Part shown: positions 1 through 64,000 of the stretch, piece after piece
Layout: each line of letters begins with the position of its first letter
Position numbering within the stretch: the first letter of the stretch is position 1
Assembly (NCBI RefSeq): GCF_031253835.1
Contig: NZ_JAIRVP010000068.1
Source: Burkholderia sp.
Lineage (GTDB): Bacteria > Pseudomonadota > Gammaproteobacteria > Burkholderiales > Burkholderiaceae
Direction: 5' to 3' (one strand)
DNA length: 64,000 nt
Program-made: the position numbers and the translations under genes
Notes under the pieces: generated by a model
What the model was told of the DNA's origin: nothing
Databases searched by the model: none
The model's input: only the letters and a program-made list of their open reading frames with translations

Positions 1-270
1 CTGCAGCGCGTCGAACGGCAGCACGTCCTGGATGCGCAGCAGCAGGTAGCCGAGCAGCATCATCCCGGCATTGCTGAGCAGCAGCACCATCCCGTAGCGC
101 TGCCACGACATCGCTTCGTCGGGATTCACGCCGAGCAGCGCATAGGTCCGGCGTTCGACCCACGCGTGGCGCGGGCTCGTGAAGGCGTGCGCAAGCCATT
201 TCCCGACGATGGGCACCAGCGCCAGCATGATCGCGAGAACGATCGCGAATTGAATGAGATTGTTGAACAT
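1..270 (-). CDS. kdpA: Potassium-transporting ATPase subunit A; only the N-terminal 90 aa lie inside the window and the gene continues past the window edge
   Basis: The reverse-strand translation from the ATG at 268-270 reads MFNNLIQFAIVLAIMLALVPIVGKWLAHAFTS.... This aligns with the KdpA N-terminus, and the gene sits directly after kdpF. Confidence 0.8.
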   Translation of the reverse strand, partial: MFNNLIQFAIVLAIMLALVPIVGKWLAHAFTSPRHAWVERRTYALLGVNPDEAMSWQRYGMVLLLSNAGMMLLGYLLLRIQDVLPFDALQ

Positions 271-282
271 GTCGACGCTCGC

Positions 283-366
283 TCAGATCCGGTCGAGGCC
301 GGTGATGAAACCGGCCGTCAATGCAAAGAACGCGAGCGTGAACACAATGAAAAGCAGATCGCTCAT
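283..366 (-). CDS. Small hydrophobic peptide of 27 aa encoded between kdpF and kdpA
   Basis: The reverse-strand ORF reads MSDLLFIVFTLAFFALTAGFITGLDRI. It predicts a single TM helix and lies 12 nt upstream of the kdpA ATG in the same operon orientation. It is not in the ORF track, which lists only longer ORFs. Confidence 0.4.
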   Translation of the reverse strand: MSDLLFIVFTLAFFALTAGFITGLDRI

Positions 367-408
367 GACATTCACCGATATTTTCGAATTCCTGTTGAAT
401 CGCGCCGA

Positions 409-489
409 TCAATACCGCTCGGGCTTGATCAACGCATGAAACAGATAGATAAAGAGCGCGAGCGATAGCGCGCCGGTGATCCACAACAT
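409..489 (-). CDS. kdpF: Potassium-transporting ATPase subunit F (26 aa)
   Basis: The reverse-strand ORF reads MLWITGALSLALFIYLFHALIKPERY. This matches the KdpF pattern (hydrophobic helix followed by YLxxALxxPExF/Y), and it is the first gene upstream of kdpA. Confidence 0.6.
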   Translation of the reverse strand: MLWITGALSLALFIYLFHALIKPERY

Positions 490-791
490 GGCTTTCCCCT
501 TTTTTCGTATGCGCGGCATCGCCGCGCGACCGTCGGCATCGCGGGCCTTGCCGTGTCGGCGCGGGCCCGGGTGACGCCCCCATGCTCATTTGGCGAATGG
601 GATGCGACAGTGTAGAAATCCGCGTATCAAAGCGGTGTTCAATTTCTTTACGGGGAATAAAAAAGCTGTAAAGACGAAAGCCGGCGGGGGAGCGTTTTTA
701 TGCGTTCTTTTCAGGGCCAGTGCGAGTCTATACACCGTCTCTTCACGACGATTCCTAGAATGGGCGCCATGTCCAGGACGAGCTTTCCGCA

Positions 792-1139
792 GTGCGGAGC
801 ACGATGCGACCAGGGGAAGAATGCATGAAACCGACCAGAACCGAATCCGCCGCTTCACACGATCTGCCGCCCGTGCGCTCGCGGCGCAGGCTCCCCGCGG
901 ACGAACACGTGCTGCTGTCGATCCGCGTCGAATCGGACAACCTCGCGGCCGTGCGCCGCCGGCTGCATCAGGCCGTCGGCGCCGCGCTCAATGTCTACAC
1001 GGCCGCGATCGACAGGCGCACCGGGCGCGCGTGCATCGAGCTCGAAGTCGCGCGGTCGCAGGCGTCGCCCGCGATCCTGTCGATCCTCCGCCTGCTGCCG
1101 GCCGCCGAGTTCGGCACGATCCGCCTGTTGCAGCACTAG
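792..1139 (+). CDS. Hypothetical protein (115 aa; an alternative start at 825 is possible)
   Basis: It is an ORF-track ORF with strong GC3 bias typical of coding sequence in this genome. I recognise no domain, and it lies between the kdp promoter region and the porin gene. Confidence 0.3.
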   Translation: MRSTMRPGEECMKPTRTESAASHDLPPVRSRRRLPADEHVLLSIRVESDNLAAVRRRLHQAVGAALNVYTAAIDRRTGRACIELEVARSQASPAILSILRLLPAAEFGTIRLLQH

Positions 1140-1271
1140 CCGGCGTTCGCCGCCGCGCGTGACCGGCGTCACGCGCCTCTCCCCTTTCATCGATTCGAAC
1201 GCGCGAATCCGCACGGACCCGCGTGGCGAATCGTCGTTCCCGTCGCAACGGGCCTTTCCAGGAAGCACACA

Positions 1272-2399
1272 ATGAAAAAAGCAGTCGTCGGTACCCTCTC
1301 CCTCGCGTTCTTCGGCGCCGCCGCGCATGCGCAAAGCAGCGTCACGCTCTACGGGATGCTGGATGCCGGTATCGCCTATACGAACAACCAGTCGGGCAAA
1401 AGCGCGTGGCAGCAAGGCAGCGGCCTGCTGTCGAACACGGTCTTCGGCCTGAGCGGCAACGAAGATCTCGGCGGCGGCCTGCATGCGCTGTTCCGCCTCG
1501 AGAACGGCTTCAACCTGAACAACGGCACGCAGTCCTACCGGAACACGATGTTCGGCCGCCGCGCGTACGTCGGCCTGCAGAGCGACCGCTACGGCGCGCT
1601 GACGCTCGGCCGGCAATACGACGCGGTGGTCGACTACCTCGGCCCGCTCGCGATGGCGAACAACGGCGACGGCAACAACCTCGCGTCGCATCCGTTCGAC
1701 AACGACAACATCGACGATTCGTTCTACATCGACAACGCGGTGAAATACACGAGTCCGACGCTCGCCGGCTGGCAGTTCGGCGGCCTGTACGGGTTCAGCA
1801 ACGCGGCCGGCGGCTTCGCGAACAACCGCGCGTACAGCGCGGGCGTGTCGTATGCGAACGGGCCGGTCAGCCTCGGCGCCGCGTACCTGCAGCTCAACCG
1901 CGGCGGGCTGACGGCCGGCGGCGCGCTGTCGACCAACGACGGCGCGAACTTCCCGGCCGTGCGCCAGCGCGTGATGGGCGCCGGCGGCAGCTACGCGTTC
2001 GACCGGCTGACGGTCGGCGCGCTGTGGACGCATTCGATGTTCGACGACACGGCCGCGTCGTCGCTGCCCGGCGCGCTGAATGCGCTGCGCTTCGACAACT
2101 ACGAGGTCAACGCGCGCTACGCGCTGACGCCGGCCGTCTCGCTCGCGGGCGCCTATACGCTCACCGACGGCCGCTACGACGATGCCGCCGGCAGCCACCG
2201 GCCGAAATGGCACCAGGTGACGCTGATGGCCGACTACGCGCTGAGCAAGCGCACCGACGTGTATGCGGAAACCGTGTACCAGCACCAGTTCGGCGTGCCG
2301 TCCGGCGCGACGCTCGGGTTCGCGAACGTCACGGGGCTCGCGGCTTCGTCGACGAATACGCAGGTCGTCGCGACGGTCGGCATCCGCCATCGATTCTGA
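1272..2399 (+). CDS. Gram-negative general porin of the Burkholderia Omp38/OpcP type
   Basis: The protein has a signal peptide (MKKAVVGTLSLAFFGAAAHAQ), the N-terminal SVTLYGMLDAGIAY motif, glycine-rich beta-strand periodicity and a C-terminal ...GIRHRF ending in Phe. Confidence 0.9.
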   Translation: MKKAVVGTLSLAFFGAAAHAQSSVTLYGMLDAGIAYTNNQSGKSAWQQGSGLLSNTVFGLSGNEDLGGGLHALFRLENGFNLNNGTQSYRNTMFGRRAYVGLQSDRYGALTLGRQYDAVVDYLGPLAMANNGDGNNLASHPFDNDNIDDSFYIDNAVKYTSPTLAGWQFGGLYGFSNAAGGFANNRAYSAGVSYANGPVSLGAAYLQLNRGGLTAGGALSTNDGANFPAVRQRVMGAGGSYAFDRLTVGALWTHSMFDDTAASSLPGALNALRFDNYEVNARYALTPAVSLAGAYTLTDGRYDDAAGSHRPKWHQVTLMADYALSKRTDVYAETVYQHQFGVPSGATLGFANVTGLAASSTNTQVVATVGIRHRF

Positions 2400-2405
2400 C
2401 CGCAC

Positions 2406-2425
2406 GCCGGCCGTCGAAGGCCGGC
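2406..2425 (+). terminator. GC hairpin (GCCGGCC-gtcgaa-GGCCGGC) immediately after the porin stop codon; possible terminator
   Basis: This is a perfect 7-bp stem lying 7 nt after the stop. No U-tract follows it. Confidence 0.3.
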
Positions 2426-2581
2426 CGCTCTGTGCAATCCCGCATGGACGCGCGCCGGCCGAACAGGGATCATGCGGGGAATCCGGGCCCGCTCGCCCGC
2501 GAAACCGGTACACTCGGCGCCGGGCGCGCGCCGGATCGGCATTCGGCAGCGGGCCGCCGCCGACTCTGGAATCGCGATCCC

Positions 2582-3277
2582 ATGACCACACCGATCTATC
2601 AGGAAATCAAGGACTTCATCCTCGCCCGCATTCATGCCGGCGAGTGGGCGGAAGGCGACCAGGTGCCGTCGGAGAACGAACTCGCGCGCGAATTCAACGT
2701 CGCGCGGATGACCGTCAACCGCGCGCTGCGCGAACTGACGGCCGAACAGGTGCTCACGCGCACGCGCGGCTCGGGTACGTATGTCGCGTCGCCGAAGTAT
2801 GAATCGACGCTCGTCGCGATCCGCAGCATCTCGGACGAAGTCGCCGCGCGCGGCCACGGCTATCGCGCGCAGGTGCTGCAGGTCGGCGCGGCCGTTGCCG
2901 ATACGAAACTCGCCGACGAGCTGCAGCTCGATACGGGCAGCCCGATCTTCCATTCGCGCGTGCTGCATTTCGAGAACGACACGCCCGTGCAGCTCGAGGA
3001 ACGCTGGGTCAATCCGGCCTGCGCGCCGGAATATGCGCTGCAGGACTTCACGACGACGACGCCGAACCAGTACCTGACGCGCGTCGCACCGCTGCAGCGC
3101 GTCGAATACCGGATCGAGGCCGCGATGCCCGACGCCGAAACGCGCCGCCACCTGACGATGGACGACCGCGAGCCGTGCCTGCTGCTGCATCGGCGCACGT
3201 GGTCGCAGGGAATGGTCGCGTCGGTCGCGAATCTGTGGCACCCGGGCAGCCGTTACCGGTTCACCGGGCATTTCTGA
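2582..3277 (+). CDS. GntR-family transcriptional regulator of the HutC subfamily (UTRA effector domain)
   Basis: The N-terminus (MTTPIYQEIKDFILARI...GDQVPSENELAREFNVARMTVNRALRELTAEQVLTRTRGSGTYVA) is a winged HTH of the HutC type. Confidence 0.85.
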   Translation: MTTPIYQEIKDFILARIHAGEWAEGDQVPSENELAREFNVARMTVNRALRELTAEQVLTRTRGSGTYVASPKYESTLVAIRSISDEVAARGHGYRAQVLQVGAAVADTKLADELQLDTGSPIFHSRVLHFENDTPVQLEERWVNPACAPEYALQDFTTTTPNQYLTRVAPLQRVEYRIEAAMPDAETRRHLTMDDREPCLLLHRRTWSQGMVASVANLWHPGSRYRFTGHF

Positions 3278-3292
3278 TGCCGACGCGCGGGT

Positions 3293-4534
3293 TCACCGCG
3301 CCGCGGCGCGCCCCCATCGCTCGATCGCGCTGACGGCCAGCGTCAAGCCGTCCTCTTGCGCGATGCGCGCGCCGAGTGCGGTCGCACGCGCTTTCGTCTC
3401 GCCCCGTTCGGCAAACGCGATGGCCCGCGCCAGCGCCGCGGCCTCCACGCGCCGCCCCGCCACGGGCGCATCGGCCACACCGAGCCGCTGCAGCCGGTTC
3501 GCCCAGAAGCACTGATCGCCCGCGAACGGCACGACGACCGACGGAATGCCGGCCCGTGCGGCCGAATGCGTGGTGCCCGACCCGCCGTGATGAATCGCCA
3601 TCGATACGCGCGGAAACAGCCCGTCATGCGGCGTGTCGCCGATCACGCGAACGTGCGCGGGCAGCATCGACGCATCGATGCCGCTCCAGCCGGGATAGAA
3701 CAGCGCGCGGCGGCCGGCGAGCGCATGGGTCAGCGCGTCGACCATTGCAGCCCGGTCGAAGCCGGCCATGCTGCCGAAGCCGATGTACACGGGCGGATCG
3801 CCCGCTTCGAGAAATGCCGAGAGCTCGGGCGGCGGCGCCCATGCATGCGCATCGATCCGCCACTGGCCGCAGGCCTGCACATTCGGCGGCCAGTCGGCCG
3901 GGCCGGACAGCAGCGCCGGCGACACCCCGTACAGCATCGGATGATCGGTCCACACGTGCTTGCGCGGCGGCAACCCGCACACGCTGGCGCGCGCCGCGTT
4001 CGTCGACTGCCTGAACGCCTGCCACAACAATGCGTTCACGAACCGGTGGCTCGCGCGATTCAGCCAGCGCGGCACCTTCCCCGGCGGCAGGAACGGCGAC
4101 GCGAATCCGGCGGTCGGCGTGATCGGGATCATGCCGGCGCCGATCGCCGGCACGCGGCGATACTCGGCGACCGACAGCCCGACGAACGACGCCAGCCCCG
4201 ACACGAGGATCGCGTCGCAACCGTCCGACGCGTCTGCCACTTCGCGCATCCACGCCGCCGTGTTCGCATTCGCGATCGCCGCGAGCGCCTTCGACGTATC
4301 GTTGAAGCCGCCGCGCCTGCGCACCGCATCGGCCAGCGCGCCATCCGGCGCAATCGCGCGGCGGATATCGCCGGACAACGGCGCCGACGGCACGCCGAGT
4401 GCTGCGGCTGCTCCGAGCGTGGCCGCGTCGGCAAGCAGCCGGACTTCATGGCCGGCGTCCTGCAGCGCGCGGCCGAGCGCCGCGAGCGGACGCGTGTCGC
4501 CTTCGGTGCCGTAGGTGGCGATGACAAGCTTCAT
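3293..4534 (-). CDS. GT1-family UDP-glycosyltransferase (MGT / UDP-glucuronosyl-glucosyl transferase-like)
   Basis: The start is MKLVIATYGTEGDTRPLAALGRAL, and the C-terminal domain carries the GT1 signature HHGGSGTTHSAARAGIPSVVVPFAGDQCFWANRL. Confidence 0.85.
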   Translation of the reverse strand: MKLVIATYGTEGDTRPLAALGRALQDAGHEVRLLADAATLGAAAALGVPSAPLSGDIRRAIAPDGALADAVRRRGGFNDTSKALAAIANANTAAWMREVADASDGCDAILVSGLASFVGLSVAEYRRVPAIGAGMIPITPTAGFASPFLPPGKVPRWLNRASHRFVNALLWQAFRQSTNAARASVCGLPPRKHVWTDHPMLYGVSPALLSGPADWPPNVQACGQWRIDAHAWAPPPELSAFLEAGDPPVYIGFGSMAGFDRAAMVDALTHALAGRRALFYPGWSGIDASMLPAHVRVIGDTPHDGLFPRVSMAIHHGGSGTTHSAARAGIPSVVVPFAGDQCFWANRLQRLGVADAPVAGRRVEAAALARAIAFAERGETKARATALGARIAQEDGLTLAVSAIERWGRAAAR

Positions 4535-4626
4535 GCACGACTCCTCGCACGACGGAAACGGGTGGATTCTCAAAAATGCACGTCGTATACTAATGCAATT
4601 CGTACATTTTCAGGCACTCTCCCGCC

Positions 4627-5247
4627 ATGCCGATTCCGACCGACGACCTGGGCCGCCGCGCACGCAAGCGCATCCAGATGCTCGCGCATCTCGCCGCCAC
4701 CGGCGCGCGCCTGTTCGATGCGCACGGCTACGATGCCGTCACGATGGAGCAGATCGCCGCCGAGGCCGATGTTGCGAAGCGCACGCTGTACAACCACTTT
4801 CCGACGAAGGAAGCCGTGCTCGCGCACTGGCTCGAGGGCGAACTCGCGCGCGATCTCGCGCATCTGCAGCACGACGTCGCACGGCGCAAGACCTTCGCAT
4901 CGCGCATCGGCTGCGTGCTCGACGCGTCGGCCGCGTGGTGCGAACAGCATCCCGCGTACCTGCTCGCGTACCTGCGGCACCGGCTCATGAGCATCGGTGC
5001 GGTCGAACCGGAAAGGGACGGAGAGAACGGCAGCGATATCGCGCTGGTGTGGCAGCAACTGATCGTCGCCGGGCAGCAGGCCGGCGAACTGAACGGCACG
5101 CTGCAGGCCGATCAGCTCGCGACCTGGTTCCATCACCTGTATCTCGCGGCGATGCTGCGCTGGCTGACCGTGCCGGGGTTGTCGCTGAAACGGGAGTTTC
5201 AGTCGATTGCGAAGCTGTTTATCGAAGGCGCCGAAGCGAAACGCTGA
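4627..5247 (+). CDS. TetR/AcrR-family transcriptional regulator
   Basis: The N-terminal HTH reads MEQIAAEADVAKRTLYNHFPTKEAVL. The gene is divergent from the GT1 gene. Confidence 0.85.
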   Translation: MPIPTDDLGRRARKRIQMLAHLAATGARLFDAHGYDAVTMEQIAAEADVAKRTLYNHFPTKEAVLAHWLEGELARDLAHLQHDVARRKTFASRIGCVLDASAAWCEQHPAYLLAYLRHRLMSIGAVEPERDGENGSDIALVWQQLIVAGQQAGELNGTLQADQLATWFHHLYLAAMLRWLTVPGLSLKREFQSIAKLFIEGAEAKR

Positions 5248-5369
5248 GCAACACAAGCGTTCGCACCGGGCGTTCACACGCTCGTACGCTTACAAGCGCC
5301 CGAACACGACCGCGAGCAGCGAGCGGCCGAAACGGGCGATCGCCGCGCCGCATGTCACCCACGCGCGCT

Positions 5370-5984
5370 TCATTTTTTCCGCGACGCGTTCGCCGCCCGC
5401 TCACCGCGTGGCGCGGCAGCGTCCCCATCCGACGGCCATTGCGTCTCGTCGAGCAGCCGGTCGAACAGCCGCGCGCGCTCGTCGGCCGACAGCGGGCACA
5501 GCCCGAACATCGCCGATAGCGCGAGCCCCCACGCGGCCTTCCAGCGCAGCAGCGCGAGATCGGGATCGCCCGATTCGGCCACCATGCGCTTCACGTTCTC
5601 GGCATCGGTCTCCCGCACCTTCTCCAGCGGTGCGGGATCTTCGACGAGCGCCGCCATGATCGCGAGCGCCGCCGACGGCTGCTGGTCGATCACTTCGTGC
5701 ATCGTCGCGATCTGCGCGGACAGCGTCGGCTGCGCGTCGCGCGGATCGCGCGCGGCCAGATAGTCGCGCTGGAAACGTTGATAGGTGTCCTGCTGATGTT
5801 CCATCAGCGCGTTCAGCACATCGCCTTTCGTGCGGAACTGATGCATCAGCCCGCCCTTGCTGATCCCGCTTTCGCGCGAAATCGCATCGAACGTGAGCTT
5901 GCCCGGCCCATCGCGCTCGAGGATCGCGAGCGCCGCCTGGATCGCGGCAGTGCGCGTTCGCTCGGAACGCGTCGGGTTATCCAT
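5370..5984 (-). CDS. TetR-family transcriptional regulator
   Basis: The internal start MDNPTRSERTRTAAIQAALAILERDGPGKLTFDAISRESGISKGGLMHQF is a TetR HTH. The longer ORF-track start at 6344 would add a 120-aa Arg-rich extension that is not plausible. Confidence 0.8.
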   Translation of the reverse strand: MDNPTRSERTRTAAIQAALAILERDGPGKLTFDAISRESGISKGGLMHQFRTKGDVLNALMEHQQDTYQRFQRDYLAARDPRDAQPTLSAQIATMHEVIDQQPSAALAIMAALVEDPAPLEKVRETDAENVKRMVAESGDPDLALLRWKAAWGLALSAMFGLCPLSADERARLFDRLLDETQWPSDGDAAAPRGERAANASRKK

Positions 5985-6071
5985 GAACTGCTCCCAGTAT
6001 GGAGTGATGCGATGCGACCGCGCCGTGCCGGTGCGGTCGTAGGAAGGAAGTGCGCGGAGTTTATCACAAAC

Positions 6072-6089
6072 AAACCGCCTGGTCGGTTT
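6072..6089. promoter_or_regulatory. Operator-like palindrome AAACCGcCTGGtCGGTTT
   Basis: It is an 18-bp inverted repeat about 90 bp upstream of the TetR start at 5984. A related copy lies at 6269-6286. Confidence 0.4.
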
Positions 6090-6268
6090 ACATCCGGAAA
6101 TGGCGGTGCTACGATCGGCTCCCGCATCGGCCCCGGCCGAATGACGGGCGCGTCGTGCACCGCATGATGCGACGCGCGGGCCACCCGTGGCCCGGCTTTC
6201 CGGCCGATGACCGCTGCCGGATGGCCTGTCGTTTCCGATTTTCATGCGGTTATTGCGCCCCCAAAAAC

Positions 6269-6286
6269 AAACCGTCTGGTTGGTTT
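6269..6286. promoter_or_regulatory. Second operator-like palindrome, AAACCGTCTGGTTGGTTT
   Basis: It is the same AAACC(G)...(C)GGTTT inverted repeat, preceded by ACAAACAAACC / AAAAACAAACC as at the first copy. It lies about 90 bp upstream of the lipoprotein gene. Confidence 0.4.
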
Positions 6287-6372
6287 TTTCATAACCCCGA
6301 GCGGCGATGCCGCCCTGTTGCATACCCTTTCGCACCGGCTCCACCGGCGCGAATCCCGACCCGGAGAGTCAG

Positions 6373-7035
6373 ATGAACCGATCGATCAAGCCCAGCCTGC
6401 TGCTCAACGCCGCACTTTGCGCCGTACTCGCCGGATGCGCCGGCGTCCAGCCCGCCCGCTACAGCGGCATCGAATCGTCGCCGTACCTGCGCAGCGATCC
6501 GCAGGACAAGTCGGGCCGCGTGCCCTACCGCTACGCGCTGCCGGCCGACTGGCACACGTACCGGAAGCTGATCCTCGACCCGGTCACCATCTATCGCGGC
6601 ACCGATCATCAGTTCGGCGACCTGACCGACCAGGACAAGTCGACGCTCGCCGCGTACATGAGCGACACGTTCGCGAAGAAGCTCGGCAAGCACTTCGAGC
6701 TGACGAACACGCCGGGCCCCGGCACGCTGCGCGTGAAGCTGACGCTGACGGGTGCCGTCACGACGACGACGTTTGCCGGCGCGTTCGCGCATTTCGATCT
6801 CGCGGGCAACGTCTACAACGGCGTGCAGGCGATCCGCGGCCGCGAAGGCGCGTTCACGGGCTCGGTCATCTACGCGGTCGAGATCCGCGACGCCGCGACG
6901 AACCGGCTGATCGGCGCGTACGTGACGAAGCAATATCCGAATGCGATGAACATCGGCGCGAGTTTCGGCGCGCTCAGCGCGGCAAGGACCGGCATCGACA
7001 AGGGTGCCGATGCGCTCGTCGCGCAATTCGACTGA
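6373..7035 (+). CDS. Lipoprotein of unknown function
   Basis: The signal peptide carries a lipobox (LLNAALCAVLAGCAG), and the gene is co-oriented with the MCE-domain gene immediately downstream. Confidence 0.7.
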   Translation: MNRSIKPSLLLNAALCAVLAGCAGVQPARYSGIESSPYLRSDPQDKSGRVPYRYALPADWHTYRKLILDPVTIYRGTDHQFGDLTDQDKSTLAAYMSDTFAKKLGKHFELTNTPGPGTLRVKLTLTGAVTTTTFAGAFAHFDLAGNVYNGVQAIRGREGAFTGSVIYAVEIRDAATNRLIGAYVTKQYPNAMNIGASFGALSAARTGIDKGADALVAQFD

Positions 7036-7069
7036 AGCCTGCCGGCGCGCATTGGCACGTGTCGCGCAG

Positions 7070-8662
7070 ATGCGTACCTGCTGGCCCCGCGTGGCGCTCG
7101 TCTGGCTCGTTCCGCTCGCGGCCGCCGCGTGCTGTCTCGCATGGGGCACGTCGTTGCTCGCCAGCCGCGGTCCGACCGTCACGATCGCCTTCGCGACCGC
7201 CGACGGGCTGGAGGCCGGCCGGTCGACGCTGCGGCTGCGCAACGTCGAGATCGGCCGCGTCACGCGCGTTCGTGCAGTGCGCGGCCAACCGGGCGTGAGG
7301 ATCGACGTGCGGCTGGACACCGACGCGCGCGCACTGGCGGTGGCGGACACGCGCTTCTGGATCGTGCGGCCGCGCATCGGGCCCGGCGGGCTCTCCGGCC
7401 TCGATTCGGTGCTGTCCGGTTCGTACATCGCGGCCGCACTCGGCCGTTCGCACGAACCGCGCACGCGTTTCACCGGGCTCGATGCCCCACCCGTGACCGA
7501 GGACGGCGGCCGGCACTACACGCTGCGCGCGACGTCGCTCGGCTCGGTCGCGATCGGCTCGCCGGTCTACCACCGGCGCGCGCGCGTCGGCCAGGTAACC
7601 GGCTATGCACTCGATGCGGACGGACACGGCGTATCGATCGACGTATTCATCGCCGCGCCGTTCGTTCGCTACGTCGACATCGATACGCGCTGGTGGCAGG
7701 CCGGTGGCCTCGGCCTGCGGCTCGGCGCGGGCGGCATGCAGCTCGACACGCCGTCGATCGCCGCGCTGCTCGCCGGCGCGCTCGCGTTCGCGTCGCCGCC
7801 CGGACACACGGCGATCGCCGCGGCGCCGGACGGCACGCGCTTTCGCGTGGCCGGCAACGAGATCGACGCGATGCGCACGCCGAACGCACCGGCCGCGCCG
7901 GTGGTGATGCGTTTCGACCGCTCGCTGCGCGGCCTCGCGGTCGGTGCGCCGGTGGATTTTCGCGGGATCGAACTCGGCAACGTGACGGCCGTCGGCACCG
8001 AATACGACGCCGCACGCGGCGACGTCACGATGCGCGTGACGATGGCGCTCTACCCCGATCGTCTCGGGCAGCGCTACCGCGCGGTACTCGGCAACGGCGA
8101 CACCGACGCCGGCAGGGCGCTGCTCCACACGCTCGTCGCGCGCGGTTTGCGCGGCCAGCTGCGCATCGGCAATCCGATCGCGAACCGGTCGTATGTCGCG
8201 CTCGACATGTTCCCGCACGCGCCGCCCGCATCGGTCGACACGACTCGCGAGCCGATTGCACTCCCGACCGTGCCCGGCACGCTCGACGTGCTGCGCGACC
8301 AGATTGCCGACATCGTCGGTACCGTTTCCCGATTGCCGCTCGACAGGATGGGTGCGCACCTGAACGCCGCGCTCGTGAACACCGATGCGCTGTTCGCACG
8401 ACTCGATACCGAACTCGCGCCGCAAACGCGCGATGCGCTGCGCACCGCGCGTCAGACATTCACGACTGCGGAAACCATGCTTCGACAAGAGGGTGCGAAC
8501 GCATCGAACGTCCGCCGCACGCTGACGCAATTTGCGCGCACATCGAGCGCGCTGCGCGCCTTGGCAGACGATCTGGAGCAGCATCCGGAATGGTTGCTGC
8601 CGAACGGTTCAGGCGCCACGCGGCGCGATCACGCACCGCATCCGGCAAGCACCGCGCAGTAA
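7070..8662 (+). CDS. MCE-domain protein (PqiB/MlaD-like intermembrane transport protein)
   Basis: The N-terminus has a TM helix (MRTCWPRVALVWLVPLAAAACCLAW), followed by repeated MCE-like segments (RVTRVRAVRGQPGVRIDVRLD...; GSPVYHRRARVGQVTGYALDADGHGVSIDVFI...). Confidence 0.75.
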   Translation: MRTCWPRVALVWLVPLAAAACCLAWGTSLLASRGPTVTIAFATADGLEAGRSTLRLRNVEIGRVTRVRAVRGQPGVRIDVRLDTDARALAVADTRFWIVRPRIGPGGLSGLDSVLSGSYIAAALGRSHEPRTRFTGLDAPPVTEDGGRHYTLRATSLGSVAIGSPVYHRRARVGQVTGYALDADGHGVSIDVFIAAPFVRYVDIDTRWWQAGGLGLRLGAGGMQLDTPSIAALLAGALAFASPPGHTAIAAAPDGTRFRVAGNEIDAMRTPNAPAAPVVMRFDRSLRGLAVGAPVDFRGIELGNVTAVGTEYDAARGDVTMRVTMALYPDRLGQRYRAVLGNGDTDAGRALLHTLVARGLRGQLRIGNPIANRSYVALDMFPHAPPASVDTTREPIALPTVPGTLDVLRDQIADIVGTVSRLPLDRMGAHLNAALVNTDALFARLDTELAPQTRDALRTARQTFTTAETMLRQEGANASNVRRTLTQFARTSSALRALADDLEQHPEWLLPNGSGATRRDHAPHPASTAQ

Positions 8663-8839
8663 ACGCGTCGCGCGGCGCACACCCATTTTTACGACGAACG
8701 CACGCACCGCATGCCAAATTTCCCGCGCAGCAGTATGCTGGTGTCGTACGGCTGCGCACTGTGCGTCGGGTAATCCCTTCGTTCGCACGTGATCGCGCCG
8801 CCGTCGCGACCGCAATCATGCGTTGCAAGGAGGGTTGTG

Positions 8840-9193
8840 ATGGCTACCACGCATCAGCACTTCCACCTCGAACTACGGCACGCCACCGCGCCGACGTACT
8901 TCATCAGTTACCTGTTCCCCGCCTTGCTGTTCGCATACGAACTGCTGCGCGTCGGCCAGTGGATCCGCGATCACGGGATGCAATTCGCCGCGTTCAAGCA
9001 GATGGGTTACGAGTATCTGCTGATGCTGCTGTTCGTCGGGCTGCAGATCGTCGTCGAGGCGATCTTCCTGCTCGGCGCCGCGATGCGCCGCGACAATCGC
9101 GACTTCGAGCACCGGCTGCCGAACGTGATCCTCGGCATCGGCTGCTCGATCGCGATACTCGCGCTCGATCTCGCGATCCAGCTGTCGTTCTGA
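8840..9193 (+). CDS. Small integral membrane protein (117 aa), hypothetical
   Basis: A strong SD (AGGAGG) sits 6 nt upstream of the ATG. The protein MATTHQHFHLELRHATAPTYFISYLFPALLFAYELL... predicts 3-4 TM helices. Confidence 0.5.
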   Translation: MATTHQHFHLELRHATAPTYFISYLFPALLFAYELLRVGQWIRDHGMQFAAFKQMGYEYLLMLLFVGLQIVVEAIFLLGAAMRRDNRDFEHRLPNVILGIGCSIAILALDLAIQLSF

Positions 9194-9227
9194 CGGCCGG
9201 CGGGCCCGGCCCGCCGGTTGCCGGCGC

Positions 9228-10025
9228 TCAGGCGCCCGCGTCGCGCAGGCACGTCGCGATGGCGGCCAGCACGTCGTCCGTCCGCTCGCGGTGCGGCATG
9301 TGCCCGCACCTTGCGAGCAGCAGGAACGACGACGGCCCCGCGACACGCGCGGCGATCCGCTTCGGATGCACGTCGGATCCGTACTCGTCGTCTTCGCCGT
9401 GAATCGCGAGCGTCGCGCACTGCACGCGCGGCAGGTCGTCGTCGAGATTCCATTCGCGGAAGGCCGGCGACAGCCACGTGTCGACCCATGCGCGCAGCAC
9501 CCATTCGGCCTTGTCGCCGTGATAGCGCGCGAGCCGGTCGAGTTGCCCCGGTTCGTCGAATTGCTGCCCCGCCGCGCGAATGCCCGCCAGCGTGCGATCC
9601 TCGACGAACGCCTGCGCGGCGACCGTCACGAGCGCGCGGCAGCGATCGGGATGCGCGGCCGCACAGCCCACCGCCATTCCGCCGCCGACGCTGTGTCCGA
9701 ATGCGACGAACGCATCGACACGCAGTTGCTCGAGCACCGCAGCGAACGCATGATCGGCCTCGTCGCGCACGAACGTCGTGCCGAGCGCGCCGGGATGACG
9801 ATCCGAGCGGCCGAAGCCGAGGCGATCGTAGGCGATCACGTCGCGCTGCGCGGCACGCGCGAGTTGCCCGGGAAAGTCGCGCCACAGATCGACGCAGCCG
9901 AGCGAATCGTGCAGCAGCACGATGGGTGCTGCCGCGCCCTGCGCCGGATGCGCACGCCAGCGTTTCGCAAAGAGCCGCCCTTGCGGCGTCTCGACGGTTG
10001 TCTCCTCGGTCACGATATCGGTCAT
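9228..10025 (-). CDS. Alpha/beta hydrolase fold protein
   Basis: It carries the HGG-like motif PIVLLHDSLG and the nucleophile elbow GHSVGGG, and it ends ...ARCGHMPH. Confidence 0.85.
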   Translation of the reverse strand: MTDIVTEETTVETPQGRLFAKRWRAHPAQGAAAPIVLLHDSLGCVDLWRDFPGQLARAAQRDVIAYDRLGFGRSDRHPGALGTTFVRDEADHAFAAVLEQLRVDAFVAFGHSVGGGMAVGCAAAHPDRCRALVTVAAQAFVEDRTLAGIRAAGQQFDEPGQLDRLARYHGDKAEWVLRAWVDTWLSPAFREWNLDDDLPRVQCATLAIHGEDDEYGSDVHPKRIAARVAGPSSFLLLARCGHMPHRERTDDVLAAIATCLRDAGA

Positions 10026-10134
10026 GGGTCGGTCGTCTGCGTGAAAGCGGCCGCACACCGGCGGCCGCATCGAATCGGGACATGGTGGCCTGCCGGCGCG
10101 CGCAGCGTCAAGCAAGCCCCTACGGCCCGCGCGT

Positions 10135-11052
10135 TCATTCGGGCTGCGGCGGCAGGTACTCCATCTGCGCTTCGTCGTACAGCCGGTAGATCAGCGCCTG
10201 CATCGCGCGGATGTCCTCCGATTCGTCGAGCATCCGCATGCTCATGATGATCGGCGACACGAGGTTCGGATCGTCGAGCGGCTTGTAGCTGATGTCGTCG
10301 CGCTTCAGCCCGTACACGCTGTGCGGCACGACCGATACGCCCTCGCCCATCGCGACGAGGCCGAGCGCGATCTGCAGTTCGCGCGTCTCGTAGATCCGGC
10401 GCGGCTGCAGCGCGCGATCGTGGAAGGCTGCGAGCACCTGGTCCGCATAGCTCGGGCGCGGCGCCTTCGGGAAGATGATCAGCGTGTCGTTCACGAGATC
10501 GTGCAGCGACAGCACGGGCTTCGCGCTGTCGAGCACATGGCCGACCGGCAGCGCGACGATCATCCGCTCCTCGCGCAGCACGACGCGCCGCACGCTCGGA
10601 TCCTCGTGGCGGATGCGCCCGAACCCGACGTCGATGCGCCCTTCCTTCAGCGCCTTGATCTGGTCCATCGTCGACATCTCGTGCAGGCTCAGCTCGACGG
10701 CCGGATACTCGCTGCGAAAGCGCCGGATGATCTTCGGCAGCATCCCGTACAGCGTCGAGCCGACGAAACCGACCGACATGCTGCGCTCGATCTTGCCGAC
10801 CCGCTTCGTCATCGATTCGAGTTCGGTCGTCTGCGCGAGCAGCTGCACCGCATGCGAATAGAAGAAGCGCCCCGCATCGGTCAGCTTCAGCGGCCGCGCG
10901 TTGCGCTCGAACAGCGGCACGCCGAGCGCCTCCTCGAGCTGCTGGATCTGCCGGCTCAGCGGCGGCTGCGCGATATGCAGCCGTTCCGCCGCGCGCGTGA
11001 AATTCCGCTCTTCGGCCACCGCGACGAAGTAGCGGAGGTGTCTCAACTCCAT
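10135..11052 (-). CDS. LysR-family transcriptional regulator, CatR/ClcR-like
   Basis: The N-terminus MELRHLRYFVAVAEERNFTRAAERLHIAQPPLSRQIQQLEEALGVPLFER is the CatM/BenM/CbnR-type HTH. Confidence 0.9.
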   Translation of the reverse strand: MELRHLRYFVAVAEERNFTRAAERLHIAQPPLSRQIQQLEEALGVPLFERNARPLKLTDAGRFFYSHAVQLLAQTTELESMTKRVGKIERSMSVGFVGSTLYGMLPKIIRRFRSEYPAVELSLHEMSTMDQIKALKEGRIDVGFGRIRHEDPSVRRVVLREERMIVALPVGHVLDSAKPVLSLHDLVNDTLIIFPKAPRPSYADQVLAAFHDRALQPRRIYETRELQIALGLVAMGEGVSVVPHSVYGLKRDDISYKPLDDPNLVSPIIMSMRMLDESEDIRAMQALIYRLYDEAQMEYLPPQPE

Positions 11053-11218
11053 TTTGATGTCTCCCGGGCAGCGCTCCGGCGCAAACCGCCGCCGGACGAT
11101 GTCGTCACGATACCGCACGCGGCGCCCGCCGCCACGCGCCGCCCAAAGCAAAACGGGAAGCCCGCGAGCTTCCCGTTGCTTCATCGACGCCGTGCGGCGA
11201 TGACGTCACGACCGCGCG

Positions 11219-11464
11219 TCACACCTCGGTCGCGTAGAGCGCATCGCGCTGCGCGTGGCTCAGCGAGTCGAGCGGCACGTCCGGCAGCTGGTAGCAGATC
11301 ATCGTGCCGTACAGCTCGGCGAGACAGTTGCTGCCGGCGTCGAGCGCGTAGCCGTCTTCGCCGTCGGGCGCCGGCGGGTACACTGCGCGCCACGCGTTGA
11401 TCGCGGCTTCGATTCGCACGATGGAAACGGGTCCGGCCTTCCGCTCGGCGGGTGATGCGCTCAT
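11219..11464 (-). CDS. Hypothetical small protein (81 aa)
   Basis: It is an internal start within an ORF-track ORF (MSASPAERKAGPVSIVRIEAAINAWRAVYPP...). Codon usage is typical for this genome and I recognise no domain. Confidence 0.35.
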   Translation of the reverse strand: MSASPAERKAGPVSIVRIEAAINAWRAVYPPAPDGEDGYALDAGSNCLAELYGTMICYQLPDVPLDSLSHAQRDALYATEV

Positions 11465-11728
11465 GGATTCCTCTGGGTTGCGCGCTCCGCGGGCCGTGCC
11501 GGCCCGGATGGAACGATGAAAACGCCGGGCAGGCCGCCGGCCGTCGCGCGCCGCGCGCGCCGGATGCCGATCCGCGCCGCGCCTGTCGCGCCGGCCGGGC
11601 CGTGGCCCGGTAGGGTCGGGCAATATAACCGGCTTTGACCCCGTGCAGGCAAAAGCCGGGCAAAAAAAACGGGAAGCACGCGGCTTCCCGTTTCGTCGAC
11701 CGCCGCGCGGCTGCCTGCCGCGCCTGCG

Positions 11729-13264
11729 TCAGCCCGCGGTTTCGCGGTTCGCCACCGGCTGCTGCTGTGCGCCGCGGCTCGCGGCGATCCACGGCGCGAT
11801 CTCCATGTCTTCGTAGCGCACGAAGCGGCTCTTCTTCAGGAACCGGAAGCCGAGCCAAACGACGAGGAACAGCGGAATGCCGACGTAGGTCGCGGCGACG
11901 CCGGCCCAGTCGATCCGGTTCGCGAGGAACGCCTGGTAATCCTGGCCGAGCGCGATCACGAGGCACAGCACGAACGCGAACAGCGGGCCGAACGGGAACC
12001 ACTTCGACTGGTACGGCAGCTGGTCGAGCGAATAGCCCTGCTTCACGTAGCCCTTGCGGAACCGGTAATGGCTGACCGCGATGCCGAGCCACGCGATGAA
12101 GCCCGTCATCCCCGACGTGTTCAGCAGCCACAGATAGACGGTCTTGTCGCCGTACAGCGACGTGAAGAAGCACAGCGCGCCGACCGCGGTGGTCGCGTAC
12201 AGCGCATTGCGCGGCACGCCGCCCGCCGACAGCATCGCGAACACCTTCGGCGCGCGGCCTTCGGTCGCGAGGGTGTAGAGCATCCGCGTCGACGCGTACA
12301 TGCCCGAGTTGCCGGCCGACAGCACGGCCGTCAGGATCACCGCGTTCATCACGCCGGCCGCGAACGCGAGGCCTGCGTGGCGGAACACGAGCGTAAACGG
12401 GCTCACGCCGATGTCGGTCACGTCCGTCTTCAGCAGGTTCGGGTCGGTATAGGGAATCAGCACGCCGATCACGAAGATCGCGAACACGTAGAACAGCAGG
12501 ATCCGCCAGAACACCTGGCGCACCGCGCGCGGAATCGTCGTGCGCGGGTTTTCCGATTCGCCGGCCGCGACGCCGATCAGCTCGGTGCCCTGGAACGAGA
12601 AGCCCGCGATCATCGCGACGCCCATCAGCGCCGGCAGGCCGCCCGCGAACGGCGCGTCGCCGATCGTCAGGTTGCCCCAGCCGTTGCCCGGCGCGCCCTT
12701 CAGAATGCCGAAGATCATCAGCAGGCCGACGCCGATGAACGCGACCACGGTGACGACCTTGATCAGCGCGAACCAGTATTCGGCTTCGCCAAAGCCGCGC
12801 ACGGTGAGCGCGTTGAGCAGGAACATCACGCCGAGGAAGGCCGCGCTCCACCACACGCCCGGCACGTCCGGAAACCAGTAGTGCATCACGAGCTGCGCGG
12901 CGACGAGCTCCACCGCGATCGTCACGGCCCAGTTGTACCAGTAGTTCCAGCCGAGCGCGAAGCCGAAGCCTTCGTCCACGTATTTCGCGCCGTAGGTCGC
13001 GAACGAGCCCGACACCGGCATGAACGCGGCCATCTCGCCGAGGCTCGTCATCAGGAAGTACACCATCAGGCCGATCAGCATGTACGCGACCATCGCGCCG
13101 CCGGGGCCGGCCTGCGAGATCGACGCGCCGGACGCGACGAACAGGCCCGTGCCGATCGAGCCGCCGATGGCGATCATCGTCAGGTGGCGCGCCTTCAGCG
13201 CGCGATGAAGCTTGGGTGGGTTCGCGGACGAACCGGGTGGGTCGGAATTCGGAATTGCGGACAT
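11729..13264 (-). CDS. lysP: Lysine-specific permease (APC family amino-acid transporter)
   Basis: From the internal start MSAIPNSD...KLHRALKARHLTMIAIGGSIGTGLFVASGASISQAGPGGAMVAYMLIGLMVYFLMTSLGEMAAFMPVSGSFATYG the protein is near-collinear with E. coli LysP along the whole length. Confidence 0.9.
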   Translation of the reverse strand: MSAIPNSDPPGSSANPPKLHRALKARHLTMIAIGGSIGTGLFVASGASISQAGPGGAMVAYMLIGLMVYFLMTSLGEMAAFMPVSGSFATYGAKYVDEGFGFALGWNYWYNWAVTIAVELVAAQLVMHYWFPDVPGVWWSAAFLGVMFLLNALTVRGFGEAEYWFALIKVVTVVAFIGVGLLMIFGILKGAPGNGWGNLTIGDAPFAGGLPALMGVAMIAGFSFQGTELIGVAAGESENPRTTIPRAVRQVFWRILLFYVFAIFVIGVLIPYTDPNLLKTDVTDIGVSPFTLVFRHAGLAFAAGVMNAVILTAVLSAGNSGMYASTRMLYTLATEGRAPKVFAMLSAGGVPRNALYATTAVGALCFFTSLYGDKTVYLWLLNTSGMTGFIAWLGIAVSHYRFRKGYVKQGYSLDQLPYQSKWFPFGPLFAFVLCLVIALGQDYQAFLANRIDWAGVAATYVGIPLFLVVWLGFRFLKKSRFVRYEDMEIAPWIAASRGAQQQPVANRETAG

Positions 13265-13850
13265 AAACGAGACGAACGTTGAGCGGGCCGGCATCCGTAG
13301 CCGGCGCATGCGGAATCGGAGCGCGGTGCGCGTCCTGCGATGCATTCGATGCGGCCCCGATACGCGTTGCGCGGCGGGCGCCTGCGGCGAAGCGCGGATT
13401 CTACCTGATTCGCCAAGGGGACAGCTCAGGTCGGCACGCCTGCCATCGCGGGGAGATTTCGCGGAATCAACGAGTTGGCTGTGCCGGCGCAGCCCCAACC
13501 GCATGCCGGCACAAAAACCATGTTTTTCTCGGGGTTATTCGGTTTTTCATTCCAGCCTGAAAGTAGGCAATCCTGTCCCGATCCGCCAAATACCGCGTTG
13601 ATACGCAAAATCGACCGGTCGTCACGCCATTAATCAGACAAAACGACCGGAACTGATATTTGATTCAAATCAAATCGCCCGCGCGCGATGCGGTAATGAT
13701 GCGTAACAGTTTCGAATCGCCGTTTCCGCATGCATGTTTTGCATGCACACGCGAAAATCAGGAAATCGCGAGATAATGCGGTTTAATTCGAAATAATCCG
13801 CGCGCGGAACCGCCAGCCACGCGAATATCCGCCGTCCGCCACCCCCGAGG

Positions 13851-15383
13851 ATGAAGTCACTCCCGCTGCCCGCCACGCTGCGCCGCCATACCGCGTCGAT
13901 CGTGGCACGCATTCTGTCTCCCCGCGGCGTGCTCGTTGCGGGCATCCTGCTGCTGATGTTCAGTTGGGGACTTTCCACGTCGCTATTAATCGAGGCGCGG
14001 CGCGACGCGTATGGCCATGCGGTCGAAAATGCACGCAACCTGATGCTGCTGATCGAGCGCGATATCGCGCGCAATATCGAACTCTACGATTTGTCGCTGC
14101 AAAACGTCGTCGACGGCGTCACCGATCCCGAACTGATGACATTGCCGCCGCGCCAGCGCCACCGGCTGCTGTTCGACCGCGCGGCGACCGGCGAGTATCT
14201 CGGCTCGATATTCGTGATGGATCCGCACGGCAATATCGTGATCGATTCGACTGCGTCGCCTGCCCGGCAAGGCAATTTCGCCGACCGCGACTATTTCGCC
14301 GTGCATCGCAACCGGCTCGCGCAGGGCCTCTACATCAGCCGGCCCTACGCGTCCCGGCTGCGCGGCGGCGCCCTGACGATCGCGCTCAGCCGCCGGATCA
14401 CCCTGCCCGACGGCAGTTTCGGCGGCATCGTCGTCGGCACGCTCAGCATCGACTACTTCCGCGCGCTGCTCGACGGCCTCGCGGTCGGCCGGCACGGCAG
14501 CGCGGCGATCGTCGAGGACAACGGCACGCTCGTGTCGCGCCTGCCGTACGACACGCGCGTGGTCGGCCTCGACCTGCACGACTCGCCGCTGTTCATCGAG
14601 TCGCAGCGCAGCCGCAACGGCGAGCTGACCGGCACCGGCGCGATCGACGGCGTCCGGCGCATCTATGTTTACAAGCATCTCGCCGGCCTGCCGCTGGTCG
14701 TCGACGTCGCGCCGGCCGAGATCGACATCTACGCGTCATGGCACCACCGCGCGATCTGGACCGTCGTGCTGATGTGCCTGTTCACCGGGTTCATCGCGTG
14801 GGGATCGCTCGCGCTGTCGCGCGAACTGAAGCGCCGGCAGGTCGCCGAATCGAAGCTGTACCGGCTCGCGCACACCGATTCGCTGACGGGCCTCGACAAC
14901 CGCGGCACGTTCGACACGGTGCTCGCGAAGGAGGCCCAGCGCGCGGCACGCAGCGGCCGGCCGCTGTCCGTGCTGTTCGTCGACGTCGATCACTTCAAGG
15001 CATTCAACGACTACTACGGCCACCCGGCCGGCGACGACGTGCTGCGCCGCGTCGCGCAATCCGCATCGGGCTGCCTGCGCCGCAACAGCGACCATGTCGC
15101 GCGCTACGGCGGCGAGGAATTCGTCGTCACGCTGCCCGATACCGACACGCAAGGCGCGGCCACCGTTGCCGAAGCCATCCGGCGCGCGATCGCGGAGCTC
15201 GGCATCGAGCACGTGAAGAGCCCGTACGGGCGCGTCACGGCCAGCATCGGCACGGCGACCTCCGCCGACGGCCGGATGAACGCCGCGACGCTGCTGCGGC
15301 GCGCCGACGAAGCGCTGTACCGCGCGAAGTCCGGCGGCCGCAACCGCGTGCTCGAAGCGCTGCCGACCACGGCCGACGCGTGA
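13851..15383 (+). CDS. Sensor diguanylate cyclase: an N-terminal periplasmic (Cache-like) sensor between two TM helices, followed by a GGDEF domain
   Basis: TM helices flank a domain of about 250 aa. The GGDEF domain carries the RYGGEEF active site and the inhibitory site RxxD (RRNSDHVARYGGEEF). Confidence 0.9.
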   Translation: MKSLPLPATLRRHTASIVARILSPRGVLVAGILLLMFSWGLSTSLLIEARRDAYGHAVENARNLMLLIERDIARNIELYDLSLQNVVDGVTDPELMTLPPRQRHRLLFDRAATGEYLGSIFVMDPHGNIVIDSTASPARQGNFADRDYFAVHRNRLAQGLYISRPYASRLRGGALTIALSRRITLPDGSFGGIVVGTLSIDYFRALLDGLAVGRHGSAAIVEDNGTLVSRLPYDTRVVGLDLHDSPLFIESQRSRNGELTGTGAIDGVRRIYVYKHLAGLPLVVDVAPAEIDIYASWHHRAIWTVVLMCLFTGFIAWGSLALSRELKRRQVAESKLYRLAHTDSLTGLDNRGTFDTVLAKEAQRAARSGRPLSVLFVDVDHFKAFNDYYGHPAGDDVLRRVAQSASGCLRRNSDHVARYGGEEFVVTLPDTDTQGAATVAEAIRRAIAELGIEHVKSPYGRVTASIGTATSADGRMNAATLLRRADEALYRAKSGGRNRVLEALPTTADA

Positions 15384-15523
15384 CGTCCCGCGTCGCGACC
15401 GGGCGCGGCGGCCGCGCCGTGGACAGCCCGCGCGCGTTCGGTTAGCGTGACGTCTGCTGCGCAAGCGGCGCTGCGCCGGCCCGCGCACGCCGCCGTGCGA
15501 ATTCCGGCCACCTCCGTTCCGTC

Positions 15524-18257
<2,734 letters not shown>

Positions 18258-18471
18258 GTCGTTTCGCTCGACGCCGTGCCGCATCGCTGCATGCGGCACG
18301 GTCGGGCAGGCTGCATGTGTGACGCATCATCGCGCACGCAGCCTGCCGCTCTCCCTCCCCGCCTTTCCGCTTTCCCCCTGCATTCGCATCACGCCGCGTG
18401 ATGCACCCACGGCACTGCACCGCCGCGCCAGTCATGGCAAGCTGAGAGTCGTCCGATTTCTTCGTTGCCCC

Positions 18472-18969
18472 ATGACCACCCTGACCGTCATTCACCTGAA
18501 CGGCCCGATCAACAGCGGCAAGACGACGATCGGCATGGCACTCGCGCGGCGGCTGCCCGATGCACGCTTCATCGACGGCGACGATCACGACACGCCCGAA
18601 GATGCGCCGTTCGACGTGCAGTGGGCGATCGCGCTCGAACGCCTCGTCACGCAGATCGCGATCGCACGCGAGCGTCATCTGGTCATCGCCTATCCGATCG
18701 GCGAAGCAGAATTCGAACGGCTGCGCGCCGCCTGCGATGCACGCGATGCGCGGTTGTTCGTCGTGACGCTCGCCCCACCTGAAGCGATCGCGTCGTCGAA
18801 TCGCGGCTCGCGCGCGCTGACGGACTGGGAGCGCAACCGGATCGCCGAGATGTATCGCGAAGGCTATGCGTCGCGGCCGTTCAGCCAGATGGTGCTGGAT
18901 ACGTCCGGCGCGACGCCCGATGCGTGTGCGGCGCGCATCGCGCAGCACGTCGCGGCTACGGCGCCGTAA
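18472..18969 (+). CDS. P-loop NTPase / small-molecule kinase-like protein (AAA_33 / chloramphenicol-phosphotransferase-like fold)
   Basis: The protein has the Walker A motif LNGPINSGKTT and is 165 aa long. Confidence 0.65.
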   Translation: MTTLTVIHLNGPINSGKTTIGMALARRLPDARFIDGDDHDTPEDAPFDVQWAIALERLVTQIAIARERHLVIAYPIGEAEFERLRAACDARDARLFVVTLAPPEAIASSNRGSRALTDWERNRIAEMYREGYASRPFSQMVLDTSGATPDACAARIAQHVAATAP

Positions 18970-19317
18970 CGCCCGCGCCTGCATGCACACCTCAGTACCG
19001 ATACGCGAATGACGCGCGCCTCGGCTCGGCGGAAAATGCAAAAAAAGGAAAACGTTTACTCTTTCAAGGCTTCTTGCTAGCATCGTCCCCGACCGGCTGA
19101 CACAAACCATCCGGAAAGCCGATCGAAAGCCTCACGAATTTCAGCAATATCGTCGTTAAATCCTAGTTTCACCAACCGCTGTCGAGTCACACCTGCTTTC
19201 TGTATTTTGGAGTGCTTTCTACAGGGCTGCGACCGCTTTCCCGGCGATCTCATGCCTAAAAAGGAAAACGTTATCCACAACGTGGCGCCCAGCCACGGAC
19301 CATCAGAGAGAGACACC

Positions 19318-20112
19318 ATGAAGAACCGGATCATCCCGTGCGTCGTCGCCGTCCTGTCCGTCGCGTTCCTTTCCGCCTGCGGCGGTGACGACCCGGCCAG
19401 CCCGGCCGCCGCCGCGCGCCAGCAGGCCACCGCAATGGCGCTCAGTCCGTCGAATCCGCCCGGCTCGAACTTCAACCTTGCGCCGTTCACGCTGCAGTTG
19501 CCGACCGGCTCGTCCGGCAAGGTCGACACCGTGAGCGGCTCGTCGCTCGCGGGCGGCTACGTGAACCCGACGTATTTCTACACGGACGGCAGCGACGGCT
19601 CGATGGTGATGATGGACCCGACGCAGGGCTGGACGACGTCCGGCTCGCTGCATCCGCGCACGGAGTTGCGCGAGAACGCGATCTGGCCGACGTCCGGCAC
19701 CAACCGGCTGAATGCGACGGTGGCCGTCACGCAGGTGCCCGATCACACGACGATCGGCCAGATCTTCCAGGGCACCGGCCCGAGCAAGCCGCTGTGCGAA
19801 TTGCAGTTCACGTCCGGCGGCGTCGTGCAACTGCTACTCGAAAGCACGAACCAGGGCGGCAAGTCGACGACCACGCCGATCACGACGGTCGGCGTCGGCA
19901 AGAAATTCAGCTATGCGCTGAGCCTGAGCGGCACGACGATCACCGTCACCGCGAACGGCACGACCAGGACCTTCACGATGGATTCGAGCTTCGACGGCGA
20001 GAGCTTCTACTTCAAGGCGGGCGACTACGACCAGACGGCCGTGTCCGGCACGCCACTGACGACACCCGGCACCGTCGTGAAGTTCTATGCGCTGACGCTC
20101 ACGCACAGCTGA
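19318..20112 (+). CDS. Lipoprotein with a PL7 (alginate lyase 2)-like jelly-roll domain
   Basis: The lipobox is VAFLSACGG. PL7-like blocks RTELRE, IGQIFQ and FYFKAGDYDQ are present, but the canonical QIH histidine reads QIF here. Confidence 0.6.
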   Translation: MKNRIIPCVVAVLSVAFLSACGGDDPASPAAAARQQATAMALSPSNPPGSNFNLAPFTLQLPTGSSGKVDTVSGSSLAGGYVNPTYFYTDGSDGSMVMMDPTQGWTTSGSLHPRTELRENAIWPTSGTNRLNATVAVTQVPDHTTIGQIFQGTGPSKPLCELQFTSGGVVQLLLESTNQGGKSTTTPITTVGVGKKFSYALSLSGTTITVTANGTTRTFTMDSSFDGESFYFKAGDYDQTAVSGTPLTTPGTVVKFYALTLTHS

Positions 20113-20193
20113 AGCCGATCGTGCGTCACGACGCATGAAGCCGGGCGGGCACGCAACGCGCATCCGCCCGGCTTTGCTGCGCATATGCGACGC

Positions 20194-21504
20194 TTACAAG
20201 TGATGCCGCACCCCCGACTCGACCGCTTCCCGCGCCCCCTTGCGGCTCAGCATCAGCGTGACGACCGCCGACACCGCGAGCGTGCCAGCCACCACATACA
20301 GCCCGGCCGCGTACCCGCCCGTCACATGCTTCAGCCAGCCGATCGCGAACGGCCCGACGAACCCGCCGAGGTTGCCGATCGAGTTGATCATCGCGATCCC
20401 CGCCGCCGCACCGGCACCCGACAGGAACGCGCTCGGCATCGCCCACAGCGGCGCCTTCGCGGCGCTGATCCCGATGTTGACGACGACCAGCGCGAGTACG
20501 GTCAGCAGCGCGGTGCTCGCCTGCCCCGCGAACACGAAGCCGATGCAGGCGAGCACGCATGGAATCACGACGTGCCACGTGCGCTCGCCGGTGCGATCCG
20601 AATGCCGCGCCCACACGATCATCGCGACGACGGCGGCGATGCTCGGGATGCCGGTCAGCAAGCCCGTCTGCAGCGCGGTGAAGCCGAACTGCTTGACCAT
20701 CAGCGGCGCCCACAGCCCGAGCGTATAGAGCCCCGCCGACGTGCCGAAGTAGATCAGCGCGAGCGCCAGCACACGCGGATCGCGCAGCGCCTGCCACGCG
20801 CCGGCCGTGTGCCCCGCATGCGTGTGACGCGCGTCGGCTTCGGCCTTCAGCTTCGCGATCAGCCAGTCGCGCTCGTCGGCGCGCAGCCATGCGGCCTTCG
20901 ACGGCGAATCGGTCAGGCACTTCAGCACGACGAAGCCGAGCACGACCGCCGGCAGCGCCTCGACGATGTACAGCATCTGCCAGTCGGCGAGCCCGAACAT
21001 CGGCGGCATCTGCATGATCGCGCCCGACAGCGGCGAACCGATCGCGGTGGAGATCGGCGCGGCCGCCATGAACCACGCGGCGGCCACCGCGCGCTGCTTC
21101 GCGGGAAACCACAGGCTCAGGTACAGGATGATGCCGGGGAAGAAGCCGGCTTCCGCGATGCCGAGCAGGAAGCGCAGCACGTAGAAGCTTGTCGGCCCGG
21201 CCGCGAACGCGGACACGGCCGACACGATGCCCCACGTGATCATCACGCGCGCGATCCAGATGCGTGCGCCGACACGGTGGAGAATCAGGTTGCTCGGCAC
21301 TTCGAAGAGAAAGTAGCCGATGAAGAACAGGCCGCCGCCGAACCCGAACGCGGTCGGCGACAGGCCGATCGCCTTGTTCATCGTCATCGCCGCGAAGCCG
21401 ACGTTGACGCGATCGAGAAAGCTGACGAAGTAAAGCAGCATCACGAACGGAATGATGCGCCACATCAGTTTCCGCGCGACACGGGTTTCCAGATCCGCTT
21501 GCAT
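20194..21504 (-). CDS. MFS transporter of the anion:cation symporter (ACS) family (tartrate / phthalate-permease type)
   Basis: Twelve TM helices are predicted, and the start of the protein is MWRIIPFVMLLYFVSFLDRVNVGFAAMTMNKAIGLS. Confidence 0.9.
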   Translation of the reverse strand: MQADLETRVARKLMWRIIPFVMLLYFVSFLDRVNVGFAAMTMNKAIGLSPTAFGFGGGLFFIGYFLFEVPSNLILHRVGARIWIARVMITWGIVSAVSAFAAGPTSFYVLRFLLGIAEAGFFPGIILYLSLWFPAKQRAVAAAWFMAAAPISTAIGSPLSGAIMQMPPMFGLADWQMLYIVEALPAVVLGFVVLKCLTDSPSKAAWLRADERDWLIAKLKAEADARHTHAGHTAGAWQALRDPRVLALALIYFGTSAGLYTLGLWAPLMVKQFGFTALQTGLLTGIPSIAAVVAMIVWARHSDRTGERTWHVVIPCVLACIGFVFAGQASTALLTVLALVVVNIGISAAKAPLWAMPSAFLSGAGAAAGIAMINSIGNLGGFVGPFAIGWLKHVTGGYAAGLYVVAGTLAVSAVVTLMLSRKGAREAVESGVRHHL

Positions 21505-21679
21505 GTGTCTCCTCCTTCGAGGTCGAGCCGTGCTCTGTCTGTGAATGCTCGCCGGCGCCGCATTGAAGCGGGCGGCCGGCGCCCGGCTCGCGTCGGATGC
21601 GCGAGTCCGGGCAAGAAAATTCCGGATAACGAACGGACGGCGGCTTGCCGGTGATGCAGGCGCGCCGCCCGCCGGATCG

Positions 21680-32632: not shown

Positions 32633-33856
32633 ATGAATGACATGGGTTATCAGGTGATGGAACTGGCGAACGGCAAGCCGGTGAAGATGTGGACGCAAGG
32701 CGTCGCCGTCGAGGACGAAGCGCGCGCGCAGTTGCGCAACACCGCGCAGATGCCGTTCGTCTTCAGCCACATCGCGGTGATGCCGGACGTCCATCTCGGC
32801 AAGGGCTCGACGATCGGCAGCGTGATTCCGACGAAAGGCGCGATCATCCCGGCCGCGGTCGGCGTCGACATCGGCTGCGGAATGATGGCCGCACGCACGA
32901 CGCTGACGGCGTCCGACCTGCCGGATTCGCTCGCGGGGCTGCGCAGCGCGATCGAACGCGCGGTGCCGCACGGCCGCGCGCCGGGCCGCCGCGATCCGGG
33001 CGCGTGGGGCGATCGCACGCCGGCCGCCGTGACCGAATCGTGGCAGTCGCTGCAGCCGGGCTTCCAGCGGATCGTCGACAAGTATCCGAAGCTGGAAAAG
33101 ACGAACCACTACGCGCATCTCGGCACGCTCGGCACCGGCAATCACTTCATCGAAGTGTGCATCGACGAAGCGGACCACGTGTGGTTCATGCTGCACAGCG
33201 GCTCGCGCGGCGTCGGCAATGCGATCGGCAGCCTGTTCATCGAACTCGCGCAGGCCGACATGCGCCAGCACATCGCGAACCTGCCGGACCGCAACCTCGC
33301 GTATTTCACCGAAGGCAGCCGGCACTTCGACGATTACGTCGAGGCGGTCGGCTGGGCGCAGGACTACGCGCGGCGCAACCGGCAGGCGATGATGGACGCG
33401 GTGATCGCCGCCGCGCGCGGCGTGATCGCGAAGCCGTTCGCGGTCGACGAGCACGCGGTGAACTGCCACCACAACTACGTGCAGCGCGAACGCCACTTCG
33501 GCGAAGACGTGCTCGTGACGCGCAAGGGGGCGGTGTCCGCGCAGAAGGGGCAACTGGGGATCATCCCGGGCTCGATGGGCGCGAAGAGCTTCATCGTGCG
33601 CGGGCTCGGCAACCCGGAAAGCTTCTGCTCGTGCAGCCACGGCGCGGGCCGGACGATGAGCCGCACCGAAGCGAAGCGCCGCTTCACGGCCGACGACCAG
33701 GTGAAGGCCACGCAGGGTGTCGAATGCCGGAAGGACGCGGGCGTCGTCGACGAAATCCCGATGGCCTACAAGGACATCGACGCGGTGATGGCGGCCCAGC
33801 GCAGCCTCGTCGAAGTGGTGCACACGCTGCGCCAGGTGGTGTGCGTGAAAGGATAG
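32633..33856 (+). CDS. rtcB: RNA-splicing ligase RtcB (3'-phosphate/5'-hydroxyl RNA ligase)
   Basis: The protein is near-collinear with E. coli RtcB (KMWTQGVAVEDEARAQLRNTAQMPFVFSHIAVMPDVHLGKGSTIGSVIPTKGAIIPAAVGVDIGCGM ... RQVVCVKG). The start choice (AGGTGA SD before the ATG at 32633) is uncertain, and 32615 or 32657 are possible. Confidence 0.95.
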   Translation: MNDMGYQVMELANGKPVKMWTQGVAVEDEARAQLRNTAQMPFVFSHIAVMPDVHLGKGSTIGSVIPTKGAIIPAAVGVDIGCGMMAARTTLTASDLPDSLAGLRSAIERAVPHGRAPGRRDPGAWGDRTPAAVTESWQSLQPGFQRIVDKYPKLEKTNHYAHLGTLGTGNHFIEVCIDEADHVWFMLHSGSRGVGNAIGSLFIELAQADMRQHIANLPDRNLAYFTEGSRHFDDYVEAVGWAQDYARRNRQAMMDAVIAAARGVIAKPFAVDEHAVNCHHNYVQRERHFGEDVLVTRKGAVSAQKGQLGIIPGSMGAKSFIVRGLGNPESFCSCSHGAGRTMSRTEAKRRFTADDQVKATQGVECRKDAGVVDEIPMAYKDIDAVMAAQRSLVEVVHTLRQVVCVKG

Positions 33857-33911
33857 CGCGGTGCGCGGCCGATGGCCGGCGGCCGCGCGCAAAGAAAGGG
33901 AAACAACAACC

Positions 33912-34727
33912 ATGAAAACGGAAAACACCATGACGCCCGTGCGCAGCGCGCATCCGGTCGCCCCGGCCGTGCGGGCGCGCGTGATGGCGGAACTCGCGGA
34001 AGTCGAGCGCCGCCACGACGTGAGCGTGCTGTTCGCGTGCGAATCGGGCAGCCGCGGCTGGGGCTTCGCGTCGCCGGACAGCGACTACGACGTGCGCTTC
34101 GTGTACGTGCATCGGCGCGACTGGTACCTGAGCGTCGAAGCGCAACGCGACGTGATCGAGCGGCCGCTCGACGACGAGCTCGACGTGAGCGGCTGGGAGC
34201 TGCGCAAGGCGTTGCAACTGCTGCGCCGCTCGAACCCGACGCTGCTCGAATGGCTCGACTCGCCGGTCGTGTATCGCGAAGATGCACGCTGGGCGCCGCG
34301 GCTCCGCTCGCTGGCGGCGGCATTCTTCTCGCCGGTGCGCGGGCGCCATCACTACCTCGCGATGGCGAAGAAGAACTTTCGCGGCTATCTGCAAGGCGAC
34401 ACGGTGCGTTACAAGAAGTACCTGTACGTGCTGCGGCCGCTGCTCGCGGTGCGCTGGATCGACATGGGGCTCGGCATGCCGCCGATGCGCTTCGTCGATC
34501 TCGTCGACGGCACCGTGCACGAGCCGGCGGTGCGCGCGGAACTCGATGCGTTGCTCGCGCTAAAGATGCGCGCGAACGAAAGCGAGTACGGGCCGCGCCG
34601 GCCCGCGATCCACGCGCTCGTCGAGTCGATGCTCGCCGATGCCGAACACGACCGCGCATACAAGCGGCCGTGGGGCGACGTGGCGATGCTCGACGCGTTC
34701 CTGCGCGACGTGGTCGACTGCCGCTGA
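33912..34727 (+). CDS. Pol-beta-superfamily nucleotidyltransferase of the type associated with RtcB operons
   Basis: The NTase motif is FACESGSRGWGFASPDSDYDVRFVYV (GS...D.D). An AAGGGA SD precedes the start. The gene lies 56 nt after rtcB in the same orientation. Confidence 0.8.
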   Translation: MKTENTMTPVRSAHPVAPAVRARVMAELAEVERRHDVSVLFACESGSRGWGFASPDSDYDVRFVYVHRRDWYLSVEAQRDVIERPLDDELDVSGWELRKALQLLRRSNPTLLEWLDSPVVYREDARWAPRLRSLAAAFFSPVRGRHHYLAMAKKNFRGYLQGDTVRYKKYLYVLRPLLAVRWIDMGLGMPPMRFVDLVDGTVHEPAVRAELDALLALKMRANESEYGPRRPAIHALVESMLADAEHDRAYKRPWGDVAMLDAFLRDVVDCR

Positions 34728-34729
34728 AA

Positions 34730-34769
34730 GACGGACGGCGCGGTGCCTGCGGGCATCGCGCCGTCCGTC
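34730..34769 (+). terminator. 13-bp GC hairpin (GACGGACGGCGCG...CGCGCCGTCCGTC) immediately after the NTase stop; likely the end of the operon
   Basis: It is a perfect inverted repeat with no U-tract, which is common in high-GC genomes. Confidence 0.4.
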
Positions 34770-34961
34770 CATCCGCCGCTGTTGCTGGCCGGCCGGCAAC
34801 ACGCGTACCCGCCCGCTACGGGTCGCGACATCGATCGCACCGCGCGGCAGCGGTATACTTGTCGCCGTTCGCGCCGCTGCACTCGACCTGCACCGCTTGC
34901 TGACGATGCGCTTGCAGTCCGGCATCTTCCGCCCGCCCTTTCACCGTCGATACGAACCGTC

Positions 34962-36113
34962 ATGTCGCACCGTTTTCCGCTTGCCCTCGCCGTCCTCCTC
35001 GCCGCTTCCCCGATCGTCGCCCAGGCCCGCCCGCTCGCGCGGCCGCCGGTCGAGCGCGATTTCAAGAGCTGGTCGGTCGTCTGCGACAACGGCAATCGCT
35101 GCGTGGCCGAAAGCCATGCGGACGATATCGACGATGCACGCCCCACCCTGATCCTGCGCATGACGCGCGATGCCGGCCCCGATGCGCAGCCGTCGCTCGA
35201 CCTCTACGCGTCGGCGCCGCTGGACCTGCGCACCGCACGCGTCGACGGCCGCCCGTTCGACGCGGTGCCGGCCCAATGGCGTGGGTTCGGCGACAAGAAC
35301 GATGACGCGGCACACCCGTTCAGGGTCCGCACGAACGATCCGGCAACGGTTGCAGCGTGGCTTTCCGCGTCGCGCAATGCACAAGCGCTGAGCTTCGGCG
35401 ATCCGGCGGCGGCACACACCGCTCGCACGCCGTTGTCGGGGTTGAATGCCGCGCTGCTGCTGATCGACGATACGCAGGGCCGCGTCGGCACGGTCACCGC
35501 GCTGCTGCGCCCGGGCAGCAAGCCTGCGTCGTCGGTGCCGCCCGCACCGGCGCTGCCGCCCGCCGTCACGCCGGCGCCGCCGCCCGTCGCGAACCTGTCG
35601 GCGGCGGAACAGCGTCCGCTCGTCGACGCGGTGCTCGCGAAATTCGGCGCCGACGTGAAGCAATGCGCGGCCGATGTCGAGGACGAAATGTCGGCGAGCG
35701 ATCGCCGGAAGGCGTCGACCGCCGTCGCGATCTCGGCCGACGAGGCACTCGTCGCGATCCCGTGCCAGACCAGCAGCATGTATAACCACACCGACCTGTG
35801 GTATCGCATCCGCCGCACCGCACCGTACGCGCCGACGGCGATGAACTTCGGCGAAAACGCGAACGCGGGCCTCGATTCGGCGTCGTTCGCGAATGAACTG
35901 ACCGACGCCGGCTACGATCCGGCCACCGCGATGCTGTCGAGCAAGGTGCGATTGCGCAGCGCCGGCGATTGCGGCTCGACCGCGTCGTGGATCTTCGACG
36001 GCCGGCGCTTCCTGCTCGACGACATCGCGACGCACGGCACCTGCAACGGCCTGTTCCAGGACCAGTGGCCGCGCCTGTATCGCCGCGCCGACGCGACCGC
36101 AAGCGCGCACTGA
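34962..36113 (+). CDS. Secreted protein of unknown function (signal peptide; DUF1176-like)
   Basis: The protein MSHRFPLALAVLLAASPIVAQA has a cleavable signal peptide, conserved Cys pairs, and a Pro/Ala-rich linker. Confidence 0.65.
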   Translation: MSHRFPLALAVLLAASPIVAQARPLARPPVERDFKSWSVVCDNGNRCVAESHADDIDDARPTLILRMTRDAGPDAQPSLDLYASAPLDLRTARVDGRPFDAVPAQWRGFGDKNDDAAHPFRVRTNDPATVAAWLSASRNAQALSFGDPAAAHTARTPLSGLNAALLLIDDTQGRVGTVTALLRPGSKPASSVPPAPALPPAVTPAPPPVANLSAAEQRPLVDAVLAKFGADVKQCAADVEDEMSASDRRKASTAVAISADEALVAIPCQTSSMYNHTDLWYRIRRTAPYAPTAMNFGENANAGLDSASFANELTDAGYDPATAMLSSKVRLRSAGDCGSTASWIFDGRRFLLDDIATHGTCNGLFQDQWPRLYRRADATASAH

Positions 36114-36122
36114 CGCATCAGG

Positions 36123-36791
36123 TCACGCGCCGACGATCGAGATCGAGAACCCGTCCCAGCCCTTCTGCCCGACCGTCTGCACGGCCGTCGTCGTGAGCGC
36201 CGGCTCGGCCACGAGACGCGCGAACCCGTCGCGCACGCCGACCACGTCGGGCTCGCGATTGTCCGGATCGGCCACGCGCCCGCTCCGTACAACGTTGTCG
36301 ACGACGATCACCGTGCCGGGCCGCGACAGCTTCAGCGCCGCGTCGAGATAGACCGCGTTGTTGTCCTTGTCCGCATCGATGAAGATGAAGTCGAACGGCG
36401 CCTCACCGGCATCGACGAGCCGCGCGAGGCTGTCCTTCGCGCTGCCGACCACCACCGACACGACCTCCGCGAACCCGGCGCGCGCGATGTTCTGCGTCGC
36501 GACCTTCGCATGCCCGGGGTTCAGCTCGAGCGTCACGAGCGAGCCGCCGGGCGGCAATGCGCGTGCGAGCCAGATCGTGCTGTAGCCGCCGAGCGTGCCG
36601 ACCTCGAGGATGCGGCGCGCGCCGCGGATCGTCGCAAGCAGCTGCAGCAGCTTGCCCTGGTTCGGCGCGACGTTGATCGCGGGCAGCCCGGCCGCGTCGC
36701 TGGCTGCCAGCGCGGCATCGAGCGCGTCGTCGGACGGCACGAGCGTCGCGGAGAAATACGCATCCACCTGGTTCCACTGATCCTGACCCAT
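36123..36791 (-). CDS. Class I SAM-dependent O-methyltransferase (caffeoyl-CoA OMT family)
   Basis: The SAM-binding region is RILEVGTLGGYSTIWLARALPPGGSLVTLELNPGHAKVATQNIARAGFAEVV...FDFIFIDADKDNN. Confidence 0.85.
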   Translation of the reverse strand: MGQDQWNQVDAYFSATLVPSDDALDAALAASDAAGLPAINVAPNQGKLLQLLATIRGARRILEVGTLGGYSTIWLARALPPGGSLVTLELNPGHAKVATQNIARAGFAEVVSVVVGSAKDSLARLVDAGEAPFDFIFIDADKDNNAVYLDAALKLSRPGTVIVVDNVVRSGRVADPDNREPDVVGVRDGFARLVAEPALTTTAVQTVGQKGWDGFSISIVGA

Positions 36792-36940
36792 CGCGCACCT
36801 GTCGTCTGAGGAAAAAGGCATTCTATGCGCGGCGCCCCCATAAGCAACACACCATTCGTTCTAAGGACAGCAGCGCGCGTGCTCCTATAATCGCCGGACG
36901 GCAGGACCCCTCGACCTTCACAACAACAAACGGAGCACCC

Positions 36941-38236
36941 ATGACCGATCAGGCCAAGCCGAACTGGCGTCTCGAAACCATCGCCGTGCACGGCGGTTAT
37001 CGTCCCGACCCGACCACGCGCGCGGTCGCCGTCCCGATCTACCAGACCGTTGCGTACGCATTCGACGATACGCAGCACGGCGCCGACCTGTTCGACCTGA
37101 AGGTCCAGGGCAACATCTACACGCGGATCATGAACCCGACCACGGACGTGCTCGAGCAGCGGATCGCCGCGCTCGAGGGCGGCATCGGCGCGCTCGCGCT
37201 GGCATCGGGCCAATCCGCCGTCACGTATGCGATCCAGACGATCGCCGAAGCCGGCGACAACATCGTGTCCGCGAGTTCGCTGTACGGCGGCACCTACAAC
37301 CTGTTCGCACATACGCTGCCGCAATACGGGATCACCACGCGCTTCGCCGATCCGCGCGACCCTGCGTCGTTCGAGCCGCTGATCGATGCGCGCACGAAAG
37401 CGATCTTCGCGGAATCGGTCGGCAACCCGCTCGGCAACGTCACCGACATCGCCGCGCTCGCGGAAGTCGCGCATCGCCACGGCATTCCGCTGATCGTCGA
37501 CAACACGGTGCCGTCGCCGTACCTGCTGCGCCCGTTCGAGCACGGTGCGGACATCGTCGTGCACTCGCTGACGAAATATCTCGGCGGGCACGGCACGAGC
37601 CTCGGCGGCGCGATCGTCGATTCGGGCAAGTTCCCGTGGGCCGAGCACGCCGACCGCTTCAAGCGGCTGAACGAGCCGGACGTCAGCTATCACGGCGTCG
37701 TCTATACGGAAGCGTTCGGGCCGGCCGCGTATATCGGCCGTGCACGCGTGGTGCCGCTGCGCAACATGGGCGCGGCGATTTCGCCGTTCAACGCGTTCCA
37801 GATCCTGCAGGGCATCGAAACGCTGGCGCTGCGCGTCGAGCGGATCAGCGACAACGCACTGAAGATCGCGCAGCATCTCGCGCGCCACGAGCACGTCGAA
37901 TGGGTGAACTATGCGGGCCTGCCCGATCACCCCAATCATCCGCTCGTCGCACGCTACCTGTCGGGCCGCGCGCCGGGCATCCTGACGTTCGGCGTGAAGG
38001 GCGGCCGCGACGGCGGTGCGAAGTTCCAGGATGCGCTGAAATTGTTCACGCGGCTCGTCAACATCGGCGATACGAAGTCGCTCGCGACGCACCCCGCCTC
38101 GACGACGCACCGGCAACTGTCGCCGGCCGAACTCGCGAAGGCCGGCGTGAAGGAAGAGACGGTGCGGCTGTCGATCGGCATCGAGCATATCGACGACCTG
38201 CTCGCCGATCTCGACCAGGCGCTCGCGCAGCTTTGA
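36941..38236 (+). CDS. metY: O-acetylhomoserine sulfhydrylase (PLP-dependent aminocarboxypropyltransferase)
   Basis: The sequence ETIAVHGGYRPDPTTRAVAVPIYQTVAYAFDDTQHGADLF...SLTKYLGGHGTSLGG is MetY-like. A TATAAT -10 box lies upstream. Confidence 0.9.
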   Translation: MTDQAKPNWRLETIAVHGGYRPDPTTRAVAVPIYQTVAYAFDDTQHGADLFDLKVQGNIYTRIMNPTTDVLEQRIAALEGGIGALALASGQSAVTYAIQTIAEAGDNIVSASSLYGGTYNLFAHTLPQYGITTRFADPRDPASFEPLIDARTKAIFAESVGNPLGNVTDIAALAEVAHRHGIPLIVDNTVPSPYLLRPFEHGADIVVHSLTKYLGGHGTSLGGAIVDSGKFPWAEHADRFKRLNEPDVSYHGVVYTEAFGPAAYIGRARVVPLRNMGAAISPFNAFQILQGIETLALRVERISDNALKIAQHLARHEHVEWVNYAGLPDHPNHPLVARYLSGRAPGILTFGVKGGRDGGAKFQDALKLFTRLVNIGDTKSLATHPASTTHRQLSPAELAKAGVKEETVRLSIGIEHIDDLLADLDQALAQL

Positions 38237-38394
38237 CCGGAACGGGCGTGCCGGCCGGTGCGCCCCGCGTCAAATACCTTGACCTTGAAGCGGCTTCAAG
38301 GTGTTCAATCCCCGGTTGATGCCGGGGTGACGCCCGGCGCACACGATCGTGCAGCGCGGCCCGAGCTGCGGCACGCCAACCGCTGAGAGGCCTC

Positions 38395-39120
38395 ATGACA
38401 CCCACCGCGAAGCTTGCGCTGCTCACGTTACCGCCCGTGCTGGCGGCCTGTTTCGGCGCGCTCGCGGCCGCGTGGCGCGCGCCCGGCCCGAAGACGTCGA
38501 GCGTCATCCAGCACTTCACCGGCGGCATCGTGTTCGCGGCCGCGGCGCTCGAACTGCTGCCGCAGGACCGCGCGCATGCGCTGTTTCCGGTCGTCGTCGG
38601 GTTCGTGCTCGGCATCGCGCTGATGCTCGCGATCCGGGCGCTGTCGGGCGCGATCGAGACGCGCTACGAGGAAGCGCGGCTGCCCGTGAGCCTGATCGTC
38701 GTCACCGCGATCGACCTCGTCGTCGACGGCCTCGTGCTCGGCATCGCATTCTCCGCCAGCGACGAAAGCGGCATCATCCTGACCGTCGCGCTGACGCTCG
38801 AAGTGCTGTTCCTCGCGCTGTCGGTCAGTGCGGCGCTCGCCGCCGCAGGCATCGGCCGCATGCTGTCGATCGTCGTGCCGGTCGGACTCGCGGCGCTGCT
38901 GAGCATCGCGGCCGTAGCCGGCAACGCGGCGTTTGCCGGCCTGCCGGCGAATATCTACGCGGCGCTGCTGGGGCTCGGCACCGTCGCGCTGCTGTACCTC
39001 GTGACCGAGGAACTGCTCGTCGAGGCGCACGAGGTGCCCGAAACACCGTTCGCGACGGCCGCGTTCTTCATCGGCTTCATCGTGTTCTTCCTGATCGAAG
39101 GGTCGGTCAAGGCCGGCTAA
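38395..39120 (+). CDS. ZIP-family divalent metal (zinc) transporter
   Basis: Eight TM helices are predicted. The metal-binding motif is HFTGGIVFAAAALELLP, and the sequence contains ...EELLVEAHEVPETP. Confidence 0.85.
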   Translation: MTPTAKLALLTLPPVLAACFGALAAAWRAPGPKTSSVIQHFTGGIVFAAAALELLPQDRAHALFPVVVGFVLGIALMLAIRALSGAIETRYEEARLPVSLIVVTAIDLVVDGLVLGIAFSASDESGIILTVALTLEVLFLALSVSAALAAAGIGRMLSIVVPVGLAALLSIAAVAGNAAFAGLPANIYAALLGLGTVALLYLVTEELLVEAHEVPETPFATAAFFIGFIVFFLIEGSVKAG

Positions 39121-39134
39121 GCCTTGCGCGGCGG

Positions 39135-39638
39135 CTACCACGTCGTCGCGCCCGTCGGAAACGTGTCGACGATACGCGTGCCGTTCACCGGCGTGACGCC
39201 CTCGTTGCGCAACGCAGCCCACAGGTCGATCGCATGTTCGCGCGACTTGCGGCTGCCGTCGTCGGTCAGCACATTCAGTGCGATGACTTCGTCCCGCGTG
39301 GTCAATTGCAGCTGTTCCTTCAGCTTGCGCGACTGATGCGACGCGGTACGGACATCGCCGAGCACGATCCGCTTCTCCGTCATCGTCGACTCGCCGCCGC
39401 CATCGGCCGGCACGAACGTCAGCCGGCCGTTGTCGACCTCGCATTGCCCGCGCGTGAACGTCGCGGTCCACGCGCCAGCCGGCACGGCCGCGAATTCGCA
39501 GCGCATCCGCTCGTTCGCACGGCTGCCGGCGTCATGCGCCGGCGCGTGCGACAGCGCACGTTCCGGCCAGCCGGCCGCCATCGCGGCCGTCGACATCAGG
39601 CACGCCGCCAGCACGATTCCTTTCACGATATTGCGCAT
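39135..39638 (-). CDS. Secreted hypothetical protein (167 aa, with a signal peptide)
   Basis: The protein MRNIVKGIVLAACLMSTAAMAA has a signal peptide and contains no domain I recognise. Confidence 0.55.
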   Translation of the reverse strand: MRNIVKGIVLAACLMSTAAMAAGWPERALSHAPAHDAGSRANERMRCEFAAVPAGAWTATFTRGQCEVDNGRLTFVPADGGGESTMTEKRIVLGDVRTASHQSRKLKEQLQLTTRDEVIALNVLTDDGSRKSREHAIDLWAALRNEGVTPVNGTRIVDTFPTGATTW

Positions 39639-39704
39639 GACACGCTCCTTTCCACATGGGGATACGGCCGACGCGCATCGCGCCGTCCGGCCGTGAATGA
39701 ACGA

Positions 39705-39980
39705 TCAACGAACCGCAAGGCGGTTGTCGTGCGCGTCGACCCTCGGCACCTGCTCGCCGCGGTGAACGGTCGAGCGATGGATTTCCTGATTCCGCGCGAC
39801 AGCAGCCGGGCTCGCCGGGTAATCGTGATTCGGGCTCGGGATCACGCCGTCGTGGCGCGCGCGCACCAGTTCCTGACGGACTTCCTGCCGGGTCTTGGAT
39901 TGGGCGGCCACGGCCTGTGAGAAGGCCGCAATCGACAGTGCGGCAACGGCGATGGCGATCATCGGTCGCGGAATATTCAT
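39705..39980 (-). CDS. Small secreted protein of the DUF4148 family (paralog A, 91 aa)
   Basis: The internal start MNIPRPMIAIAVAALSIAAFSQAVAAQ is a signal peptide. The conserved block is KTRQEVRQELVRARHDGVIP...YP...VARNQEIH..VHRGE..P..DAHDN. Confidence 0.65.
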   Translation of the reverse strand: MNIPRPMIAIAVAALSIAAFSQAVAAQSKTRQEVRQELVRARHDGVIPSPNHDYPASPAAVARNQEIHRSTVHRGEQVPRVDAHDNRLAVR

Positions 39981-40057
39981 GTTGTTCGCTCCTTGCTGGA
40001 AATCCGTGACGGGAGCCTTCACTGTGAGCCGGCGCCGGTGCGGAATCGTGATCGCAG

Positions 40058-40081
40058 CATGACGGTTTCGTCACCGTCATG
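40058..40081. promoter_or_regulatory. Palindrome CATGACGGT-ttcgtc-ACCGTCATG located upstream of DUF4148 paralog A
   Basis: It is a perfect 9-bp inverted repeat about 80 bp upstream of the start at 39980. It shares the core ATGACGGTTnCGTCA with the site at 43058-43076. Confidence 0.45.
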
Positions 40082-40295
40082 GCATCTGCTGCGTCGCAGT
40101 ACGAACGAAATTCCTCGCTTGATTCGTTGCACATGACACGGCGATGACATTTTTCTCATTTGTCCCTCACCTCCACGATCCGAACGCTTTCCAGAATCGC
40201 CAGCGCGATCTCGATATTCCGGCCCGCCACCGCAAGGCTCCGCACCGGAATCGAGCGATCCACGAAACGATCTTCTTGAACCTCAGGGGCACACC

Positions 40296-41456
40296 ATGAA
40301 AACTCCAGTTCGGCTCGTCATGATGTCGGGTACGCTGCTCGCGGCCACTCACGCGGCGCATGCGACGGAAGTCACGCTGTACGGCCTGTTCGATACGTCG
40401 CTCACGTACGTGTGGAACGCCAGCGCGGACGGCAAGAATCTCGTCGGCCTCGGCAACGGCAACCTGCTCGGCAACCGCTTCGGCGTGAAAGGCGCGGAAG
40501 ACCTGGGCGGCGGGCTGAAAGCGATCTTCACGCTGGAAAACGGCTTCAACCCGAACACCGGCGAACTCGGCCAAGGCAAGCGGATGTTCGGCCGGCAGGC
40601 GTTCGTCGGCCTCGAGAGCGCGCGCTGGGGCACGCTGACGCTCGGCCGCCAGTACGATGCGCTCGCGGACGTCGCCTGGCCGGTCACCGGCGACTTCTAC
40701 TTCGGCAGCGTGTACGCGACACCCGGCGACGTCGACAACTACGACACGTCGTCGCGCACCGACAACGCGGTGAAGTACACGTCGCCCATAATCAGCGGCT
40801 TCCAGTTCGTCGGCATGTACGCGCTCGGCGGCGTGGCCGGCAAGAGCGGCGCGGGCCAGACCTGGTCGGCCGGGCTGTCGTACAGCAACGGCCCGGTCGA
40901 CGCCGCGGGCGGCTACTACTACGCGGCCAACCGTTCATCGCTCGCCAACGGCATCCGCACCGGCTGGAACGGCACGTCCGACGGCACGTTCGACGGGTCG
41001 CTGGTCAACGGCGGCTACATGTCGGCAAAATCGATCGGCATCGCGCGCGGCGCGCTGCGCTACAACTTCGCGCCGTTCGCGGTCGGCATCGACTACAGCA
41101 ATGCGCTGTACAAGGCCGACGCGATGTCCGCGTTCCGCAGCACGCAGAAGTACGACACCGCGCGCGGCTTCTTCAACTATCAGGCGACGGCCAGCCTGCT
41201 CGTCGGCGTCGGCTACAGCTACACGCGTGCCCGCGGCGATACGAGCGCGACCTACCATCAAGTGTCCGCCGGCGCCGACTACGTGCTGTCGAAGCGCACC
41301 GATCTCTATGCGGTCGGCGCGTGGCAGCGGGCGAACGGCGAGCAGCGCACGCTCGACGGCGGCACGCAGACGGCGCAGGCATCGATCGGCTCGTACGGCT
41401 ACGGCGGCACGCGCACGCAGGGCATCGTCAACCTCGGGTTGCGCCACCGGTTCTAA
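40296..41456 (+). CDS. Gram-negative general porin (second paralog in the window)
   Basis: The signal peptide is MKTPVRLVMMSGTLLAATHAAHA. The protein contains TEVTLYGLFDTSLTY and ends in GLRHRF like the porin at 1272-2399. Confidence 0.9.
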   Translation: MKTPVRLVMMSGTLLAATHAAHATEVTLYGLFDTSLTYVWNASADGKNLVGLGNGNLLGNRFGVKGAEDLGGGLKAIFTLENGFNPNTGELGQGKRMFGRQAFVGLESARWGTLTLGRQYDALADVAWPVTGDFYFGSVYATPGDVDNYDTSSRTDNAVKYTSPIISGFQFVGMYALGGVAGKSGAGQTWSAGLSYSNGPVDAAGGYYYAANRSSLANGIRTGWNGTSDGTFDGSLVNGGYMSAKSIGIARGALRYNFAPFAVGIDYSNALYKADAMSAFRSTQKYDTARGFFNYQATASLLVGVGYSYTRARGDTSATYHQVSAGADYVLSKRTDLYAVGAWQRANGEQRTLDGGTQTAQASIGSYGYGGTRTQGIVNLGLRHRF

Positions 41457-41608
41457 GCACGGCGGCCAATCGTGCGCGCTGCGTGACGAAAATTTCATGT
41501 GGCGATCAGGTTCGCGATGCGCGATGCCGCTACGATCGGAACGGTAACGGGCCCTGCCCGTTGCCACCCACGCAGCGGGTCGTTGTCGCACGACACGATC
41601 ACGCGTTA

Positions 41609-41643
41609 GGCCCGGACTCGTCGAGTATCGGGCCTTTTTTTTT
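41609..41643 (+). terminator. Rho-independent terminator GGCCCG-gactcgtcgagtat-CGGGCC followed by T9
   Basis: A 6-bp GC stem is followed by TTTTTTTTT. It lies about 150 nt after the porin stop. Confidence 0.7.
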
Positions 41644-41735
41644 GCGTGGCGATTCGACACCACGTGTGCCGTGCGATGACCCGGCGATCGTCGGTGACGC
41701 TATCCTGTGACATCGCCGTTCATCCCCAGCCGGCC

Positions 41736-42647
41736 ATGCCAGACACTCAGCACGCCCTCTTCCTCCCGATCGACGCCGACCTCGTTCGATGCCTCGTTGC
41801 GCAGCAATTTCCGCAATGGCGCCACCTGGACATCATTCCCGTGCTGCCCGGCGGCTGGGACAACCGCACATTCCGGCTCGGCGACACCATGCTGGCGAGG
41901 CTCCCGAGCGCCGCGGCTTATGTCGACCAGGTCGAGAAGGAGCAGCGCTGGCTGCCGACGCTGGCCGCGCACCTGTCGCTGCCGATCCCCGCACCGGTCG
42001 CGAAGGGCGTGCCCGCCGGTTTCTATCCGTGGCCGTGGTCGGTCTATGGCTGGCTGGACGGCGAACCGGCCCGCGACGCACTGATCGACGACATGCCGGC
42101 GTTCGCACGCGCGGTGGCGGGCTTCCTGGCCGAACTGCACCGGATCGACGCGTCGGACGGCCCGCCGCCGGGCCTGCACAATTTCTTCCGTGGCGGGCCG
42201 CTATCGCTGTACGACGGTGAAACGCGCTCGGCGCTCGAAACGCTGTCGGGCTTCATCGACACCGATCGTGCGCTGGCCGTATGGGAAGCCGCGGTGAATA
42301 CCCGCTGGAACGCGGCCCCCGTGTGGATTCACGGCGACGTCGCGGCCGGCAACCTGCTGGTGAAGGACGGCACGCTGCACGCGGTCATCGATTTCGGATG
42401 CGCGGCGGTGGGCGACCCGGCTTGCGACCTCGCGATCAACTGGACCCTGTTCGACGAAGCGAGTCGCAGTGCCTTTCGTTCGACACTGTCGGTCGATACG
42501 GGAACCTGGGCGCGCGGGCGCGGCTGGGCGCTGTGGAAGGCGCTCATCACGCTCGGGAAGCTGGACGAAAGCCGGCGTGACGGCGATCCATCGAACCGCA
42601 CGATCCAGCACCTCCTGGAAGACCATCGCCGCGAACACGGACACTGA
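41736..42647 (+). CDS. Aminoglycoside/antibiotic phosphotransferase (APH)-family kinase
   Basis: The Brenner motif is IHGDVAAGNLLV and the DFG motif is IDFGCAAVGDPACD. Confidence 0.8.
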   Translation: MPDTQHALFLPIDADLVRCLVAQQFPQWRHLDIIPVLPGGWDNRTFRLGDTMLARLPSAAAYVDQVEKEQRWLPTLAAHLSLPIPAPVAKGVPAGFYPWPWSVYGWLDGEPARDALIDDMPAFARAVAGFLAELHRIDASDGPPPGLHNFFRGGPLSLYDGETRSALETLSGFIDTDRALAVWEAAVNTRWNAAPVWIHGDVAAGNLLVKDGTLHAVIDFGCAAVGDPACDLAINWTLFDEASRSAFRSTLSVDTGTWARGRGWALWKALITLGKLDESRRDGDPSNRTIQHLLEDHRREHGH

Positions 42648-42679
42648 CGGCCGACGGACCGCCCGCGACGCGGTGACGG

Positions 42680-43003
42680 TCACGGCGTGTCGATGCGTTG
42701 CGGGAACAGGCACGTATGCGTTTTCACATACAGGTTCGGGTTGCCGCAGCGGTGGCCGGCATAGTCGATCTGCTCGCCGGGCATCAGGTCGGCCGGCACC
42801 GGCTTGCGTACGGCGGCAGGCGTGGCCGCGGGCGTACCGGGACGTGTCGACACGCAGCCCGCGAACAACGGGACGATCAGGACTGCGATCAAGGCTGAAC
42901 GGATAACGGGACGATCCACTTTTCGGTCCGGAATGAAAGTCTGAACAGGGCCGCCCGCTTTCCATGCTGCTGTCGCGAACGGCACGCATGCCGTCGGCGA
43001 CAT
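42680..43003 (-). CDS. Putative lipoprotein; the start is uncertain (an alternative non-ATG start nearer the lipobox is likely)
   Basis: A lipobox-like sequence ...RSALIAVLIVPLFAGCVSTRPG lies within the ORF. The ATG-defined N-terminus is too long for a signal peptide. Confidence 0.35.
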   Translation of the reverse strand: MSPTACVPFATAAWKAGGPVQTFIPDRKVDRPVIRSALIAVLIVPLFAGCVSTRPGTPAATPAAVRKPVPADLMPGEQIDYAGHRCGNPNLYVKTHTCLFPQRIDTP

Positions 43004-43057
43004 CGGCCATCGGCAGACTTCATGTTCCGCTTCCCGCTCGTCGCGCGCATGACGCGA

Positions 43058-43076
43058 ACATGACGGTTGCGTCATG
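43058..43076. promoter_or_regulatory. Palindrome ACATGACGGTTGCGTCATG located upstream of DUF4148 paralog B
   Basis: It lies about 140 bp upstream of the start at 43216 and shares the same ATGACGGTTnCGTCAT core as the site at 40058. A partial extra half-site CATGACGCG sits 10 nt upstream. Confidence 0.45.
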
Positions 43077-43215
43077 TCGGTCAGGTCTCAACGACGCGCT
43101 GCCTGCTTGCGCAATCTGACGATTTTTTCATCTCGCGATCACGATCACGCACGGCTGCTTTCGCATACTGGATCCATGGTTCGCCACCCGGCGACCTGAT
43201 CAAGGAGAGCACTCG

Positions 43216-43503
43216 ATGAAAACGGCAAAACTCGCAGCACTGTTCGTCACCGCCACGCTGTCGCTCGGCATGGCCACGCAAGCCGCATTCGCGGAAACGC
43301 AAACGCAGGGCAAGACCCGCACGCAGGTCGTCAACGAACTGAAGCAGGCGCAGCACGACGGCGTCGTGCCGGCGGGCAAGACGCAATATCCGCCGACCGG
43401 CGAGATGGTCGCGCGCAACAAGGAGCTTCACGGGATTTCGGTGCACGGCGGCGAGAAGAAGCCGCAGGCCGACAACCACGACAACCTGACCGCGCGGCAA
43501 TGA
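43216..43503 (+). CDS. Small secreted protein of the DUF4148 family (paralog B, 95 aa)
   Basis: The signal peptide is MKTAKLAALFVTATLSLGMATQAAFA. The conserved block is KTRTQVVNELKQAQHDGVVP...YP...VARNKELH..VHGGE..P..DNHDN. Confidence 0.7.
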   Translation: MKTAKLAALFVTATLSLGMATQAAFAETQTQGKTRTQVVNELKQAQHDGVVPAGKTQYPPTGEMVARNKELHGISVHGGEKKPQADNHDNLTARQ

Positions 43504-43582
43504 CGCTCGGCCACACGACCGCAGGCAGCGCGCCGCGCGCGGCCGCCATATGGCGAACGCGCGAGCGTGCCCGCCCGCGGTG

Positions 43583-45015
43583 TCAGGTGCTGGTGGCCGC
43601 CGGCCGGTTCGGCTCGGCCGGCCGTCTCGGGAAGCGCAGCCAGAACGTCGTGCGCCGGCCGGGATCGCTGTCGACGCCGCATTCGCCGCCGTGATTGTCC
43701 ATGATCGACCGGACGATCGCGAGGCCGAGCCCCGTGCCCGACGCGGAATTGTGCCGCGACGGATCGACGCGATAAAAACGCTCGAAGATCCGCCCGACAT
43801 GCTCCGCGGCAATGCCGGGCCCCGTATCCGACACGGCGATCGTCGTCGCGCCGCGCTGCTCGACGCAATCGATCGTCACGACGCTGCCGCGCGGCGCATA
43901 GGTCAGCGCATTCGACAGCAGGTTGCTCAACGCCCGCTGGTACAGCGTCAGGTCCGCATCGACCCACGCGTGGCCATCGACCTTCACCGTCACGCCCTCG
44001 TCTTCCGCAAGCGGCTCGTAGTAGCCGGCCACCCGCTCCGCCTCCTCCGCCGCATTCAGGCGCCGCACGCCGATTGACGTGCCGGCCTGTTCCGAGCGCG
44101 CGAGGAACAGCATGTCCTCGATCATCCGCGACAAGCGCTGGTATTCGTCGATGCTCGACTCGATCACGTTCCGGTATTCGTCCGCGCTGCGCGGCTGCGA
44201 CAGCACGACCTGCGCGGCTGCCTGCAGGTTCGTGAGCGGCGTGCGCATGTCGTGCGCGAGATTCGACGAGAACTGGCTCAGCCGCGTGAACGACTCGTTC
44301 AGGCGTTCGAGCATCCCGTTGAACGCATGCTCGAGTTCCTTCAGCTCGCCGGATGTATCGAGTTCCGGCAGCGGATGCGCCAGCCGGCTCGTCGACATCT
44401 GCTCGGCGCGCGCCGCGAAGCGCCTTAGCGGGCTCAGCCCGAGCGCCGCGATGCCGTACGCGATCGCGGCCGCGAGCACCACGCCGAACACCTCGATCAC
44501 GACGATCGTATAGGCATGCGTGCGCAGCAGCAGGACATCCGCGCTGCGGTCGTACTGCACCGCGACGCGCACCACCGGCGCACCCGCTCCCGCGCCGCCG
44601 CCGACCAGCGGCACATTCGTCACCAGATACTGGTGCCGCAAGCCGGGCGGTGCGACGCCGACCGGCACGCGCCCCGCGTTCAGCGACATCAGCGGCGCAT
44701 ACGGGCGGAAGCCGGGCGTGCCGACGAGGCGTGTGCCCGTGGCATCGAAGATCGCGAGATCCATGTTCGGATGGCCATGCAGCTGGTCGATCCAGATGTC
44801 GGTGTTGCGTGCGACGTCGATCGTCGTGCGCGCCTCGGCCAGATGCGCGCCCAATGCGGCGGAAATGCCGGCCATCTGCTCGGCCGCCGTCGTTTCGACG
44901 CGATTGCTCAGTGCTTCGTACAGGGCGACACCGCTCGACGCGAGAATCACCGATGTCGACAGGATGATCAGCGCGGTCAGGCGTCCACGCAGCGTGCGCG
45001 GCAGCAGGCGCGCGA

Positions 45016-45019
<4 letters not shown>
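43583..45019 (-). CDS. czcS: Heavy-metal sensor histidine kinase
   Basis: The protein has two TM helices, a HAMP domain, the H-box [10 protein letters not shown] and an HATPase_c domain (GTGLGLAIV). The start overlaps czcR by 4 nt. Confidence 0.85.
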
Positions 45020-48968
<3,949 letters not shown>

Positions 48969-49036
48969 TCACGCAACGGGCCGGAAAGCGGGCCGCATAT
49001 CGGGCCGCGAGTCGGGCAACGGCGCACACGTAACGC

Positions 49037-50506
49037 TCATTCATGTTCGGCGCTCCCCTTGCCGAGTTCGGCCTTCAGCACGAAGCTGTTCGACGCCGCG
49101 TATTCCTGGCCCGCCTTGAGCCCCTTCAGCACCTCGGTCGCACGCTCGTCGCGACGCCCGGTTTCGACGGCCTGCGCGACGAAGCCCTTCGGCGAGCGCA
49201 CGAACACCGACGGCGCGCCGTCGACGTCCTGCAGCGCGTCGCTCGCCACCGCGAGCGGCACACCCTGCTTGCCCGCGTCGACCGACACGTTCACGAACAT
49301 CCCCGGGCGCCACACGCCGTCCGGGTTCGGCAGCACGACCCGCGCCGGTGCGGTGCGCGTCTGTTCGCCGAGCAGCGAGCCGACGTACGCGATCGGGCCG
49401 CTCGAACGCGATTCGAACGCGGTCGCGATCACGGTCGCGTCGCGGCCGACGCGCACGTCGTTCAACCGCTGCGCCGGCACGGCCATCTCGGCCCACACGG
49501 TCGACAGGTCGGAGATCACGAACATGCTCGCGTCGGCGGCGATCGCCTCGCCGGGTGTCGCATGCTTCTCGACGATCGTGCCGGCGAACGGCGCGCGCAG
49601 CTCGTAGCGATTCAGCGCGCCCGCGCCGACCGGCGCGTTCAGCGCGGCGAGCTTCTGTCGCGCGTTCTGCACGGCGATCTCGGCCTCGCGCAACTGCACC
49701 TGCGCCTGCTGGTAGTCCTGCTCGGCCGAGATGCGCTCCTTCCACAGCGTGCGTTCGCGCTCGTAGGTCGCCCGCGCGCCCGACAGCCGGCGCTCGGCCG
49801 TCAGCAGTTCGCTGCGGCGGTCGGCCAGATCGGTGCTGGCGATCACGGCGAGCACCTGCCCCTTCGCGATGTTCTGCCCGAGCGAGACCGACACCTGCTC
49901 GACGATGCCGGCCACGCGCGGCACCACGTGCGCGGTGCGGTCCTCGTTGAACTTGATCTCGCCCGGCAGTTGGAACGGCGTCGCGATCTGCGCGGGGCCG
50001 GCCTTCGCGAGCGCGATCTTCGACGTCGCCAGCTGTGCGTCGGTCAGCGCGATCGCGCCGTCGGCGCGCGCGAACGGGAACGACGCGGCGTCGTTGCCGG
50101 CCTTCACGTCGATCGTCGTGTCGAACACGTGCGGCTTCGCGATCGACTGCGCGGACACGAACTTCTGGCCCGATGCGTCGAAACGCAGCGGCTCGTGCGT
50201 GCGGTCGTAGCGCACCAGCGTGCCGGAGACCGTCACACCCTTGTCGGCCGGCTTGCCGTCGACGAACGGATAGACGACGAGCCGTGCATCGCCAGGTTTT
50301 TCCGTCATCACGATCTCGACGGACAGCTTGCCGCGCTTAAGCACGACACCGCCGTGCGCGCCGGCGCCATCGGCCGGCTGCGCGGCTTCCGCGCCCGCAG
50401 GCGCCGAGGGGTTGCTCCCGCTCCGGGTAACGGCGAGCGCGCCGATCACGATCCCTGCGCCGCCGAGCACGGCCGCCGCGATAACGAAGATTCTGCTGCG
50501 TGACAT
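49037..50506 (-). CDS. czcB: RND efflux membrane-fusion (periplasmic adaptor) protein
   Basis: It carries a signal/TM anchor, an HlyD-like coiled-coil (LTAERRLSGARATYERERTLWKERISAEQDYQQAQVQLREAEIAV) and beta-barrel domains. Confidence 0.9.
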   Translation of the reverse strand: MSRSRIFVIAAAVLGGAGIVIGALAVTRSGSNPSAPAGAEAAQPADGAGAHGGVVLKRGKLSVEIVMTEKPGDARLVVYPFVDGKPADKGVTVSGTLVRYDRTHEPLRFDASGQKFVSAQSIAKPHVFDTTIDVKAGNDAASFPFARADGAIALTDAQLATSKIALAKAGPAQIATPFQLPGEIKFNEDRTAHVVPRVAGIVEQVSVSLGQNIAKGQVLAVIASTDLADRRSELLTAERRLSGARATYERERTLWKERISAEQDYQQAQVQLREAEIAVQNARQKLAALNAPVGAGALNRYELRAPFAGTIVEKHATPGEAIAADASMFVISDLSTVWAEMAVPAQRLNDVRVGRDATVIATAFESRSSGPIAYVGSLLGEQTRTAPARVVLPNPDGVWRPGMFVNVSVDAGKQGVPLAVASDALQDVDGAPSVFVRSPKGFVAQAVETGRRDERATEVLKGLKAGQEYAASNSFVLKAELGKGSAEHE

Positions 50507-50532
50507 GATGATCCTTCAGGTAAGAGGGGCGC

Positions 50533-51846
50533 TTATTGCGCGACGGCCGCGAGCGGCGTGCCGACGAGCCGGCCGATATCGGCGCGGGCCGAATGGGCGT
50601 CGGCGAGCGCGCGCACGTATTGCGACTGCCCCTGGAACAGCGTGCGCTGTGCATCGAGCACGTCGAGGAAGCTGAACTTCCCGAGTTCGTAGCCGCGCGA
50701 CATCGCGTCGAGCGCGAGACGCGCGGCCGGCAGGATGTCGGACTTCAGCCGCTGCGCTTCCTGCTCGGCGGCCTCGAAATTCGCGTAGGCCTGCGTGAGC
50801 GCCAGCCGCAGGCGCGTGCGTTCGCGATCGAGATCGGCGTTCGCGCGCTCGGCCTTGTGCGTCGCCTCGAGCAGCGCGCCCTTGTTCGTGTTGAACAGAG
50901 GAATCGGGATCGACACGCCGACCACGGCCTGGTTGTCGGGCACGCCGCCGGTCGTCACGCGCTTCACGCCCGCGCTGACCGTCACGTCCGGAATGCGCCG
51001 TGCACGTTCGAGCGACACGGCCGCGTTCGAGCGCAGCATCTCGGCGCGCGCGACCCGCGCGAGCGGTGAATCGTCGAGCTGCGCGGTCAGCGCGGACAGC
51101 GGCTCGACCGGCGGCACGGCTTCCAGGTCGCCGAGCACCGCGAGCCGGTCGCCGCGCGCTTCGCCCATCACCGCGTTCAGCTTCTCGCGCGCGACCTCGA
51201 CCTTGCCGCGTGCGGTCACGACTTCGATCTGCACGCCGGCCGCCGCCACCTGCGCCTTCGTCGCCTCGACCGGCGACACCTTGCCGGCCTGTGCGCGGCG
51301 CGCCGCAAGATCCGCCGAGCGCGCGGCGATCGCGGCCGATTCCTCGGTGACCTGAAGCTGCCGCTGCGCGGCGAGCAGCCCGTAGAACGCAGCAATCACG
51401 TCGGCGCGCACGACGGCGCCCTGCTCGTCGAGCGACGCGCTGGCCGACTCGCGGCCATACGACGCGACGTCGAGCCGCGCGCGGCGCTTGCCGCCCAGCT
51501 CGATGGTCTGGTTGATCAGCGCGGTCGACGTGCGCTCGGCGCGGCTGAAACCTTCCTGCAGGAACGACACCTCGGGATTGGGGCGCGCACCGGCCTGCAT
51601 CAGCGCGCCGGCCGATGCATCGACGTCCGCGCGCGCGCCGCGCAGCGCCGGATTGTTCCGGGCCGCGACGGCGAGTGCATCGGGAAGCGTCAGCGATGGG
51701 GAAGGAAGTGCGCCGGATGGCGGTGCGTCGGCCGGTGCGGCAGGGCCTGCGGCAGCAGGAGTCGGCCCCGGCGACAGCGACGGCTGCGCATAAGCCGTCG
51801 CGGCCATCGCGAAGGCGACGGCCACGGCGAGAGAGAGCTTGAGCAT
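50533..51846 (-). CDS. czcC: Outer-membrane efflux protein (TolC family)
   Basis: It has a signal peptide MLKLSLAVAVAFAMAATAYAQ and two OEP repeat halves. Confidence 0.9.
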   Translation of the reverse strand: MLKLSLAVAVAFAMAATAYAQPSLSPGPTPAAAGPAAPADAPPSGALPSPSLTLPDALAVAARNNPALRGARADVDASAGALMQAGARPNPEVSFLQEGFSRAERTSTALINQTIELGGKRRARLDVASYGRESASASLDEQGAVVRADVIAAFYGLLAAQRQLQVTEESAAIAARSADLAARRAQAGKVSPVEATKAQVAAAGVQIEVVTARGKVEVAREKLNAVMGEARGDRLAVLGDLEAVPPVEPLSALTAQLDDSPLARVARAEMLRSNAAVSLERARRIPDVTVSAGVKRVTTGGVPDNQAVVGVSIPIPLFNTNKGALLEATHKAERANADLDRERTRLRLALTQAYANFEAAEQEAQRLKSDILPAARLALDAMSRGYELGKFSFLDVLDAQRTLFQGQSQYVRALADAHSARADIGRLVGTPLAAVAQ

Positions 51847-52244
51847 GTTCGGTTCTGCGGTAACGGTTTGCGACCGATGCTACGGTCGGGCCGCAGTGCG
51901 AACATGAGGCGAAGATGATATTTCCGTCATGTTGGGCGCGGCTGTACTCGTTGAACCGGCGTGTGTATCTGCCCGGACACTCGTCTGTACGTGGCGTCTA
52001 AGCGCTCGCATACGATCCGATGATGTCATCACATTTCACCGGACTCGCCGCGGCGCTTTCGACCACTCGATTCGGTCACGTCATAAAGAAGATTTTCTAT
52101 TTCAAATTTTCGAACAAGTTCTATAGACACATTCACTCGGAAGGATGATTTTCGACGTTCATGCAACACGAATGGAGCCATGCTTTTTATGACCTCAATG
52201 TCATGCAGCATCCTTGAAAATCGACACACCGAGACTTCGAATCA

Positions 52245-52961
52245 ATGAAATACTTCTCCAATCCAAACGATTACGACTTTGACGCCGGCGAAGACAAAGA
52301 ATGGTTTCTCGTTCACTCCGGGGCCGTCACCAACACCACTCCGAGATCGATGGTTCATGTTTACATCAACACAACACCCATTTGCCCCAACATGACCAAC
52401 AGAGAATTTAGAATTATGGTGGCAAGACTACTCAAATGGTCCATCATTCTAGTTGAACGCAGGATCGCAGATCTGAAACGATTCGACGAAACAATCAAGG
52501 ATAGAATGATCTACTGGTTCAATCGATGCGATGAAAACACACGACAATATCTTGTCAATGGATTCTCACGACATCTCTCCGTTCTCAAAACGCTAACGCC
52601 ACATCACTTCGTTCGAAGCGATCCGAGCCTCGATCGAATGTTAGGCTGCGTCCCGAACTTGGGCGACATCGAGAATGAAGCCGCTCACGTTTGCGGACCC
52701 AATACGGAGCGTAGGCTCATCAGTATCGCGATGAAATTTTGCACAGGCTTACGCGATCAGAATATGTTCGGAGACTCCCGTCTATCCACGCTGATTCACG
52801 AAGTCACTCACTTCGTCGACACCTTCGGTAGCGGCGACCCTCGTTACGGGCTCGATCCCACAGCGGCTGCGTGGGCAAGGGCCAATCCCGACCAGGCATT
52901 GAGGAATGCGGATACACTCACAGGATTCGTGATCTACGGCGAATATTTATTTCCGGAATAA
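52245..52961 (+). CDS. Aspzincin-type zinc metalloprotease (M35/deuterolysin-like zinc site), with no signal peptide
   Basis: The sequence LIHEVTHFVDTFGSGDPRYG has HExxH followed 9 residues after the second His by the Asp of GxxDxxYG, which is the exact aspzincin geometry. The gene lies on a low-GC island. Confidence 0.6.
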   Translation: MKYFSNPNDYDFDAGEDKEWFLVHSGAVTNTTPRSMVHVYINTTPICPNMTNREFRIMVARLLKWSIILVERRIADLKRFDETIKDRMIYWFNRCDENTRQYLVNGFSRHLSVLKTLTPHHFVRSDPSLDRMLGCVPNLGDIENEAAHVCGPNTERRLISIAMKFCTGLRDQNMFGDSRLSTLIHEVTHFVDTFGSGDPRYGLDPTAAAWARANPDQALRNADTLTGFVIYGEYLFPE

Positions 52962-52976
52962 GGGGCCGAATTCAGC

Positions 52977-53426
52977 ATGAGAATTTTCATCACTTCATTA
53001 ATCGCGCCTATCGTAACGTCGCTCCTTTTCCCCGCAATTTCTTCGGCTGCATGCCAAGGATCACAGAATCTACCATCACAGCAATTTTTCGTGACCTTCC
53101 CCCGCGACAGTCACGAAATCTCCGAATCCGAGAAAATACGAATTGGGCGATGGGTTTCAGCAATGAATTCCGGGCATCCAATTCAAAACTGGGTCACTAT
53201 AATTGGGAGCGCTTCCAAGATTGAGGACGATCCGGAACGACTTGCAACGAAACGAGCTTCCGCGGTGGCGAAAGTCGTCATAGACGACGGCCTGATAAAC
53301 GCACCGCTTCAGATAAAAACGCAAATTTATCCAGCCAGCAGTGCAGCCGGATCGACGTCGGAAACACGTGAAGTCACCATTCAAGTGAGCCCCGGCTGCC
53401 TCGACAACTGCTGTACCGGCCATTGA
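52977..53426 (+). CDS. Small secreted protein (149 aa) adjacent to the metalloprotease; weak OmpA-C-like pattern
   Basis: The signal peptide is MRIFITSLIAPIVTSLLFPAISSAACQG. It is co-oriented with the protease gene 16 nt downstream and shares the same low-GC composition. Confidence 0.5.
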   Translation: MRIFITSLIAPIVTSLLFPAISSAACQGSQNLPSQQFFVTFPRDSHEISESEKIRIGRWVSAMNSGHPIQNWVTIIGSASKIEDDPERLATKRASAVAKVVIDDGLINAPLQIKTQIYPASSAAGSTSETREVTIQVSPGCLDNCCTGH

Positions 53427-53589
53427 CATGAAGTCGGATCATTCACCGCCGCCGCGCTTGCGTTGACCCGTGTACCTCCAACGCTCGCGTGCGACGGTTC
53501 GTCGAATCTATCCGGACGAGATCTCGATGTTCGATTCGAGCGATACGTCAATCGCCGAGCCAGGGAAGCTCTCAGCGCATTCTCTAGAA

Positions 53590-54780
53590 TTAAACGCGCG
53601 TCTGCTTCCCCCGCCGGCGTTGCACGAGCCAGTCGAGCAGTTGCTGCCCGTCGCGCTCGCCGAACCAGCGCGCATGCCCGATCAGGTAGCCGTCGTACGC
53701 GATGTCGACGATCGCCGGCGCATCGATGATGCAGCCGAAATACGCGACTTCTGACAGCGCGAACTCCGTATGCACGATCGGCAGCAGCGCGACCAGCGCC
53801 GCATACGCGTCGTCGCTCAACGGTTCGAGCGATTCGTAGCCGTCGAGCAGCGCGTCGATCTGATCGTATTCGATGCGCCGGGCCTCGGCCGGCGCCATCC
53901 AGTCGACCGTATTGCGCTCGATCGCGAGCGCGAGGTCCATCACCGCGCATGTACGATCCGACAGGCCGAAATCGAGCACGGTCCGCACCTGTGCGCCGGG
54001 GCCCGAATCGGTCCACAGCAGGTTCGATGCATGCCAGTCGCCGTGCGTCCACAGCGGCGGCAACGCGGGCAGCAGCGGCACGAGACGCGCGTGATACGGG
54101 CCGATCGCATCGGCCACGTCGCCGCGCCAGTCGCGCGAACCGAGCGCACGCACGAGCAGCGGCTGCGCATCGACCCAGCGTTCGAGCGCGCCGGCCAGAT
54201 CGGCGGACGACAGCACGCGAAAACTCGACAGCAGCGTGCGCACGGGTCGCGCAGGCGCGTCATAGCCGGCCGACGCGCGATGCAGTTCGGCCAGCGCGCG
54301 GCCGGCCGCGTACGCGTGCGAAGGATGCGTGAACGGCTGCCACGACATCACGCCGCGATACGGGTCGACGCCGGGCGCGAGCACGTGCACCTCGTAGGTC
54401 CAGTCGCCGGACGCAAACGCCGTCGCGCCGTTGCGATCGGCCAGCACGTCCACCACCGGGATGCCGCGTTCACGCAGATGCGCGATGAAACGATGCTCTT
54501 CCTCGAGCCCCGCGACATCGCGCAGGCTAACGTGGTGACGCTTGACGAACAACCCGCGCCCGTCCGCCATCCGCACGAGCACGGCCGCCGCGAACTGGCG
54601 CGGGCTGTGCCACGTGAGCCGCACCGGCTCGCCCGCGCCGTCGATCCGCGCGAGTACGGCCGCCACCTCGCCGTGCGTCATCAGCGGCCAGTCGCGTTCG
54701 GCCTGCTCGCCGTCGACGCCGAATTGCGGCGGCGCGACGTCGCGCGACAGGGGGCCGTCCGGCTCGAGTGGGAATGACAT
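53590..54780 (-). CDS. APH/ThiK-like phosphotransferase-family kinase
   Basis: The Brenner motif is THGDWHASNLLW and the DFG motif is LDFGLSDRTCAVMD. It is the last gene of the TBDR-PnuC operon. Confidence 0.8.
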   Translation of the reverse strand: MSFPLEPDGPLSRDVAPPQFGVDGEQAERDWPLMTHGEVAAVLARIDGAGEPVRLTWHSPRQFAAAVLVRMADGRGLFVKRHHVSLRDVAGLEEEHRFIAHLRERGIPVVDVLADRNGATAFASGDWTYEVHVLAPGVDPYRGVMSWQPFTHPSHAYAAGRALAELHRASAGYDAPARPVRTLLSSFRVLSSADLAGALERWVDAQPLLVRALGSRDWRGDVADAIGPYHARLVPLLPALPPLWTHGDWHASNLLWTDSGPGAQVRTVLDFGLSDRTCAVMDLALAIERNTVDWMAPAEARRIEYDQIDALLDGYESLEPLSDDAYAALVALLPIVHTEFALSEVAYFGCIIDAPAIVDIAYDGYLIGHARWFGERDGQQLLDWLVQRRRGKQTRV

Positions 54781-54816
54781 GAACGACGTTGCTCCGTGGT
54801 TGAATCCGTGCGTGAA

Positions 54817-55446
54817 TCAGCGCGCGCCGCCTGACGCGAGCGTGCCGCCGGCTGCCGCGCGCAACGCAGCGGCCGTGCGGCTCCAGTCGCGCCAGCCGAC
54901 GACGGCCAGCCCGATGAACAGCGCATAGAGTCCAGCCGTCAGATACAGTTCCTTGAACACGAACATCCCGACGTACACGACGTTCACGACGATCCACAGC
55001 CCCCACGACGCGATGTAGCGCCGCGCGGTCCAGTATTGCGCGACGAGGCTGAACGCGGTCAGCGACGCATCGACGAACGGCAGCGCCGCGTCGGTCCAGC
55101 GCGCCATCATGCCGCCGAGCAGCGCGCTGCCGATCACGGCCGCGACCAGGTCGGGCAGCATCTGGCGCGGCCGCACGCCGGTGACGGGCGCGACGTCGCC
55201 GGCCGGTGCCGCGCCGCCGCCTGCTTCGCTCGCGCGCTGCGCGAGCCAGCGCTGCCAGCCGTACACCTGCAGCACCGCGAACGCGCCCTGCAGCAGCATG
55301 TCCGAATACAGCTTCGCATCGAAGAAGATCCAGCCGTACAGCGCAACCGATGCGAGCCCGACCGGCCAGCACAGCATGCGGCGCTTCGCGGTCAGCCAGA
55401 TCGCGAGCGCGCTGACGATCACGCCGGCGATTTCGAGGGGGGACAT
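54817..55446 (-). CDS. pnuC: PnuC-family transporter (nicotinamide riboside / PnuT-like vitamin transporter)
   Basis: PnuC blocks are present, namely MSPLEIAGVIVSALAIWLTAKRRMLCWPVGLASVALYGWIFFDAKLYSDMLLQ and WIVVNVVYVGMF, and the protein has 7 TM helices. Confidence 0.85.
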   Translation of the reverse strand: MSPLEIAGVIVSALAIWLTAKRRMLCWPVGLASVALYGWIFFDAKLYSDMLLQGAFAVLQVYGWQRWLAQRASEAGGGAAPAGDVAPVTGVRPRQMLPDLVAAVIGSALLGGMMARWTDAALPFVDASLTAFSLVAQYWTARRYIASWGLWIVVNVVYVGMFVFKELYLTAGLYALFIGLAVVGWRDWSRTAAALRAAAGGTLASGGAR

Positions 55447-55505
55447 CGTCTGTGCTCTCCTGGTTAGCTGCCGGGGCCGCGCGTCACGCGGCCGGGTCCG
55501 GACGT

Positions 55506-57737
55506 TCAGAAATCATAAGTCAACGACACGCGCGCGGTGCGCGGCGCACCCGGGAACAGGTACGCATCGCCCTGCTGCTCGCCCGCGTCGCGCCAGTAGA
55601 ACTTGTTGAACAGGTTGTCGACCGACACGCGCAGCACCGTGCGATGACCGCCGATCTTCGTCGTGTAGCGCGCGCCGAGATTGAACACGAACCACGACGG
55701 CACGCGCGCGGTGCCTTCCTCGTTCGCATTGCGCGCCGCGCTGTACTCGACGCCGCCGAGCACGTTCAGCCCTGCGACGCCCGGCACCGCGTAGTCCGCA
55801 TACAGCGACGCGCGCAGCGCGGGCACGTTGATGATCTGGTGCCCTTCGTAGGCCGGCGAACCCGAATCGACTGCGCGGGCGCGAATCGCCGCGACGCTGG
55901 CAGTCAGCCCCAGCCGCTCGGTCACGCGCCCGGCCGCGCCAAGCTCGATCCCCTGGTGGCGCTGCGTGCCGCGCTGCACGAACGTGTACGACGTGCCCGA
56001 CGGATCCGGGTCGGCGAACTGGAACGGCTTGCTGATCGAGAACACGGCGGCCGTGAGGCTCAGCCGGTCGAGCCAGTCGTATTTCGCGCCGACCTCGATC
56101 TGGTGCGATTCGACGGGCGGCAGGAACGCATACGCGTTGGTCGCGCGCACGGGCGCCTGGTCGCCGAGCGACAGCGCCTTGCTGTACGACGCATACAGCG
56201 ACAGCACGTTCACCGGCTTGTAGACGAGCGCGACCTGCGGCAGGAACACCGAGCGGTCGGTGTGCGTCGTGTCGCCGTCGAGGCTGCTCCAGCTGCGCTG
56301 GCGCAGCAGCACCTCCTTGCCGCCCGCGAGCACCTGCCAGTGTTCGCCGATGCTGATGCGGTCGAGCCCGAACACGCCGTACTGCCACGCGTCGAGGCGC
56401 GGATACGACGGCCCCGGCGAATTCGGCGACGGCGAAAACGTCACGTCGGGCCCGTAGACATTTTCGCTGCCCACGTAGTCGTACACGGCATCGGCCATGT
56501 GCACGACGCGGCGCTGCACGCTCACGCCGAGCGTCAGCTCGTGCCGCAGCGGCCCCGTCGCGAACTTGCCGGTCGTGACCGCGCGCAAGTCGTCGTTGCG
56601 CCGGTATTCGCCGGGGCTGCGGAAGTCGTACACATCGTAGTCGCCGTTCGCACCGAAGAAGAACGGCGACGTCGCGCCGGCCGTGCAGCTCGCCGCATAC
56701 GAACAGCCGTACGCGAACGCGCTGTTGTCGTCGATCATCGTGCGGCTGCGGCCGGCGGCGATGTAGGCCTTCCAGTCGTCGTTGAACTGGTAGTCGAAGC
56801 GCGCGTTCAGGTTCAGCGCGTCGGTCGTCACGGGTTTCGCCCACGGCTGCGTGCCGAGCGCCTTCGACGTCGTCTTGACCGACGGCACGACGGTGCCGCC
56901 GAGCAGCTGGTAGCCGGGCGCGGAACGCTGGATCCACTGCTGGAATTCGGCGTTGAGCTGCAGGCTGGCGCGCGGGCTGATGTCCCAGTCGGCGGCGATC
57001 GAACCGAACGTGCGCCGTCCGTTCGTGCCGTCGATATAGGAGTGCATGTTCTCCTTCGCGGCATTGATCCGGAAGCCGAACTGGTTATCGGGGCCGAAGC
57101 GGCGGCCGAGATCGACGGCCGCCGACGTCGAGCCGCGGCTGTCGACGCCGCCCGTCACGCTCGACACGTTCGCGGAGCGCTTGGTCACGAAGTTGATCAC
57201 GCCGCCCGGCGCGACGACGCCGCTGTCGATGCCCGCGAGCCCTTTCAGGATCTCGACGCGCTCCTTGTTCTCGAGCGGCACGTTCTGCTCGCCGGACACC
57301 GTCAGCCCGTCGATCCGGATCGCGCTCGCGAGATCGACCGGAAAGCCGCGGATCGCGAAGCCTTCGAAATAGCCGACCGGCGCGTAGTCGTTGACGACCG
57401 ACGCGTCGTTGCGCACGACGTCGCTCAGCCGCTTCGCCTGCTGGTCGTCGATCAGCGCGCGCGTGACGACGTTCACCGACGCCGGCGTATCGCGCAGCGG
57501 CGCGTCGTCGAGCCCCGCGACCGAGGCGTCGCGCGCGCGCAGCGTGCTGCCGCGCTCGCCGCTCACCGTGATCGCGGGCAGCGTCGCCGTGCCCGCCGCG
57601 TCGGCGTCCGGTACGGGCGCGTCGCCCTGTGCCGCGGCGGCCTGCGCCGCGAAAAGCGTGATGCCGAGGCCGACTCCGAGCCCGGCCTTCGTGCGCCGCC
57701 GCCGTGCGGACGTCGCTGTTGTTCTATTCACCGTCAT
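55506..57737 (-). CDS. TonB-dependent outer-membrane receptor
   Basis: An internal Met is followed by a signal peptide (MTVNRTTATSARRRRTKAGLGVGLGITLFAAQAAAA), then a plug domain and a 22-strand barrel ending RVSLTYDF. Confidence 0.9.
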   Translation of the reverse strand: MTVNRTTATSARRRRTKAGLGVGLGITLFAAQAAAAQGDAPVPDADAAGTATLPAITVSGERGSTLRARDASVAGLDDAPLRDTPASVNVVTRALIDDQQAKRLSDVVRNDASVVNDYAPVGYFEGFAIRGFPVDLASAIRIDGLTVSGEQNVPLENKERVEILKGLAGIDSGVVAPGGVINFVTKRSANVSSVTGGVDSRGSTSAAVDLGRRFGPDNQFGFRINAAKENMHSYIDGTNGRRTFGSIAADWDISPRASLQLNAEFQQWIQRSAPGYQLLGGTVVPSVKTTSKALGTQPWAKPVTTDALNLNARFDYQFNDDWKAYIAAGRSRTMIDDNSAFAYGCSYAASCTAGATSPFFFGANGDYDVYDFRSPGEYRRNDDLRAVTTGKFATGPLRHELTLGVSVQRRVVHMADAVYDYVGSENVYGPDVTFSPSPNSPGPSYPRLDAWQYGVFGLDRISIGEHWQVLAGGKEVLLRQRSWSSLDGDTTHTDRSVFLPQVALVYKPVNVLSLYASYSKALSLGDQAPVRATNAYAFLPPVESHQIEVGAKYDWLDRLSLTAAVFSISKPFQFADPDPSGTSYTFVQRGTQRHQGIELGAAGRVTERLGLTASVAAIRARAVDSGSPAYEGHQIINVPALRASLYADYAVPGVAGLNVLGGVEYSAARNANEEGTARVPSWFVFNLGARYTTKIGGHRTVLRVSVDNLFNKFYWRDAGEQQGDAYLFPGAPRTARVSLTYDF

Positions 57738-58336
57738 TGTTCTGGATGGAAAACTCGCCACTCGACCCTGTCGAAACACGTTACGAAGCTGCGAAGCGTG
57801 CCCCCGCAGGTGCAATCCGCACCGTCACCGGCCGCGTGCGTCGACACGAGATTCATCCGACGAACCGGACGATACGGCACGCACGCGTGCCGGCCGGTCA
57901 GGAAGACGCAGGATGGGACATCGGATTCAGGTGACGCGCCGGGCACCGGCGCAGCCGCCGACGGGTTCGTCGGGAACTGGCAGGCGGCCGGCGGCATCGC
58001 GCGGTCGTGTCATGCGGGGGACGCTTCGAACGCCCCGGTGCGGGCGGCGGGCACTTGCGCCGGCCGTTCATCGGAACGGCGGCCTGCCCGTCGCGCGCGA
58101 CATCGCGGCGTGGCGCGCATTTTACCCCGGGCGGGACCGAGGGCCGTGGAATCGGGCGGAACGGCAGGCGGGAGCGGCGAGACCGGGGAAATTGGCTTCG
58201 GGCGGTACGGCATCGGCGGCGATGCGACTGCGGTGCCCGTGGTGTGTGGCGACTTCGACAACCGGTGCAGTCATGCGCCGGTCGAACGAACGAAAACCGG
58301 AGCGGGCATGACGGCCCGCTGCCGGTTCAACGCCGC

Positions 58337-58540
58337 TCAGAACCCCTGCATCGTCACGGTCGGATCGACGACGAGATGCACGACGCCGTAGATCACCGCG
58401 CCGACCAGCAGCGCAAGCAGGATCGCGACGAACGGCAGCAACGTGAAGTTGGCGTTCGCGAGATCGGTCGCATGCGCCTTGCTGTTGCGCACGCCGAAGA
58501 AACTCCACAGGACCAGGCGGACCATGCCGAGCAGTTTCAT
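58337..58540 (-). CDS. Small membrane protein (67 aa; DUF2970-like)
   Basis: The protein MKLLGMVRLVLWSFFGVRNSKAHATDLANANFTLLPFVAILLALLVGAVIYGVVHLV predicts two TM helices. A hairpin plus T-rich tract follows on the minus strand. Confidence 0.5.
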   Translation of the reverse strand: MKLLGMVRLVLWSFFGVRNSKAHATDLANANFTLLPFVAILLALLVGAVIYGVVHLVVDPTVTMQGF

Positions 58541-58662
58541 GATGGGCTCCTTTCATCGAATCGGTTGACGCTATCGTCGATCCGACCGGCATCCGAAAAA
58601 AGAAGCAGTTGCGCGCGCTTTTCGCGCAGCAGGCCGTCTGCGGCGGCATGTCGCAGGGCGTG

Positions 58663-60717
58663 TCAGCGGTCGAGCACGAGCGGCTCCGCCGCGCCTGTCG
58701 CGGGCCGCGCGACGCACAGCAGCGCGCAACCCGGTTCGACCGGTGCATCGGGCGTTTGCTCGTAGTCGACCGCACCGGACAGCACGCGCGTCGCGCACGT
58801 GCCGCACGAACCGGTCCGGCATTCGGACGGCACGGCAACGCCCTGCCCCTCGGCGAATTCGAGCAGCGGGCCGTCGGCCGACGTCCATGCGGCTTCGCGC
58901 CCCGTGCGCCGGAACACGACCGGCACGCTCGCCGCCGGCGTCGCCGATGCGCGGGTCGTGCTGCGCGAGACGCTCGACGGCCCGAACGCCTCGAAGCGGA
59001 TGCGTTCGTCCGGCACGTTCAGCGCACGCAGCCCGTCGTACAGGTCGCGCATGAACGCCGCCGGCCCGCACAGGTAGAAGTCGTAGTCGTCGAACGACAG
59101 GATCCGCTTCAGCTGCGCGACGTCGATGCGGCCGGCCCGCGCTGCCGAGCGTTCGTCAGGATGACTGTCGAACCAGTGAAGCGACAGCCGTGGATCGGCG
59201 GCCGCGATGCCCGCCAGCTGCGTCGCGAACGGCCGGTCGGCCGCTTCACGCGCGCCGTGCACGAACACGACGCGGCGCGACGGTGCGTCGTCGGCCAGCG
59301 CGTGGCGCAGCATCGCAACCATCGGCGTGATGCCGATACCGGCCGACACGAGCACGGCCGGGCGCGGGCTCGCGACATCGAACGTGAAGCGGCCGCGCGG
59401 CATCTGCGCGTCGAGCGTCATGCCGGCCTGCGCGTGATCGTGCAGCCACGCCGATACGTGCCCTTCGCGCTTCACCGTGATCCGGTAATGCGCGCCGCCC
59501 GGTGCATCGGACAGCGTGTAGCTGCGAATCGACGGCGCCTCGCTGCCCGGCAGCGCGACGCGCAATGTCAGGTGCTGCCCGGCTTCGTAGGCGGGCAACG
59601 CACCGCCGTCCGCCGGTTCGAAATGGAACGAGCGAATCGCGCGCGCTTCGTCGACGATCTTCGCGATACGCAGCGGCCGCCATGCGGGGGCCGCTGCGGA
59701 CGGCGCAGGCGCAGGCGCCGCCTTCACCGATTCGCCGGTACCGGCCGCCATCGCCGCGAACTGCGGCGCACGCTCGACCTCGGACCACCGGAACGGCAGT
59801 ACCGCGCGCAGGCGCCGCACTTCCCGCACATGGAACCGCACGACACGCTGCGCGCCGTCGAACGACGCGACGAGCGGCCCGTCCCATACGATTTCCGCAC
59901 GCGCGGCGACGACCAGCAGGTCGCCGCTGTCGAAATCGATGAACAGCAGCCCCGCGCGCGGATCGTGCTGCAGGTTGCCGAGCGTGTTGAAGAAGCGGTT
60001 GCCGCTGAAATCCGGCGTCGTCAGCGTATGCGCATCGTCGACGCGCACGAAGCCCGGCATCCCGCCGCGATGCGACACGTCCGCGCCGCGTGCCGCACCC
60101 GCATCGGCCGACGTGTTCGCACTCGCGACGAAGAACGTATCGGCCTGCGCGAGCAGCGCACGATCGGCGTCGCTCAATGCGTCCGACACGTCGGGCGCGA
60201 CGGCGGCATCGACTTCGCGTGCCACGAAAGCGGGCTTGCGGCCCTGGATGTACTTCGCGCAGTTGCCGAAGCTCTGCTCGACCGCGATCGTCAGCGCATC
60301 GCCGTCGACCGCGCGCACGACGCCGTTCACGCGATTGCGCCGCCGCGTGTCGAATTCGATCCCGAGCCCGCCGAGCGCGGCGCCCGGCCGCCACGCGCCC
60401 GCCAGCGGATCGCCTGGCAGCGCGCGCGCCGCGATGCGCAGCGTGCGGGCGTCCGGCGACGTGACGAACCCCGGCGCACCGGCGCGCAGCGTCGCCCACG
60501 GCTGGCCGTGCGCATCGACGCCGCCGAGCACGAAGAACGGCAGTTGCGCGAAAAACGTCCGGTGCTGGTCCGGCATGAAGCGCCGGATCCCGCGCCGGCC
60601 GGCCGCGCCCGCGGCCTCCGTCACGCCCGCGCGTTGCTGCACGGCGAGTTCGCCCGCATGAAACGGCGCGGTATCGAGTTCCCAACCCGGTACGACGGCG
60701 GTCGGCGCGTTCATCAC
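58663..60717 (-). CDS. Three-domain oxidoreductase: a pyridoxamine-5'-phosphate-oxidase-like FMN-binding domain, an FNR-like FAD/NAD(P) reductase and a plant-type 2Fe-2S ferredoxin
   Basis: The N-domain (MNAPTAVVPGWELDTAPFHAGELAVQQRAGV...) is PNPOx-like. The FNR motifs are RSYTLSD and GIGITPM. The C-terminus carries CRTGSCGTCATRV...C. Confidence 0.85.
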   Translation of the reverse strand: MMNAPTAVVPGWELDTAPFHAGELAVQQRAGVTEAAGAAGRRGIRRFMPDQHRTFFAQLPFFVLGGVDAHGQPWATLRAGAPGFVTSPDARTLRIAARALPGDPLAGAWRPGAALGGLGIEFDTRRRNRVNGVVRAVDGDALTIAVEQSFGNCAKYIQGRKPAFVAREVDAAVAPDVSDALSDADRALLAQADTFFVASANTSADAGAARGADVSHRGGMPGFVRVDDAHTLTTPDFSGNRFFNTLGNLQHDPRAGLLFIDFDSGDLLVVAARAEIVWDGPLVASFDGAQRVVRFHVREVRRLRAVLPFRWSEVERAPQFAAMAAGTGESVKAAPAPAPSAAAPAWRPLRIAKIVDEARAIRSFHFEPADGGALPAYEAGQHLTLRVALPGSEAPSIRSYTLSDAPGGAHYRITVKREGHVSAWLHDHAQAGMTLDAQMPRGRFTFDVASPRPAVLVSAGIGITPMVAMLRHALADDAPSRRVVFVHGAREAADRPFATQLAGIAAADPRLSLHWFDSHPDERSAARAGRIDVAQLKRILSFDDYDFYLCGPAAFMRDLYDGLRALNVPDERIRFEAFGPSSVSRSTTRASATPAASVPVVFRRTGREAAWTSADGPLLEFAEGQGVAVPSECRTGSCGTCATRVLSGAVDYEQTPDAPVEPGCALLCVARPATGAAEPLVLDR

Positions 60718-60751
60718 GTTCTCCCTTGAGCAGACGCGGCTGCGGTGGCCG

Positions 60752-61396
60752 TTACGCGGCGAGCAGGCCCGCACGCGTCGCCGGCATGGCGACGAAGCCC
60801 GGCAGCGCCTCGACACGCGCGAGCCATGCACGCACGTGCGGATACGGTTCGAGCGACACGCCGCCTTCCGGTGCGTGCGCGATGTACGTGTATGCGGCGA
60901 TGTCGGCGATCGTCGGCTGCGCGCCGGCCGCGAACGGCTTGCCGGCCAGCTCGCGATCGATCACGTCGAGCACCTTCGCGGCCGTGCGCTTGGCCGCCTC
61001 CGGGTCGAGCGGCGCGCCGAACACGGTCACGAGCCGTGCGGCGGCCGGGCCCGACGCGATCGGGCCGGCCGCGTACGACAGCCAGCGCTGCACCACGGCA
61101 GCGCCGGCCGGATCGTCGGGCAGCCAGTGCGCGTCGCCGTAGCGCTTCGCGAGGTACACGAGGATCGCGTTCGAATCGGCGATCACGGTGCCGCCGTCGT
61201 CGATCACCGGCACCTGCCCGAGCGGATTGAGCGCGAGGAACGCCGGGTCGCGCTGCGCGCCGGCCGCGAGATCGACGTCGACGGTCTCGGACGGCAGCCC
61301 GAGCAGCGACAGGAACAGCCGGACACGGTGCGCATGCCCCGAGAGCACGAACGAATAGACGCGGATCGGCGAGGCAGGCTTGCTGGCGGCAGACAT
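60752..61396 (-). CDS. Glutathione S-transferase
   Basis: The N-terminal thioredoxin fold is IRVYSFVLSGHAHRVRLFLSLLGLP...VPVIDDGGTVIADSNAILVYLAKRY. Confidence 0.9.
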   Translation of the reverse strand: MSAASKPASPIRVYSFVLSGHAHRVRLFLSLLGLPSETVDVDLAAGAQRDPAFLALNPLGQVPVIDDGGTVIADSNAILVYLAKRYGDAHWLPDDPAGAAVVQRWLSYAAGPIASGPAAARLVTVFGAPLDPEAAKRTAAKVLDVIDRELAGKPFAAGAQPTIADIAAYTYIAHAPEGGVSLEPYPHVRAWLARVEALPGFVAMPATRAGLLAA

Positions 61397-61522
61397 GGAA
61401 ACACTCCGGAATCTCGCGCCGCCGGGAGTCGGCGACGAACGGCTCCAGCGTAGCGCTCGCCGTACATCGCCAGAAGACGGATAATCGCGGAAACATTATC
61501 CGCTTTCATAGGACAATCGACG

Positions 61523-62476
61523 ATGGCCGACCTGCGCGACGTGAACCTGAACCGGCTGGCGATCTTCGTCGCGGTGGTCGATGCCGGCTCGCTGACGGCC
61601 GCGGCCGAGCGGCTCGGCCTCGCGAAGACGGTCGTCAGCACGCACATGCAGCGCCTCGAATCCGAGGTCGGCGCGAACCTGCTGGTGCGCACGACGCGGC
61701 GGCTGAGCGTGACCGATGCGGGGCGCGTGTTCTACGACGCGTGCCGCGACATCGTGCGCGCGACCGAAACCGCGCTCGATGCGGTGTCGTCCGACGCGGG
61801 GCCGCTGCGCGGCACGCTGCGCGTGAGCGTGCCGATCGACTATGGCGCGCTGGTCGTCGCGCCGGCCGTCGTCGCGCTGCGCGACCGGCATCCGGGGCTC
61901 GATGTCGAACTGGTCGCGAACGACCGCGTCGTCGACCTCGTCGCCGACAACCTCGACGTCGCGATCCGGATCGGCCGCCTCGCCGATTCGAACTATCGCG
62001 CGGTGCAGCTCGGCACCTACGAGAAATGGCTGGTCGCGAGCCCCGCGTTCATCGCGCGACACGGGCTGCCGCGCGATACGGATGCGCTCGCCGCGCTGCC
62101 GTTCGTGATGCTGTCGACGCTGCCGCGCCCGCATACGCTCGAACTCGATCACGTGCGCGACGGCCGCGCGGCGGTCCGCTGCGTCGCGCCGGTCGTGTCG
62201 AACACCGCGACCGCGTGCCGCGCGATCGTGCTCGCGGGCGGCGGCTTCGGGCTGCTGACGGATTTCTCGACCGCGGAAGACGTCGCGGCCGGCCGGCTCG
62301 TGCGGCTGCTGCCGGGGTGGCACACCGCGCCGGCCGGGATCCACGCGGTGTATCCGTCGACGCGGCTGCCGTCACCGAAGGTACGGGCGTTCATCGACGC
62401 GATGAAGGCGAGGATCGCCGAGACGCAGCCGGCAGCACCCGCGCGGCCGGCTCGATCGACACGCGCGGACGGCTGA
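61523..62476 (+). CDS. LysR-family transcriptional regulator, divergent from the GST gene
   Basis: The HTH reads LNRLAIFVAVVDAGSLTAAAERLGLAKTVVSTHMQRLESEVGANLLVRTTRR. Confidence 0.9.
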   Translation: MADLRDVNLNRLAIFVAVVDAGSLTAAAERLGLAKTVVSTHMQRLESEVGANLLVRTTRRLSVTDAGRVFYDACRDIVRATETALDAVSSDAGPLRGTLRVSVPIDYGALVVAPAVVALRDRHPGLDVELVANDRVVDLVADNLDVAIRIGRLADSNYRAVQLGTYEKWLVASPAFIARHGLPRDTDALAALPFVMLSTLPRPHTLELDHVRDGRAAVRCVAPVVSNTATACRAIVLAGGGFGLLTDFSTAEDVAAGRLVRLLPGWHTAPAGIHAVYPSTRLPSPKVRAFIDAMKARIAETQPAAPARPARSTRADG

Positions 62477-62683
62477 ATCCGGATCGCCGCACGCTCATAT
62501 TTCCGTCCAAACCCCTTTGGCAAAGCGTTTACGCCCCGGACAAATACGCCCCTTTATTCTTCATAAAAAATAACGCATTGCTTTCCCGATTTTCTACTAG
62601 TCTTGTTTCCGGTAATACGCAAATACGCGTTTACCGGAACGTTTCAATTCTCCTCTTTATTCAATCAACCAAGGAGTCTGGAA

Positions 62684-62947
62684 ATGCAAACCGCCGCAAT
62701 TTCATGGGGAACCACGCCGTCGATTCGTGTCTATACGGCCAACGGCAACAAGATCACCGAACGCTGCTACGACGGCCAGAACTGGTACACGGGCGCGTTC
62801 AACCAGGCAGGCGACAACGTGTCGGCGACGTGCTGGCTGGTCGGAAGCGCCATCCACATCCGCGTGTACGCGACCAGCGGCGGCACGACGACCGAGTATT
62901 GCTGGGACGGTGACGGCTGGACCCGGGGCGGATACACGGGTTCCTGA
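62684..62947 (+). CDS. bambL: Fucose-binding lectin (RSL/BambL family; two-blade unit of a six-bladed beta-propeller assembled by trimerisation)
   Basis: An AAGGAG SD precedes the start. From my recall, [87 protein letters not shown] is near-identical to Burkholderia ambifaria BambL and about 80% identical to Ralstonia RSL. Confidence 0.9.
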
Positions 62948-63163
62948 TCGAACGTGCCTGGGGCGCCGAGGGTTGAGCGCCACGATCGGCGCAATGCGAG
63001 CCGTTTTCCATTGCGCCGCTTTTTAATTGCCATCGCATCGCGCCCATCAATTAATGATGCACATGGAAAAATTAATTTGGCGACAATTTCAAACCGGATC
63101 ATTAATTGCAATTCAATCTCTTTTTATTTATTAAAAAGACGATTAAATCGCACGCAATGACGA

Positions 63164-63208
63164 CACGGCACTCCGAGCGCCGTGCGGTCGTCCTGTTCTT
63201 TTCATTTT
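63164..63208 (+). terminator. Hairpin CACGGC-actccgagc-GCCGTG followed by a T-rich tract (CTGTTCTTTTCATTTTCGG); candidate terminator for the lectin transcript
   Basis: A 6-bp GC stem is followed by a T-rich run on the + strand only. Confidence 0.45.
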
Positions 63209-63257
63209 CGGCCTGCCATCGCCGGATAATCACGGAAACGGCGTAATGCCATCCGGT

Positions 63258-63914
63258 CTACCCGATTTCCCGCAACGTCCCCAGCAGCACCCGCCGGCAA
63301 CTCGCGATCATCTGCGCCTCCGGATCGCGATATTCGGTGAGCAACCATGCAGCGCCGACGTTCGTCATCGCGCCGACGAGCGCGAGCCCGATCAGCCGCT
63401 GCTCGGTGCGCTCCGCGGGCGTGGCCGCCTCATGCGGCGCGCCGATCGCCATGATGAGCTTGCCGAAGTCGATCAGCATGCGCTGGTACGTCATGTCGGT
63501 ATCCGCGCTCACGCCCATCACCTCGAGCAGCAGCACGCGCGCCGCGCACGGGTCGCGCAGGAACGCGAAGAACGCGGCGAGCCCCGCGTCGACGCTCTCG
63601 CGCAGATCGCCGCCGCGTGCGGCCACCGCCTGCGCGACCGCGTCATGCAGCTGCTGCGCGTGATGCAGGTAGGTGCAGCGCAGCAAATCCTCGGTGCTGT
63701 CGAACGCCGCGTAGAAATAGCGATCGTTCAGCTTCGCTTCCTGGCAGATCGACCGCACGGTCGCCTTGCGGAACCCGACCGTGCCGAACACGCGCGTCGC
63801 CGCGCGGATCAACGCGTCGCGCCGCTCGGCGGCCCGTACCTCGGGCGCCACGCCGCCATACGACCGGCCCCTTTTTTCCGTTTCGAGTGCTTTCTCCATT
63901 CCGCTATTTGACAT
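63258..63914 (-). CDS. TetR-family transcriptional regulator
   Basis: The HTH reads ALIRAATRVFGTVGFRKATVRSICQEAKLNDRYFYAAF. Confidence 0.85.
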   Translation of the reverse strand: MSNSGMEKALETEKRGRSYGGVAPEVRAAERRDALIRAATRVFGTVGFRKATVRSICQEAKLNDRYFYAAFDSTEDLLRCTYLHHAQQLHDAVAQAVAARGGDLRESVDAGLAAFFAFLRDPCAARVLLLEVMGVSADTDMTYQRMLIDFGKLIMAIGAPHEAATPAERTEQRLIGLALVGAMTNVGAAWLLTEYRDPEAQMIASCRRVLLGTLREIG

Positions 63915-64000
63915 CAGGACACCCGAAAACTAAAGTGGTGACGATCAACACCACAATAGACGCGCCGCCGGTGCAGCGCAAGCGGAACGGGAGGAACGAC

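Follow-up and report, generated by a model that had tools for sequence, protein, structure and literature searches.

Palindromes beside two DUF4148 genes of Burkholderia are probable operators of an IrlR/CzcR-type response regulator encoded in the same island

Two genes for small secreted proteins in a 64 kb stretch of Burkholderia DNA (hereafter the window) lie near two almost identical palindromes, and the question is what reads these palindromes and which genes respond. An earlier note on this DNA had called the genes clear paralogs of DUF4148 type, with signal peptides and a conserved block, had proposed their co-regulation by one dimeric regulator, and had named neither that regulator nor a function for the family. 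The paralogy was confirmed: the two products share 41% identity across a 93-residue alignment (E 3e-23), the HMM check of the DUF4148 assignment returned 46.3 bits for DUF4148-1 and 49.1 bits for DUF4148-2 against a Pfam gathering score of 27, and the block KTRxxVxxELxxAxHDGxxP..YP..ARNxExH..VHxGE..P..D.HD is kept in 98 unique relatives. Read by eye, the signal peptides are of typical Sec type (AVA/AQ and AFA/ET, respectively). The start of DUF4148-1 was placed at ATG 39980, because this codon lies downstream of the predicted transcription start while an upstream GTG at 40022 does not.

39705-39980, minus strand: DUF4148-1 coding sequence, 91 aa, signal peptide, HDG...ARN..H block, Pfam PF13663
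43216-43503, plus strand: DUF4148-2 coding sequence, 95 aa, Pfam PF13663, convergent with the sensor kinase gene

Palindrome A (CATGACGGTTTCGTCACCGTCATG, 40058-40081) and palindrome B (CATGACGGTTGCGTCATG, 43059-43076, a perfect 7-4-7 repeat) are indeed present where they had been reported, and both contain the 15-mer ATGACGGTTnCGTCA without a mismatch. Palindrome A has its 9-6-9 form in this strain only: among 11 further genomes of the B. cepacia complex the right arm ACCGTCATG is not kept, in contrast to ATGACGGTTTCGTCAY, which is. Judged by the promoters they belong to, the two palindromes are not positionally equivalent. Palindrome A is the own promoter box of DUF4148-1. Palindrome B is equidistant (140 bp) from the start codons at 42919 and 43216; its fixed-distance -10 serves the minus strand, towards a lipoprotein gene, and none accompanies the plus-strand reading. 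The proximal box that belongs to DUF4148-2 is found at 43117-43141.

The conserved element is TGACR-N6-TCAT-N7-TCA, that is three T[GC]A[CT] units at 11-bp phasing, with a -10-like hexamer exactly 32 bp past its TCAT. On sequence grounds, three phased units at 32 bp from a -10 describe it better than a simple palindrome does, and its geometry would be of the activation type, with the proximal unit taking the place of the -35 in a promoter that otherwise offers only a -10. The predicted operators of the window are as follows, each -10 lying 32 bp past TCAT.

40049-40073, minus strand: DUF4148-1 promoter operator, TGACGAAACCGTCAT-gctgcga-TCA, exact match to the extended pattern, overlaps palindrome A; -10-like CACAGT at 40021-40026
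40134-40158, minus strand: additional strong box, TGAGAAAAATGTCAT-cgccgtg-TCA, overlaps the porin box on the other strand
40145-40169, plus strand: porin promoter operator, TGACATTTTTCTCAT-ttgtccc-TCA, exact match; -10-like CAGAAT at 40192-40197, invariant in 14 unique orthologous sites
41484-41508, plus strand: operator without a coding gene downstream, TGACGAAAATTTCAT-gtggcga-TCA, exact match, 23.2 bits by the matrix described below; -10 TACGAT at 41531-41536, in 17/20 unique orthologous sites
43050-43074, minus strand: lipoprotein promoter operator, TGACGCAACCGTCAT-gttcgcg-TCA, exact match, 30.8 bits, contains palindrome B (43059-43076); -10-like GAACAT at 43022-43027, in 25/31 unique orthologous sites
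43117-43141, plus strand: DUF4148-2 proximal promoter operator, TGACGATTTTTTCAT-ctcgcga-TCA, exact match; -10 CATACT at 43164-43169, in 26/39 unique orthologous sites
51905-51929, minus strand: czcC promoter operator, TGACGGAAATATCAT-cttcgcc-TCA, exact match; -10 TAGCAT at 51877-51882, in 37/41 unique orthologous sites

The DUF4148-1 operator is kept in 12 aligned genomes with variable flanks, and at DUF4148-2 neither the box nor the -10 varies between Burkholderia and Paraburkholderia, where the flanks cannot be aligned. The box at 40134-40158 is conserved and, at 34.4 bits with the czcC-promoter matrix, the second best in the window; it has no fixed-distance -10 and may be an auxiliary site. 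Since neither this box nor palindrome B, when read on the plus strand, has a -10 at the fixed distance, some sites fall outside an activation model.

Occurrences of the core TGACR-N6-TCAT number 8, at 7 places, in the 64 kb against 0.74 expected, a count reached by none of 100 shuffles, and all are intergenic, between 40.0 and 52.2 kb of the window. The extended pattern is found 6 times exactly and 7 times at one mismatch, against 0.29 expected at that tolerance. A scoring matrix derived from 37 unique czcC promoters and no other sequences gave 55 bits for czcC itself and 34, 31, 23, 18, 12 and 11 for the other island sites. The best unrelated site of the window reached 3.0 bits; in simulated windows the maximum averaged 2.2 bits and never rose above 10.9, a value that the two lowest-scoring island sites (11.7 and 11.1 bits) barely exceed. 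The six exact sites face czcCBA-irlRS, DUF4148-1 (probably with a 167-aa protein), the porin, a candidate sRNA, the lipoprotein and DUF4148-2; the motif thus does not define a DUF4148-specific regulon as had been thought, and the search pattern proposed at the time, ATGACGG-N3-6-CCGTCAT, would leave most of these sites undetected. The proposal survives in so far as the two paralogs are, on in silico grounds, probably co-regulated through a common operator that a dimer-forming regulator could bind.

We then have 80 related loci of Burkholderia, Paraburkholderia and Caballeronia (1.54 Mb) for comparison, which contain 241 sites against about 1 expected, many of these loci being orthologous and the site counts not independent events. 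The island holds 189 of the sites, and 436 kb of flanking DNA only 7, 5 of which precede further DUF4148 genes. An nAnnnT hexamer lies exactly 32 bp past TCAT at 203 of 218 unique sites (93%), with at most 17 at other offsets, and when sites were anchored on the right-hand part alone, TGAC was found at the phased left unit in 91%. An exact, oriented box is present at 84 of the 117 DUF4148 ORFs near these regulators, its end 70-89 bp from the start codon in 68 of the 84, and several ORFs that count as boxless have TCAT-N7-TCAY and the -10 with a degenerate left unit. Boxes are strictly oriented towards genes and are kept across the three genera, boxes and -10 elements being invariant and spacers and flanks divergent.

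The genes around these operators form an island with the following members.

39135-39638, minus strand: 167-aa exported protein, co-directional with DUF4148-1 and 66 bp downstream of it, conserved synteny
40296-41456, plus strand: porin gene, 386 aa, Pfam Porin_4 (E 4.8e-43)
41543-41643, plus strand: candidate sRNA of about 100 nt, three hairpins, terminator at 41609-41634 followed by a run of nine T
42680-42919, minus strand: 79-aa lipoprotein, GTG start, lipobox LFAGC (by eye), motif HRCGNPNLYVKTHTC
43583-45013, minus strand: heavy-metal sensor histidine kinase of IrlS/CzcS type, TIGR01386, 489 bits (cutoff 292.6)
45016-45702, minus strand: heavy-metal response regulator of IrlR/CzcR type, TIGR01387, 333.4 bits (cutoff 279.2)
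45699-51846, minus strand: czcCBA-type RND metal efflux genes (czcC 50533-51846, czcB 49037-50506, czcA 45699-48911), TIGR00914 at 1705 bits, CzcB/NccB and TolC-family matches

Since czcA overlaps the regulator gene, czcCBA, regulator and kinase are read as one five-gene operon. Together with the convergent DUF4148 gene they are kept in Burkholderia, Paraburkholderia and Caballeronia and travel on conjugative plasmids, where insertion sequences stand at the flanks and the porin gene is kept as well; the kinase gene is followed by a DUF4148-2 ortholog in about 55 of 64 czc-type loci, and the lipoprotein gene adjoins DUF4148-2 in about 45 loci. The 167-aa protein is probably co-transcribed with DUF4148-1, and where the latter is deleted (e.g. 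L069) the box lies directly upstream of the gene for the former. No Pfam family was found for either the 167-aa protein or the lipoprotein. The candidate sRNA is kept in 25 unique sequences with frame-breaking 1-nt indels; compensatory changes occur in 4 of the 26 pairs of its consensus structure, and its minimum free energy is -44.6 kcal/mol (z -3.6). It belongs to no Rfam family, its sole match being anti-hemB at 22 bits against a gathering score of 49.5.

In our view, the IrlR/CzcR-type response regulator of this island (45016-45702), a member of the OmpR family, likely binds the palindromes as its operators. Its gene and that of the kinase lie 80 bp to 2.5 kb from DUF4148-2, irlR itself about 1.5 kb away, and its product is identical at 226 of 227 positions (99%) to a pBMUL01 plasmid protein annotated as IrlR. 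A probable regulator can now be named, a TIGR01387 member close by with an operator layout of CusR type, although for the biochemical function of DUF4148 the earlier verdict stands. In the mechanism we propose, a periplasmic sensor kinase would detect excess divalent metal, likely Zn, Cd or Co given a pump of CzcCBA type, and would phosphorylate IrlR. IrlR-P would occupy the three phased units, the promoter-proximal one at -35, and would recruit RNA polymerase in the way PhoB does at pho boxes. The six promoters, of czcCBA-irlRS, DUF4148-1 with the 167-aa protein, the porin, the sRNA, the lipoprotein and DUF4148-2, would be switched on together, at czcCBA-irlRS with efflux and autoregulation as the outcome. 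Activation at pho boxes, typical of the OmpR/PhoB family, is of class II, with tandem 11-bp-phased units, the proximal one replacing the -35, and the -10 kept; the predicted promoters here share this arrangement and differ in unit sequence, in having three units, and in that the first two also form a dyad. The binding mode (head-to-tail vs head-to-head) cannot be read from the operator sequence.

The operator layout is that of the published CusR, PcoR, CopR and CzcR boxes (PMC11195947, PMC13209446). Both the E. coli CusR box (AAAATGACAAnnTTGTCATTTT) and the PcoR/CusR site of E. coli pcoE (TGACAAnnTTGTCAT; PMC11195947) are, as here, 15 nt long with TGAC at 1-4 and (G)TCAT at 11-15, stand in the promoter of an RND metal-efflux operon beside two-component genes, sometimes between divergent genes, and are read by regulators of the same TIGR01387 subfamily (PMC11195947). 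Compared to the CusR box, however, the inner bases here are G/C-rich (TGACGnnnnCGTCAT), the conserved element extends to a third phased unit (N7-TCA) and to a constant distance from the -10, and at least six promoters carry it, whereas CusR has essentially one chromosomal target. Orthology of the regulator to CusR or HprR was rejected, as it scores below the equivalog cutoffs (298 vs 420 and 291 vs 353). In P. aeruginosa, the CopR box is CTGACAn5GTAAT and the CzcR box GAAACn6GTAAT (PMC11195947, PMC13209446), the latter with the 5-6-5 spacing seen here, and CzcRS, which activates czcCBA and czcRS and represses the porin OprD, is likewise an autoregulated two-component system coupled to an RND pump of Zn/Cd/Co type and has a porin gene in its regulon (PMC13209446). 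The half-sites differ in sequence, though, the porin here has activation-type geometry, and the DUF4148, lipoprotein and sRNA genes are without counterpart in the published Pseudomonas CzcR regulon. A similar arrangement is that of B. pseudomallei IrlRS and IrlR2S2, heavy-metal-type two-component genes with a DUF4148 gene immediately downstream (BPSS1038, BPSS1996). IrlRS was reported to regulate Cd and Zn resistance, and BPSS1996 to be a surface-exposed virulence factor, in work that gave no operator and considered the DUF4148 adjacency possibly coincidental (PMC7549894); for IrlR2 no metal MIC phenotype was seen (PMC13037405). Our literature search found no binding or expression study of the present locus, and what is new is that DUF4148 genes are predicted members of a regulon whose operator type was already known.

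This reading could fail on the identity of the binder. Heavy-metal response regulators cross-bind each other's boxes and cross-regulate (PMC11195947), and boxes of this type are also present at loci of paralogous regulators that lack czcCBA (L065-L079) and in a copper cluster. A paralog such as CopR or IrlR2 could act at these sites, instead of IrlR or besides it; a different regulator, be it such a paralog or an unrelated dimeric factor, with the irlRS adjacency reflecting mere coincidence or cross-talk, is nonetheless improbable in our judgment. The box upstream of czcC, in the promoter of irlR's own efflux operon and hence at an expected target, is present in 57 loci, which argues for IrlR; moreover, plasmids bring the box into new hosts together with irlRS, which means that the island has to supply a regulator itself, the conserved island encodes no other DNA-binding protein, and the layout fits the heavy-metal response regulator family and no other identifiable one. 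That the repeats are remnants of mobile or repetitive elements, or a chance similarity of two intergenic regions with no regulatory role, might be suggested by the mobility of the island, with its flanking insertion sequences on plasmids, and by the frequency of palindromes in high-GC intergenic DNA. We give this idea hardly any credence, and it is already contradicted by an enrichment of 10-fold to more than 200-fold over expectation, by the strict orientation and the fixed -10 distance at 93% of sites, and by the retention of sites across three genera amid divergent flanks.

A slightly less remote alternative than a foreign binder, yet still an unlikely one, is that IrlR does bind and represses at some sites, mainly at the porin, the upstream palindromes possibly being auxiliary or looping sites. 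The sign of regulation at the porin is uncertain because P. aeruginosa CzcR represses oprD, and it also binds near other porin genes (PMC13209446); binding outcome varies by promoter in this family (PMC11195947), and the porin box is overlapped by the stronger opposite-strand box. On the other hand, the porin box keeps the czcC-type 32-bp spacing to an invariant CAGAAT, an activation geometry; for a repressor one would expect a site that covers the -10 or lies downstream of it. We favor activation by IrlR at the promoters with the fixed -10.

Under activation by IrlR, the DUF4148 paralogs would be envelope proteins of a metal-stress response. Periplasmic metal binding or buffering is our best guess at their function, based on four conserved histidines (HDG, ExH, VHxGE, HD); the predicted fold of DUF4148-2, modelled at low confidence (pLDDT 59), gave no support for a metal site, and no solved structural relative was found. 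Small periplasmic accessory proteins are known from other metal-resistance determinants, CusF, CopK and ZraP among them. CzcE, CzcI and CzcJ of Cupriavidus metallidurans are, like the DUF4148 proteins, small exported products of an efflux determinant beside two-component genes (PMC9045368), but they bear no sequence relationship to DUF4148, whose metal binding is only putative. The DUF4148 proteins are thereby placed in a compact, often plasmid-borne metal-stress gene set, and in a plasmid copper-resistance cluster of B. pseudomallei, a second metal context, the last gene is again a DUF4148 gene with its own box.

The two small open reading frames that the earlier note had read as secreted paralogs, here called DUF4148-1 and DUF4148-2, are indeed related to each other (41% identity, E 3e-23), and the assignment to DUF4148 (PF13663) proposed for them was upheld by HMM for both, with 46.3 and 49.1 bits over the whole protein against a Pfam gathering threshold of 27. 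Homologs of these ORFs in public databases are likewise annotated as DUF4148 domain-containing proteins. Both begin with a hydrophobic N-terminus and an AxA cleavage motif, which reads as a Sec-type signal peptide, and at 91 and 95 aa, with that peptide inside the domain, they resemble the DUF4148 proteins described in the literature, which are small, exported and 90-113 aa in length, with an N-terminal signal peptide that forms part of the domain (PMC7549894). The block KTRxxVxxELxxAxHDGxxP..YP..ARNxExH..VHxGE..P..D.HD is common to the two, as had been noted, and is kept in 98 unique relatives. The genes among which they lie are the following.

39705-39980, minus strand: DUF4148-1, 91 aa
40296-41456, plus strand: porin gene, between the DUF4148 genes
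41543-41643 (41484-41643 with its promoter), plus strand: candidate small RNA of about 100 nt, with a box and a -10 hexamer TACGAT at 41531-41536
41736-42647, plus strand: aminoglycoside-phosphotransferase (APH)-family gene (Pfam E 5.8e-43)
42680-42919, minus strand: lipoprotein gene, 79 aa, divergent from DUF4148-2
43216-43503, plus strand: DUF4148-2, 95 aa
43583-45013, minus strand: heavy-metal sensor kinase gene, IrlS/CzcS type (TIGR01386, 489 bits, cutoff 292.6)
45016-45702, minus strand: heavy-metal response regulator gene, IrlR/CzcR type (TIGR01387, cztR_silR_copR, 333.4 bits, cutoff 279.2)
45699-51846, minus strand: czcCBA-type RND efflux genes

Both palindromes reported upstream of the DUF4148 genes were found, palindrome A (CATGACGGTTTCGTCACCGTCATG) at 40058-40081 and palindrome B (CATGACGGTTGCGTCATG) at 43059-43076, and they have in common the core TGACR-N6-TCAT. 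This core occurs eight times, at seven places, in the window, where 0.74 occurrences would be expected and none of 100 shuffles reached eight; all seven places are intergenic, in the stretch from 40.0 to 52.2 kb. Every good site has, in addition, a third unit, so that the predicted operator, which we call the box, reads TGACR-N6-TCAT-N7-TCA, or three T[GC]A[CT] units 11 bp apart. Six exact extended sites are present in the window, and seven when one mismatch is allowed, against 0.29 expected at one mismatch. At all six boxes a -10-like hexamer is found exactly 32 bp past TCAT (+32), as listed here.

40049-40073, minus strand: box toward DUF4148-1, hexamer CACAGT at +32
40145-40169, plus strand: box toward the porin gene, hexamer CAGAAT at +32
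41484-41508, plus strand: box toward the candidate small RNA and no coding gene, hexamer TACGAT at +32
43050-43074, minus strand: box toward the lipoprotein gene, containing palindrome B, hexamer GAACAT at +32
43117-43141, plus strand: box toward DUF4148-2, hexamer CATACT at +32
51905-51929, minus strand: box toward czcC, hexamer TAGCAT at +32

Transcription is predicted to begin close to 40014 (minus), 40204 (plus), 41543 (plus), 43015 (minus), 43176 (plus) and 51870 (minus). The idea that the motif would be private to the DUF4148 paralogs has to be given up, as it also stands upstream of the porin, candidate small RNA and lipoprotein genes and of czcC, in the last case at 68-85 bp. Palindrome A is the predicted promoter box of DUF4148-1, while palindrome B is more likely the promoter box of the lipoprotein gene and possibly an auxiliary upstream site for DUF4148-2, whose own predicted box is that at 43117-43141. 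Dyad symmetry is built into the first two units, TGAC being the reverse complement of GTCA, and it is strengthened at back-to-back promoters; palindrome A in its long 9-6-9 form is peculiar to this strain. An Rfam scan of 39000-44000 returned no riboswitch or known small RNA that would account for the palindromes. Consensus sigma-70 -35/-10 promoters had zero matches in a scan of 39600-43600, which fits activator-dependent promoters that do without a -35 element. A core-only match, TGACATTGAGGTCAT at 52189-52203 on the minus strand, scored poorly against the position matrix described below and lacks the third unit.

The same arrangement recurs well outside this contig. Among 80 loci that surround genes for relatives of the regulator, the order czcCBA, regulator, kinase and convergent DUF4148 gene is repeated in about 55, from Burkholderia, Paraburkholderia and Caballeronia, and a box stands upstream of czcC in 57. 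The 1.54 Mb of related loci hold 342 core sites and 241 extended ones, where Markov simulations gave about 20 and about 1, respectively; such counts include many orthologous sites and are, to that extent, non-independent events. That the architecture persists where the flanks cease to align is the stronger argument. Spacing is equally strict, as the hexamer nAnnnT lies at exactly +32 in 203 of 218 unique extended sites, with every other offset reaching 17 at most, and when the anchor TCAT-N7-TCA-N22-nAnnnT was used alone, TGAC was found at the phased left unit in 91% of 230 unique sites. Within the island (the gene set running from a 167-aa exported protein gene through both DUF4148 genes to czcC) 189 sites were counted over 54 full-length czc-type loci, as opposed to 7 in the 436 kb of flanking DNA of regulator-centred loci that served as background, and 5 of these 7 are themselves upstream of DUF4148 genes. 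When the two intergenic regions are aligned, the boxes and -10 hexamers prove invariant and the spacers around them variable, and for DUF4148-2 this invariance holds from Burkholderia to Paraburkholderia. Loci informative for covariation of box variants between the czcC and DUF4148-2 promoters were too few.

An exact box points toward the gene within 300 bp in 84 of the 117 DUF4148 ORFs of the related loci, and in 68 of these 84 its end is 70-89 bp from the start codon, the start codons having been set by anchoring on the conserved TRxxV motif. The ORFs that lack a box are of two kinds, namely a different subtype without the HDG...ARN..H block, and orthologs in which TCAT-N7-TCAY and the -10 hexamer are kept and the left unit is degenerate. 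In paralogous regulator loci without czcCBA the box is found just past the kinase gene, and in one of them (L072) it is immediately upstream of a DUF4148 gene on the same strand, an arrangement like that of irlR2-irlS2-BPSS1996 in B. pseudomallei (PMC7549894).

A position matrix was also built exclusively from 37 unique czcC promoter sites, with all DUF4148 sequences excluded, since czcC alone could be expected a priori to be a target of the regulator next to it. Applied to the 64-kb window, it gave 55 bits for czcC itself and 34, 31, 23, 18, 12 and 11 bits for the other island sites, while the best unrelated site reached 3.0 bits; in 50 simulated windows the mean maximum was 2.2 and the overall maximum 10.9 bits, so the two weakest island sites (12 and 11 bits) are barely above what simulation can produce. 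That the repeats are non-functional seems to us exceedingly improbable given this enrichment and the fixed position of the hexamer.

As to the protein that would bind the boxes, the only DNA-binding protein encoded by the island is the TIGR01387 regulator. Its gene, upstream of the kinase gene with which DUF4148-2 is convergent, overlaps czcA, and czcCBA, regulator and kinase would therefore form a single operon of five genes, in whose promoter a box is found. The protein is identical at 226 of 227 positions to one encoded by pBMUL01, named in RefSeq "heavy metal response regulator transcription factor IrlR", and at every position to its counterparts in B. seminalis, B. cenocepacia and other species, the window itself being part of a B. 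cepacia complex genome. It is a relative rather than an ortholog of E. coli CusR and HprR, as its scores fall short of both equivalogs (298 vs 420 bits and 291 vs 353 bits). All sites consist of two pentamers about 11 bp apart in a 5-6-5 layout with AC...GT-type cores (ATGAC-N6-GTCAT / TGACR-N6-TCAT). The pcoE/CusR site (TGACAAnnTTGTCAT) and the CusR palindrome (AAAATGACAAnnTTGTCATTTT) of E. coli have the same 15-nt layout as this core (PMC11195947), and the CopR (CTGACAn5GTAAT) and CzcR (GAAACn6GTAAT) boxes of P. aeruginosa are of like type (PMC11195947, PMC13209446). From these features we infer that IrlR binds the boxes. Metal-activated IrlS would phosphorylate IrlR, and IrlR-P would then bind the three phased units, the proximal of which falls at the -35 position, and activate six promoters, those of the efflux-regulator operon, DUF4148-1, the porin, the small RNA, the lipoprotein and DUF4148-2; the gene for the 167-aa exported protein, downstream of DUF4148-1, is probably co-driven from the DUF4148-1 promoter. 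The signal is likely Zn, Cd or Co. Since operators of this type are shared by several heavy-metal regulators, another member of the family might occupy the boxes through cross-talk, an eventuality that we consider quite unlikely with the IrlR gene lying under one of the boxes itself. It is also conceivable, if rather unlikely, that IrlR represses at some boxes, notably that of the porin, as CzcR does in the case of OprD; the uniform placement of the hexamer at +32, the porin box included, is what activation at all six promoters would predict. A literature search returned neither published binding data for Burkholderia IrlR nor metal- or regulator-dependent expression of these genes, and the main text and one supplement of the IrlR2 paper do not mention BPSS1996 or DUF4148 genes.

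Obtaining clues on DUF4148 function from structure proved difficult, as the AlphaFold2 model of DUF4148-2, built with 23 close homologs (pLDDT 59.3, pTM 0.25), has just two short helices in its mature part and is too poor for a fold search, and a profile search of solved structures found no relative of DUF4148. Four conserved histidines with acidic neighbours in the shared block, together with periplasmic export and predicted control by a metal sensor, point to a role in metal binding or buffering, which we offer as a hypothesis only; such a role would liken these proteins functionally to the small periplasmic accessory proteins of czc/cop determinants (PMC9045368). In the predicted 5' UTR of DUF4148-2, a conserved hairpin (TCGCC-ACCC-GGCGA, 43183-43200, plus strand) lies directly upstream of the ribosome-binding site AAGGAG, with compensatory changes in Paraburkholderia orthologs (e.g. 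CTGCC...GGCAG).

The candidate small RNA comprises three hairpins and an intrinsic terminator at 41609-41634 followed by nine T, missed by the terminator scan because its loop is longer than the limit of the tool. Twenty-five unique sequences from the B. cepacia complex retain it, with indels that break the reading frame, and no Rfam family matched it above the gathering threshold, the sole match being anti-hemB (22.1 bits vs 49.5, E 0.066). One conserved stretch that is left unpaired, CCACCCACGC(A)AGCGG, could act as a seed; a search within the window for targets complementary to the unpaired CCACCCACGCAGCGGG gave nothing above chance. The 79-aa lipoprotein (42680-42919, minus strand) and the 167-aa exported protein (39135-39638, minus strand), for neither of which a family assignment was obtained, appear to be under the common operator type. 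The lipoprotein has a Cys/His-rich motif, HRCGNPNLYVKTHTC.

The whole island moves as a unit, with its site set unchanged, on conjugative plasmids of B. multivorans, B. contaminans, B. vietnamiensis and others. Both pBMUL01 and a B. contaminans plasmid (L083) carry it complete (167-aa protein, DUF4148, porin, lipoprotein, DUF4148, irlSR, czcABC) on MOBF/MPF_F conjugative backbones, and in pBMUL01 it is flanked by insertion sequences and adjoins a P-type ATPase. Of the 37 plasmid records encoding a DUF4148-2 relative, 14 are of conjugative type. On B. pseudomallei plasmid p1 (L082, 5700-6160), an HDG-type DUF4148 gene ends a copper-resistance cluster (copABCD) that comprises TolC, copA, a copper-binding protein, copC and copD; the gene is separated from these by a terminator and has its own box, TGACCAAAAGATCAT-N7-TCAC, followed by CAGAAT, and the cluster itself is headed by a palindromic box, TGACCAAAATTTCAT, at positions 23-38.

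The operator type and its regulatory logic are already known and conventional. What is new is that an operator is predicted and defined for an IrlR-type system of Burkholderia, and that its putative set takes in DUF4148 genes together with a porin, a lipoprotein and a candidate small RNA, a combination that our literature search did not find described. DUF4148 is a family largely confined to Burkholderiales, with no function known, and of its linkage to two-component systems the literature says only, in one paper, that it "may be coincidental" (PMC7549894). The box gives this link concrete form, as the DNA site is defined, transcription starts are predicted, the regulator has a name and the signal is likely to be Zn, Cd or Co. 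It also extends the plasmid-borne czc module from the pump to two DUF4148 proteins, a porin, a lipoprotein, a 167-aa exported protein and a candidate small RNA, which is of relevance to how metal resistance and envelope permeability are co-selected in clinical strains of the B. cepacia complex. More speculatively, and we hold this only tentatively, HDG-type DUF4148 proteins might be an unrecognised class of periplasmic metal-stress effectors, histidine-based binders or buffers whose genes are hard-wired by one operator type to IrlRS, IrlR2S2 and CopRS throughout Burkholderiaceae, with the regulator also driving a porin switch and a small RNA dedicated to it. If so, the B. pseudomallei virulence factor BPSS1996 would be a direct output of metal sensing, and the island would be a self-contained, plasmid-mobile module for envelope remodelling instead of a simple efflux operon.

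A few further features of these loci deserve mention. The APH-family gene, between the small RNA candidate and the lipoprotein gene, was seen elsewhere only in L010 (B. aenigmatica) among the 80 related loci, which marks it as a recent insertion into the island. Beside the island, a ZIP-like metal transporter gene (38395-39120, plus strand; Pfam Zip 32 bits, just below the 35.1 cutoff) is kept in many loci without a box, an importer adjoining an exporter island. In paralogous regulator loci without czcCBA (L071, L072, L076, L078 and L079, at about 2359-12194), a box lies upstream of a gene resembling that of beta-carbonic anhydrase, a zinc enzyme, and in another locus (L035, 1621) upstream of a SulP-like transporter gene. 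These sites offer hints that the regulator family may have a wider zinc-related gene set. Past the czcC promoter (52000-53000) the DNA becomes AT-rich, which may mark an island boundary, and the ORF at 52245-52961 encodes an Aspzincin_M35-type metallopeptidase (39.6 bits).
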